Of a stretch of 64,000 bases of DNA, positions 1-64,000 are shown piece after piece. The notes beneath the pieces are model-generated. The model did not search any database. It was not told where the DNA came from and saw nothing but the letters and a program-made list of their open reading frames with translations. Source of the DNA: Amphiscolops sp. MND2022 (taxonomy: Eukaryota); assembly GCA_964187785.1 (NCBI GenBank), contig OZ076418.1:25482001-25546000 (forward strand). The letters run 5' to 3'. The first letter of the stretch is position 1; each line of letters opens with the position of its first letter. A program made the position numbers and the translations under genes.

Positions 1-535
1 TCTGAAGCGAGTTGTTTACAGACAGTTATTGTTAGTCAACCTTTATACCGCCTATTAACAACTTTGTGGATATTGATGAAGTAATTTCAAGTGCCTATTG
101 ACAAGCTTTTGTCAGAAGACAAAGTAATTTGTCTTAGGAAATACGAAGGATGAAAGTCCAATATGGAAATCCAAAAAGAGGTTTTGGAGAAACCGGTGGG
201 TTTACCGCTTTTCCCGCAAAATTTGGGAAAGGAAATTAGGTCACTACGACTACATCGAATCACTTCTGCAGTTTGATCACTTAAAACCGAGTAACACGAG
301 TCAGGATTGCAAAAAACTCTAATCAATCGATCTTTAAAAGAAATCTCCCTACAATTCGACGTGGAAGAATTTGAAAGGCCGCTTGTTAGCGAGGCCAACG
401 AATGCAGGACATACGAGTGCCCAATCTTCCAACTTTGATGTTTGATACGGCAACTTTCAGGTTCAACTGTATTTGCGTGGGTTTGGACATGACACCGAAC
501 CAACCAGGAATTTTCCTGCATCCGGGCAACACGAT

Positions 536-2621
536 TGTCACGACCCGCTCCCGGTCGGGATTTTTCTTGCTGCGGAGGAATCCCAAAATTCGCAAGAGGG
601 AGAGGACACGGAAGAATTACGCAGTGTTAAGTAAACTTTATACATTAACTCACCTTTGTCTAGACTGCAACACGAATTAAAATCCACGGAAGCGTTACGT
701 GAAAGTATCCAAAATGATTTTAAGCAAAATAAGATTTCCGGTTTAATGTTTTCACATGTAAACATTTTTGTTACTTCCGGTTTCAACGGCTGAAAATTGC
801 ATGCCAATCTAAATATTAAGAAAGAAAAACACTCATAACGCTGGGATCATTTCTCTCCTTTCCACACTGAAATGAAAACACTAAAACAATATTTAATTCC
901 GTAATCCCAACGGAACTCATACGATCTAAAATGAAAAGAACATCAAAATAGTATAGCAGATTCAATTTGGAATCTGAAGTAGTTGTAAGAAAGCCTCTCA
1001 AATTACAGTCAAGTAACCTGAGCAAACTTTTACAACGTTATGACAGCGTCGCTCAGATAAACAAGTAACAGGTATTTCTATTTTTACGGACCAATAGCGT
1101 CGCTGCTAAGACCGGTATATTTGCGCTCACGCTAGTAAGAAACCACTCCGATGACGTCACTAAGAATGAATTTAAAGATGGCGAATTTACTCCGAGTTTG
1201 TTCCGCTAGCAGCTAAGAAAGCTACACTCAATCTCAATACGTACGGAGCATTTACGGGGCGTTTACGGAGCAAATTGTAATAGATGAAGCTATACCTAAT
1301 GTTAATACATGTAAAACAACCGTGGAAAATCCTAAGACTCAGAGAATATTCTAATACATCAAGACATTCCTGAGAACATGTAGAATCATACTAAAATATT
1401 CAAAACATTACAAGTTTTCACTTTTTCCATCCGGATTTGTCCCGTTTCGTGATCAATTAAAACATTCGTGTTGCAGATCAAGACAGAAGAAAATATGTGA
1501 AACAGGTGCTCTCCGTTGTTGAAACGGTATTTTATGTTTGTTGAAGTTTGTGGTGAATTATGTTTGTTATATTATTTAACCCAATCTACGCATGTAAATT
1601 ACAGTTAGAATATTTAGCCCAATTGTTGCATGTAAATTACAATCTAAAGTTGTGTTTTATTACGATAACTCAATCCCTGATATGTGCTAATTACTCCCCA
1701 GCATCATTTGTTCCTTTCCAAAATGTTTAACACTTTAGTCTAAAATTCATCCGCAATATTTCCGTAACCATTTTTGCTTGTCATACTTTTGTTGCGAACG
1801 GATGTTCTTCGCTAGACAGTGAGTGAATCATTGTTCACGTCAGCGTGCCTTTTGCGATAGAAATTCAAACTAGGCATTTATTTTGCCGCCTTTTCCGTGA
1901 TGAAACCGGAAATGGGAGTGTTGAACAAAAATGATTTCAACAAGTACTTCGTAAGGGAACCGTAACTAGGAATTTAAAATTGTGAACAATTAATTAAAGG
2001 GTTGAAATGATATGGATGATTAAGCATTTTTAGTGAACAAAACGGATTTTAGGGATTCCTAGGAATTTTTAGGTGAGGAACAAATGATGCTTGAAAGGTA
2101 TATATAGCTAGAATCTTCATGTAAAATTTAATCAATCTTTTGTTCCACTGCTAATAACTCTGTTCCGTTATAACAACGAAAACTCAATTTCTTCGACGAA
2201 TTTAAATATTTCCGAAGACCTTGTTCTTGAACTCTGAAAATGACCACTAGAAGTCAAAAGAGAAAAGCAGCTGAAGAGCTTATTTCAACTGAAATAGAAA
2301 CTCCTCTACCCGAAAACACTCCGAGTGTAAATCCTGTAGCTGGTACAAGCAAATCTCCTAAAGTCTCTGCAGATAACTTAGAGGAAATAAAATCATCACT
2401 AAGAAAGGAAATAATGTCTGATCTTAGTAAAATCTTAGCTGAGAACCAGAAGGAAATGCTAAGACTAATCGCCCCAACCGCTAAAAAACAACCTGCAATA
2501 AGAACAGCGGAAGAGTCTGATTCTGATCCCGAAAACATTCCGGAAAACGCAACTTCAACTCCGATCAGAAATAAAACTACTGCGACTGCTTCTAAAACTA
2601 CCCCGATAAACAGTCGCAACA
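536..2621 (+). repeat. 5' LTR of element 1
   Basis: Starts TGTCACGAC and ends GTCGCAACA. Matches 14296-16381 except at 1138/14898 and 2200/15960 in a by-eye comparison. CCAAT at about 1091 and TGACGTCA at 1152-1159. Confidence 0.97.
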
Positions 2622-3649
2622 TGGTGACAGGAGTCCTCAATGACTCTACAAACCAGCCCACCAAAAGGCCAAAACACCGCGCATCTAACGACCAATCGAA
2701 AGAACGTCCAACTACATCAAAAATCCTGTTCGCACCACAACCGCAGACATTCCCATCGACAAACCTACTCCCAATGCCGAAAGCACTCACAGCTTCACTT
2801 CCCGTGTTCGACGGTAAGTCAGAAAAATTCGAACTTTTCGAAGACTTATTCCGAAACAACATCAAAATGTATCCCCACTTAACTGAACTCCAAAAAATAA
2901 ATTATTTCCACTCACTCCTGAGAGGAAACGCACTTCAAGCGTACTGTAACCTGGACGATACCAAAAAAGACAACTTGGAAGAAGTCATAACGGCCTTCAA
3001 ACGACGCTTTGGCGACTTCCAATCCTCTGCAAAAGCGCGATGTGAATGGGACGCACTACACTTTGACCCCACTAAGCAAAAATTACATGAATTCCTGGAT
3101 GTCCTGCAAAAAACCGCAAAAGAAGCGTTTGGTCCAGAGGCACAAAAATTCATAGACAAGGCAATATACGCAAAAATGCCGGACCATGTCAAAAAGATTC
3201 TCAACCGTGCCTACCTCGAAGACAAGCCGTACAACGACATTGTCCTCCATCTCGAAAGAGAGATGCGCCTTAATGGCCTAGGCGCCCCCGACGAAACAAT
3301 ATTAGTTCCACTAAACACGGTCGACGTTGCTCCCACGGAACCGAAAAAAGAGCCCGCCCAACGAGGAAATTGCTTCCACTGTGGAAAATACGGCCACTAC
3401 AAAGCCCAATGCAGAAAACTTCGCAAAGACCGCTACTACGAAACTAAAGCGCAAAACGGTTCTACCAATACAAATGACCCGCCCAAACCTAAATGTGACA
3501 CTTGCGGAAAACTTCACAAAACTGAAAACTGCTGGTACGGGGCTAATGCGGCAAATGACCCCAGAAAGAAACGCCATGAATTTACCATACCTACCAGCCA
3601 CATCAGTGAACAACCGATCCCCACTGTTGAAATCCAGCCAAAAAACTAA
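2240..3649 (+). CDS. gag: Gag (469 aa), starting inside the 5' LTR
   Basis: LPVFDGKSEKFELFEDLF capsid-like segment. Zinc knuckles CFHCGKYGHYKAQC and CDTCGKLHKTENC. Confidence 0.93.
   Translation: MTTRSQKRKAAEELISTEIETPLPENTPSVNPVAGTSKSPKVSADNLEEIKSSLRKEIMSDLSKILAENQKEMLRLIAPTAKKQPAIRTAEESDSDPENIPENATSTPIRNKTTATASKTTPINSRNMVTGVLNDSTNQPTKRPKHRASNDQSKERPTTSKILFAPQPQTFPSTNLLPMPKALTASLPVFDGKSEKFELFEDLFRNNIKMYPHLTELQKINYFHSLLRGNALQAYCNLDDTKKDNLEEVITAFKRRFGDFQSSAKARCEWDALHFDPTKQKLHEFLDVLQKTAKEAFGPEAQKFIDKAIYAKMPDHVKKILNRAYLEDKPYNDIVLHLEREMRLNGLGAPDETILVPLNTVDVAPTEPKKEPAQRGNCFHCGKYGHYKAQCRKLRKDRYYETKAQNGSTNTNDPPKPKCDTCGKLHKTENCWYGANAANDPRKKRHEFTIPTSHISEQPIPTVEIQPKN
2622..2634 (+). promoter_or_regulatory. 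Primer-binding site (tRNA-Leu-like)
   Basis: TGGTGACAGGAGT immediately after the LTR-terminal CA. Its reverse complement ACTCCTGTCACCA resembles eukaryotic tRNA-Leu 3' ends (..ACTCCTGACACCA). Confidence 0.8.
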
Positions 3650-6600
3650 AAACGCCGCGCCTCCGCTTCGGGGAAACGGTAGACGCAAGGGCATACACGA
3701 TACAGGATCCCCCAAATAGATATGAAGAAGATTTCCTTACAGAGTGCAATGAGGAACCAACCCAAGACTGGCAACGACGCTGGAACGTAGGCATGATACT
3801 TCGACACAATGCAAGACACCCAGATGATCCGACACCATTACCCCAATGGATAACGGAGTCGCCTGACAATTACGCGACACTCAAGAGGCCCCTACCCGAA
3901 TCAAAAACAGAACGTATCTACATATATGATAAAGACTACAGATGTGACCCTTGGGACGAGCCAACAATTTATGATACAGATAAACTCTCTTTCAAAATCC
4001 AAGTTCACAACCCTCAAGCTCAAACAACGGAAACCACAAATTCACCTCCACCGCCGCCATCAATCCTCAAAAAGACACAACCGTCCTCAACAGTACCCGT
4101 CGCCGCCTCGTCCACTCCCATAGATGCTGAAAACATTATCTGCATAGAGGATAGGACAATATGGGCAAGACAAGAAAAAGAACAACGCGGGGCAGACGAC
4201 CAAACAGTATCACCCCCAACAACACCAACTGCATTACCAACCCAAGATCACAATAATGCAGACGATGAAATAACGGAATGTCCACAACAACTACCTTATG
4301 ACCTCAAAGTCATAAAAGAATTCATACAACACGACAAGGACGACGACTACATTCCACTGATGTCAGCAATTACCCTAAAGAAGAAAAGGAGAATGCTCTT
4401 CATATCCCTAGACTTCGAAAAGGTCAGAATAGACGCCCTGGTAGATTCAGGCGCCTACATAAATGTCATCAGCGAGAGAGATGCCGAAAAAATACAAAAG
4501 GAAACTAAAGCGGCCATAACAGCAAAAGCACCGCCGCCACCCTTCAAAATTCAATACGCCAATACTGAACTTGAAAAAGCCCTCGCAACATACACGATGA
4601 AGTTCAACATCGGAGACTACACGTTTGAAGAAACCTTCATCATAATGACAAAAGCATCATTCCCAATCATAGGTCTAGCATTTCTCCGGAAACATTCCGC
4701 GATCTTAGACACAGCGCAGGGAACAATCGACTTCCCACAAATACAAATCACCCTGGCCCTAAAAGACGAAAAGCAGAAGTGTAACCCCAAACCTATCACC
4801 GTCAAAACCGAAGAAAAACATACCATCCCGGCACAATCTACACGGATCATACACGCGTCCATAACTGTGAGTACTGACCACCCAATAACTGGGACTATAC
4901 AACCCCTACCACAGTATGATGAGAACGCAAAACTCATAATAGCCCCTGCAATTACAACAGCTCGGGATAAACGCGTGCCTATTAAAATAGCGAACACAAC
5001 AGACTTCCCCTACACCATAACCCCCCACACAAAATTAGCAGAATTACAAATACTGAAACCCGAAGAAACGAAATCGATACGAGCAGTAGATATAGCAGCC
5101 CTCAATCTACTCACCGAACACGACGATGTTGTTGCGTACGTTAACGCACTGATGCAAGTTGATTCGGCAGAACAAACAGAAGAGAAATTCTGGTTCCCAA
5201 CTCCCGAAAATCCCGGAGATGAATCGGAACACACACCTATCCAACAACGCATTCTACGAGAACTACGAGAATTACAACGATTAGAAGAACTGGACCCCAA
5301 ACAAGATGAAAAATCCAGAACACAATTTCTTTCGCTATTCAAATGGAATGAGTCACTAATAACAGGAGAAGACCGTGAAAACCTAGAATCTATACTTGTT
5401 GAATTCAATGATATCTTTGCACGTCATCGGCTAGACATCGGAATGAATACGCAATTCAAAGTCTCACTGACGCCCAAAAACGACAACCCGGTATACACAC
5501 AAAGCTTGCCCGTACCAATCAACCTAAAAGACGACCTCACAGTGGAACTAGCCTTAATGCATAAATACGGGATCATCACCACCCTCCCCTTCTCCAAATA
5601 TGCCAGCCCTATCTTCGCGCAACGCAAACCCAACGGTAAACTACGACTCCTTGTAGACTTGCGGAAGATCAACGCACTCATCTCAGACGACTATATCAAC
5701 AACAACCACCCTATCAGCACCCTCTCAGATGCGGCACAACACCTAGCGGGGAAACAATTGTTTTGCAAACTCGACTGCTCCCAAGCCTACCACTGCCTCC
5801 AAATGGCAGATCAAAGGTCAGTAGAACTTCTCGCTTTTAATTTTGCTAGCAGAACGTTTGCCTACCGAAGGTTGGCACAAGGCCTCAGCAGAGCACTGTC
5901 AGCATTCTCGAGCTTCATGCGAGAATATCTGGACACAGTCATCAAAGCAGATCAGTGTGCCCAATATGTTGATGACATTGGGATTGCCGCAAATACAACG
6001 GAACAACTAATCAAGAACATCAGAGCAGTCTTCAAATGCATCCGCAAAGCTGGCCTAAAACTGACAATCGAGAAATGCCACTTCGGGGTCACTCAAGTTG
6101 AATTCCTCGGAAGAACCATCACGCCTAACGGAATAGCCCCGCAAGACCACAAGATCACCAATTTCTTGTCCAAAATCAGATTCCCCAGATCAAAGAAGCA
6201 AGTCCAAAAATATATCGGATTCATCAACTACTACCGAAACTACATACCACGACTGTCAGAAAAAATGATCGGTATGTACGAACTCCTAAAAGCAGACGCC
6301 AAAATCACTATATCAGAGGAACTAGTTGACAATTTCAAAGCTATCAACGCAAGCCTAGCGGAAGCCTGTGGACTTGCACTCAGACAGCCGATTGCAGGAA
6401 AACAATACGTGCTCATGACGGATGCTAGTTTCAGAGCATCTGGATACGCGCTCATGATAGAAGAAAACGATGATAAAAAACTTCTCTCCAAAAGAAAAAC
6501 TTTCGCACCCGTAGCTTTCGGATCTCGCGTCTTCTCTCCGTCACAACTGAAGATGTCGATATACTGCAAAGAATTCCTCGCAATATATCATGCATTCCTC

Positions 6601-8859
6601 GAATATAGTCACATTCTCTGGGAAACAACACTACCCACACTAGTACTGACAGACAACAGATCAGTAACGAGATTTTTCCAGACGAAAACAACGCCACCCG
6701 CTCTCTGGAATGCCTGTGACTACGTACTTCAGTTCAAATTCCGGATCATGCACGTAGCGGGCTCGCAAAATACAGCAGCCGACTTCCTGTCTCGCCTCGA
6801 ACTAACCCCAAAAGAACGAATCCAACTCAAATTACGAGACGACATCATAACGGCGCCAATTGAGGTTAATCTACAGTCCACAGACGTTGCGGACGAAGAA
6901 CAACTCTTTTTCCTGCCAGACGAAGAAGAGGAATCAGAACAAGAAATTTTCGCCAGGAAAGCCCTTAGCAAGCAACGAGCAATAGACGAAAAGGAACAAC
7001 AGAACTTGACAACGGAAGTCGCAGAAACAGTACACATACCTCTCAACTCAGCAGTATACGCCTTTGGAGCTATCAAGGAAAATGCCCGCATTCGCAACGA
7101 ACAGGACGCGGACCCAATATTGAAAGCATTGAAACTACGACTGCTCCACGAAGAGTACGACAAACATCTCCTCAAGACCGAACCTAGAGGACGGAACCTA
7201 CTACGTCACGAAGAAAGAATAATAGTCAAAGACGGAGTACTCATGCGTAAATACTACGGAGAAGATGGCACAGTAACACATAACCAAATTCTCATACCGA
7301 AACACATCGTACCAGAGCTCTTATCGACGCTACACGGAAAAATGAACAAACACCCAGGAATCACCAAAATGATTCAGGAAAGCCGAGCAAAGTACTACTA
7401 CCCGGGACTAGCGCGAAAAATCCGAGCCTGGGTCATCAACTGCCCAGACTGCATAGCCAACAAACGAATTGACACGCGCCAAATACGTCCTAAAATGCTG
7501 AGTAATACAGAATTCACATTCGGACCAGAAGACTGTCTAGAAGTCGATATACTACCCAACCTACCTGCATCAAATGGCTACAAACACATCATAACCATGA
7601 TGGACGTTTTCTCCCGCTACCTATTCGCGTACCCTGCACAAGACATGACTGCCAGAACAGTAGGCCGATGCATAATAGACGTCATGACACGCCACTGCTA
7701 TCTGCCTACAATAATCCTCACAGACAAAGGATCACAATTTCGATCAGACGTCATAAATCAGATAGCACAAACACTAGACGTACGGATTAGCCACGCATCG
7801 ACAAAACATGCACAGACAATTGGGATACTCGAGAGAACTCATGCCTCATTAAAAACTTCCCTCAAAATATCAACGGGTGAACGCCGTTCAATGTGGCACA
7901 GATACGTCCAAATCGCAGTCATGAATTACAATACAAGCTATCACGAGAGCCTAGGCTGTGAACCAACAACGGTGTTTCACGGACGCATCCCGTATAACAT
8001 CCTGGACATCAAATTGGGACTCAAGCCAGAATGGAAGAAAGATGCCAACGAAGACCTAACGGACGAATTACAAAAACAAATAACTGAGATACATCAATCA
8101 GCCAAGGACAACCTTATGCAATCATATTTGAAATATAAGCGATATTATGATAAAAAAGCGACAGCAACGCCATTGAAAATCAATGACTATTGCTATGTCC
8201 TGAATCCGAAGGCTGATAACCAGTCAATGAAATTCGCTTTCAAAGATTGCATTTGGACAGGACCATATATAGTGGTCAAAGTTCTTTCCAACAACAACTA
8301 TGTCGTAAGACGGACAGGAACAAGATATACGCAAACCCTCCATAGAATTCGCCTAAGGCTATACGCGCCCAATCAACGAGTACCTGACGTAACAGTCAAA
8401 GTGGAAGATCAACTTCCAGATCCTGAGGTTAAAACAACCCATGACGATTGGTACGCGCAAGCTTGGGAAACCGAATTCGGAGAAGTTCTGTTCGGAAACT
8501 CATCGGAAAGAGAAAATGAGGAAGCCACCATCACAGAACTGACAGCGGATGACGGAGTTACGACGGAACAAGATACAGTTATAACAACTGCAGATGAAAA
8601 CTCGACGGCAGAGCAACCTCCCTCAGGAAATGAAACGTCACTTAATCTAGATGTCAGCGACAACCCTTTCATAATGATTCCGCCGCCTATAGAAAGCCCT
8701 CCCATACCACCTACACTACCGCCTATAGTTGTCGGATACAACCCGAGGAAAACTGGAAGATACAATTTACGTCCTAATCCTAAGCCTAACGCACATCCAG
8801 ATTTTCGGATGCTTGACGCAGTCACAACGGAAGAAACATCTCAGACTCAAAATGAATGA
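3631..8859 (+). CDS. pol: Pol polyprotein (protease, dUTPase-like spacer, RT, RNase H, integrase); first ATG at 3793
   Basis: Protease LVDSGA; RT KLDCSQAYH and QYVDD; RNase H TDAS..E..TDN..D; integrase HHCC finger, EVD/TDKG/LER triad and WTGPY (GPY/F) motif. No stops or frameshifts. Confidence 0.97.
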   Translation, partial: NPAKKLKTPRLRFGETVDARAYTIQDPPNRYEEDFLTECNEEPTQDWQRRWNVGMILRHNARHPDDPTPLPQWITESPDNYATLKRPLPESKTERIYIYDKDYRCDPWDEPTIYDTDKLSFKIQVHNPQAQTTETTNSPPPPPSILKKTQPSSTVPVAASSTPIDAENIICIEDRTIWARQEKEQRGADDQTVSPPTTPTALPTQDHNNADDEITECPQQLPYDLKVIKEFIQHDKDDDYIPLMSAITLKKKRRMLFISLDFEKVRIDALVDSGAYINVISERDAEKIQKETKAAITAKAPPPPFKIQYANTELEKALATYTMKFNIGDYTFEETFIIMTKASFPIIGLAFLRKHSAILDTAQGTIDFPQIQITLALKDEKQKCNPKPITVKTEEKHTIPAQSTRIIHASITVSTDHPITGTIQPLPQYDENAKLIIAPAITTARDKRVPIKIANTTDFPYTITPHTKLAELQILKPEETKSIRAVDIAALNLLTEHDDVVAYVNALMQVDSAEQTEEKFWFPTPENPGDESEHTPIQQRILRELRELQRLEELDPKQDEKSRTQFLSLFKWNESLITGEDRENLESILVEFNDIFARHRLDIGMNTQFKVSLTPKNDNPVYTQSLPVPINLKDDLTVELALMHKYGIITTLPFSKYASPIFAQRKPNGKLRLLVDLRKINALISDDYINNNHPISTLSDAAQHLAGKQLFCKLDCSQAYHCLQMADQRSVELLAFNFASRTFAYRRLAQGLSRALSAFSSFMREYLDTVIKADQCAQYVDDIGIAANTTEQLIKNIRAVFKCIRKAGLKLTIEKCHFGVTQVEFLGRTITPNGIAPQDHKITNFLSKIRFPRSKKQVQKYIGFINYYRNYIPRLSEKMIGMYELLKADAKITISEELVDNFKAINASLAEACGLALRQPIAGKQYVLMTDASFRASGYALMIEENDDKKLLSKRKTFAPVAFGSRVFSPSQLKMSIYCKEFLAIYHAFLEYSHILWETTLPTLVLTDNRSVTRFFQTKTTPPALWNACDYVLQFKFRIMHVAGSQNTAADFLSRLELTPKERIQLKLRDDIITAPIEVNLQSTDVADEEQLFFLPDEEEESEQEIFARKALSKQRAIDEKEQQNLTTEVAETVHIPLNSAVYAFGAIKENARIRNEQDADPILKALKLRLLHEEYDKHLLKTEPRGRNLLRHEERIIVKDGVLMRKYYGEDGTVTHNQILIPKHIVPELLSTLHGKMNKHPGITKMIQESRAKYYYPGLARKIRAWVINCPDCIANKRIDTRQIRPKMLSNTEFTFGPEDCLEVDILPNLPASNGYKHIITMMDVFSRYLFAYPAQDMTARTVGRCIIDVMTRHCYLPTIILTDKGSQFRSDVINQIAQTLDVRISHASTKHAQTIGILERTHASLKTSLKISTGERRSMWHRYVQIAVMNYNTSYHESLGCEPTTVFHGRIPYNILDIKLGLKPEWKKDANEDLTDELQKQITEIHQSAKDNLMQSYLKYKRYYDKKATATPLKINDYCYVLNPKADNQSMKFAFKDCIWTGPYIVVKVLSNNNYVVRRTGTRYTQTLHRIRLRLYAPNQRVPDVTVKVEDQLPDPEVKTTHDDWYAQAWETEFGEVLFGNSSERENEEATITELTADDGVTTEQDTVITTADENSTAEQPPSGNETSLNLDVSDNPFIMIPPPIESPPIPPTLPPIVVGYNPRKTGRYNLRPNPKPNAHPDFRMLDAVTTEETSQTQNE
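3640..3646 (+). promoter_or_regulatory. -1 programmed ribosomal frameshift slippery heptamer A AAA AAC
   Basis: Heptamer directly before the gag stop TAA (3647-3649). The pol frame is -1 to gag and open from 3631. A GC-rich segment follows. Confidence 0.8.
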
Positions 8860-9041
8860 AAACTCTCATCAGGCTAAACCGAACCGGAATAGCTATGTTA
8901 AATTTTCCAATCATCCAAATCTACAGAACTACAAAACACAAAAAAAGGAGTGCCCCATAAGAATGAACAAAAGTTAGCCAACAAAGAACATAATACAACA
9001 AGAGGCACAACAAACGACGACACATTAAAGAATAAGGATCA

Positions 9042-12000
9042 TCAGTTTTGTTTACTCTTGGAAGGCTTCTTCAACCTATGGACCACGTCAGGATCCTCCT
9101 CGCCTTTTTTCTTTCCCTTCTTCGGTTTCGTTGATGTACTGACTCCGCTACTTCCGGACGTATAACCGCTCTTCTTTGGTTTAGAGGCACTGGGAACAGG
9201 TTGTCTCGACTCATCAGCCTTCTTACTTTTAGTAGCAGAACTCAGAACACAACTTGACTCACTAACGACTGAACCTTGCCTGGAACGCGACTCACGGTTA
9301 ACTTTGTTAAGGCCAATGTAGTGACTCTCGAAAGACTTACGGCGCTCCAACAGAAACTCCCGATAACGCGATCTGTACACATCGAGCAAATCATCTAGCC
9401 CCACATCGGACAATCCATTCCACAAATTAAAACCAGGGGATACATAAAATAACCCTGCACTATCAACTGCTTCACGAACGGCATCCAACGTACTGTCCAC
9501 AAAAAATGACTTGTGCGAATAACCCCAACTCAGAATAAACGACTGTACCAATAACAAGCAGTCCTGGAACGTCCCCGCATCAAAAGCACAGCCACTCAGA
9601 TCCATAATGACAGTAGGAGGAACACTCTCTGGCATTCCGACAATCAAGCAACAAAGCTTAAAAACACGAAACAGATGAACCCGGGCTTGAAAACTGAAGT
9701 CTCGCACCAGATAGCGAACGACGTCCGGAGTAGCACTAGCAGAAAAGCTACCGCTCGCGTGATGCCTCCGTTTCTCCACAATATAGCTGTGATACTCCTC
9801 AACAGCAGCATCCATCTCATCATCATTCAAAGCACCACAGGATTTTAACAATTCACACAAGGAGAAAAACAAGCTGAATATACTACTGTCATCGCCCTCC
9901 AGCATGATCTCAGGACAGAAACTGTACAGTCCCTGACACAATTGAGACGTCACGGTTACGTTCCGAAGCAGCACAACAACAAGTTGATCCAAGAAAATGC
10001 GACACTTTACCCGGAATTCCCGGATCTCGCTCGTTTTCCCGGCAGCAAGTTCTTTTCCGTACGGGTAATTCACTAGGAAATCTTCAATTGGCAACGATCG
10101 AAAGGATTCCAACTTTGAAACATCCATGTAAGCTTCCCACTCATGAATACCCGGCAGATCTGCGTCAACACGAGTCTTCAGCAACAGACAATAAATGAAA
10201 TTGCAAATTTCACCGTAACTGTGAAACACGTAGTCAGGACGGGCTTGCTGCAACTTTTCGAAGTTAACGTTAACTGAAACAACACACACGTTAACAAAAG
10301 TACTATAAAATACGACACACAGCCGGAACGACAATCGAAGGACAGTCAGTCAACCCAATATACAAGCAAAAACAGTCTAGAAACAACTGACAGAAGAACC
10401 AAACCATACTCACACAAATTCAGCACCAAGCGAAGCAACCCGAAACGCAGTACCAACAGGTTATCCGAAATCAACTCGAAATCGGTACCTCGCACCTAAA
10501 ACATAGGAAAAATAGAATACAAGACATATCCCTAACCAGTGGCAAAACAATGTCAACATACCAAATACCCGAAAAGAAAAAAAAAAAAAAAACACTCACC
10601 CTATCAACGACCTCTTTGAGATGAGGATGTCCGGTGTAACGAATATAAGGCCTGAAAGTAGGCCACAGCTCAATCAGATCTGTCAACACGGTCCGGAGAT
10701 CTGCAAAGGGGACGGCGCCAGCTCGGATACACCTCCTCAGACAGGGCTTATCCTCCAACCAGTCCTCATAAATAACGCTCCTCAGACGTAAGACCACATG
10801 CTCAACTGCAGTTACGACCTCCAACATGCCGAACACGTCCTGATGAGCTTGCCGAAAACTCTGTAATAACACCTCTTCAGTGAAACGCTGCACGACCAGG
10901 AAACGTCGCCCATCATCGCGGTGGTCACTCAGCACCCGGAGCAAAGTCGGGCTCCCGCCCACAATTGACAGAGGCAATTGCTTAGTGCCCAGACTGCACA
11001 TAATCCGCGCCAAAGGTACTAGCTCCGCGTCAGGCACAGGGAGTTCCAAAGATTGACTGGCCACACAAACTTTCTTCAAAAAGTCTCCCTCCCAACACAG
11101 CACATAGCAGCGTTCCTCACTCAAGGTCTTCTCGAACTGCACAGCATACTCCTTGAAGGTCACAATATTTTTCAGCACCTGGCGCAGAACCCTCGGAGCA
11201 AGGCCCTGACACAAGAACGACTAAAACAAAACAAAAGGATTAAACGGGCCCCCAGCGAATCCCTAACACCAACAACAGAACAAAGAAGACGGTACACCAA
11301 ACAATTATTCAACTAACCACGGTCTCTGACCGGCTCCAACGTATTGAATAATTTAACCGCTCTGCATCCACTGACGAACAGAAGTGGCCCCACAAGCGTC
11401 GTAACGTCGTGTAATCGCCTCCACTTTGCAGTAGTTCGCAGAAACTAGACACAAGCGTCATGAAGGGTACCCGGGAAGAAACAGTGGCGTGCTTTGGAAC
11501 AAGATCCTCCGGAAAAGGATACCCCTCCGCTAGATCCACGAAGGCCCGAGACTTGTAATCGGCGATCTGATTGTCAGTCAACACCATGGGTTCCATCAAT
11601 CGATTTAATACCGGAAGCCCCATATGCACACGATAAGTGACATCTTTGTACCAATGACGGTCACTCCCAAAGTGTCGAGCGAACTCGCCAGCTCCCTGCG
11701 CTTTCATGCCGACGTCACGCTGACACACCCGACAGAAAAAGAACTTCCCAGAGCCGCACTTCGGACCCGAGACGAAGACTTTGTAAGCAGGATTTAACTC
11801 CAACATATCCCGGCGCAAAGCATTTCGGCTACTGTATTTCTTTGTTTTCTTTGTAGTCCCAAGATGCTCTTCTACACGAGTAACTAGATCATTGAATCCT
11901 GCAACAGAACACCCACACTAAAACTCCCAAAAGAAAATAAAACCTAACGGACGTGACCTGTAAATAGAACACAACCCACGACACAATATCTCAATAAACA

Positions 12001-13068
12001 TACTAACCACTCTGAATTGTCTGCGTAGTCCGTCCGCCAACCTCCTCCACAAGTTGCTGACCCAACAGAGCCACGTCATGAGGACTCAACGCAATCGCCC
12101 CGGTACTGTAAGGCTCTTCTTCATCGGGGCCTACAACATCACACACTACTCAACCGTCAGACTAACAAATCACTTATCACCTCTTTACTCTCCCAAAACA
12201 CAGCCAATTACCCAACTAACTAGGAATACAACAAAACTACTAACTAATCCAAACTGAAGTAGCAGCTTTCAATGGGGGAGGAGGTGGGAAAAGCTCCACA
12301 GATTTCTTGGCCCGCTTGGTTGGCGTCGCATCTTTGAAAGAAAGCTTTCGAGCAACACCTGAACTCGAAACACCTACAGCACAGAATAACCTTAGCACTA
12401 TAGACACTCTATAGAGGAGACAACGAAAAAAAAAAAAAAAAAAAAGAAGTAGCAACAAACCTTCTTTCTCCTGGGGGGGGGCATCGGCCTCACCTCCGTG
12501 AGACTCTCCACCACTATCACCTGCACATCCCGACTCCGCGACAGCATCGGAAAGGCCAACTGTGATCAACTCATTAGCCACACTTTGGGGCACTGCAGCT
12601 GAGGTACTAGATATCAGGGGAGTAGAAGGACTTGGATCAGAATCATTCGGAAGGACTGCGGCCAACATCTCGTTAATAGTAGCCAGCGTAGGACTCAAAG
12701 GCGCAGTAGAAAGAACTGAAGAAACTGGCGGCAACACGTTTGACGATCCAGAAGTTGTTTTCTTGCTCCCAGTAGAAGAGTCTAACGTCACGACTCCGGG
12801 AGTGGCAGAAGAAGAAGCAGGTTGAGTTACTGAAAATCAAGATCTGGTTTGACGCGTCAGAGTTACGGGTAAGACTACAAAAGGCTGATCACCAAAAAGA
12901 ATAGTCCAATTACCCATGAAAGTCAGAAAGATTTTACCAACCTGAAACAGGGAACAGATTCTCTCCCTCAGAAGCAACAACGTCCTTATCGGAGTAACAA
13001 TAGTTCGTCTCGTAACCACTCTGGAAACCTGAGGCCTGAGGATCAAGAGAATTGACTTCTTTCTCCAT
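9042..13068 (-). CDS. Spliced antisense cargo gene, about 1082 aa: low-complexity N-terminus, C2H2/BED-like zinc finger, hAT-transposase-like fold. Exons 13068-12942, 12829-12461, 12373-12245, 12130-12008, 11898-11318, 11205-10600, 10495-10414, 10273-9042
   Basis: Seven GT-AG introns (112, 87, 114, 109, 112, 104, 140 nt; donors GTTGGT, GTTTGT, GTTAGT x3, GTGAGT x2) are all phase-compatible. Joined CDS is 3249 nt with no internal stop. Motifs CRVC-x16-H-x5-H, LTDLIELWPTFRPYI and LRLVLNLFNVNFEKLQ resemble hAT transposases. The 5' exons and start codon are less certain than the 3' exons. Confidence 0.8.
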
Positions 13069-13399
13069 GTTGGAAGAACAGAGAAGCAGTTTAACAGCAA
13101 TCTGAAAAAGAAAAGACAACCTTCACTACCCTGCTACAACAAAAGAAAAGAAACACCAACTCTGATAGGGACTAAAAGCTTAAAGGAAAAGCCGGAAAAT
13201 ACCCGAAGAATGAAAACAACAAAATCTTCAACCCCGAGGATACATCGGAAAAGATATTAAGAAGAACACTAAAGATCGAAGAAAGAAAATGCATAATCCT
13301 TTTCCCCTCGCATTTAAGCAAGATATGATATTGACGGAAGTATATCGCTTCCAAAAGGAAAAAGAAATCAAAGATTAAATTTGACCTTCTAAATGTCCT

Positions 13400-13688
13400 A
13401 AAAAGAAAAAATCATTTTCCTAATTAATGACGTCACACGGATTGCTCTCGGAAAAGAATTCACGACGTCATGATAAAGTTCAAAATCAGAAACTTTATTT
13501 ATATCGGTTCAGCCAATCACAGCGCAGTCGGAAACGAAACGTTCCCGAAGATAAAGTGAACCGGAATAAATCGGAAAATAACAGCCAATAGGAATGCAGG
13601 AAAATTACGAATGAAAAGGAAGTTGACCTTTTCATTTGCCGCATCGCAAACGTGAAGTTAAGTCAGCTGAAATCTTCAAAATTCAAAA
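13400..13688. promoter_or_regulatory. Putative internal bidirectional promoter
   Basis: Lies between divergent ORFs (antisense cargo and the 13689 sense ORF). TGACGTCA at 13428-13435, GACGTCA at 13464-13470, CCAAT at 13513 and 13585. Confidence 0.5.
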
Positions 13689-14390
13689 ATGAGCAACATG
13701 ATCATCGACATTTCGTCAGATGAAGAAAGCACCCCCCTACAGCAGAGTACTCCCATCAAATTCTACCCGCTCAACGTGATACAAGCCCTCAATCTGAGCG
13801 GAGAGTCTACAGTAGCTAAAATGGGGAGTGAAACGAGCATGGAAATGACAGCCTCAACTTTCGAATCCGGCCCATCCCCGTATAAGAAAATTACGTTTTC
13901 GACCTCACCAGTCAGTGAGGGAGAAGAGTTCAGAGTAGAAGGGCAAAATATTAACACAACCGATGAGAGCTACTTCGAAGAACCGGACACCCCCCGTCAA
14001 CTGCCTCCACTACAGCCTGCTCCAGTCTTACAGGATATAACCAACGGAGAACTTTCGCTCAACGAGCCGCCTACAAAAATTAATCGGCTTGATGATCTGA
14101 CGGAGCCTACCATAGAAGATATAGAGAACGTCTATGGAATCGACTTGCAGAGCAGCTCAGAGTTCAACGCACTATGCGGACGTGGGGCCCGTTTCACTTC
14201 TACGTTGCTGACAAGGACTCGCAAGCAGCCTGTGCTCATCACAAGGGAGATTCCGCACTGCCCCCGGCCCGTGTCTTCAGGCTATAGAGGCGCCCTGTCA
14301 CGACCCGCTCCCGGTCGGGATTTTTCTTGCTGCGGAGGAATCCCAAAATTCGCAAGAGGGAGAGGACACGGAAGAATTACGCAGTGTTAA
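13689..14390 (+). CDS. Additional sense ORF (233 aa, acidic, Ser/Thr/Pro-rich, unknown function) reading into the 3' LTR
   Basis: Long ATG-initiated ORF downstream of a promoter-like region. Crosses the PPT/LTR junction at 14296. No recognisable domain. Confidence 0.55.
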   Translation: MSNMIIDISSDEESTPLQQSTPIKFYPLNVIQALNLSGESTVAKMGSETSMEMTASTFESGPSPYKKITFSTSPVSEGEEFRVEGQNINTTDESYFEEPDTPRQLPPLQPAPVLQDITNGELSLNEPPTKINRLDDLTEPTIEDIENVYGIDLQSSSEFNALCGRGARFTSTLLTRTRKQPVLITREIPHCPRPVSSGYRGALSRPAPGRDFSCCGGIPKFARGRGHGRITQC

Positions 14391-16381
14391 GTAAACTTTA
14401 TACATTAACTCACCTTTGTCTAGACTGCAACACGAATTAAAATCCACGGAAGCGTTACGTGAAAGTATCCAAAATGATTTTAAGCAAAATAAGATTTCCG
14501 GTTTAATGTTTTCACATGTAAACATTTTTGTTACTTCCGGTTTCAACGGCTGAAAATTGCATGCCAATCTAAATATTAAGAAAGAAAAACACTCATAACG
14601 CTGGGATCATTTCTCTCCTTTCCACACTGAAATGAAAACACTAAAACAATATTTAATTCCGTAATCCCAACGGAACTCATACGATCTAAAATGAAAAGAA
14701 CATCAAAATAGTATAGCAGATTCAATTTGGAATCTGAAGTAGTTGTAAGAAAGCCTCTCAAATTACAGTCAAGTAACCTGAGCAAACTTTTACAACGTTA
14801 TGACAGCGTCGCTCAGATAAACAAGTAACAGGTATTTCTATTTTTACGGACCAATAGCGTCGCTGCTAAGACCGGTATATTTGCGCTCACGCTAGTACGA
14901 AACCACTCCGATGACGTCACTAAGAATGAATTTAAAGATGGCGAATTTACTCCGAGTTTGTTCCGCTAGCAGCTAAGAAAGCTACACTCAATCTCAATAC
15001 GTACGGAGCATTTACGGGGCGTTTACGGAGCAAATTGTAATAGATGAAGCTATACCTAATGTTAATACATGTAAAACAACCGTGGAAAATCCTAAGACTC
15101 AGAGAATATTCTAATACATCAAGACATTCCTGAGAACATGTAGAATCATACTAAAATATTCAAAACATTACAAGTTTTCACTTTTTCCATCCGGATTTGT
15201 CCCGTTTCGTGATCAATTAAAACATTCGTGTTGCAGATCAAGACAGAAGAAAATATGTGAAACAGGTGCTCTCCGTTGTTGAAACGGTATTTTATGTTTG
15301 TTGAAGTTTGTGGTGAATTATGTTTGTTATATTATTTAACCCAATCTACGCATGTAAATTACAGTTAGAATATTTAGCCCAATTGTTGCATGTAAATTAC
15401 AATCTAAAGTTGTGTTTTATTACGATAACTCAATCCCTGATATGTGCTAATTACTCCCCAGCATCATTTGTTCCTTTCCAAAATGTTTAACACTTTAGTC
15501 TAAAATTCATCCGCAATATTTCCGTAACCATTTTTGCTTGTCATACTTTTGTTGCGAACGGATGTTCTTCGCTAGACAGTGAGTGAATCATTGTTCACGT
15601 CAGCGTGCCTTTTGCGATAGAAATTCAAACTAGGCATTTATTTTGCCGCCTTTTCCGTGATGAAACCGGAAATGGGAGTGTTGAACAAAAATGATTTCAA
15701 CAAGTACTTCGTAAGGGAACCGTAACTAGGAATTTAAAATTGTGAACAATTAATTAAAGGGTTGAAATGATATGGATGATTAAGCATTTTTAGTGAACAA
15801 AACGGATTTTAGGGATTCCTAGGAATTTTTAGGTGAGGAACAAATGATGCTTGAAAGGTATATATAGCTAGAATCTTCATGTAAAATTTAATCAATCTTT
15901 TGTTCCACTGCTAATAACTCTGTTCCGTTATAACAACGAAAACTCAATTTCTTCGACGATTTTAAATATTTCCGAAGACCTTGTTCTTGAACTCTGAAAA
16001 TGACCACTAGAAGTCAAAAGAGAAAAGCAGCTGAAGAGCTTATTTCAACTGAAATAGAAACTCCTCTACCCGAAAACACTCCGAGTGTAAATCCTGTAGC
16101 TGGTACAAGCAAATCTCCTAAAGTCTCTGCAGATAACTTAGAGGAAATAAAATCATCACTAAGAAAGGAAATAATGTCTGATCTTAGTAAAATCTTAGCT
16201 GAGAACCAGAAGGAAATGCTAAGACTAATCGCCCCAACCGCTAAAAAACAACCTGCAATAAGAACAGCGGAAGAGTCTGATTCTGATCCCGAAAACATTC
16301 CGGAAAACGCAACTTCAACTCCGATCAGAAATAAAACTACTGCGACTGCTTCTAAAACTACCCCGATAAACAGTCGCAACA
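14296..16381 (+). repeat. 3' LTR of element 1 (carries a copy of the first 127 gag codons; ORF 16000-16389)
   Basis: Direct repeat of 536-2621, followed by TSD ACGAT. Confidence 0.97.
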
Positions 16382-16642
16382 ACGATTGACAACAAATGTT
16401 GCACACGAACTTGGCTGATTTGCGAGGTAATTTAGTTGAATCGTTAAATCAGTCCATGCAAAGTGCAAATCAACAAGGAGATACATCTTATTGAGGCTCT
16501 CATGAACCAACGTTATCCAATCCGATTCAAAGAAAAATAGGAGCGCAAATGTCCAAACGAGGAATAGATAGTATTTTGTGTGAAGCAATTTTTGCTTTCG
16601 CAGTGAGAAAAGCTGATATCCGCCCGCCTATAGCTATAGCTG

Positions 16643-16872
16643 ATATATGATTGAATAGATTTATTTTTAGAAACGAACCAGCTGATCTTTTCAAATTTCA
16701 TGTTTTCTGTGATGCTTCTGAAGTGGGTAACTGCAATTTCGCACTAGCTCAAGATTATAATCTTGAGCTAGTGCGAAATTGCAGTTACCCACTTCAGAAG
16801 CATCACAGAAAACATGAAATTTGAAAAGATCAGCTGGTTCGTTTCTAAAAATAAATCTATTCAATCATATAT
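16643..16872. repeat. Perfect spacer-less palindrome (115-bp arms)
   Basis: Centre AGATTA|TAATCT at 16757/16758. Arms are complementary out to 16643/16872. Confidence 0.93.
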
Positions 16873-17260
16873 GTTGTGAATTTTCTAGTTTTGATCTCCA
16901 TTACAGGTGAGAGTCAATAATATCAGATGGCAATTGTTTCATCCAATTGAATGTCTGCTTGCCAATCTTTTTCCATGATGTGCTTCAGCTTGAAAGGCCC
17001 AGACGAAAGCTACCGTAGTTGGTCAAATTTTTGCTCAGAACTTTTTTGTTGGAATAGTAAGTTCTAGTTGAAATCTGTAATAGTCTTTGAAATTAGCAGT
17101 TTAGCTGCCTTTCCGGCTTAATAAGACCTTAAGGTGATTCAACGTCTCAGAGTGTTAACACGATTATGAGTTACTGCCAACTGAAGCATGGAACAAATCA
17201 TTCCAAAGATATCCATTCAACTTAGAACATGGGTCCGAAACATTGATTTTGACCAAAACA
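16758..17260 (-). pseudogene. BEL/Pao retrotransposon RT-RNase H fragment
   Basis: One minus frame with two stops reads ..FNWMKQLPSDII..*WRSKLE..*LNRFIF..FHVFCDASEVG, matching the Pao pattern W(D)xxLP...LHxFCDAS. The far boundary is approximate. Confidence 0.7.
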
Positions 17261-17477
17261 ATCAATTATTCCAAGTAAAATCAATTAAATCGAAAAGTCA
17301 ATTGATTGCAATTTAATTGGTAAACAAACTTAACAGAGTTCGGGGGGTTCAATTAGAACCGCCGCCTACTTCCTTTGAAATTAGCTCTCAGAGCCTCACA
17401 ACGAGTCACTGCAATACTAATTTTTTAATCGAAGTTAATTAGTCTGTGGGAGAATTAATCCGTCATGTTTTTAACTC

Positions 17478-18280
17478 CCCGGATTTCCCGACCAGGCCGA
17501 TCATAATCTGGCCATATTATGGCACCATAGAAATCATACAAATTTCCTTACATATGATCTTGCCATGATCGGCCTGGAATTATATATGGTCCAGAGTATG
17601 ATCGGCCTGGAATCATATATGGTCCAGAGTATGGTCAGCCTGGCATCATAAGTTTTTGTCCCAAACGTGTGTTGACGTGACATGCAACCCAAACAAAAAT
17701 TTTCAAATATTGAGAACAGCCAGCTTTATAGGCAGAGGACAATGGAGCCACAATCGACCTTTTGTATCTGCGAACGATACATTGCAGGTCAGAACTTTGT
17801 TAAGCTCTAAGCGGAGTTAAAAACAAACCATAGTAACTCAATTAGTTCTCAGCCACTCCTTAGTTAATAACTAACTCTTTTGTTATAGCAGTACCCACTT
17901 TGCAGTATGATTTTCGATTACTTCGAAAAAAATTACCAATAATTCAGCAAAAGGTGCCCAAAATTGATGATTGCTTCCTTGTTTTCAATTTGGTGATTTT
18001 ATTGGACCTTTGGTTGAGGAAAATCTTTTAATTTCACCAGTGTATGCGTTAATTGACTACATTATCCTAATTTTCTTTTTATGGCTCAAGGCTGACAATA
18101 CTCTGGGCCATAAAGGTTTATGGTTCAAGGCTGATCATAGACTGGACCATGTACGTCCAGAGTATGGTCAGCCTGGAACCATAAACCTTTATGGTCCACA
18201 GTATGATCAGCCTGAAATCGTACTGTGAGTATGATGGCAGAGTATGATTGACCTATTTTTGTATGGGAGGGAAACCCGGG
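17478..18280. repeat. Putative non-autonomous TIR/foldback-like element with about 33-bp subrepeats
   Basis: 12-bp terminal inverted repeat (CCCGGATTTCCC / GGGAAACCCGGG, 1 mismatch). Tandem GGTCCAGAGTATG(A/G)TC(G/A)GCCTGG units at about 17560-17650 and an imperfect hairpin of the same units at about 18088-18212. Similar units occur at about 32430-32610. No clear TSD. Confidence 0.45.
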
Positions 18281-19074
18281 TCTTCTACAATGAATTGGAT
18301 GAATTTGTCAGATGCATGCGGTTTTGTTATATTCCATATAGGAATGGCAAAAACTTAAATCGAACGATTTTTTTTCATCTTTTAGATTTTTTAAATTTTC
18401 AACTTCAAAGTTTTCATGTCATTTTTGTCAAATTTTGGCAAAATTCGGGGATTGGATTATTGAAAAGGATCAACAAGGAAAAAACTGTCAAGTAGGCCTT
18501 GTGAAAAGTTAAATGCTTTTTTGTCACATGGATAATGTCTCGGATTGACACCGAAAAAGACAATTTTTCGAAAGTTTTTCAATTTTCACCATTTTTTATT
18601 CACTTTTTGTCGAACTTTTGTTATTCTTTGGAATTCGATTGTTAAAAGTGTTAAACAATGAAAGTTTTTGTTGTTTCAGAAGGCTTTTGTTAAGGTAGCA
18701 AAAAAATTTGTAATAGAAAATGCATCAAATTAATTCGAAATTGTCGAAAACCAAAACTTTCAATTTTTTGTCGTCTTTAATGCAATTTCTGTAAAGTTTC
18801 CGAGCGATTGCATGAGCTAGAAGTTACCAAACGTTCAAAATTGAAAAAACAAGCTATGTAGTACCTTTGTTAAAAATGACGCAGCAGCTTGCTTCAAAAA
18901 CACTTCAGAATGACTGCAAATGAGTAAAAAAAATTACCATCACGTTTTCATGCAACTCATGTGTACTTCCTGAATGGTTTTATTGTCAGAATAGTGAAAG
19001 CGTTCAACAACGGCTGAACTCAAAATCCAATAGGATTTTTTCGGAGATATTTGCAAACTTCGATTGGAAATTGG

Positions 19075-21359
19075 TGTTACGACTGTTTACGAGTTGTTTT
19101 TGAAGTAGTCGTTTTTGATTTAATTGGGGTCGAGGTTGTGTTTGGTGGAACACTTTCTGATTCAGAATCAAAGTTTTCTAAGTTTTGGACAAACGATGTC
19201 TTTTTGATGACTGGAGCTATCAGTTTTAACATTTCCTTCTGATTATAAGCAGGAAATTTGGTGAGATCAGACATAATTTCTTTTCTCAGGGACGTTTTAA
19301 TCTCATTTAATTTCTCAGGCTGCATTCTAGGGAATTTTCGCGGTCCCGCTACGAGGTTCTCAACTGCGTTATTTTCAGAAGTCAAAGCTTCAAATTCTCC
19401 TGAGCCAAGCTCAGCTACTGCTTTCCGTGTCTGGCTACTAGTAGTATTTTTTGAACGAAAAAATGAGCATTAGTCTTTGGAATAGGTGAATTAGTCAACG
19501 ACGATTTTCGTTTCTATTACGGTGATTAAGGATTCACAAAACAGCAAAAGTATTACCCGAACTTACATGTCATTTTCTAGCTATACATACCGTTCTAGCA
19601 ACATTTGTTCCTCACCTAAAAATTCCTAGGTATCATAAAATTCGGGTTGGTTCAGTTGACTCCCTAATGATTCAAATTATTTCAGTCCTTCATCATAAAA
19701 TCAGGCATCTAATATCCTAGTTACGTCGCCATCCCGTATTATTTGTTGAATTAATTTTTGTTCAGGCAATTGCATTTTCTGTCTGATCTTCAAAATTGCA
19801 GCAAAATAAAAGCCTACTTGACATTTTCATCGACGAATGTACGCCAACGTGATCAATTAGTCAATTTCCAAGTTGGGAAAATTGAAATCAAGACAAAAGT
19901 ATGACACTCAAAAATTGGCAACGCAGCAACGCAACTAGAACGGAGCAAAAAGTTTCAGACATGGAAAAACTTGAATACTGATGGAGAGAAGGAACAAACG
20001 ATGCTAAGAAAAGTATTCCAGCAATTGATTACATAACTTGAACATTAATTGTATACAGTACTTGTTTCACTTACATAAGATACGAAGTTAGCCCATACGT
20101 GATGTTAACGGAAACCAACAATAACTTTAACATTCAGTATAGAATCTCATCACACGTATTGGCACAAATTGTGTAAAAATCGAATTGTAGTTGACATATT
20201 AGCATTAACCTTCAATATTTGCCAACATTTCAAATTATGGATAAATGGTGACCTTACGTCACACATTTAACCAACGTTCTAAAATGCTATACAACTTCAT
20301 GATTAGATGAATAAATATGTTCTATTGGAATATATCATTCTTGACGTAGTGTCATCAACGTAATTTAAAGAAGCGCCTTTGAGGATATCAAGATTCATCA
20401 ACCCATTTTGTTATCCTTCTTTACAGTAGAGCTTTCCTGATGTAAAATTCTACTTCTAAATTTTTTTACATTTGTCGATTCAGAAAGAAGTCACATTCAA
20501 AATTATTTTGAATTTTTATCCCGTAGTTGCGTTTTAACAATCCACTCCGTAGTCGCTCCGTAAGTATTTAGATTAGGTATAGCTTCACAATCTTGCAATT
20601 CACTCCGTAGTTGCTCCGTAAGTATTAGGATTAGGTATAGCTGAGTGGTGGCTGATGGATATAAAGCGGAGCGCATAGGCTTTCTTTCTCTTTCTCTTAG
20701 TTAGTCGGGGTTGCTGTGGTGATATTCGTCTTAGCTAAGTTCGCGTCTTGTTGGACTGAGCTCAAATAACTCGGCTGAGAGGGATGACGCTATTGGTCCG
20801 TAAAAATAGAAACACTAACTACTAGCTTGGTGGAGTGACGCTGTCGTAACGTTGTAAGTATTCGCTTAAATTGTTTGATTGTACTTTGAGTGAATTTTGA
20901 CAACTACTTTAATCTTTAGAAAACAATCCATTATAATATTCTGTATGTCTTTTTCATTTTATATTCTATGGATTCCGTTATAACTACGGACTTAAGCTTT
21001 GTCTTTGGTGTTTTCGTTTCAGGGTGGAAAAGAGATAAAGTTCCGTTACATAGTTTGTCTCCGTTTTGCTATATAGATTGACATGTGAAGTTCAGAAGAT
21101 AAACCGGAAGTAAAACGCTCACGTGTAAAATTAAAGACCGGAAGATTTAGTTAGGTTAAAATCCGTATCTAAAATTGTTCCGTAACGATTACTCAGATTT
21201 TGTTATCCGGGAAAATCATCTACAAATAGCCTAGCTGTACTGTAAGTGGAATTAATAAATTAGTTTAACAGTCCTTGCTGTAGCCGTGACCGGCTCCTCT
21301 CGCGTACCTCGGGATTCCTGCGCAGCAAGTGAAGAGACGACCGGGAGCGGGTCATGACA
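19075..21359 (-). mobile_element. Solo LTR related to element 1 family
   Basis: Minus-strand ends TGTCATGACCCGCTCCCGG ... AAACAGTCGTAACA match the element 1 LTR ends. Encodes a decayed gag N-terminus (..EIKTSLRKEIMSDLTK..NQKEMLKLIAP.., 19077-19385). Near-TSD ATTGG/AGTGG. Confidence 0.88.
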
Positions 21360-24149
21360 AGTGGCTCAAAATTGACCGCAAAAAGTCAGAAATTCAATTT
21401 TTTTTTGAGATTAGAAAACTTTGATGAGATAAAAGCTTCAGATTGTATAATTAGTTTCTCAGATTGTTTTTCAAAGAGAACTTTACACTTTTCATGTTGA
21501 AAGTTTCCACAGAATGACCCAAAGGATTCTCATGGACTTTTTTGTATAATTTCAAGCAACTTCCTTGCATCAAACGGTTATACAAAATCAACAAATCTGG
21601 TACCCAGTAGGCGTTGTTCAAGATGCATATGCAATTTTTTGTTGGAATTGGCCTCAGAAACACCCCCAGAATCCAAAAAACGACACATAAGCACATTTTT
21701 TTGACACAATTTTTTCTTTTTTCTGTAGAATAGAACATCCATTGACCAGAAGGTTGATGCAATAGGGCATTCAAAACGCAATTTGTGAAAGAAAGTGGGA
21801 CAAAGTTCCACGAATTACAAAACAAGGGTGTCAAAACTTCCGAATTTTTTTTATTTTTTTTCGGCAACGTAGTTCCATATTTGGACCCTTTCCGAACATT
21901 TACTTCAATCAGAAAGCCGATAGGATCAAGATTGAAACATGTACCTATCGGTAGTATTTCGAAAAGATCGGGGACAAGTTCATAAGCACAACTTCCGAAA
22001 AACGTTACTTCAAAACGTCCGATTTTTTTCCAAATATTCTGTCAAGTTCTGTAATTTTTGAAAAGCTCCAACTAAAATCACAAGGAGGAGAGTACGCCTT
22101 CCAAAAAAGTTTTTGCAGTTCCCCTGAGAAAACCCAAACCTGAGAATAACCCAGAAATTTAAAAAAAGCCTCGCTCAAACTTCCGAAACGTGCAAAACAC
22201 GAAAGTGTAAAACTTTTAAGCTTTTTCTCAGGGCCAAGAAGTACTCCAAGAATTACCCCTGAGATTCGGAAGACATTTTTTCCCAACAGGAAAAACAGAA
22301 AATTCATTTAAAAATTTTTTGGGAAAGTCCCATAGTGCCGAAAAAAGTTTCAGTTTTCTGTTAAAGTAAAATTACGTTTTCTCAGGCCGCAATCAGCATT
22401 GGAAAAGAAGGGTACTCTTGAAAGACCTGAATGTTTTCATAAAACTCCTCAGTAGCACAGGATCAAAGCACAACGAAGAAATAACCCTCAAGACTCGGGA
22501 AACATATTTCATTCACAAAAATCCTCAAAAACCTTAGATTGCAAAGAAAATGTTTCGGGAACTGTTTCCGGAATAATTTATCAAAAAATTTCTCCTAACT
22601 CATATAAGTCGCACAGTGCTGAAAAAAAAGAAAAGTGGTCAACTGTGCTTCCAAAACTCTGTGGTTTCTGCTGAGGGAGGGAGTTTATATTTGCAAAGCA
22701 AGTGTGAAAGAAAGTCGCCTTATCCCGGAAACTTTTCAAAGCGGGATTCTTTGGTCTTCCCCTACTTTCCCAACATGCGCACTTTTTTGATTAGGTGCGA
22801 GACGCGAACCCACCTAGCCTTTTTTCTAATACCGCAGGAAATCGGCGTTAACCACGTGGCCAAGTGGCAGTGAGAAGTTACTTGAAAAGTTACCAACTTT
22901 TCCAGTGGTAGATCAGGTGTATTGATGCATAAAAATGCTGACGAAAAGCCATGACTATAGTCGCTCCTTCCTGACGAAAAGCGTCGACTGATAATTTAGT
23001 ACGTTAGGAACTGGTATTCACATAGTTCAACAACAAAACAATTAGGTACTTAGCGTGGTTATATATAAGGTGTTTGCTCCAAAAATGGGCTAAGATGAAT
23101 CAAAACTTTCTTTTCTTTGAACTTCTTTGCATTTTCATAGTGCTTTGCCTATTCGTGAGCTTCACATTTATGTCGTTGTAGAACAACTTGTAGCGGAAAA
23201 TATCTCGCTACTCAGTGGGCGTCTTGTTTTTGTGATCATCGGAACAAATTCTTAGTTGATAACGCAGTTATCTCTAGCACGAAGTTGTTTAGTTATGTCA
23301 TGGTTTCATGACACTCCTTGCACGTAACAATATGGATCCATGTGGATTTCAATAAATGGAGACAGCTCGAATCTATCATAGAATGGGATTGCATAGAATA
23401 GCTTGTTGCGTTAGATCCGGGTACGCTACGAAACTAGTTTTTGTCGTTGAGTTCTTTCCATTGAGTTTAAAGTTAACCTTTCTCATAATGTGGAACAAAC
23501 TGTTTGTTGGGAGAAAATGTTTTCTTTTATTTTATGAAATTTGGATGGAAATATTTTAGTACAGATCTGACAGGTGGTAAATTATACAAACTGCACGCAT
23601 CCACTGTAAAAACAGCGGAGTTACAATTGTCCCATAATGCTTTGATGAATCACAACTTGTGTAAAATGACCTGAAATATCTAGGGTAAAAACAGAAAGTT
23701 AACATAACGCAGTCAACTACATGAACTCGCTTTGAACTAGCCAAAGCGCCAATATTTACCTCAGAACTGCATGCAAACTTTTTTCACGTAAACTTGTTTT
23801 TGCCAGCTTATCATGATTTTTCCGAAATTGATTCAAAAACTGAAGCTCCATTGTCTTCGCTCCATACAATTAGTTTCGCAAAAACAAAAAAGGTAAGGTA
23901 ATGCATTGGCGTTTTACAGTATTTTTCCTATGACCAGAATGGAAGTTTCCGGCTAACTCCAGAGCAAAAGGACGGTCAAAACTAGCTGATTGCCTCGAAG
24001 ATAAACAAAAAGTCCTGAAAACGCGTTCGGCAATCCTACTACAATTGATTGATAGCTTGTTATGAGCAAAAATACGCCAACCACATCTCAAACTATCATT
24101 AAACCAATTGTCTTCAAACTTGTTCTCAAGCATACCGTTATTTTTAACG

Positions 24150-25384
24150 AAAATTGAAAATTAATGAACTGGGAAATAAATAGAATGATAATACAAAATG
24201 ATTAAAAACAATGACAATCAAAAAAAGCCAGAAAGGGTGGAAAGCACATCAAACACACATAAAAACAGTTACTAACGACCAGGGTAACCAAATTCGCTAC
24301 TGCAAAGAAATTGGATATCTTCCAATTGACTGGCTAACTCGGCAAAACACCATAAGCTTGATGGAGACCCCAAGATTCTAGACACGAAGAACTTGATAAT
24401 TTGGCACCAACATAAAAATGGTCCCTCACGGGAGCACAGAAAAACGGTTCCCATCAAAACTACGAAAACTCCGAAAAGTATCAATTCTTCGTCGTCCGAA
24501 ACATTGAACGTCTATAGAGAAAAATAGAGAAACTGGATGTGAGGCAGCATCAAAATCCATACAACAAAATCTGATTCTTCTACACACAAACCCACACTTA
24601 CTTGGTAGTACAAAGTTTCAATTTAATTCTGAGGCAATTTCAAGCTTTGTTAACTATTCAGAATGGGATGTTCGACTAATGTTGACCAACTAAATGCGGA
24701 TCTGACCAAGAACTAGGTAAAAATTTTTATCGAAATGCCTTTCATGTAAGAAAAAATGAACCTCAATAAAATTATAGTGGTAACCGAGAACACGAAAAAC
24801 CGAAGAGAACATCACAATTATGAAAGTATTGCCGGACTACATAATCGCCTCTCTTTTCTGGAGTAAAACAATGTCATTTATATGATATGCGTCAAAAAAG
24901 TTCAACCTTCAATCATTAATCCAAGCAACTGAAATTCGAAAATTTTAAATGCACGAGCACCAACACCATTGCTCGATGAAACGTCATACGTCCTACAGCC
25001 GGGTGAAACAGTTACAATTTCCAGTAGAATGCCTTATTTGATAGACCATGGTGCTACAAGCATTGCCAACAACTCGTCGCATTTCGAAAAAAATGAAGTT
25101 TCATGATCACCTTCTTTTTAGTCTGCTTCCTCAATACAGTGAAATATAACGCTGTAGGATACTAAGTGTTATTCGGAGCCACCATACACATTATCCACCG
25201 ACACACTCTAGCACACCCTCGTGTTCTATCGCTATAACAAACTAAGTACTTTAAAGTAGTTGACCACTCAACCTAAAAATTTAAAAATTGGTCAACCATC
25301 ATCTCACTGAAAATGCAGACGTTTACCTCATTGAGCTTCCAAAAGTCAACAACGACGTCCCGACATCCAGATTGTCCATGAACA
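24150..25384 (+). pseudogene. Old Gypsy relic (gag end and PR-RT spacer), 5' part; interrupted by element 2
   Basis: Degenerate RYCKEIGYL knuckle-like segment and YVLQPGETVTI segment similar to the element 1 pol spacer. Continues after the element 2 TSD. Boundaries approximate. Confidence 0.5.
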
Positions 25385-25610
25385 TGTGACATAGACAGTT
25401 GATATGTCATTTTATGGATTGACAGGCCTAACCTAACTGATAGAAAAGTACCAGTTAAAGATGTTCTGAAGTCATGTAGCTACTAAACATAGATATACGC
25501 TTGAGCCTACAGTACAGTTGCTATTACGTTGAGATCATTAAGAAGCAGATTTTGTATCTAGCTATTTCAGTTTTAATTAATTATTCAAGCCCTTTTCCTA
25601 CTTTACTTTA
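25385..25610 (+). repeat. 5' LTR of element 2
   Basis: TGTGACATAG...CTTTACTTTA, repeated at 31003-31230. Confidence 0.9.
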
Positions 25611-25640
25611 AGGCGCAATCAGCAATCTGAACAAATCAAC

Positions 25641-26837
25641 ATGGAAAACAACAACACCGACCCCAATCTAACGGAAGGTGAACCGAGTACATCGGAACAA
25701 TCAACCAGAACGATCAATAATCAAACAACAACATCAGAACGGATGGATAGAAGTAAATACAAAATTCCGATACTATCGGACAGAGAAACAGACCTCACTA
25801 AAATCAATCCCAAAATGTGGTGGGAACAAATTTCCGAATACATCCACCTGACGTACAACCGCAATTTGGAAGAAATCACCGACGAAAGCATACGAACCAT
25901 GGATCCCCACACCGTATACCACATAAAAGGCGACGTCATTTGGGCACTTGGCCCAAAAGCCAAACACGAAATCATGAGAGGTCAGTGGGGCCGCAAATTG
26001 AAAGATGTTAACTTACCCGAACTACTGACACTATTCAAGAAAACCTTTCTTCCGGTGAGAAATGTATTTCACAGTAGAGCACAATTTTTCAATATGAAAC
26101 AGGAGGACCATGAAACAGTGGACGAATATTGGAAAAGACTGGTCGACACCGAAAGAAAATGCGATTTCGGCAATATTACAGCGGAAGAGATCATTACGTA
26201 CAAATTCGCGGCTACCATCAAAGACAAAAGAGCCCGCGATAAATTCATAAAGGGCCCACTGAAAATACAATTGGTCCTAGACACAACAGAACTCGACAAC
26301 TATAACCGGAAATACGGGGACAAGAAGCCGAAAAACAAAAAAGATAGAAAAGATTCATCAAATAGCTCAACATCCACTGAACTAATTGGACATACAAACC
26401 AACAGCGGAAACGAAAAACCAACTTTAACGAGAAGAAAAAATTTCCAAACCGGGACTGCCGCTTTTGTGGAAAACCAAATTGGTCAATGGAACATATTTG
26501 CCCCGCAGGGAAAGCCCAATGCAATAACTGCAAGAAGATGGGACACTTTGCCAAGGTGTGCAAATCTAAAACCGTCAGTCGGATAAAAGAAGCATCATCA
26601 TCGGATGCCAGCACCGAACCATGGCTGGAAATTGACCATATTCAGTCCGTCAAGGGAGTAAATCGAGTTGATTTCTACAAAACAATCCTACTGGTCCACG
26701 GTCAACCAATAGAATTTATTATCGATACCGGCTCACCAGTGACGATTATACCACCAATTATCACACCAGAAGAAATAAAGAAAACGACAAAAACTTTCGT
26801 CGACGTGAACAAAAATCCGATCAAATTCAAGAGTTAG
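25641..26837 (+). CDS. gag: Element 2 Gag-protease (premature stop)
   Basis: CRFCGKPNWSMEHIC and CNNCKKMGHFAKVC knuckles; FIIDTGSPVTI protease motif. Confidence 0.85.
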   Translation: MENNNTDPNLTEGEPSTSEQSTRTINNQTTTSERMDRSKYKIPILSDRETDLTKINPKMWWEQISEYIHLTYNRNLEEITDESIRTMDPHTVYHIKGDVIWALGPKAKHEIMRGQWGRKLKDVNLPELLTLFKKTFLPVRNVFHSRAQFFNMKQEDHETVDEYWKRLVDTERKCDFGNITAEEIITYKFAATIKDKRARDKFIKGPLKIQLVLDTTELDNYNRKYGDKKPKNKKDRKDSSNSSTSTELIGHTNQQRKRKTNFNEKKKFPNRDCRFCGKPNWSMEHICPAGKAQCNNCKKMGHFAKVCKSKTVSRIKEASSSDASTEPWLEIDHIQSVKGVNRVDFYKTILLVHGQPIEFIIDTGSPVTIIPPIITPEEIKKTTKTFVDVNKNPIKFKS

Positions 26838-26840
26838 GCG

Positions 26841-29800
26841 ATGGTTGAGGTGAAAACGGAAAAAAGCAAAGAAATACTGCCTATCCTTATTACAGAAAAC
26901 AAAAACACACAACCATTATTGGTACTAGATTGGCTAGACGAACTGGAAATTGGGCTACAGGGCAGCAAAAAGACAAATGATATTCGTCACGTAGAAGAAG
27001 ACGAAAGGCGGAAGAAGATCGTTAATGAACACGAAGACCTATTTAAAAACATTCATTCTATCAAAAACCTCACGATCGACATTCAGTTAAAGAAAGACGT
27101 CAAACCCATACAACAAAAAGGACAACCCGTCCCCATTCCTTTTCAAAAAAATGTCCGAAAAGAATTAGAGAAACTAATCGATTCTGGACATCTCGAAAAA
27201 GCCGATAACACCACAGAAAATTGCTTCATTTCTCCTGCAGTCATCACCATCAAAAAGGACAAATCTGTCAAAATTGCGTTAGATTCGAGAAAACCTAATG
27301 AGGCATGTATAAAACGGAAAGCTGCAATGCCGAACATGGAGGAACTAATCAGTAAAATTTCGGCCAAGATTACAAAAGGCGAAGACGAAATTTGGATGTC
27401 GAACATCGACTTAGACTACGCATACGGTCAGGCAAAATTGTCCGAGGAAGCAGCAAAACACTGTGTGTTCTCAATTATCGGCGGAGATTTTACCGGACAC
27501 TATCGCTTCAAGATGGGTTTTTACGGACTATCAGATATTCCTAAGGTGTTCCAGGAACATAAAGACAACGTATTAGAGTTCAACACCCCACTTTGGCTTG
27601 ATGACATTATCTGCGTGACTAACGGCAGCATCGAAGATCAAGAGATAGAAGTACGAGAAGTCCTCAAGAAACTGCAAAACGCCGGCTACCGAGCCAGTGA
27701 AAAGAAGACGGAATTGTTCAAGAAAAACTAACTTGGCTCGGCTACTTCATCAATCAGAACGGTGGGAAACCAATCAAAGACAAAACAGAAGCGATAACCA
27801 AACTAGCCGCACCGAAGAACGTAAAGGAGATGAAATCCTTCCGGGGCTCTATACCACATCTGTCAAAATTCATCAGCAACTTATCGAAGAAGACCGATCG
27901 AATGAAGAAATTGTTAAAAAAGGGTGTTCAATGGGACTGGACAACAGAAATAGACGAGGATTTCAAAAAGTTGAAGAAGGAAATCACGGAAGCCCGAAAA
28001 GAGACAGTTACATCACGACCGATTCCTGCAACACTGGATTGGGTGCGACTTTGTGGCAAAAGGAAGGTGTAGTAATTAGACCTGTAGCTTTTGCAAGTTG
28101 ATTTTTAACTGGTTGCGAAAAAAAAACGCAATAATTGAATTAGAATTATTGGGAGCTCTATGGGGACTAGAAAACTTCAGGCATTATGTCTACGGTAATA
28201 GGGTAAATTTACTGACAGATCACCAGGCACTACAGCCATTATTGAAAAAAAACCGGGCACACAAACAATACAGCGCACGGCTGACTCGTTGGTTGGATGG
28301 ATTGAGCCATTTTGATGTTAATATTCAATACACGGCCGGTAAAAACATTCCGCTAACGGATTATTTAAGCCGTCATCCGATCATACCGACCGAAATTACC
28401 GAGCTAGAGAACAAAGCGGACGGTCAGAACGAAGCGGAAGCCGACGAGTAGTTCGTCGTTAATCAAATATACGGCTTATTTGAATTCAACCGAGCGTGAG
28501 GAAGTATTAAACGATTCACCGAACAAACGATCGCGAGAGAAAGTCTCGACCAATCACAGCGCGACGAAAACGTACGTGAACGAAATTCAAACACTCATTT
28601 GCTTAAAACTTCATCGCCATACAGCAGTGCCAACTCCATAGATAACAATTCATCAAACTCGAACCGCAACATGGACAAAGTAAACGGCATCGACATGAAC
28701 TTTATATACAAAAAGAGGGGCCTTTCGCCAGAAACAAAACGCGGGTTGAACGAAACCATATATTAAAGCCGGATAGAACCCGTATTGTTGGAAAAGGGAA
28801 AAAAAGTGAGCACATTCAGGAATACCGACCGAATCAAGCCGGCAGAAAGCGAGTAGTGGAGCTCAACACCGAAATATATAACCGTTTCTTTCACTATTGC
28901 GAAACACTCGGGACAACGCCCTTGTCGGAATACCAGCAAAATAACAACGAATCATGGCTACACAACAACCAATCAGACGGAGAGAGCGAAACAAGCAGGA
29001 CAAAATACAAGATAGATGCCCAGCAAATGCCCTAAAGAAAATCAAAAAACACGAGACCGTGAATTTAATTAGACTCAAACAAACGGCCAAGAAAAACTCA
29101 CTCGGCACGGACCAGAAAGAAAACACCGAGGAGGCTATCAAGGAGGCAGAAAAGGATTTCGCAATTGACCTCCCCCTTCTAGTGGACGAAACAGCACGGG
29201 ATATAAAACACTGAACGCGATAGCTGCCATCGAAAAACAACAGTTGGACAGCATATTTCACCCATACCGCCCCCACCGACTGCATCTTTCCACCCGATTC
29301 GGGTTGTTATTTTATAATGACAAAATTATAATCCCCGAAAACATGCGCACCACTGTAATAGCCATGCTACATCACGGACAAACCTCGGCCGCCAAAATGG
29401 AACAATTGTCAGAAGCCTTCTGGTGGCCCGGAATTCATCGAGAAATCCATGAGAAGGCCGAATCATGCCCAAGTTGCAGAGTCGCAGGTAAGAACGTTAT
29501 TACACAAATTCCGTCAACGGAGAAAAATAACCTTGAGATTTTAACCGAACCGAACCAAGAGATCCAATTGGACTTCGCCGGTCCAATCAAATCAAAGACG
29601 CGCGGAAACGTTTACATTTTAGTGGCCATTGACCGTTTTAGCAAATGGCCAACCGCGCAAATTTGCAAAAACACGGACACACGGACCGTCCTAAAATTTT
29701 CAACAAAATATTTTATAGACAATGGAACACCACGGAGTATTAGAACCGATAACGGTACTGGCTTAGTCGAGCGAACCATACGGACAATAAAATCATTTAC

Positions 29801-30300
29801 GAGAGCAAATATGGCAGACGGCTTAACCTTCGAGGACGGTGTACAATTAGCGATAAAAACAATTTGACAAACACCAAACATTAGGTTGAAGATGACTCCT
29901 TTTCAGATGGATTTTGGTAGAAAACCACGTACCGCATTGACTAACTTAATCGGTAAACCGGATTGTTTATTATCCAATTGGAAAAAGACAATAACCAATT
30001 ACATTTCAGCCCAACCGACAGAACTCCAAGTCGTTACCATCAACGAGTCAGACGGTGAGATGGCTGATTATCTCGTCCTCAACGAAGCAAAGAAAAGAGG
30101 CCGTTCGGTAAGCCGGGATTTTAAACATTATCAATTTTACGAAAAAGAGAACAAACCAAATTCAATGAAATGTGGTTCTAAAACAAATGCAATTTTAACA
30201 GCATTAGCCGAGACAGACCACACAGTAACTACCTCCGAAGGGAGGGTATTACATTAGAAAAAAGCATCCAAACCTCTGAAATTTCAGACATCAAGAAAGC
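26841..30300 (+). pseudogene. pol: Element 2 pol (RT, RNase H, integrase), broken by frameshifts and stops
   Basis: IDLDYAYGQ and WLDDII (RT); TDSCNTGLGA and LTDHQAL (RNase H); H..CPSC, QLDFAGP, RTDNG and LVER (integrase), spread over several frames. Confidence 0.9.
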
Positions 30301-31002
30301 CCGAGAATCAAAGGAGGGCCACCAACAGATGCCGCAGATGTGGAAAATTTAGTAATGGCGAGCTCTGCGAGATCCATCTGCGTCTAGAAGCAGCTAGACA
30401 AGACGATAACAACAACATAGAAGACAACGAACCGGGTACTAGCCATACTCTACCCATGATGCCAGCTAACAAGAAACGGACATACAACCGCGTGGTAATG
30501 TACGATTCCTCCAGCCACGACTCGGAATCAACCAACAATCACGCTGATAAAAACAGTTCTGACGAGGAAAGCACCCCGAAAACACCGCTCTAACGGCCGA
30601 GATCGGACGAGAGATAGAAAGGATGCGGTCACAAACCCCGATGCCTTCATCTCCAATCGGCTGCAGCACCGGGATAGCCACCGACGCGACGCAACCAGAC
30701 GCATCCGGAACACCGATACGCGGTCAGAACGCGGCCAACACCGGCGAAACAGCACAAGACAACACAGGTAAAATAAGATTTAAAAAAAGAACAAAATATA
30801 GAAAATAGCAAGTCAAACTCTAACTTAGAACCGCGTAGATCCGAAAGGATAAGGACGGCACAAATAACAGTAAAACTTGATGGAGTTGAATATTTTTGAT
30901 CATGGTTACCCTTTTAGGAAACATATACGTTTTCACCGTGCCGAAAAGATACCCAATTGCCCTCTCAAGACTGGTTCCCATGAACGCCTGCGGAGGAGGG
31001 AA

Positions 31003-31230
31003 TGTGACATAGACAGTTGATATGTCATTTTATGGACTGACAGGCCTTAAACCTAACTGATTGAAAAGTACCAGTTAAAGATGTTCTGAAGTCATGTAGC
31101 TACTATACATAGATATACGCTTGAGACTACAGTACAGTTGCTATTACGTTGAGATCATTGAGAAGCAGATTTTGTATCTAACTATTTCAGTTTTAATTAA
31201 CTCTTCAAGCCCTTTTCCTACTTTACTTTA
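31003..31230 (+). repeat. 3' LTR of element 2
   Basis: Direct repeat preceded by PPT and followed by TSD GAACA. Confidence 0.9.
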
Positions 31231-31235
31231 GAACA

Positions 31236-32330
31236 TACGCACAAATCAAACAAAAGATCTATAACGAGTTACTAGAAAACAACCAACAATCCCGGGAACA
31301 ACTCAACTCACAAGAAAAAATGAACCAGGCTTAAAACTTCTCAAAAAACTTTACTGGAGTGATACAAAACTCAGTCATTTCGTAGGCAAACGCAGTCTTG
31401 ATAAAATTCATTAAATCGCGGCCAGACAAAAGTTTGACATGGCAAATAATAAAGAGTTCGTTGTCAAACTACCACCAAACGATGACAGACCTGTTTGGAG
31501 ACGAAGTATACCAGTGACATCACCGTAGAACTGCTCTTCTCCGAATCATCACATAACAACACCATCCCGTTCTAAATTTGCATGCCCAAGGATATTGTGT
31601 CGATCTAAAAAAACATAAACAACCACATAACCTAAGATTACTTTACGTTTACAATAACCACTCTATGACCACTCTTCTTCATGCCGTCCAGTATGTGGTT
31701 GCAAAGAAGCCTGTTGAACCCGTGAAACTCTTTTGGACGCTCCAATACTTGCAGGCTTACTACAGCCTTCAAATTGTTGCAGACTATCAATCTCAACAAA
31801 TGCTGGCTTTCAACTTTTCCAGTCGCGCTTTTGCTAAACGCCCAAAGCCTAAGTCCATGCTTATCAGCCTCTTCTAGCAGCTTGAAGGAATACCTAGACA
31901 TAGTAATTGAAGCTTACGATATTGCACAAGATGTTAATGACAGTGATTTGCGATAAACAGTAGCGCAACTAAGCAATAACATCCGCACAGTTTTCGAACG
32001 CATTCGTGAAGTTGATCGGAACCTGTCAATGTCAAAACAACATTTTGGCAAAAAGGTTACCTTCAAAGGCTGGAACATTCAAATCCGATCAAATCTCTCC
32101 CCAAGATTTCAAAATTCAGTACTTTTTGACAAAAATCAATTCCACAACTACAAAGCAGTACTTCAACTGTTTCCCAATCAATACAGGAGGTTTATACTTG
32201 CCCCTCAGCGCAAAAATGCTAACGAATTGTAGTAATATAGCTTGTGTAGCAGGATCCAAGAACCTCAATGCAAAACAGCAAACTCAACGCATTGACCAGC
32301 TCTTATGCTGCAATTTGAGGTAGTTCGAAC
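31236..32330 (+). pseudogene. Old Gypsy RT relic, 3' continuation of 24150-25384
   Basis: IKQKIYNELLE, YLQAYYSLQ..QQMLAFNFSSRAF and SSLKEYLDIVI align by eye with element 1 RT (SQAYHCLQ..ELLAFNFASRTF; SFMREYLDTVI). Confidence 0.75.
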
Positions 32331-32611
32331 ACAGCACATTATAGATTGCTGCGTTGCAGAATTACCTTAGAGATTGTAAGCGGCAACGTACGAAAACTTG
32401 AATACAGCACATTACTAACAATTGAAGAGTCGGATCATCGGGGTTTCCCGATCATGTTCATAAGTGGCACAATAAAATTTTATGATCCTACCATGATCAA
32501 TCTGCAATCATATAAGATTAAGAGTATTGTCAGACTGGAACCATAAACTTCAATGATCCAGACTGAAACAATAAATCGCTCAGACTATGATCAAACTGAA
32601 ATCATAAAACT

Positions 32612-33440
32612 TTGTTGCTCACGCGGGCTGCCGTTACAAGCAACTTAGAGTTCAAACAAAACAAATGGTTTGGGTACTACATTTTCAAAAACTCTGCTAT
32701 GAGGAAACCAGCTGAGAACGATTTTGAAGAAAAATTCAAGAAACTCTTGAGTAATGCTTGCTTCGGTAAAACTATGAAGAGTTTGCGGAACCACCGGGAA
32801 AGCGTTTTTGTCAGCAGTAAGGAGCAAGCTGCAAATCACTTTCAAAGACCCAATTTCAAATACTTTTAGATCAACGACGATAATTTAGTGTCGATCACCT
32901 TTTCTCCCAACAATTGTTGTTGGAGTAAGCCAACTCGGTGCTTCAATACTTGACTGATTCGCTACTATAACGCATGGAGACAAAACATTTGTACCAGGAA
33001 ATGCATAGCTTCAAACCTGGATTTATCTGATTTCCCGAGTCTCTTTTTCGTCATGATAAATCCCAGAATGTTCCCCTCACGATGACTGATGAACTTCAAG
33101 GCAGGGTTCTCAATGAAATTGTGTGTCTAAGATCCAAGCAGTATAGAATTCTGTTCGAAGGGGGTATGAAGCAGAGTGTGGAAGGAATCCAAGAAAGTAT
33201 CATAAAGACTCTACATCATGACCCATTCAAATCAGAAGTTCAATGACCCATTCAAATCATGTCTGTTCGATCATCATTTTGTCAGAAGTTCAATGACACC
33301 AATGCGTTAAACCAACCATAAGGGATGTCAACCGGGTGAACAAGTTAGCTCTGAGTTCTTACAACGACAAACGATACTCACTGGATGATGGCGTGCAATC
33401 CTTTGCTTATGGACAATGTTCACTTGAAAAATACTACACA
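32612..33440 (+). pseudogene. Family-B (protein-primed type) DNA polymerase C-terminal fragment, Polinton/Maverick-like
   Basis: FKQNKWFGYYI..NDFEEKFKKLLSNACFGKTM (KxxxNxxFGK motif), TDSLL at about 32953, and LSSYNDKRYSLDDGVQSFAYG at about 33350-33412. Confidence 0.75.
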
Positions 33441-36400
33441 CTTGCTCGGACTGACATCGAAAGGTTAGTAATTTTCTGGAATTGAAATTTGTAGTCGTTT
33501 TATTTTCAGCACTTTGCGGTTCGATGGAATCAGACTATCTACAAAGTGTGCCCTGTTCGCCCGTTTCCTTCTCGAGTAATTCTGGTGAAGGCAACAGTGA
33601 TTCGCTTTGTTTGGTTTCTCCTTTACCAAGTGTCCAGCCATACAACAAACGCAAACAAACACCAAATCTACTATCACTTTCGGAATCCAGCCGATTCAGT
33701 AATAATTCAATAATACGAATTACGGAATTGCTTCAGGTCCTCCTGACACTAGTTTTCACCAGGAAGCACAAAAAGAAACTGACGATGAGCACTGTTGCAT
33801 AGATTGTGACGAGTATGATGAAATTGTTTCCAATCAAGTGATGAATCAATGAAAACTTCCGAAATGTCCCTGTCTTGTTGACCAAGGTCTTGAAGCTATC
33901 GTTTACAGTGACGTTCCTCAACATAGTTGCAAAAAGATACGCTCTTGATACGCTCTTGCAAAAAACTTCTTGTGACTTCAGGAATAGCGGAAACTCTTTC
34001 GGTGATTGAGTTGAACAACAAAAGTACTATTATTCAAATTGTCTATGACTTAGATGAAGCTGACGCATTAAGTAATCAAATCGAAGTATCTTGTTTGAAA
34101 ATTAATTGCTCAGAAACTTTATTTGCATTCAAAAGAAAGAATATCGGAAAAGTGTTTTGTAATTATCAATGATTTCAACATCACTATATACTTTGAGGTT
34201 TTCATGGAGTTAAGACATTTCGTAAGGCTTCTTCGCTATGTAGTGAATCAATAGGAGACAATACAGGCCGCCCTAAATGTTAGAGCTGGCAATTGCAGTG
34301 TGAGTGAAAATTGCTTACATAATGGCGGTTTTTCCATAATTTTGATTCAAGCTGTTAAAACTTGTGTGGATAGATACTTGATGACCCAAATAGTCCAAGA
34401 CGGAAACTTGTAGTTCCTTTGTCCTCGCTCAATAGTAGCGTCACGAAGCAACCAGTGCGACCATGTAATTTTTCGGGGAAATTGTTTACAATTTGAAACC
34501 AAAACCAATCTTTCACTCGCAAGAAAGTTTATGGGCATTTGAAAAGTTACTGGTTACCCGCTGAAATTGTCTGCCGACGCGATTCCTGCAAGGGCTACCA
34601 TCAACTTGGAAAAATCATGTGTTGTAGAGTCACTCTATCCAACGCGATGCCTGTTTTTTTTTCGTTTTTGTCACCGAATTTATTGTTACTTGACTGAACC
34701 GCCCACTAATTAAAAATAAATCAATAGCATCGTCGAGAGCCTTTTCGAAATACAATTTTAAAGCTAGACTGGAGACGTTGAGTTCGGGAAAGGGCGTAAA
34801 CGTTTTCTGCCCTCCTCTGCTGAAGTCAAGTCAAAGATATTAAAAAAAAACAAAATTGTCCTCAAAGTCACTAGGCTTAATTCCATTCTCTTTCTCTTGA
34901 AGCCGACTACTTTTCGAATAAAAAAAGAAAGGCTTTAAAAACAAGTGGAAGTAAGTGTGTTGTTCGATGATCAATACAGACGCACGTGTAGAGTTACATT
35001 TGGAAGTTAAAATTTCTCAAATCCAAAATGTCAATCTGGAGAACAACAGAGAGCTGAATTTTTCACTTTTTTCTACAAAGCGAGCAGCGAACTTTGACAA
35101 ATAGGTGTATTCTTGGCATTCGGCCAATGAGTTTTCACTTTCCGTGTTAGTTGAAAGTTCAGTTTCTACAAAAGATGAATTCAAGTAACAATTATTGCTG
35201 TGAGACAATAATTTTCCTTGCAGACACATTTCCGCGTGTGAAAAAAGGGATAACGGCTTTGTTGGAGAAAACAACTTCAAAATCTCCGGGTTTGTCTCGT
35301 GTCCCATTTCATTACAAAGTGCCACTTCAACACACAGTAAAAAGCTATTCAAGTCAATAACGTTTTGCGCTTCCGCAGCTACAAATAAGTCCCACTGTGG
35401 TCCACTACATAACACGTATGGAAAATTTCTTGGTCGTAGGAGCCTTCTAATTTGAACTCAACTCCTGAATTGTTCGAAGTGTCCAACGCTCAATGTGTCA
35501 CGTGCCTCGCAATCTCTTTCCACTTTGGACAAATAAATTGTGACGGACCCCAGATGTTTTAATAGGCAAATTGATTTTCAGAAAAAAAACGTGGGACCGT
35601 TGTCTTGTGGCGGCTGTTTTTCCCGAAATGCTACTCTAATTGTTTCTTTTTTTTTGCTAAACCCGTCCTTGGTCGTACGCCACTGTCATTCGCCAATACG
35701 TCGCGCCGCCCCAGTTTTCCGCTCGTCATCGCCTCCACCTCCTCCGCCGCCGCCTGCCGGGCGAAAGGCTACTCCTGCGGGTATTTTTTTACTCATTTTC
35801 TGCCATATTCGCTTTCACGACACCTGCTAACAGTTTTAGATGGCGCTTTTTTCCCCATGGGAGAGCCAAAACAATTCCAAGCAGGAATGGCAGTCTCCAG
35901 AAGGTTTTCCCTATTTTATCTCGTTACAAGCAAGACGTAGTTTCTTACTAGGGGAATGGCTACGAACGGCTATTACTTCGAGTCCACCTCTCGATTCCAT
36001 CTGCCTTGCTGATCCAGTGTAACTGGTGTGAATCGTAATGAGCAACCATTTTGTATGTCATTAATCTTGAAACTGATCAACTGAACTTGCCAAAGGTGAA
36101 CACTGAATGAAGTCGTTCAGTTTCGAGACCCTGGGCGGAGAGCCAAAGTACTGCTGGTGCGGCTACTGCTCATAAAGGAACTTTTGGCCCATCTCTTTGG
36201 CAAGAGTTGGACTAGTGGATTTGAATTGGGGTTTGACAATCCGCTTCCACTGTAAATTTGTATAACGTTCGTGGTTCACCTCGTCCATAGTGTACGCCAA
36301 AGTCATACTCTTCAAAGGAATGTACCTCAAAAGTGCCTGCCGTCTGCGTGTCGCCCAGCGTCTCATTTTGTAAAAGGTCAAAAAAGAGAAACATTTTGTG

Positions 36401-37049
36401 ATTACCCGCATTTGAAGCGACAGGCCAATATCCGACTTGCTTCACAACATTGGAACTGCCTGAAGCTAGTTGGGCAGGGGCTTCAGGTTTGTCATGATGT
36501 TGCTGCGATTGAAAATCAATTATTAAGTCGGTACCCTAATTGTTTTCCAACTCTTCCGACACTACCGCAATTGCAAGTCATTAATTTTCCACATTGCCGT
36601 TCGATTGACGTGCACCCTTCTAGTAGTTCTATCAATTTTCCAAGACAGCATGGAACCATTAGGCCGATAGGTTTCAATCAGCGTGCTCTCTTTATTTCAG
36701 CTTTGATGATGGCTTCCTCGTTATTGAATCTACCGATGTGCTTGAGACCCAACCATGTGCTGGTGCACAGCCATGCTTGGGACAAAGGGTATCTGTGAAC
36801 TGTCTTTTGGAAATCCAAAGGAGACCGTCATCGAAATCAAAGCTGGTTTGTGATGTCTGTATTTTTCCACTAGGCAATCCCGGCAGTTGTTTCGAGACTG
36901 TGAATATTCCCAAAGTCACCATATTCCACCATTGACGGCCTTGGATATTCAACGAGTGCCACTTGTCAACCTCTAGACAAAGACATTGTTGTTGGCAACA
37001 GCGTCTTGAAGTTTGTCAATGTGTTTCCGTGATTAGCCATTGATGCATT

Positions 37050-40000
37050 CAACTAAGGTTCATTGTGATTGCTATCCTCAGTGAATTGAATCTTGTAGCC
37101 CCTACAAAAGTATTGATTTTGCGTGGAAATCGAATTTGACCACCAATTTTGAACTTTCGATTCTGCTGAGCATTGGTATGACAAAGCGATACTAAATAAG
37201 GCACATGTTTTTGGAAACGGCAATTGGAGCCTTCTTTGTAATGCGATTGATGCGACGAAAAATAACTGATACAAATTGGTTGGTATTATCAATGTAAGTG
37301 TTACGGTCATGATCATGCATGTACTTGAAGATCGGTGATTTGAGTGATCGAATGTTTCTTTCCGCTAATGCAAACTTTGTTTCTTTTTTGTAAGATTACA
37401 TTTTAATACATTTTGACCGACAAGAATCGGCAAAGTCTCCGGCAAACTCGCGCCTTCGGTCGACACAAACATTTTCTGTTTGGTTCGGTGCTCTGCGTAC
37501 TGGGCACTGGTGTTTTTCCGTGTTTGGCGATGACCCAGAGATAACGGCCTATAGTGTCTACCGCTAGCTACAAATCGGTATATGATGTCCTTATTGCTAG
37601 CTGCAAGTTCCCGCGTATCGACAAAATCAATCAATCCAATTTCAGTCAGCCTATAACTGACATTTTTCAGTCGCACGAAAGATTTACTGGAAAGTTTGAA
37701 TTTGTGTAGGTTTCGCTCGGAATGAGGTATCTATTTTCATGAGCTGATGGACATTGGGATGTGGCTGTCAAGTTGAGTCTGCTTCCAAACGCTGCTTTGC
37801 TCCGAGGATTTGGGAAACGTCTGTGAATCTCCGGGAACAAAGTTGCATAACCTCTGTCAATATCGTGTTTCAGTAGATTTCATCTCCTACTACACTCGGA
37901 TCTCAGAAAATTGTCGGTGTACTCCGTGCCACTCTTGAGACCGCTGTATTTGAAGTGTATCCAACTGCAGATATGACACAAAAATGAAGGAGATGTTTTG
38001 GATCCTTTACGCAGAGGCGTTTTACACGATCCACAGAGTAATTGTTGTTATTGTTTCTCACGTGCGTGGGTGTTTTCACCGATTTTTGAGGAGTAAAAGA
38101 CTTTTCACGAGTGACATTAGGTCACCCATGCTACTGTTGGATACTATGGCAATAATTCACATGACTAAGTAGGGATGAGGGAATCAATTTCACTAAATTG
38201 AGAAACCCCCTCTGAGCCCAACACTTGGGTTTTTTTCGTCAAGGTATTTCACCGTTTCGAACAAATTTTCTCCGGGTTCGTTTTTTTCCACGTGCAAATA
38301 GCGCCGCTTCTTGTTGCAACCGTTTGTCCAGCTTGAATCTCCCTTTTACAACGTCGAAAACACAGTGACAAAAAAAGTTACTTTGTCATCTGGATATTGC
38401 AAAATGATCTTTTTCCACTGTAGGTGAAAATTGTAGAAGCAGTGCAGCTGTAAAGTAGTTTTGTAATATCATCATTGTTGGAGTTGAAACAAAGTTCATC
38501 TCTCGCGCAAAAAAACGAAGGTTTCTGCTGCTCCTCTTGTCCAATTTTGTCGATAAAGGACCGAATGCTTCCCTAGTTGCTCTTTCATAGGCTTCCAATA
38601 GGATGGAACGCATGCACAGTTGACGTACCGAAATCCCAGGTTAATCAGGGTCTCTTGAACTATCGAAGCAAACGTACTGAGTCACATTCAAATCAGTCGT
38701 TTTTGAGTGTTTATACGTTTGGATAGGTTGTGCCGCAGCACCATCAAATGCGTGTTGCAGTGACAAGTCCAAAACTTCTTTGCTGTTAGTAGCTTTGTCA
38801 TACAAGTCATCTAGAACAACGAAAGTCCGTTTTTAAAGAATTCCCATAGCTCGGACGCATTCCAATCTCGACATTGGAAGAGTTGCACATCGATTTTTTC
38901 TACTAGGCATTCTGATTCAATCATTTATTATGCTTGTTGATAGTGGTTATGAAAGTAGTATATTTTGTCGAAGAAAGAGCGAAGTTTTTTTGCTGGTTGC
39001 AAACCTTTCTTCTAATCAATTGAAATTTCACCAGAACCACCTAGTCCCACCGCAAAAGTGACTGAAGCAATGAGGAGTCGTACTGCTTCGCTCATTCATG
39101 ACTTTGGGTCAAGTACAGATTGACAACTGCAAGCTGAGAGAATTGCTGAAATCCCGCCAGAAACTTCGTTGTCATTTTCAGAAACCGTAAGGAAAAAAAC
39201 AGAACGTGAAAACTGCGACGAGTAAGAAATAATGTGAAAATACCAAAAACAAGTGACCTTTCCAATCGCGAATCAAAACAGCAAAGTTGAAGGCTTGTCT
39301 CTCGTTGTCCGTTTGTTCGATTCTAGAGTATCAGAACTCGCATTTGATAAAATTCCTTGGTGAATTGCAACTTTCTGATCACCTTGATTGTTGATCGTTA
39401 AATTGCTGCAATAGTTGCTGGTCAAATCAGTGCTGCTCATAGCCTCAAAATGTCAAAAAGCCAATGCATCGAAAAGTCCTCGATGGAACAGTATGACAAA
39501 TATACAATATGATATTCCGCGGAAGCGTCGAAGTAGCATTTTGATGAGGGAACACTACATTTCAAATATAGTGTACACCTATCCGGGTCTAAATTCTTCG
39601 AAGCAGCGCATGTATCCAAATGGCTCGTGGAAAATTGCAAGCAATTTACAAATTCTGGAACACCTCAGGTAAATGTTCAAAGTACTATCGCCTGGCTCTG
39701 TTTTGCCACCGAACGATCCATTAGCGTTTACTTCCCTCAAGACAACATTCTCTTTAAAACAACGACAATTTGCTAAGGAAGCATTTTTAGTGGTACTGCT
39801 CTTAGCAAAGATTTAACTGAAACAAAATCTTCACAAAATTGTCTGCTTGAAAAGTATCGATTTTAGTGTCTTCATTCAGTTGAAGTGATTGGATCACTTG
39901 TTCAAAACACATGCTTTGAGCATTTGAGTGTTCAAATCGATATCCAAGGTTTTACTGTGCACCAGTACGAAGAGTCGTGAGATACTTCGTTGTAGAAGCT

Positions 40001-40500
40001 CAACATATGGTACTACTGGATCCTTGGAAGAATCATCTAGCACTTTTCTAGTTCCACTAGCCTTCCGAAAACGTAGAGAGACTTTTGTTTTCGGTGCAGT
40101 CACCCACGCATCTGGGTCTGTCCAGTTCCCAATCGCTGTTGAATTTGAATTCCGAACATTCAGTTGTTTTCCAATCCAACATACTTTTCATTCTCTTGTT
40201 TTCTATAACGAGAGATCTGTTATCAAAAAGTGACGTCTCAGTTCTTACAGAATTTTTTTGAGTACGAAATGCGAGTATTCGAACCTTTGCCTGATGCAAA
40301 ATGTAAAAAGACTGTTGAAAAGATTTGTTTAAATGATATTTCTGCGTTTGTGAACTGTGGCAGGTACAGCAGATGACGATAATGATTGTGAAGCAACGCA
40401 ATTCCGGGAAACACTTCGTGTACTCTTCCTATGAGTTGGCTTTTGTCGAAGGTAAAGAGTGTTTTCAACAATTCGGAGAGACATGTTGGTAGTTCTAGGA
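37050..40500 (-). mobile_element. Highly decayed Polinton/Maverick-like module (packaging ATPase x2, integrase, possible minor capsid)
   Basis: TFVVLDDLYDK (about 38793-38826) and HSKTTDLNVTQY (about 38675-38710) fit the Polinton ATPase Walker B region. A second copy reads KVLDDSS..HSKTLDIDLNTQ (39894-40103). RNLRFFAREMN (38386-38613) resembles the Polinton integrase N-terminus. The capsid call is weak and boundaries are approximate. Confidence 0.5.
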
Positions 40501-42599
40501 TGTGTTTCTCGCGGACATTTTTGTACGCTTCGGATTATTCAGTTGAATATCGAAGCAGCCAATATTCACTCGATTCTTCGCGAAACATTGGTGCCATACC
40601 GGCCCCCAGAAAAAAAGAGTGCAACTGCTTCAGAGAAAGTTTAAATTATACTGACAATTTCTCTTGTCACAAATAACATCAATGATAATCATGGAAGATT
40701 CCTTTGGGAGACATTGAAAGAACTTTCCATGCATAGAAGATTTTCTAGTGTTAGATGCTGCTAATCCTCTTTTATTTTCAGTTTCGGGAATCAGAGTTCG
40801 TATAAATTTATTAATTTTTCTTCTTTTTTGAATTTACTTTTATCACCAGTGCTCCTGCTATCGGAGGACAAACGGTTAGACATTTCCGATTAGTTATTTT
40901 GCAGAGAGAAATGCATTAAAAGAACTTCATTTTTCATTGATTTTTTGCGTTGATTGAAAATTAAATATCCAATGTTTGCTTATGTGAAGGTTTGTAACAA
41001 TTGCCATACATTTTGGTTGGCTTGTGAAAAGGAAATTTAACCTTTCTGATGTAGAACATTTCGGCTTAAGAGCTCTAGGACACCTACGGCTATTAAAAAT
41101 TTGCATGTTTTAAGATTGGAGAATCCCAATCAACTCGAACAGATCAGGTATCATAATCGGCTCTTCGGAGAGCGTCTTGAGGATTGATGATTGGCTGTAA
41201 ACCCCCTCTCCTGATTACTAATGCTTCCGACGTCCAACGTTGCAAGTTTGTGACATTGTCTGACTTCTTTTTGGTCAAATTGCTTCAGATATAAGGTGCT
41301 TGTAGAGTTTACACTTAATTACAAAGCTGAAATATCGCCGGATATCTTCCTTCGGGTGTTTTCAGCACTTTGTTACACTTTTACAAACAAATACTTTCAC
41401 CAAGATGTCTCCAGTTCAAAGAACCAATGCATCGAAATGTCCTCGATGGAACAGTTTGACAAATATACAATATGATTTTCCAGAGAAGATTCCAAGTAGC
41501 ATGTTGTCGCGGAAAGACTGAGTTTCGTTTACCGTGTACATATCGATTTATCCAATGTCACATTCAATTCCTCTTCTGAATCACTATTTGCTTACTGGAT
41601 GAGTCACAGGTCTACACTTTTACTAGTCAGCGCTGCAGTTTATTACGGAGTACCTTGAGATCTAATTGCTGTGATTTCAATAAGCCTGTGTAGTCAGCCT
41701 GACTTGAGCAAACTAGCTGGATAATTAGTTAGATTAACGTCTCCCTCGGACGTGAGATACCCAACAAGTACTGTCTGGAGCTGAAAATTTCCGTCGTCCA
41801 GCATGGAAATAACTTCAGGTTGACGCTTTTAAGGTGTTAAATTTCAGTTTGATCAGAACTGTAGTTTCAATGAGATTACTTTCCCCATGGTAAAGTTTTC
41901 AGACTAACGTGAGGACATAAGCATTTTGCTTTCGAAAATCTTCATTTTGCGGCAAAATTTTATTCAGGAAGTGAACCGTGTGGGTTTATTTCTCTCCGTT
42001 TAGATAAAGATAACACTTCTCCAAGAATAAAAGGCGGAGATGAGGTTTCAAATGCCTCCACCTCAAGCTAAGCTTGAACGAATGTAGTTGATACTGACGT
42101 TCAACCTACGATTCCAACGGGCGTCCCAAATCAGAGTGCTGAACCTCTTACTGATCTCGTACCGATATTATCCAGTAATAGTGGTTCTGACAAGAGTTGC
42201 GACACCTAATCCAGGAGGAAAATGGAGTTTTTGGGCACATATTTCGAGATTTGACCTGAACTTGAGATCAGTTCTGCCTCAGCTGAAGCGAGTGCAAGTT
42301 ACCAACTTCAGTTGGAGCCTACTGCAAATTTGCTTTCCTTCTCAGGACACACTCCCTAGGTCACGTTCTCCGATTCCCCATATGTAACTACTTTCACTCC
42401 AGGGTTTTATATCCAAGAGGAAAAAGTTACTGTGGACATCTCGGTTTACATTCCCCCATTCGGGAGAACCCTTAAAAAACTACAGCTCCAGTATGTGTCT
42501 TGGAGGGGGATAATCCTTGGTCAAATCCAGGGTTCATTTGTGCGGGGAAAAGAGAGAGACATTAGTGTGGGAGAAGGGTCGTACATGACGGACCTCGAT

Positions 42600-44021
42600 T
42601 CAACTGCACTACAAAGATTCACTTTAGCGTAAGCAGTAGAGTTCTCCAATAAGCAATGCTCCTTCGACGTCAAAGACACCTCGAGTGTTGCTACCATGAG
42701 TGAAGCTCCCAGAGTTGCACCTTTATCCAACAGTGGAAGGGCAGTTATCAGGAAAATTCTGATCAAGCCAGCCCAATGACTCTTCCAGCAGGCCATCCCA
42801 CCGTCGCTTTCAACGAGGCTCAAATCTATTACACCTTGCGAGTTGTTGCTGAAAAAGGTGCTAAAGCCTCGTTTGAGATGCTAGAAAGCCTGGTTTTAAG
42901 GGCTAACCACCTACATTGTTCAAATCCCCCCCAGTTAGACGAAGCCAACAGACAACTGCTGCTACATTCACTGATCCGTCTTCACTTTGGTTCGATGCTG
43001 AGATCGGAGCTCGGAGAAGTACAATGGCCAATCAAGGTGGTGACAGCCAAGAATTAGGAGCGATGACGACGCCACTAGTATTGGGTACGCTTACGCGTAG
43101 TCACGGAGTTCAGTCTTGTCCGTGCATGTACCTACTCCCCATCACCTAACTCCCGTCCCATTGACCCAGAGTCTGCTATGCTCTCAGAAACTTCTGAAAG
43201 TCCTGGGGCTCAAACTCTTGCCGCCTTAAAACAGGAGGCACTAGCTGATATGCGAAAAGATACGAAAAGACGCCCAAGAAAGGCAAACTCAACTCCAAAA
43301 AGAAAGCTCGCCTGACGCTCGTTACCGTGAAAAAAAAAAGATGACCATGCCAGAAGAATTGGTTAAAAGTATGGCTTGGACACGTACCTTTGTGTCTGGT
43401 CCCGGTGTCCTCAGATGGAACCCTTACAGCTTTATTTGCCAACTTTGTAATGGTTAAATCTCAACTCATGGACCCGATGTGAAAAAAAATCACCATGCCA
43501 CTGAACGTCATCTTCGAAGAGTTCAGAAGTGGCGTTTTCATCGCCTCCAAGTGGAAGATGCGATCACAATCGTCGTGACGCATCAAGTCAGGGCCGAGAC
43601 GGGAAAATTCTCACCCGATACCAGCTTGAATTAGAACTCCCAAAGTTTAAAAACAAGGAATTAGTTAATATTGGAGAGAAGTTGCCCCTCTACGAAGAGT
43701 ACATGGAAGGCAATGAACACAAGACATTGTCATCTCAGAACGGCGTCCGTGTCCAAACTATCGTCTTCCTTACGAAGACTTTGGCGGGACATTGACGTGG
43801 TTGTGAACTACCAAGTTTTACTCTCTGACTTCAACAGGGGCGAGAAACGACTATCAGTAAGTAAAGTTCTCTTAATGGACATCAGGTCCATTTGGCTACA
43901 GAAGGTTACTTAGATAGTTTCATCACGATTTAAGCGGAAAACACTTGCACCTGGTCGCCTAAGTGCTACTTAATTCCATGTTCCTGCAACATATTGAGAG
44001 GTCGGCACCCGAATTGTGGCA
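42600..44021 (+). pseudogene. Cargo gene of older element 4 (third zinc finger/hAT-like homologue), 5' part
   Basis: Across frameshifts: WTRTFVSGP..SFICQLC..HHATERH, PKFKNKELVNIGEKLP and LRRLWRD..FNRGEKRLS followed by donor GTAAGT (43857). These match element 1 exon 5 (KVFVSGP..FFCRVC..RHFGSDRH; LRRLWGH..WSRSETV|intron). Confidence 0.7.
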
Positions 44022-44026
44022 GCTGG

Positions 44027-45029
44027 TGTCGGAACGGGTCTCATGTCCAATTGAGACCGCATTTAGGTTGTTCCCTTCTCTATTGCTAGAGGATATCTTC
44101 TCCGTGAGCATCAAAACGTATTCGTCAATTCGGTTATTTGCTTGTTCATTTCAGAGAACCTTTGATCCACTATTGATCGCTCATTATCATTTCTACAATT
44201 CAATAAATCTCCATTGTCAAATTCTCTAATATGATCTCTGGACAGTACTTCGGGAATGCTAGTTTCGCTTTCAGTATCGCTATACCTGTCTGTTCCGTTT
44301 ATATCTGAAGGCGTATTCCTGATCGTTCTAGATCTAGTGTTGACCATGAAGGAAAGTGTAGGAGTTTAAAGTTTTATTGGTTATTCAAGGTAATAAGTTG
44401 GAAATATTGAGATTCGTAATATCAATGTACTGATGTGGTAAGTAACTGCACGTCGTAAGTTTTCAAGATCTACTGATTGTACTATATCGCGTGGTGTAAA
44501 TTATGGCGACGTTGGTCACGTGACTACATCAACCAATCGTATCACTGCGTACTTTCACACCTTTGTTGGTAATTGCGCAATTTCATCATAGCACGGAAAT
44601 AAACTGCAAATGCGTTGCTATAGTTACATGACTCAATACTGGTATTATGATGTGGTTACATTACTGGCATCATATGATTGAATGGCTACTGTGTATATTG
44701 AACACGGGACTAATATTATTGAAACGGAATCTGATGATGGTGCGTCATCTACATTACTTTCACTACCAACTAAATTGACGCGAATTCAGTTTACAGGATA
44801 AATGTAGCAAATTTATGAAATATGGATCAATAGTGCAAGGTTATTTAGGGATTAAATGAAAATGATGCGTTTGGTAAATTCGATTTCAAGTTTTTGTGAC
44901 GTGGTTTGGTTCACCACATTCTTTTTCTTCGTTACTATTCATTTGCTGTTTGTCGGTTTTCTTTCATCTTTAGTATGTAGGATGGTTACCCACATCATTG
45001 TTTGTATTTTACATGTGTCAGGCCTGACA
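44027..45029 (-). repeat. 3' LTR of element 3
   Basis: Direct repeat of 58682-59686. Carries the gag N-terminal copy MVNTRSRT.. (44111-44347). Confidence 0.95.
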
Positions 45030-45881
45030 CTCCGGGTAATTTTGGAAAAGAACATGTAATGGGTATGGTGTATATTTTCCTCTAAGTGTGAGATAGTTTG
45101 AACGCCGTTTTCCATTGAGCAAATGTGAACTCGGCAGTATTCGTTGATTGGAGATGGTAGTGATGTTGTCATAGTAACCACATTGGTAGCGGTTATTCGG
45201 CTTCATAGCTGGAATAGTCAATCCATTAATTCGTTGTTCGGTTTGACGAGCGAGAGAAGGAAATGTATTCGCGAATTAACTGAACCACTTCGGTCGAGAG
45301 TGAATACTAATTTGATTTGGTGAGGATAGCCACGTCATCCGATCGTGCGCATTATTGGTAGTAGAAGTGATAGTATAGGATTGAATTCGCCGAAAATTAA
45401 TGTAACGTGGCAGCGCACATAATTGCTCGGCTCAATCGGAAAGTGTTTGAAAGTGAATGCAGTGAAGTGTTGTGCGCTTTGTAAACAACACTTCGTCGCT
45501 GCCAACTACGAGAATAAATTTTCTCTCCAGTATATTCATTTGTGCGATTCTTCAGCAGTTCAGTTCGGCCACGGCTTACTGAGTGATGGTATCAATGATC
45601 AAGTGGGCTATGGGTAGGATAAGCCAGGGAGTCGTATTGTAATTTTGAAGAATTTTCGGGTAGGTGTTGTCCCTTTTAGAAGGAGAGTGGTGGGCTAGCT
45701 TCGGGAATTAGGTTGTCCCTTTGGAATTTCAGGCCAGTGACTTTGCATAGATAATGTTGGTGATCAGTCCACATGATCATTAGAAGTTACTTTGAACCTC
45801 AGTAAATCGCAAACGACTGTGTGTTTTCAGTTTAATAGCCTCGAAATTATCATTTTTTCAGACTTGCTTGTTATTACCGAT

Positions 45882-48800
45882 ATGAGTTCAACGGCGCAGG
45901 CGGAGCCGTCTCAAGCTGAGACCGAAGTGGCTGCAGTTGTGTGTTGGCTGCGGAAGGAGTGTTCACTGAGTTGGCGCAGTTGAGCTTTTCCTCAGTGGGC
46001 AGTGAGTTTCCGGCTGCTATTGAGGAAACCCTGTCAGGAGAGCGTTCTGGAACTTGTTGTCGCTTTGCTGGTTCCAACATTGAAGACTGCTTCCAACATT
46101 GAAGCAGCGAACACGTTATTAGAGATTCCTTTTTCGAGTGAATTCCGTGAGTACCCTCAGTTTTCTTCTTTTCGCTGTATTCCTCGTTGCATGTAGTAAG
46201 TTGTCATGTATTTGTGTAGGGCAGTGTCGTTCGTACTCGGAGGTCACAATCAAATTTTTCGAAGTATTAACCGATGAAGGTTATCTTCCTTCAGAGCATT
46301 CTGAATTATGGTTGGCCAGTATGTCGTTTGAGCAGTACTAGCATTGAGGCATGTTTAATTCCCGGGATCTAATGCTCTGGGTAACTGATGTGGTTGCTAA
46401 TTAGGTAATGTTGTGCTTTAGAGGAATTGGCACTTGTCGACATCGTGAATTTACTCCGTAGACTGGTGGCGTCGAAACGGGGTGTTGCGGCCAGTGGTTC
46501 TCTTGAAGTAACTGCTGTTGAAGATCGCTCCAGTTCCGGTCTTGCTGGTGAACTGGGTAAGTAGTCGATTGTTATTCATTAGTGCGAATCATATGATATA
46601 ATTCGAGTTGTTGGTCGGTGTTTGAGTTGGCAGTGTTCCGTATGTGGGATGACTCATAGCATATGTGCAAAGATGAATTTGTGTTGTAGGAACTTCTGGA
46701 GTCGTTCCCGTTACCATCGTGCAATTGGAGTCATCATTGCAGCGGATGAGAAAGAGGTGTCGGAAACCGTCAAGGCGGTTTTAATTCCAAATTGGGAGAG
46801 CTGGGATCTGTTTGTGCACTATCTGTAGAAGAATTCATGCAGAAATTGAAGTCAGCCATTGGTCAATTGGTTGCATCTACTGTGCCTGGTGGTTCTGGGG
46901 TCGGGCAAATTGCGACAATTGTGCCCTCAGTACGATTGGAAGCACCGCAGAGTCCTGTGGTTGCCAGTAGTGCGGTATCTGTCAGCTTGAGTCAGGTGTC
47001 GGATGTGCCGACTGCTTTCGCGGGTGTTTGGTCGTTGGCTTCGAAAGAGGGAGGGGCTTCCACATCTGCTAAACCTGGTAAGAAATCTCAAAAGATCATG
47101 GGAGGGGTTTTAGTATAGTACCTAAGTTAGTTAAGGCTCACAATTTACAAAACGTTTTTTTTTTGTGTGGAGTGAGCTGTTTTCTATTGCAGCTCGCAGT
47201 AGGAAGGTGAAGACGCTAAAGCCAGCCCACTTTGTTTCTGGAGTGGTGGGCAGAGAACCTTTGTTGGTTTCCCACGACATAAACGTGTTGTCGACGGGTA
47301 TGCCCGATGCCTGTTGTGTAAAGTTGACCTTAGTTTTGCTGGACGAGGTTTGTCTTCCTTATGGGAGCATTGGCGGGGTGTAGAACACACACGCTTGGAG
47401 CCGAAGTATCGCATCATGATGCAGATGCCGTTACTTGATAAAGCCTGTCGACCAGTGTCGGCGGATGAAGACAGACGGATTCGGCGAGCTCGGATGTCAG
47501 AACCTCCAGTGTTCCTGGAGTCAGAGCTCAGTCTCACTGTAGATGAAAGAATTGCGATTGAGGAAGCTGAAGCAGCCGCTGGAGGGAAGCCTGCATTGAG
47601 CGAGGAGAGCGTGTCGTTCTTGTGGTTGTGCCAATTTGTGAGTAGTTTCTGTAGCACTACCATCTTCAAATACGTCATACAGATGGTGGAGTCGTGGCGG
47701 GACTCCATGAATACGGAACTGCGGGTTGAGTGCCGCACTTTAACATATCCCCGATGTCAGGTATGTACCCACAGTAGTTCATCTTCGGTTTTTGTTTTGT
47801 GTGTGAGGATCCCGCCCTGAATGGTTGTTGGGATGTGGTTGTGTATGTAACTAGGCTGCTATATTTGAAAGTGTGTAGAATGAGGTTGTTTTTTGTTTTG
47901 ACAGAGTCTGGTTCTTTATGGACTGTACCGATTCGTTGTGGAGCAGTTAGACGACATAATAGCTCGTGGCAAAGGCGTGAGTGTCAGCATCAGACGACTT
48001 GGGGCGGATTGGCAATGCGAGTATCATGTGGTTTGCGACCACGCTGTGAAGACGGTCGTTCTTGGTGTGGTGGCTAACGGGACTGGCTGGGAGAAGCGAA
48101 TGGTCGACAATGCTGTCCCGGTGTTGCTGAGTCTGCCACATGCGTCCACTGTTAGACTGTACAGCACTGAGTCAGATACCTGTGTCGGATACGCGCTAGC
48201 GGCTTCAGTCTGAGTTATTGACCCCTTGGTTGTGGGTCGTGTGACACAAACGTGGCTTTTTGACCTTGTCAGGAAGCATTTTCTTGCTGAGTTCGTTGGA
48301 CTGGATCCCCTCAATGTTCTGGACTATCTGCGCGTGCGACTAGCCTCCGTGGTGCATGAGAGTTTCCTGGATCGTTTGCCTCGTTTGAGACGAGTAAGTT
48401 TTTTGGACTATATATACCGGGTGTGGTTTATCAAAGGACTTTTAATCCTGTTTTTTTTTGGAATGGGTGTTCGCGTTGGAGGGAAAGGGATCTATGTATT
48501 TTCGCACGTATAGTTTTATTTGTTTTGTGGTTATAGTTTATACGAGTCGGAGGAAGTGATGTGGCCTCGTTGGCTTCCTTGTGTGCGGAAGTCGTTGATT
48601 ACTGGAATGACCTTGCAGTCTATTTTGGTAATCATCGTCCCCATGTGACTTCCGAGTTGCGTTTGGTGACTCCACTCGAGGGGCAGGTGTTTGATGATGC
48701 CATGATGTGCCATCGCTTTGCCATGCTACGGTTCATTTTGGATTTGCGTTAGTATGGTTGTTTGTTTTTTTTTTGTAAACAAGACCAGCTAGGACGTCGG

Positions 48801-50260
48801 TGTTTCTGTCGGCTTAACTCTCTTTTTTTTTGTTAAATGGTACGCTCAAGTAAGTATGAGCATGGACTAAATGTGTCTTATGTTATGTTTGCAGTAGTCG
48901 AGACGTGTTCGCGATTGTGTAGTGGTAGCAGGGACAGTAACGCGGTTGCCGAGCGTGAACTGTCTCAGTTTATCAGGAGGCTGATGCGCTTAGTGTATCC
49001 CGAATCAGTAATACCTGCTGAGTACGAAGTAGACTCTCTCTTGAAACCAGTGGAGCACGATTTCGCTACAGTAGATGAGAATTTGTACCAACTGCATTTC
49101 GGCCAGTATTTCCGGTATGATGTTCGGACGCAACTCCCCTTCTTCTATCGGTCAGTGCAGAAATTGTTGGGGGCGATATGCAGAGAGTTTGCAGGAACGT
49201 GGCAATGTGGAGCTATTGACCGCTTCAGTCTAACTCCAGTCGATCCGGTGTTAGTGCATGGTGCGTCTAAAGATCGCTGTATCGATGCTCCAGTCGGGAC
49301 CTGTGCTACTCTTTCCCGAAACAACTCGATGAGCGACGACACAGCTGTGGTTACCCTGAGACAGTATCGGGAGGTGACTCAATTTTTCAAAAACAAGTGG
49401 ACACTAACAGAAGGCGTACGTATAGTGGATGATGTTATTTCAATGTGGTTCGCATACCCTTATTGGTCTCGGTGTCAAGAACTGTTGCCAGTGCTGAACC
49501 TTTTGTTTGGACTTTCAGTAGTTGCGACTTACAACCCTAACTTCAAAGATGATTTTGATGCTGCTATGCCTTTTGATGCTCTGCGCTCTAGTTTGCATCT
49601 TGTCAGGAGTTGGTTTTCAAAGATATTTGCGGGTCATACCCGTCAATAGCTGACTGGACTACTGCGTGTTTGCTCCACCAGTGATATGCAAGTGTCCCGA
49701 TTAACGGATGAGGCGCGGTCCAGGCCCTGGGATCAGTTACTCAAATCGGGTCTCAGTGAAGCTCTATCGTTGGGGAATGCTGCATTGTCTAACGAACTAA
49801 CTACTACATCGGCGGTGCTTATTGACGATTATCGTGATTATCGTTCGAGTGTCCTGGCACAATTGGATCTCGTGGAGGTGCTGAGTCCCCCACGTGCTGG
49901 GCGACGGAGTAGTCTCGTTGTTATGGGCAGCGCTAAATCAAAGAAGAGCGCGCGAAGACAGAGCGAGGTCACTTTGGGCATTGGCGTTTCAACTTCGGCT
50001 CCGTTGATCTCTAAGAGTAAAATTCTGCTGCTAAAAGTGTTAGAGGTGCAGGTTGTGGTATGCTTTCAACTAGTCGTGGTGGTTCCCGTTCTAAGCAGTC
50101 GGTTGGGCGTCGAACAGGAGGGGTGCCAAGAGGAAAAAAGAAACTAACGCTTGCTAGTGTCGACGGTTCTGATGACAACTCTGGCAGTGAAAGAGTTGTG
50201 GTGAGTGGAAAAAAGCGGCATAGTCGCGTAGAATTGGACTCATCTGAGGAAAACAACTGA
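45882..50260 (+). pseudogene. Element 3 antisense spliced cargo gene (zinc finger + hAT-like fold), decayed
   Basis: CLLC-x16-H-x5-H finger (47308 onward). Phase-consistent introns 47761-47904, 48394-48536 and 48748-48894. In-frame stops at 48211 and 49647 plus frameshifts. EVVDYWNDLAVYF and RFAMLRFILDL are homologous to element 1 cargo. 5' exons approximate. Confidence 0.8.
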
Positions 50261-51887
50261 ATGTGAACAATACTGCCTTCGTAAAGACCTTTTGGAACAT
50301 GTTGTTTTGGTGTTATTTCGATCAAATCTTTGATTGATATAGATCTGTTGTTTTGCTGACAGAATTTGAAATTGTTTCACTTTTGAGTTACATGTTGAGT
50401 AGTGATTCCTGATTTGCTTTCCTAGTTTTGACAATCACGCTTGGTTGGTTGTTCTGCTTTTATGTACACGTTTTCATGTGAATTTACATGTTGCCTATGT
50501 TATACCAATTTTTGAATCTATTTTGCATGTGAACTTCGTTAGCTGGTCTCAAATTGTTAGGGCGGTAGGCTCAGCTTTGCGAGTCATTCAAGTTCTAGTC
50601 GAGTAGTCGCCTTGGTGACTACCATAGAAAAGCTCTCACCCATCAAGTTACATCTTTGTGCTAGCGTTGTCCATTATAATGGCTTACATGTGGCAGAGAT
50701 GGAACTTGGTCGGTGGGTGGAGCGCTCTGCTCCTACAGATGATTTGAACATGTTGGGTGGCTGCTTTTATACTACTCTAGTCGGTTATTGACAGGTGTTT
50801 ACCAACATAAGTGTCATTCTGAGGTGTCAATCATTTTGCACTTTACTTGTAATATTTTTATCGTGAAATTAAGCGTTAGTTCTGACGTCGTCATCGCTGA
50901 TGTGTGTCGTGAGACGTCATCACTCGTGACGTGTGTCAAATGTTAACGTCAATTTAATGGGAAATGGGTTTCCCCATGTCCATTAAACTTTTTGGCAAGG
51001 GGTGGTGTGTGCCATCCCTTGTTTCGAATCTTGGTCATGTGGTGGGAGTGACTGCATGTGTTTCATTGCGTTGTTCTTTCTGACGCGAGGCGAAGCCTAC
51101 GAATCACCAGTAAGAACAAACGCGTCACGACTTAAAAGTCGAATGAGGGTGACGACTGCATGTTACTGTCCTAGGAAAAGTGTATTTGTTTTCGTTTGAT
51201 TGGGAAGGTTATTTGCCGTTGCAAAAACCCATACAAAACTAACACCGAATCCACTTGCTAAAGAGCAAGCTTCATCTAAATATTTGCACAACCACACAGA
51301 CGCGTTTTCTGACGACGCACCCACACAGCCGAACCACATCATGGTTATCCAGGGCGGAAGTGTGGGTCTAGATTTTGGCGACGTAACTTAAACGAGTCAG
51401 CTCTTTCTTTTACATTCTCGATTGTGAACTGTTACGTGTTTGAAAGTGAATTAGCTTGGTTGATTTGGAGTTGGTGGATACAGAATTGCAAAGCTATTCC
51501 TTTGAATTCGTGTGATTGGAGTTTTTTGTGAATTGCATATTTTAGTAGCTCGTTTGCATGTGTTTCACATGTACTTAACAATTTCCGGTTAGAGTGATGT
51601 AGTGTATATGACTGCATTACATGTAAGCTTTAATCCGTTCAGTTGTCAGGGTAGAATGAAAACAGTAAATTACATTTAGCGATGTGGTGAGTGCAGCTAC
51701 ATTGCATGTGATCTTTGCTCAACTGTCTCGGTAGAGAGTAACAATTTACTCTCCCGGTAAACTCGAGTATGCAGGAGGACAATGAGTATCAGTCGTCACT
51801 GAATGGTGGAAAGTAAATGGAATAATTCAATGGTATGATTGTTACATGTGGTGGTGTAGACTACATTGTGTGGATTGCATGTTTTTT

Positions 51888-54800
51888 CTATCGGCTTGCA
51901 GATTTGCGTTGCATGAATTTTAGGAGCGCGGGCTTTGCTTGCAGTTCATGGACAAGGAAGTTGTCAAACGTTTTAGGCACAGGTGCCTCGCGAAGACTAT
52001 ATCTGGTAATCTTATTTCGTGTGATCAGTGGAGACGTTTCGGTAGATGATGTGGTTTTTGTCGCATCATTATTTGACTGAATTTGTTGTTCAGACTAGTG
52101 ATCAGGTGGCGGTGTGTCTATTTCGCCGGATTGATTTTCAGTTTCAGTTCGGTGTGTACGGTCGGTGTGGACGGTTTCAGGCAGCCGGATATACAGAGGT
52201 GGTACCTCATGAACCCGTTTGTGTTCATAATAAATTGTTCCAAGCTCGTAATCGATTGTTTCAGTTTCGTTTGTGTCGAGGTCACGTGTGTTTTCAGCCG
52301 GCGGTGATGGTTTGGGTGCAGGCAGATTATTGTTGAATATTGACTGATCGTCAATTGCGTCGGGGTCACTATAATGTCGGGCTGCGTCGTCGTGTATGTC
52401 TTCAATCGGTTCATGTGGGACGAATGGGCGGAGCCGCATTCTATGTACACACTGCGTTCTGAAGGTACCGACTTTTCTGACAATATTGTTCGATTGCATC
52501 AAGACCTTAACAATTTTGTAAGGTCCTTCCCATTTGAAAGTGTTAAAAGGGATCTTTTCTGATTGCGTGCTAATTTTAGGGTTCAGTAAAAAGACGAAGT
52601 CGTTTACTTTTAATGGTGATGCTTGCGCTTTTCGATCGTAGTACGCTTTGTACTTGTGGAAGGCTCGGATTATATTGGTATGAGTTTCTTTGAATTTGGC
52701 ATTCAGGTTGTCCACTAACGACTGTGTATCAGTGGCATTCCTCGGTGAACTGAGATAATTGCCAAATTTTAGGTCTAGCGCGTTGTATGGCACGCGGCCA
52801 TGGAAAACGTCAGTCGGTGAACACTTCAGAGTTTGGTGGTAGGTCGTGTTGTGCGCCATCACAGCAAGATTGACGTATCGGTCCCACTGTGGACGGTCTG
52901 CGGAGACGTTTATTTTCAGAATCTGTTTCAAGCGTTGATGCGACCTTTCGATCATCCCAATCGTTTGGGCATGTTTGATTGTCGCGTGGGAGACTTTGAT
53001 CCCAGCTTTGTCCATCAGTTCTGTTATGACTTGTGATGTGAAGGCAGAGCCTTTGTCAGTGATGATGTGTTTTGGCACGTAAGCATGTTTCGTGAAAATG
53101 TCTAGCAGGGCGTCAACGACGGATTTCGTATCAGGTTTACAGATCGGAATGGCAAACAGATATCGTGAGAAAAGTCACAGGCCGTCAGAATGTGTGAGTA
53201 CCCATTAGATCGCGGTAACTCACCGACGAGGTCAATTTCCAGGACATCTTCAGGACCGTTGCAAGGGTCGTAGATTGGTTCGAGTGGTGGTGTCACGGTG
53301 TTAGGTATTACAGGCTTCGCTTTAATACAGTCTTGGCAATTGTTTACAAACTCTTGAACTTTTTCTGCTAAATTAAGGATGTAGTACCTTTTTTTTAGTT
53401 CACCTAACATTTTGGAAGCGCCAGGGTGTCCCTGCATGGGTTGCCATGCATCGTCCTGATTATGGCTTCCGTAGTTTCTGGAGAAACTACAAGTTCCCGT
53501 GTTGTCAAAAAACTGTCTGTACAACACGTTGTTCACTACTTCAAGTCTTTTACGGTTCTTGAAATGTTTTTGGAAAAAGGTACTTGCAAAGTTTACTTGG
53601 TTCGGGGGAGTTTCTTGGACAGTAAGGATCCTAATTACCCGTTGAACGTCACTGTTTTCGCCTTGAGCCTTTACAATTTCTGAATTCCCCGAAGGGTACA
53701 CCTGATTTACCGTGTGAACCTGGTTCCGTTGGTAGAATCGGGTGAGGAACAGTGTTGGGTCAGAGGGCGTCACAAATGGTTGCACCTGGGTTTTGATGTC
53801 ATCAATGCGTCTACTGTACTGCTCGTCGTCTTCGTGACGCCATTGAGGGAACTTCGCCAGGAGTGACTGCATTAGTGGGTTCGGTGGTGTTGTTGCGTCG
53901 GGTACATTCGTCTCGTCTGGAATGTATTCTTCCTACTCATCATCCTGCTAGGGCGTTTTTGAGGCCAGATCGATTTCGACTTTGAAAACTGGTATTTCAT
54001 CATGTATTCTGATGTGGATTCTGTCCTTGGGGTGGATGTCGATTCTGGACAGGTAGTCGGCTATTGGGTTTTCGACACCAGGTACATGGCCCAGGACGGA
54101 GTCGAATTGGAGGGCCTGGTCGCAGTAGTTCCACAGCTTCGGAGGTATTCGTTTTGCCTGGAAGAATCTTGCGAGGGCTTTGTTGTCAGTCATGACAATT
54201 GTCGGCTTCTTCACTCCCCACAAGATATGGGCGAACTCATCAAAGGCGATGTGCATAGCCAGGAACTCCTTTGCATACATCGTGAGTGACATCTGGCCCT
54301 CAGTAAACCTTTGTGAACCAAAAGCTACTGGTGCGTATGACTTCGTCGGTACGTCAATCGTTTCAGGGTAATCCTCGATCAAGAAAACGTATCCAGCTGC
54401 ATGCTCGCTAGCATCGCACATGATCACTAGCTGTTTGTCCGGAAGTGGTAATCGCAAGGACATCTTGGCTGCATTTGCGAGGTTCTCAATGATGTCGAAC
54501 ATGGCGTCTTTATGGACTTGAGCCAATTCGAATTTGACCATCAAGTTACATCTTTGTGCCAGCGTTGTTCATTATAATGGCTTACATGTGGCAGAGATGG
54601 AACTTGGTCGGTGGGTGGAGCCGCTCTGCTCCTACAGATGATTTGAACATGTTGGGTGGCTGCTTTTATACTACTCTAGTCGGTTTTTTGACAGGTGTTT
54701 ACCAACATAAGTGTCATTCTGACGTGTCAATCATTTGCACTTTACATGTATTATTTTTATCGTGAAATTAAGCGTTAGTTCAGACGTCGTCATCGCTGAT

Positions 54801-57460
54801 GTGTGTCGTGAGACGTCATCACTCGTGACGTGTGTCAAATGTTAACGTCAATTTAATGGGAAATGGGTTTCCCCATGTCCAATAAACTTTTTGGCAAGGG
54901 GTGGTGTGTGCCATCCCTTGTTTCGAATTTTGGTCATGTGGTGGGAGTGACTGCATGTGTTTCGTTGCGTTGTTTTTTCTGAAGCGAGGCGAAGCCTACG
55001 AATCACCAGTAAGAACAAACGCGTCACGACTTAAAAGTCGAATGAGGGTGACGACTGCATGTTACTGTCCTAGGAAAAGTGTATTTGTTTTCGTTTGATT
55101 GGGAAGGTGATCACTAGCTGTTTGTCCGGAAGTGGTAATCGCAGGGACATCTTGGCTGCATTTGCGAGGTTCTCAATGATGTCGAACATGGCGTATTTAT
55201 GGACTTGAGCCAATTCGAATTTGACGTCATTCTGCAATAGTTTGTAGAGTGGTACAAGTTTTTCGGCTAGACACGGGATGTATTGGCGGTAGAACTGGAC
55301 GAATCCAATGTACCGTTGTAAAGACTTCACAGACGTCGGTAGTTTGATGTTTTCAAGAATTTGTCGATTTTTTCTTCGATGGAAGCAACTCCCTTGGAGG
55401 CGATGGTTCGTCCCAGAAACTCTATCTCGGGGTGTCCGAAGGCGGATTTAGCCATTGACAGTTTCAGACTGGCCTGTCTGATCTTGGTGAATACTGCTTC
55501 AATGTTGTTGACTAGCTCTTCGACAGTGTTGGCGGCAATGCCGATATCGTCAACGTATTGGGCGCATTTGTCTGCCTTGGCCAAGGGGTCCAAGTACTCA
55601 CGAACTGTACTGTTGAAGGCTGACAGGGACCGGTTCAGACCTTGGGCTAGTCAGAGGAAGGAAAAGGTTCTACTTCCGAAGTTGAACGCAAGCAACTGGA
55701 CTAACTGCTCGTCCGCCATCTGAAGGCAATGGTACGCCTGCGAACAGTCCAATTTACAAAAGTAACGTTTGCCAGCCATGTGTTGCGCTGCATCGGCCGT
55801 CGTTGTCACAGGATGGTTGTGTTGGTTGTAATCATTCTTCAGTAAATGAATAATTCTTCTGAGATCGACAAGGATTCTGAGTTTTCCGTTCAGCTTGCGT
55901 TGGGCGAAGATAGGCGAAAAGTATTTGCTATACAGTAATGTGGTGATGATACCGTATTCTTGCATCAATGCCAGTTCTACCAATAAATCGTCCTTCAAAT
56001 TTATTGGTGTGGGCAAGCTCTGGGCATAAACTGGTTCGTCGTGTTTGGGAGTCAACTTTATTTTGAATTCAGTGTTGATCCCGATGTCCAGTCTGTGCCT
56101 CGCGAAGATGTCGTGGTACTTGACCAATAGTGCCTCAAACTCTTGCTTCTCATTTGGTTTCAGTATTGATTGTTCCCACTTAAAGTTCGCCAGGAATTCT
56201 TGTCGTTGTTCTTCACTTGAAGTTGGGTCCAGTTTTTCTTCCGCCCTGAGTTTGACGATCTCGTCGCAGATGCGTCTTTCAATCTTGTCTAGCTTTGACG
56301 GGTCGTTGCATGTCTCAGGGGTGGGGTACCATCGTCTGTCTGTGTTCTCATTTGGGTCCTGGAAGATGTGGTTCCAAACTGCTGTAGCCTCGTCTGGGTA
56401 TTGCGTGATCAGGTTGAGTTGGTGGCTTGTCATCGGTTGCAGATTGTTTGCTTGTTTTGGAGTCATAATTTTGAATGACGCCACTGCTGTCCCCACATTG
56501 ATCGTGATCTGGTAATCTAGTGGGTTGCTGACCTGCACATGGGTGCAGCCCTCCCGGGTCTCGCTGAGAGCCGGAGATACCAGCAGGTGTGAACGTCTTT
56601 CGAAGGCGGGTAGTCCTTCAACGGTGCCAGTGATGTCTCCCAGATCACGTTCAATTACCACTGGGACGAACACTTGTTGGTTTGGTTGGATCACCATTTT
56701 CTGAGTCGTTTTCAGCTCAAGTAGTTTAATTTTGAATTTCCCGTTGACTGAGCGTAGTTGGAGGGTGATGTCGGGAAATTTCACTACGTTGTTGGCTAAG
56801 TCCAGGGTTACTGAGTACTTCTTGAAGAATGACATTCTGATGAGTACATTTCCCATAGTTGGGAGAACCATGAATGTTTCTTCGAAGACTTTGCCGCCAA
56901 TGAAGAAGCGTAGTAACACCTGCTTCCCGACGGGGATGATGCTGCCATTGGCGATCTGGACTTTGAACTCTGGGACGGGGAGTTCTTGGAGAAGGGCGGC
57001 TGGATGTGCAGAGAGAATTCGCCGTAGTTCTGTTTCCGACAGTGCGCTCTGGATCGCGGCAGTGTCAAGGAGACCAAAATTTTTGTACTCACGAAATTGG
57101 AGAGGCACATATAGCATTTTATCCTTTCTGTTGAGCTGCAATGTGGCGCTCAACTATCGGATTTCGTATTTTGGTTTCTTCGTCGAGTTGTGAGGTTTGG
57201 AGGATATAGGTTGTTTGTCATCATTTGATAGTTTAGGTGGCGTGTCGTCTTGCCGCACTGGTTCTATGTTGTTGGCTTCAGTACTTCGTTTCATTTCTTT
57301 TGGTTTGATTGTATAGTTGTCTGTGGAATGTCTTGTGATGACAAAGTTTGTAGTCTCTTTAGTATAGGTTGAAGGACGGGACTGCCACCCCGTGTGGTTT
57401 CCAGTATGAAGTCGAGTCTGAGGAGTAGTTTGTTGTTGTTGGTTTAGCAGCGCACTTTTG
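51888..57460 (-). pseudogene. pol: Element 3 pol (PR-RT-RH-IN), fragmented and interrupted by an internal insertion
   Basis: LLDTAA, KLDCSQAYH, QYVDD, CDAS, TDNK, EIDLVG, ITDKGSAF and WEGPY motifs. C-terminal TRYSLREAP resembles element 1 GRYNLRPNP; final stop at 51890-51888. Confidence 0.93.
54538..55108. repeat. 571-bp copy of internal segment 50640-51209 inserted in pol, flanked by a 118-bp direct duplication of pol (54421-54538 / 55108-55225)
   Basis: Direct sequence identity of both duplicated blocks, with a few substitutions. Confidence 0.9.
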
Positions 57461-57485
57461 TATGTTTGAGGAGGATGACGTGGCT

Positions 57486-59003
57486 TTAGAAGTTTTTTGG
57501 ATCTTCTACGTCATCGTGTTGTTCCATTTCGTCATTGTCGTTGATCATTTCTTCGCCAGTGTGGGACAGCTCTTTGGTGGTGTATACCCTGTGGTTGTTC
57601 TGTCTAAAGTCCCTTCTGAATTGTTTATTTTCTTCTGTGGACTGTTTGGTATACGGAACACTTCTGTATACTGAGGTGGTCGTGTTCCTGTGGTAACAGC
57701 CTCGAGCAGAGTGTCCCACCTTTCCGCAAATTTGACACACAAGTTTTGAGTTATACTTGGGTCTATTGTCTGGGTTCTGGGTAGCTTGAGTTGGTTGCTG
57801 TGTTTTTTGGCTGGCGGGTTTGGCTTGTGCTTCATCTCGCAGCCGTTTTCTGCATTCCGCCCACTTGTGTCCGTGTATGCCGCAATGACGGCATTGCCCG
57901 TCGAACTTTGTTTTCGTCTCCCTGTTTTGTTGGGGTTGGGCGGTTGATGTCGGAGGTGTGGCTGCATTGGGTGGGGTGCACTCATTTGGTTAAACGGTTG
58001 GGCACTTGTTGTGTTCGAGAGGAGTTGTGCATACTGACATCTGCGTTGCTCGAACGTCCTGATTTCTTCCATGGTGGCGTCATGTTTTCCCGCCATTGCC
58101 AGTTCGTTCTGCATATGTACTGGAAGTTTCGCGAAGAGGAAGGTTTCTGTTAGGTCGTTTGATCTATCGCCGAAAGCTTCTTTCGTTACTTTCATAAATT
58201 TATTGAGAAAGTCGTTAAATCTTTCAGTTGCGGGGTTATAGCGCATTTGGTCAATTTCATATTTGGCCACTTCTTTCAAGTCCTCCTTGGCGTACTCCTT
58301 TTTGAAGTAACGCAGCACTTGGGCGAGTGTCGTCTGAGTTGTTATTTTCAGTGATTGCAGAATTCGATGGCGTCATCGCGGAGCAGGATTTGAAAATACG
58401 TCAGTTTTTGTTCTTCTGACAGTTTATGTAGGTGTGTTCTGAGATGATTTACCAAGAGGTTTTCAAACTCGTTATATTTTTCCTGTTTCCCCTGAAGAGT
58501 GGGACTTGGGTTTGGGGGATTTTTGGATGTTGCACATTGTCCGACATTGTATCCCTCAGGTGATGGATTTCTGTCACAATGTACTCAATTTGGTTGGTAG
58601 ATGGCTGAGGGTATTGTGAAGTAGGTGGTCGTTGTGGGTTCGTTTGTGTTTGTGTGTTACTGGTGGACGCTCCTGTCACCATGTCGGAACGGGTCTCATG
58701 TCCAATTGAGACCGTATTTAGGTTGTTCCCTTCTCTATTGCTAGAAGATATCTTCTCCGTGAGCATCAATACGATGTTCGTCAATTCGGTTATTTGCTTG
58801 TTCATTTCAAAGAACCTTTGATCCACTATTGATCGCTCATTATCATTTCTACCATTCAACAAATCTCCATTGTCAAATTCTCTAATTAGATCTCTGGACA
58901 GTACTTCGGGAAAGCTAGTTTCGCTTTCAGTATCGCTATACCTGTCTGTTCCGTTTATATCTGAAGGCGTATTCCTGATCGTTCTAGATCTAGTGTTGAC
59001 CAT
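57486..59003 (-). pseudogene. gag: Element 3 gag (frameshifted), starting inside the 5' LTR
   Basis: QVPLFRGN capsid-like segment, CQICGKVGHSARGC knuckle. Ends PKNF* with A AAA AAC at 57498-57492. Confidence 0.88.
58670..58681 (-). promoter_or_regulatory. Primer-binding site of element 3
   Basis: TGGTGACAGGAG adjacent to the LTR end; same 12 nt as the element 1 PBS. Confidence 0.85.
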
Positions 59004-59686
59004 GAAGGAAAGTGTAGGAGTTTAAAGTTTTATTGGTTATTCAAGGTAATAAGTTGGAAATATTGAGATTCGTAATATCAATGTACTGATGTGGTAAGTA
59101 ACTGCACGTCGTAAGTTTTCAAGATCTACTGATTGTACTATATCGCTTGGTGTCAATTATGGCGACGTTGGTCACGTGACTACATCAACCAATCGTATCA
59201 CTGCGTACTTTCACACCTTTGTTGGTAATTGCGCAATTTCATCATAGCGCGGAAATAAACTGCAAATGCGTTGCTATAGTTACATGACTCAAAACTGGTA
59301 TTATGATGTGGTTACATTACTGGCATCATATGATTGAATGGCTACTGTGTATATTGAACACGGGACTAATAATATTGAAACGAAACCTGATGATGGTGCG
59401 TCATCTACATTACTTTCACTACCAACTAAAATGACGCGAATTCAGTTTACAGGATAAATGTAGCAAATGTATGAAATATGGATGAATAGTGCAAAGTTAT
59501 TTTGGGATTAAATGAAAATGATGCGTTTGGTAAATTCGAGTTCAAGTTTTTGTGATGTGGTTTGGTTCACCACATTCTTTTTCTTCGTTAATATTCATTT
59601 GCTGTTTGTCGGTTTATCCTTCATCTTTAGTATGAAGGATGGTTACCCACATCATTGTTTGTATTTTACATGCGTCAGGCATGACA
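58682..59686 (-). repeat. 5' LTR of element 3
   Basis: TGTCATGCC...GTTCCGACA on the minus strand, flanked by PBS and TSD. Confidence 0.95.
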
Positions 59687-59691
59687 GCTGG

Positions 59692-59960
59692 ACTGTACTC
59701 CGTCGCGTTTGAAATCCAAGGTATCTTTCTTCTTATGCACGTGAAGATTTGGCGGACAGCAGTCTTTGCCAAAAGTTTATACGACGCACAGGACGGATGG
59801 TCGGACAGACTTCTCCTGTCTTTCCTGATGGCACCTATCTACAAGCAAGCCACAACTAGTTTGCTGCACCATGTGCTTCGCTCAATTTCCACTTGTAATT
59901 CTACTGCTAGACGAATATCCCTGATTCGAACATTTCTTTCAGGGCCCGGCCAGATTTGAA
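59692..59960 (+). pseudogene. Continuation of element 4 cargo gene after the element 3 insertion
   Basis: GLYSVAFEIQG..MHVKIW aligns with element 1 exon 6 EYAVQFEKTL..CYVLCW and resumes right at the TSD. Confidence 0.55.
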
Positions 59961-60779
59961 GACACCTCGGTAGACAAACTGAAACATAGGCAGAGCTACT
60001 ATAGCATTCTTGGTCGCAAAGATTTTTCTCTTGGAGGCAAAGTGGAGGTAGAATGGACATTGCTGACGACCGAGATTGCAATTGTATTTATCAATTCCTA
60101 TTCTTGGCAATCTTTCATTTCACATCTAACTCCTAATTGGAGACTTAGCAATTGCCCATTTTGATGTTTGAGGCCAAAGGTGATTGAATATTACATGTTC
60201 CTGGACTGCCGACGCTCTATCAAGATTTTCTCTCCAACTGGAGACACAGGATTGAGTTCCTGAACAAACACTCGATGCCGCATTAGATACGAGGAGTTAA
60301 GCAACAAGTAAAAATTGAACTCGTGGTCCCCAGTCTACAAAGTCATAATCTTTTCAATTTAGCCTGAAAGCCTCGAATGTTCAATCACTTTCTTTCACTT
60401 GAAAGCAGTAGTGGATTAATTGTACAGATTATATATTTGTTTTCTTACACGGTGTACATTGCATAATGTAGTTTAATTTATTTATCCCTTGTGAGCCGTG
60501 AATTATTTTTCATCACTCTGCTTGTTGTATTAATACGTATAGTCTGACTCGTTCTTTTGTGTCCTATTTGGCACAGTGGTAAGAATATGCTTATATATTT
60601 ATATCAGCATGTTAAAAATAGTGTCCGAAGTCTCCTGAGTAGTTAGGATTTGGGTAGGGCGTAAATTGTATTTCCTCCTTTGGGATTTTCTACAGCTGTT
60701 TGATTTTTTTTTCGGCGTCTGAATCATCGGGTACTGTTTTATCGCTCCGCCCGGAAAATTTTTCATCATGTAAAGGGCA

Positions 60780-63700
60780 TTTAGTAGCTTCCGATGGGGG
60801 TAGTTCCAGCAGTTTCATAATCAGTACTTTGCTCTAGTCGAGTGGACCGAAGATCCGCATCAGCAGGTTTCGGGTGCTGCTGTCCAAAAGCAGTATCAGT
60901 ATCGTGCTCTACTATAGCGGACCGAAGGTCCAAGTCGGTCAAAGCTTGGCCATTATGCTCAGGGTCATCAGTATGATCCCTAGTGTAAACTGCGCTATCT
61001 GTAGGCGGTGTTGTTGGTCGTTTCAATTAGGGTGCAAGAATTCCTCAAAATCAGTTCCCAGGTGATGACGTACAGGTCATCTTGAGGTGTAATGATGTCA
61101 TCAACACGCTGTATATTTCTTTCTGGACGGTCATCTCCTAAAACCGTGTTTAGCTCATTTTTGCGGAAGCGAATTTCGTGTAACAACTGTGGTTTATTTG
61201 AGTTGGGTTTCCTAACAAAATATGATGATCGTCTATGGGTTGCAATATGAAACAGCTATCGTTAAATTCTAAATGTGCTGTATTGGTATTCAGGTGCTAA
61301 TACTAATTGTACTTTGAATAGGGTTGATTGATACATTGATAATTCTGTTCGCAGAGTCAATCAGTAGTTTTGTTCGCTTCTGAAATTGTTCTAACTCGCC
61401 GTTGGTGAAGTTTTTGGGACGAACAAGGTTTTGTTTAGCATTCGTCTATAAAAAAACTCTAAAAGGCTCACGGCGTAGAGTGACGCGGTAAGTCGTGTTA
61501 TAATTGAGTATTCCCAATGGTAGTGTTTATGCCATTGTCTCTGGTATTCCCCTGAGACCATTTCAAGTTTCGTTTTAAGACATGGATGCTTTCGTTCTAA
61601 TTTGTCAATGGTTTGTGAGTGTTTCGTTGGGGCACAATCTTTTTAGATACCTAATAATTGTGTAGTTTCAGCCAAAAACTTTGGCGTAAAGAATGTCCCG
61701 AAGTCAGTTTTCAAATTTCACTTTTGCTGTGTTTGTGGCCGACGCGTCCGTAACTAGGTAGGCAAAGACATATAAAAAGTCCATTGCGGTTATATGATTT
61801 CGTTATTCTCCGCTTCGTGGTAAGTTCGGTAGATGGTCTATCTGCATTGCGTCCTCTGGTCCTACATCCCATTCTGGTAGATTGAGAAATTCGGGCGTGA
61901 AGGACTTGTTAGGGATTCTTTTGCCTGTAATGCAAATTTCACAACCCTGAACTCATTTTCTGACACTTTTTGCAATGCCAGGTTAATAGTATTTACGTCC
62001 AAGTTCTTGTAACACTTTGAATATTCCTTGGTTTTTATTGGCTTTCCCGTGAAAACATTCGAGCAATTCGGTTAGCAGATGTTTTGGTAAACGTTTTTTT
62101 TTGTATTGGACGTTTCGTGTTTCTCACAAACATTTTTCCAGAAAAATAATGTCTTTAAAACTTTCGTCATGGATGGACAGTCGGTCCAACTGGCAAGAGT
62201 AGTGTTGGTATCTATTGAATTGTAGTATAATGATTTCGGAATGTTCTTTTTTTTCAAAATTTTGAGTCTGAGCTGCTGTAAAGTAACATTGTTGCTCCGC
62301 TCAATGGCCACAGTGTTGCTTTTTGCTAATTTTAGTGTAGTTCAAAGATTGTGATATTTGGTTTTATGTCTGCTGAAATTTTCTAATGAAATGTCTGGCT
62401 TTCAATGTCTTGGATTGTTTCGAATTTCTGTTTTCCTTTGTCCAATCTGTTCTTTGGTTTGGTCATCACCATCCGTCTAGAGAATTTGTTCCTCTCCAGT
62501 AACCTCTGCGGATTGGACTTGAAGTTCAAAAGGCGTAGTCGGGATATCTTCTGCGATTCGGAGGACTAATTACTCCTTTGGTGAGACTTCTAGTAGTGAT
62601 AGATATTCAGCAGTGGTATTGGTTTTCCCCGGAAAAGGTGCCATGGTGAAATTCAACTAGATTACGTAGTGACATGCTTTACATAGGGTAGGCAGAAAGA
62701 TTTTGTTCTGAAAAATCGCGTTACTGATTCATTGTCTGTAAGTATAATCACCGTTATAAAGGTTCGTTAGAACATTGTTCAAATTCCTTGAATGCAAACA
62801 ATATTGCCCAAATTTTTTTGGCGTATTTGGAAATTTTTACTTGAGTGGGACTGAAAGTCTTGGATGCGTAGTTCACTGGTGCAAAAGCTTCCCTTGTCGA
62901 AATGAATTTATCGAGCGGATCATCTTTAATGAGCACTGCATAAACTGCTGTCGAGGTGCTTGCGTTTGTAATCAGGGCTATCTGTTTATTCGACAGAGGT
63001 TGTTTTAGTGCTAGTTCGCAGTATCATTCAAGAGCCTTGTTTATCTCGGTGATGTTTTTCAATAGGTTCAACCTTACCGTTACTCTTTCGTCATTCTTCA
63101 GTAGTTTGAAGAATGGCATTAATTTTTTCGAGAGCCTCGGGATGAATTTTTGATAGTAATTCAAGGTTTCCAGGTATCCCAGCAGTGCCTTTTTGGATAT
63201 TAGGAATTTTGTGTTTACTGGGGCTTCAACCCATTAGTAGTGATCGTTCAGCCCTGAAAATCAATTTCAAATCTTCAAAAGCGGGCTTTGCGTATTGCAA
63301 GTTTCAGGCCAGCTCACTGGATGCATTTAATCTTTTATCTGTGGTTTCTAAAGATCTGTTCGGCATCGTTAACGACTATACATATAACGTCCTCAAGTTG
63401 TGCACATTGGTCGGCCTAGTTGAATTAGCTCGAAAAAAGCTGGTAGCTCGAAAGAGCTGATAGCGCTTTGTTGAGTCCTTGTGTTACTCTGAGGTATGCT
63501 AAAATTCTGCTGGCAAAATTAAATGCTAGCATTTCTATCGCTTGGCCAATCGCAGGCATTGGTATGCTTGAGAGCAGAACAATTTGCAAAAAAAAAGAAT
63601 TATGCTGAGTCGCATCAGTGAGAATACTGACGGGATGGTTATTCTTGATATAAACATTCAGTTTTTCTGAGATCTACTAAAAGTCCCAGTTTTTCAATAG

Positions 63701-64000
63701 ATTTCGTTTGTGCAGAATCGGACTCGTTCTTTTGGAAAATGGGAGTGTTTTTGCAATCCCATTTTGGTGTAAAAGCTCCAGATCACGGGGATGTCCTCTT
63801 TAAGGTTTATTGGCGTCGGTATATTTTGGCTGTTGGCCGGGGAATTGTCTTCTGGAGTCAATTTGACCGTAAATCTCTCAATCATGGCAATGTCGAATCG
63901 ATTCCTTGAAAAAGTAGCATGAAATTCAACTATTAGATCTTCTACGCGGTTAATTTTAGACGGTTGGAGCATCGAGTCCGTCCAGTTGAAGTTGCTGAGG
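60780..64000 (-). pseudogene. pol: Old Gypsy pol relic (element 4), same clade; 5' part runs off the window
   Basis: LIVEFHATFSRNRFDIAM..TPINLKEDI (RT N-terminus), AFAPVNYASKTFSPTQVK (RNase H) and DDIITPQDDLYVITWE (post-integrase), with many stops. Confidence 0.8.

Follow-up and report, generated by a model that had tools for sequence, protein, structure and literature searches.

Antisense accessory genes of LTR retrotransposons are known mainly from plants, where they lie between pol and the 3' LTR, as in the Retand TRP28 ORFs, maize Grande gene23 and rice RIRE2 (PMC7264820, PMC11963269). Their origin and function are unknown, and the encoded proteins have no known relatives apart from the Pfam "transposase 28" domain of unknown function. 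Antisense genes in the 3' part of an LTR element are also found in retroviruses (HTLV-1 HBZ, HTLV-2 APH-2), where they encode nuclear regulators; HBZ is a bZIP protein transcribed from the 3' LTR, with one intron and no transposase ancestry. Transposases of the Buster/Charlie-type hAT group have in turn been domesticated as single-copy host genes (ZBED5, ZBED8, FAM200A/B, ZMYM1/6, GTF2IRD2). A further host gene, SCAND3/ZBED9, combines an integrase-type domain with a Buster-like hAT transposase part in one sense ORF, the integrase being derived from a GINGER2 DNA transposon and not from an LTR element (PMC3575427).

Here we describe a Ty3/gypsy-type LTR retrotransposon that carries, on the strand opposite to gag-pol, a conserved gene with a predicted 8-exon structure and a predicted fold resembling that of hAT transposases. 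The element lies in a 64,000-nucleotide stretch of Amphiscolops sp. MND2022 DNA (GCA_964187785.1, contig OZ076418.1, positions 25,482,001 to 25,546,000), hereafter the window. As in the plant systems, the gene is antisense, occupies a long region between pol and the 3' LTR (5.4 kb, against 2.9-6.6 kb in Retand), recurs across the lineage and is suspected of a nuclear or DNA-binding regulatory role. In the plant ORFs, however, no hAT fold is reported and no intron-bearing multi-exon structure is described, while the gag of the present element is of the DUF1759 type and its antisense gene has animal Buster-like hAT derivatives as nearest fold relatives. Compared with HBZ, there are seven introns and a predicted transposase fold. 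Among the open-access papers searched, we found no description of a hAT-like antisense gene in an LTR retrotransposon.

Anatomy of the element and its antisense gene

The element (element 1) spans positions 536-16381. Its 2086-bp LTRs (536-2621 and 14296-16381, plus strand, TG...CA) are 99.9% identical, with two mismatches (1138 and 2200), and are flanked by a 5-bp target-site duplication, ACGAT, at 531-535 and 16382-16386. A putative primer-binding site starting with TGG (2622-2633, plus strand) directly follows the 5' LTR. The gag ORF (2240-3649, plus strand) carries DUF1759 and a zinc knuckle; since it opens inside the LTR, the true start is probably a later ATG. The pol ORF (3793-8859, plus strand) encodes 1688 aa with protease, RT, RNase H and integrase in the Ty3/gypsy order (RVT_1 3e-23, RT_RNaseH 2e-13, Integrase_H2C2 4.5e-12, rve 2e-12). 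A sense-strand ORF of 233 aa (ORF3, 13689-14390) lies between the antisense gene and the 3' LTR and runs into the latter. It had no Pfam match, but was conserved at 27-63% identity in all 12 own-genome loci. An Rfam search of 1-17000 found nothing.

The gap from the pol stop (8859) to the 3' LTR (14296) measures 5436 bp and holds minus-strand ORF pieces at 9042-13100. We joined these through seven GT-AG introns of 87-140 nt, the donor of intron 3 being GTTAGT, which generated a 3264-nt, stop-free CDS of 1087 aa. An earlier note had proposed the same 8-exon antisense gene with a product of 1082 aa, the difference being a choice of junctions. Exon 1 (13068-12942, aa 1-42) begins with the ATG at 13068, with in-frame stops lying upstream. 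It is followed by exon 2 (12829-12461), which is Ser/Thr/Pro-rich and fast-evolving, exon 3 (12373-12245), which holds a KRAKK basic patch, and exon 4 (12130-12008). Exon 5 (11898-11318, aa 250-443) encodes a zinc finger plus a downstream helical region, exon 6 (11220-10600, aa 444-650) a predicted RNase-H-like core and the start of the helical insertion, exon 7 (10495-10414) 27 aa, and exon 8 (10273-9042, aa 678-1087, stop at 9042-9044) an all-alpha domain and a basic Lys/Ser tail.

In the absence of an RNA run, the splicing model rests on comparative evidence. In 12 diverged copies of the same genome (50-90% aa identity), most exon 4-8 boundaries sat at the same codon positions with AG|exon|GT, the exceptions being exon 4 or 5 edges in a few copies and exon 6 in one decayed copy. 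The lengths of exons 5, 6 and 7 (581, 621 and 82 nt) were fixed, apart from one copy with a 578-nt exon 5, whereas intron lengths ranged from 70 to 208 nt. In addition, the full 8-exon frame was open for 1077 aa in an 80%-identity subfamily copy. Four sequencing runs of unknown kind contained the stretch, but their contigs reached 163 kb and ran unspliced through the introns, so they are most likely genomic DNA and neither support nor refute splicing; two joints near 12942-13330 in these data were non-canonical and looked like variant copies, not introns. No canonical poly(A) hexamer was found on the minus strand within 745 nt of the stop. Taken together, the comparative data confirmed an intact antisense multi-exon gene inside an LTR retrotransposon.

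Predicted relationship to hAT transposases

We have then investigated the origin of the encoded protein. The earlier note had inferred a hAT transposase ancestry from short motif likenesses occurring in hAT order, but these were not significant by any sequence method. Pfam searches with the ORF pieces and with 29 and 6 relatives found no hAT domain, including no Dimer_Tnp_hAT signal, and PDB hmmsearch with three profiles was also negative. Alignments of exons 5-8, exon 8 and exon 6 compared by hhalign with 5-16 hAT transposases of this genome gave a probability of 0.1-0.2%. DUF4371 (PF14291) had no significant match anywhere in this genome. A profile search for relatives returned 742 hits, all ORF-sized, unnamed and from ENA assemblies. 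Language-model searches with exons 8 and 6 gave RhoGAP and mitovirus RdRp at 0.81-0.88 with low recognition, which we treated as noise.

The fold evidence nevertheless agreed with the note. Three pieces tested separately pointed to the Buster-like FAM200/ZBED5/ZMYM1/GTF2IRD2 group of hAT proteins. In exon 5, the Cx2Cx16Hx5H finger (11734-11654, minus strand, aa 305-331) is conserved, with C55, C58, H75 and H81 of the exon invariant and with upstream aromatic residues. By language-model features, its nearest clusters were GTF2IRD2, FAM200B/C and BED-type (0.84-0.90), carrying zf-C2H2_12 or zf-BED, although Pfam gave no zf-BED match at E up to 10.

The AF2 model of exon 6 (pLDDT 82) displayed the topology H-β1β2β3-α1-β4-α2 followed by helices, with the RNase-H-like motif at exon residues 25-99 (11148-10924, minus strand). 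In Foldseek searches against PDB, ranks 1-10 were all Hermes transposase (E 4e-3 to 4e-2), and the AFDB clusters matched were ZMYM1-like, DUF4371, ZBED1/8-like and CGGBP1 (E 3e-5 to 3e-3). Shape searches of the ESM Atlas retrieved DUF4371/FAM200-ZBED5_RNase-like clusters, with 103-131 aa at 3.5-4.5 Å in the named rows. A SCAND3-named cluster was also among these shape matches, but there is no evidence that SCAND3 descends from an element like this one. VIA aligned 177 aa to Hermes (8edg), model residues 5-207 corresponding to chain residues 155-354.

The all-alpha domain of exon 8 (10244-9273, minus strand) was modelled with a pLDDT of about 90 over residues 10-210. It matched AFDB proteins with the hAT C-terminal dimerisation domain and ZBED8 (E down to 2e-7), as well as Atlas clusters carrying Dimer_Tnp_hAT and DUF4371 (205-223 aa at 4.1-4.9 Å) and ZMYM1-like proteins, and VIA aligned it to Hermes residues 365-608; Foldseek against PDB found nothing. 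A joint prediction of the exon 6 and exon 8 pieces gave no verdict, as the chains did not fold without alignments.

These data support a hAT origin, which we favor with reasonable confidence. An unrelated or very old protein whose RNase-H-like core plus helical domain only resembles hAT transposases seems unlikely, since the three pieces appeared to land on the same hAT subgroup and in the right order (finger, RNase-H-like core, insertion/C-terminal region), and since Hermes gave the longest alignments, which were colinear (155-354 followed by 365-608).

Hermes (2bw3, 4d1q, 8edg) has an intact DDE triad and acts on inverted repeats. In the exon 6 family, the position after strand β4, where the second catalytic Asp would sit, was Gly (G88) in 33 of 35 relatives, with no acidic residue at 83-93 among the common residues. 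Cut-and-paste activity is thus probably lost, although this mapping rests on model topology and not on a residue-level superposition. Some acidic residues persist near β1 (E30 in 29 of 34 relatives, D32 in about half), and the genome holds many genuine hAT transposases, so we considered whether the gene could be a still-active transposase from a nested DNA transposon, or provide the composite element with a second way to move. This was judged very unlikely. Besides the Gly after β4 and the missing Dimer_Tnp_hAT signal, the whole unit is bounded by LTRs with a 5-bp duplication, not by an 8-bp hAT duplication, and the gene sits at the same place in elements whose pol has diverged to 32-46% identity, without flanking inverted repeats being evident, albeit in the absence of a dedicated scan for them.

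Conservation within the element family and possible role

The gene evolves under strong purifying selection, with dN/dS of 0.072 at dS 1.1 and of 0.05 at dS 0.16; more distant pairs had pN 0.18-0.32 with synonymous sites saturated. Exon 8 had more than 100 scored matches, most of them without an internal stop, and about 7500 first-look candidates. In all 17 loci checked the gene lay inside an LTR element with pol converging on it. These included 12 own-genome loci, in all of which ORF3 lay downstream, three loci of assembly ERZ25074608 and one contig of ERZ1742291. The best own-genome match to the ERZ1742291 homologue was only 41%, indicating that this sample is another organism. This supported the proposal of the earlier note that the gene is kept as cargo, and sets it apart from the domesticated hAT genes, the domesticating party here seemingly being another mobile element. 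For annotation, hAT-like gene models in this lineage should be recognised as retrotransposon genes, not as host genes or DNA transposons.

We infer that a hAT gene was taken into an ancestral element in reverse orientation. Because the introns read CT..AC on the genomic RNA of the element, the spliceosome would not remove them from the RNA that is reverse-transcribed, and they would be inherited, while the antisense transcript of the gene could be spliced. The earlier note had likewise suggested capture and such shielding, and both are sound but remain inferences. Given the BED-like finger and the basic NLS-like patches, the protein most likely works in the nucleus as a sequence- or chromatin-binding factor that would help its own element, by driving or de-repressing LTR or internal transcription or by tethering the integration complex. 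The roles put forward in the note (LTR regulator, anti-silencing factor or integration tether) remain speculative. More tentatively, and with slightly less than even likelihood in our view, a whole clade of LTR retrotransposons may depend on this presumably dead, domesticated hAT protein as an element-specific DNA-binding factor that either switches on the element's promoter or steers its integration, which would represent domestication of one mobile-element class by another rather than by the host.

Alternatively, the protein or its antisense transcript could restrain the element, as a self-encoded repressor or as a source of double-stranded RNA against the genomic RNA, and be kept because moderated copies persist. 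Antisense transcripts of retroelements can feed silencing pathways, a role proposed for plant antisense ORFs (PMC7264820), and since the gene converges on pol the transcripts could overlap. However, a purely RNA-level role does not explain the dN/dS of 0.05-0.07, the fixed exon lengths and the conserved hydrophobic core residues, and the success of this high-copy family, with LTRs 99.9% identical in the element studied, is not what strong self-repression predicts. We therefore regard this possibility as unlikely, although a protein repressor is not excluded.

A further observation was suggestive of a long residence of the gene in these elements. The gene region has the same strand skew as gag-pol, with an AT skew of 0.25-0.27 and a GC skew of about -0.2 for 8001-12000 and of -0.08 for 12001-14000. 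A second, inverted element in the window (44027-59686), with a pol only about 32-46% identical, holds a remote homologue of the antisense gene at 47281-48746 (plus strand), comprising three colinear matches at 47281-47472, 48226-48396 and 48540-48746, with the zinc-finger stretch matching at E 2.6e-6.

The LTR element and its antisense gene

A self-comparison of the window revealed a direct repeat of 2086 bp, at 536-2621 and 14296-16381, with two mismatches. The repeat begins with TG and ends with CA, and is flanked on both sides by ACGAT. This is a very young LTR retrotransposon of 15,846 bp with a 5-bp target duplication. The sequence directly following the 5' LTR starts with TGG, as expected for a primer-binding site. 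The plus strand carries a gag ORF (2240-3649) with DUF1759 and a zinc knuckle, and a pol ORF of 1688 aa (3793-8859) with protease, RT, RNase H and integrase in Ty3/gypsy order. The gag ORF opens 382 bp inside the 5' LTR (2240-2621), and the 3' LTR therefore carries the same ATG and a 129-aa ORF (16000-16389). Either gag starts at a later ATG or the LTR contributes coding sequence.

The distance from the pol stop to the 3' LTR is 5436 bp, in agreement with the earlier note. The minus strand of this region holds ORF pieces of 87, 183, 169, 247 and 430 aa. Joining these pieces in silico gave eight exons and seven GT-AG introns of 87-140 nt, with donors of the GTTAGT/GTGAGT type (GTTAGT in the case of intron 3) and pyrimidine-rich acceptors. 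The resulting stop-free CDS has 3264 nt, corresponding to 1087 aa; the earlier note had counted 1082 aa, a difference due only to the choice of junctions. In-frame stops precede the ATG at 13068. We found no AATAAA, ATTAAA or common variant within 745 nt downstream of the antisense stop (minus strand, 8300-9041). A TATAAA lies 435 nt upstream of the ATG (13503), and two possible acceptor sites just upstream of the ATG hint at an untranslated leader exon.

A 123-bp unit (12820-12942), which is almost exactly intron 1 of the antisense gene plus 11 exon bases, is a separate high-copy repeat, with an assembler depth about 70 times that of the rest of the element. Places elsewhere in the genome match only these 123 bases at 100%. 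Between subfamilies this 161-nt stretch is 92-93% identical, more than the exons (81%). It ends GGTTG...CAACC and could be a small mobile element or a module shared between families.

Conservation of the antisense gene within the element family

The only sequencing runs found to hold the stretch have contigs of up to 163 kb that cross the introns unspliced and are almost certainly genomic, and a search restricted to RNA-Seq libraries listed nothing. Hence, the case for a real gene rests on comparison rather than on transcripts. The genome (1.07 Gb) has more than 100 scored matches to exon 8 out of about 7500 first-look candidates. These fall into subfamilies at about 100, 81, 70, 67 and 52% aa identity, most of them without an internal stop. 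In twelve diverged copies analyzed with their flanks, tblastn hits broke at our exon borders, and most extrapolated borders of exons 4-8 carried AG|exon|GT. Exons 5, 6 and 7 kept 581, 621 and 82 nt, apart from one copy with a 578-nt exon 5, whereas their introns ranged over 78-208, 70-116 and 137-170 nt. Seven of ten spliced exon 5-8 frames were open for 834-844 aa, and a full 8-exon frame of 1077 aa was open in a copy of an 80% subfamily.

We have then estimated selection by the Nei-Gojobori method. The dN/dS was 0.072 at dS 1.1 for the window versus the diverged copy L042, and 0.05 at dS 0.16 for two further copies, L031 and L040. Deeper pairs had saturated synonymous sites, with a pN of only 0.18-0.32. 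These values are clearly not near 1.

In all twelve loci, the C-terminal part of pol lies on the other strand, converging on the gene, and a sense ORF like that at 13689-14390 (+) follows. In the window this ORF has 233 aa, lies between the antisense gene and the 3' LTR, and runs into the LTR. It is conserved at 27-63% identity in the twelve loci, with an acidic Ser-rich start and an Arg/Gly-rich end. It has no Pfam match and may be a second accessory gene of the clade. The same layout holds in three loci of assembly ERZ25074608 and in a 4.3-kb contig of a second sample, ERZ1742291. The homologues from the latter are at most 41% identical to anything in this genome, and so come from another organism. 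The last 40-50 residues of pol (8717-8859) stay 66-80% identical even in elements whose antisense gene is under 40% identical, including the other organism's contig. This stretch lies where the 3' UTR of the antisense gene should be and may thus be under double constraint.

In the twelve own-genome loci, pol is more conserved (about 80-96%) than the antisense gene (50-81%), and the two disagree on which subfamily is closest to the window. L041, another of the own-genome loci, has pol at 96% but exon 8 at about 65%, while L042 has pol at 93% and exon 8 at 80%. This is suggestive of recombination between subfamilies.

The second, inverted LTR element of the window (44027-59686; LTRs at 44027-45029 and 58682-59686, 96.9% identical) has a pol only about 32-46% identical to that of the first element. 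Nevertheless, it carries in antisense a remote homologue of the gene with three colinear matches, the zinc-finger stretch scoring E 2.6e-6. One break between these matches falls inside our exon 6 and one match spans our intron 6 site, so not all intron positions are shared. This second element also has an internal 572-bp duplication (50640-51209 and 54538-55108, 97.4%) that overlaps its pol region. In the first element, the gene region has the same A-rich plus-strand skew as gag-pol, which fits long residence in the element.

Predicted hAT-like fold and possible role of the protein

Sequence methods did not reveal the nature of the protein. Pfam found nothing on the ORF pieces or on two sets of relatives (29 and 6), and hmmsearch against the PDB was likewise negative. 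The alignment by hhalign to hAT transposases of the same genome gave a probability of 0.1-0.2%. hAT transposases with Dimer_Tnp_hAT are abundant in this genome (150 scored, 2206 candidates), whereas classical DUF4371 (Buster-type) hAT sequences are essentially absent by Pfam search (best E 0.04). The weak DUF4371 hit (C5:10443959) sits in a 214-aa open frame, the size of an exon 6 ORF. A profile search of 1.84 billion representatives found 742 relatives, all of them ORF-sized and unnamed.

With these relatives as alignments, AlphaFold2 gave usable models. The exon 6 model (pLDDT 82) folds as a helix, β1-β2-β3, α1, β4 and α2, followed by long helices, that is, an RNase-H-like motif followed by the start of an insertion domain. 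Its ten best Foldseek matches in the PDB are all Hermes, the reference hAT transposase (E 4e-3 to 4e-2, probability up to 0.99). In the AlphaFold DB clusters the matches are ZMYM1-like, DUF4371, ZBED1/ZBED8-like, CGGBP1 and proteins with the hAT C-terminal domain (E 3e-5 to 3e-3). In the ESM Atlas, seven of the ten listed rows are DUF4371/FAM200-ZBED5 RNase-like clusters, which align over 103-131 residues at 3.5-4.5 Å, and the other three are unnamed.

The exon 8 model is all helical, with a pLDDT of about 90 over residues 10-210. It had no Foldseek match in the PDB. In AlphaFold DB it matched, at E down to 2e-7, proteins that include several with the hAT C-terminal dimerisation domain and ZBED8, and in the Atlas it matched Dimer_Tnp_hAT/DUF4371/ZMYM1-like clusters over 205-223 residues at 4.1-4.9 Å. 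Hermes aligned over 165 residues (model 1-243 to chain 365-608). The piece with the invariant Cx2Cx16Hx5H finger is nearest, by language-model features, to GTF2IRD2, FAM200B/C and BED-type clusters at 0.84-0.90, and the finger has the aromatic and G-x-x-F-x-R-H context of BED-like fingers.

Three pieces tested separately thus appear to map, in order, onto the finger, RNase-H-like core and insertion/C-terminal domain of the Buster-like branch of hAT. We regard hAT ancestry, as proposed in the earlier note, as well supported but not proven. The TM-scores are 0.3-0.45 and the models are of fragments.

We have also considered whether the protein could be an active cut-and-paste enzyme. According to the topology of the model, the second catalytic Asp should follow β4, where the family has Pro-Leu-Ser-Ile-x-Gly-Gly/Ala-Ser-Pro. 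Gly is found in 33 of 35 sequences and no acidic residue is nearby. At the end of β1, Glu30 is kept in 29 of 34. In addition, the gene is bounded by LTR-element sequence and not by inverted repeats, as far as could be seen without a dedicated scan for them, and the duplication of the element is 5 bp. An active enzyme is therefore unlikely, although this is inferred from a model and not from a superposition.

The introns are antisense to the genomic RNA of the element. We infer that they are invisible to the spliceosome on that RNA and are copied into every new insertion, while a separate minus-strand transcript can be spliced. The DNA-binding-type finger and the basic patches (KRAKK in exon 3 and a Lys-rich tail ending in a conserved DPDVVHRLKK motif) suggest a nuclear protein. 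Selection on retrotransposon lineages acts through their own propagation. The simplest reading is an accessory factor that helps the element. Such a factor could activate or de-repress its transcription, or tether its integration complex, alternatives between which the data do not choose. A self-limiting repressor is the main functional rival.

Related antisense genes and other elements of the window

The closest architecture is that of the plant Retand/Grande/RIRE2 group, in which a pol-3' LTR region of 2.9-6.6 kb holds antisense ORFs of unknown origin, some of them nuclear and possibly DNA-binding (PMC7264820, PMC11963269). HTLV-1 HBZ is a functional analogue. The nearest protein relatives are host-domesticated Buster-type genes (ZBED5/8, FAM200, ZMYM1, GTF2IRD2), and SCAND3 shows that integrase-type and Buster-type parts can end up in one gene, though by another route (PMC3575427). 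None of these is a retrotransposon-borne, multi-exon, hAT-fold gene, and we found no description of one in our searches of the open-access literature. Antisense accessory genes of LTR retrotransposons are already known, and what differs here is the probable derivation from a hAT transposase. The observation of the earlier note, an intact 8-exon antisense gene within an LTR retrotransposon, is confirmed, with splicing inferred from comparison and not from transcripts, and its interpretation is supported.

The window contains further retroelement sequences. A third, unrelated gypsy-like element (25384-31230) has 229-bp terminal repeats (95.6%) and a gag-pol broken into several ORFs. Separately, a gag fragment 55% identical to that of the first element lies at 19122-19445 (-), and a further pol-like stretch at 61450-64000 (-) runs off the window.
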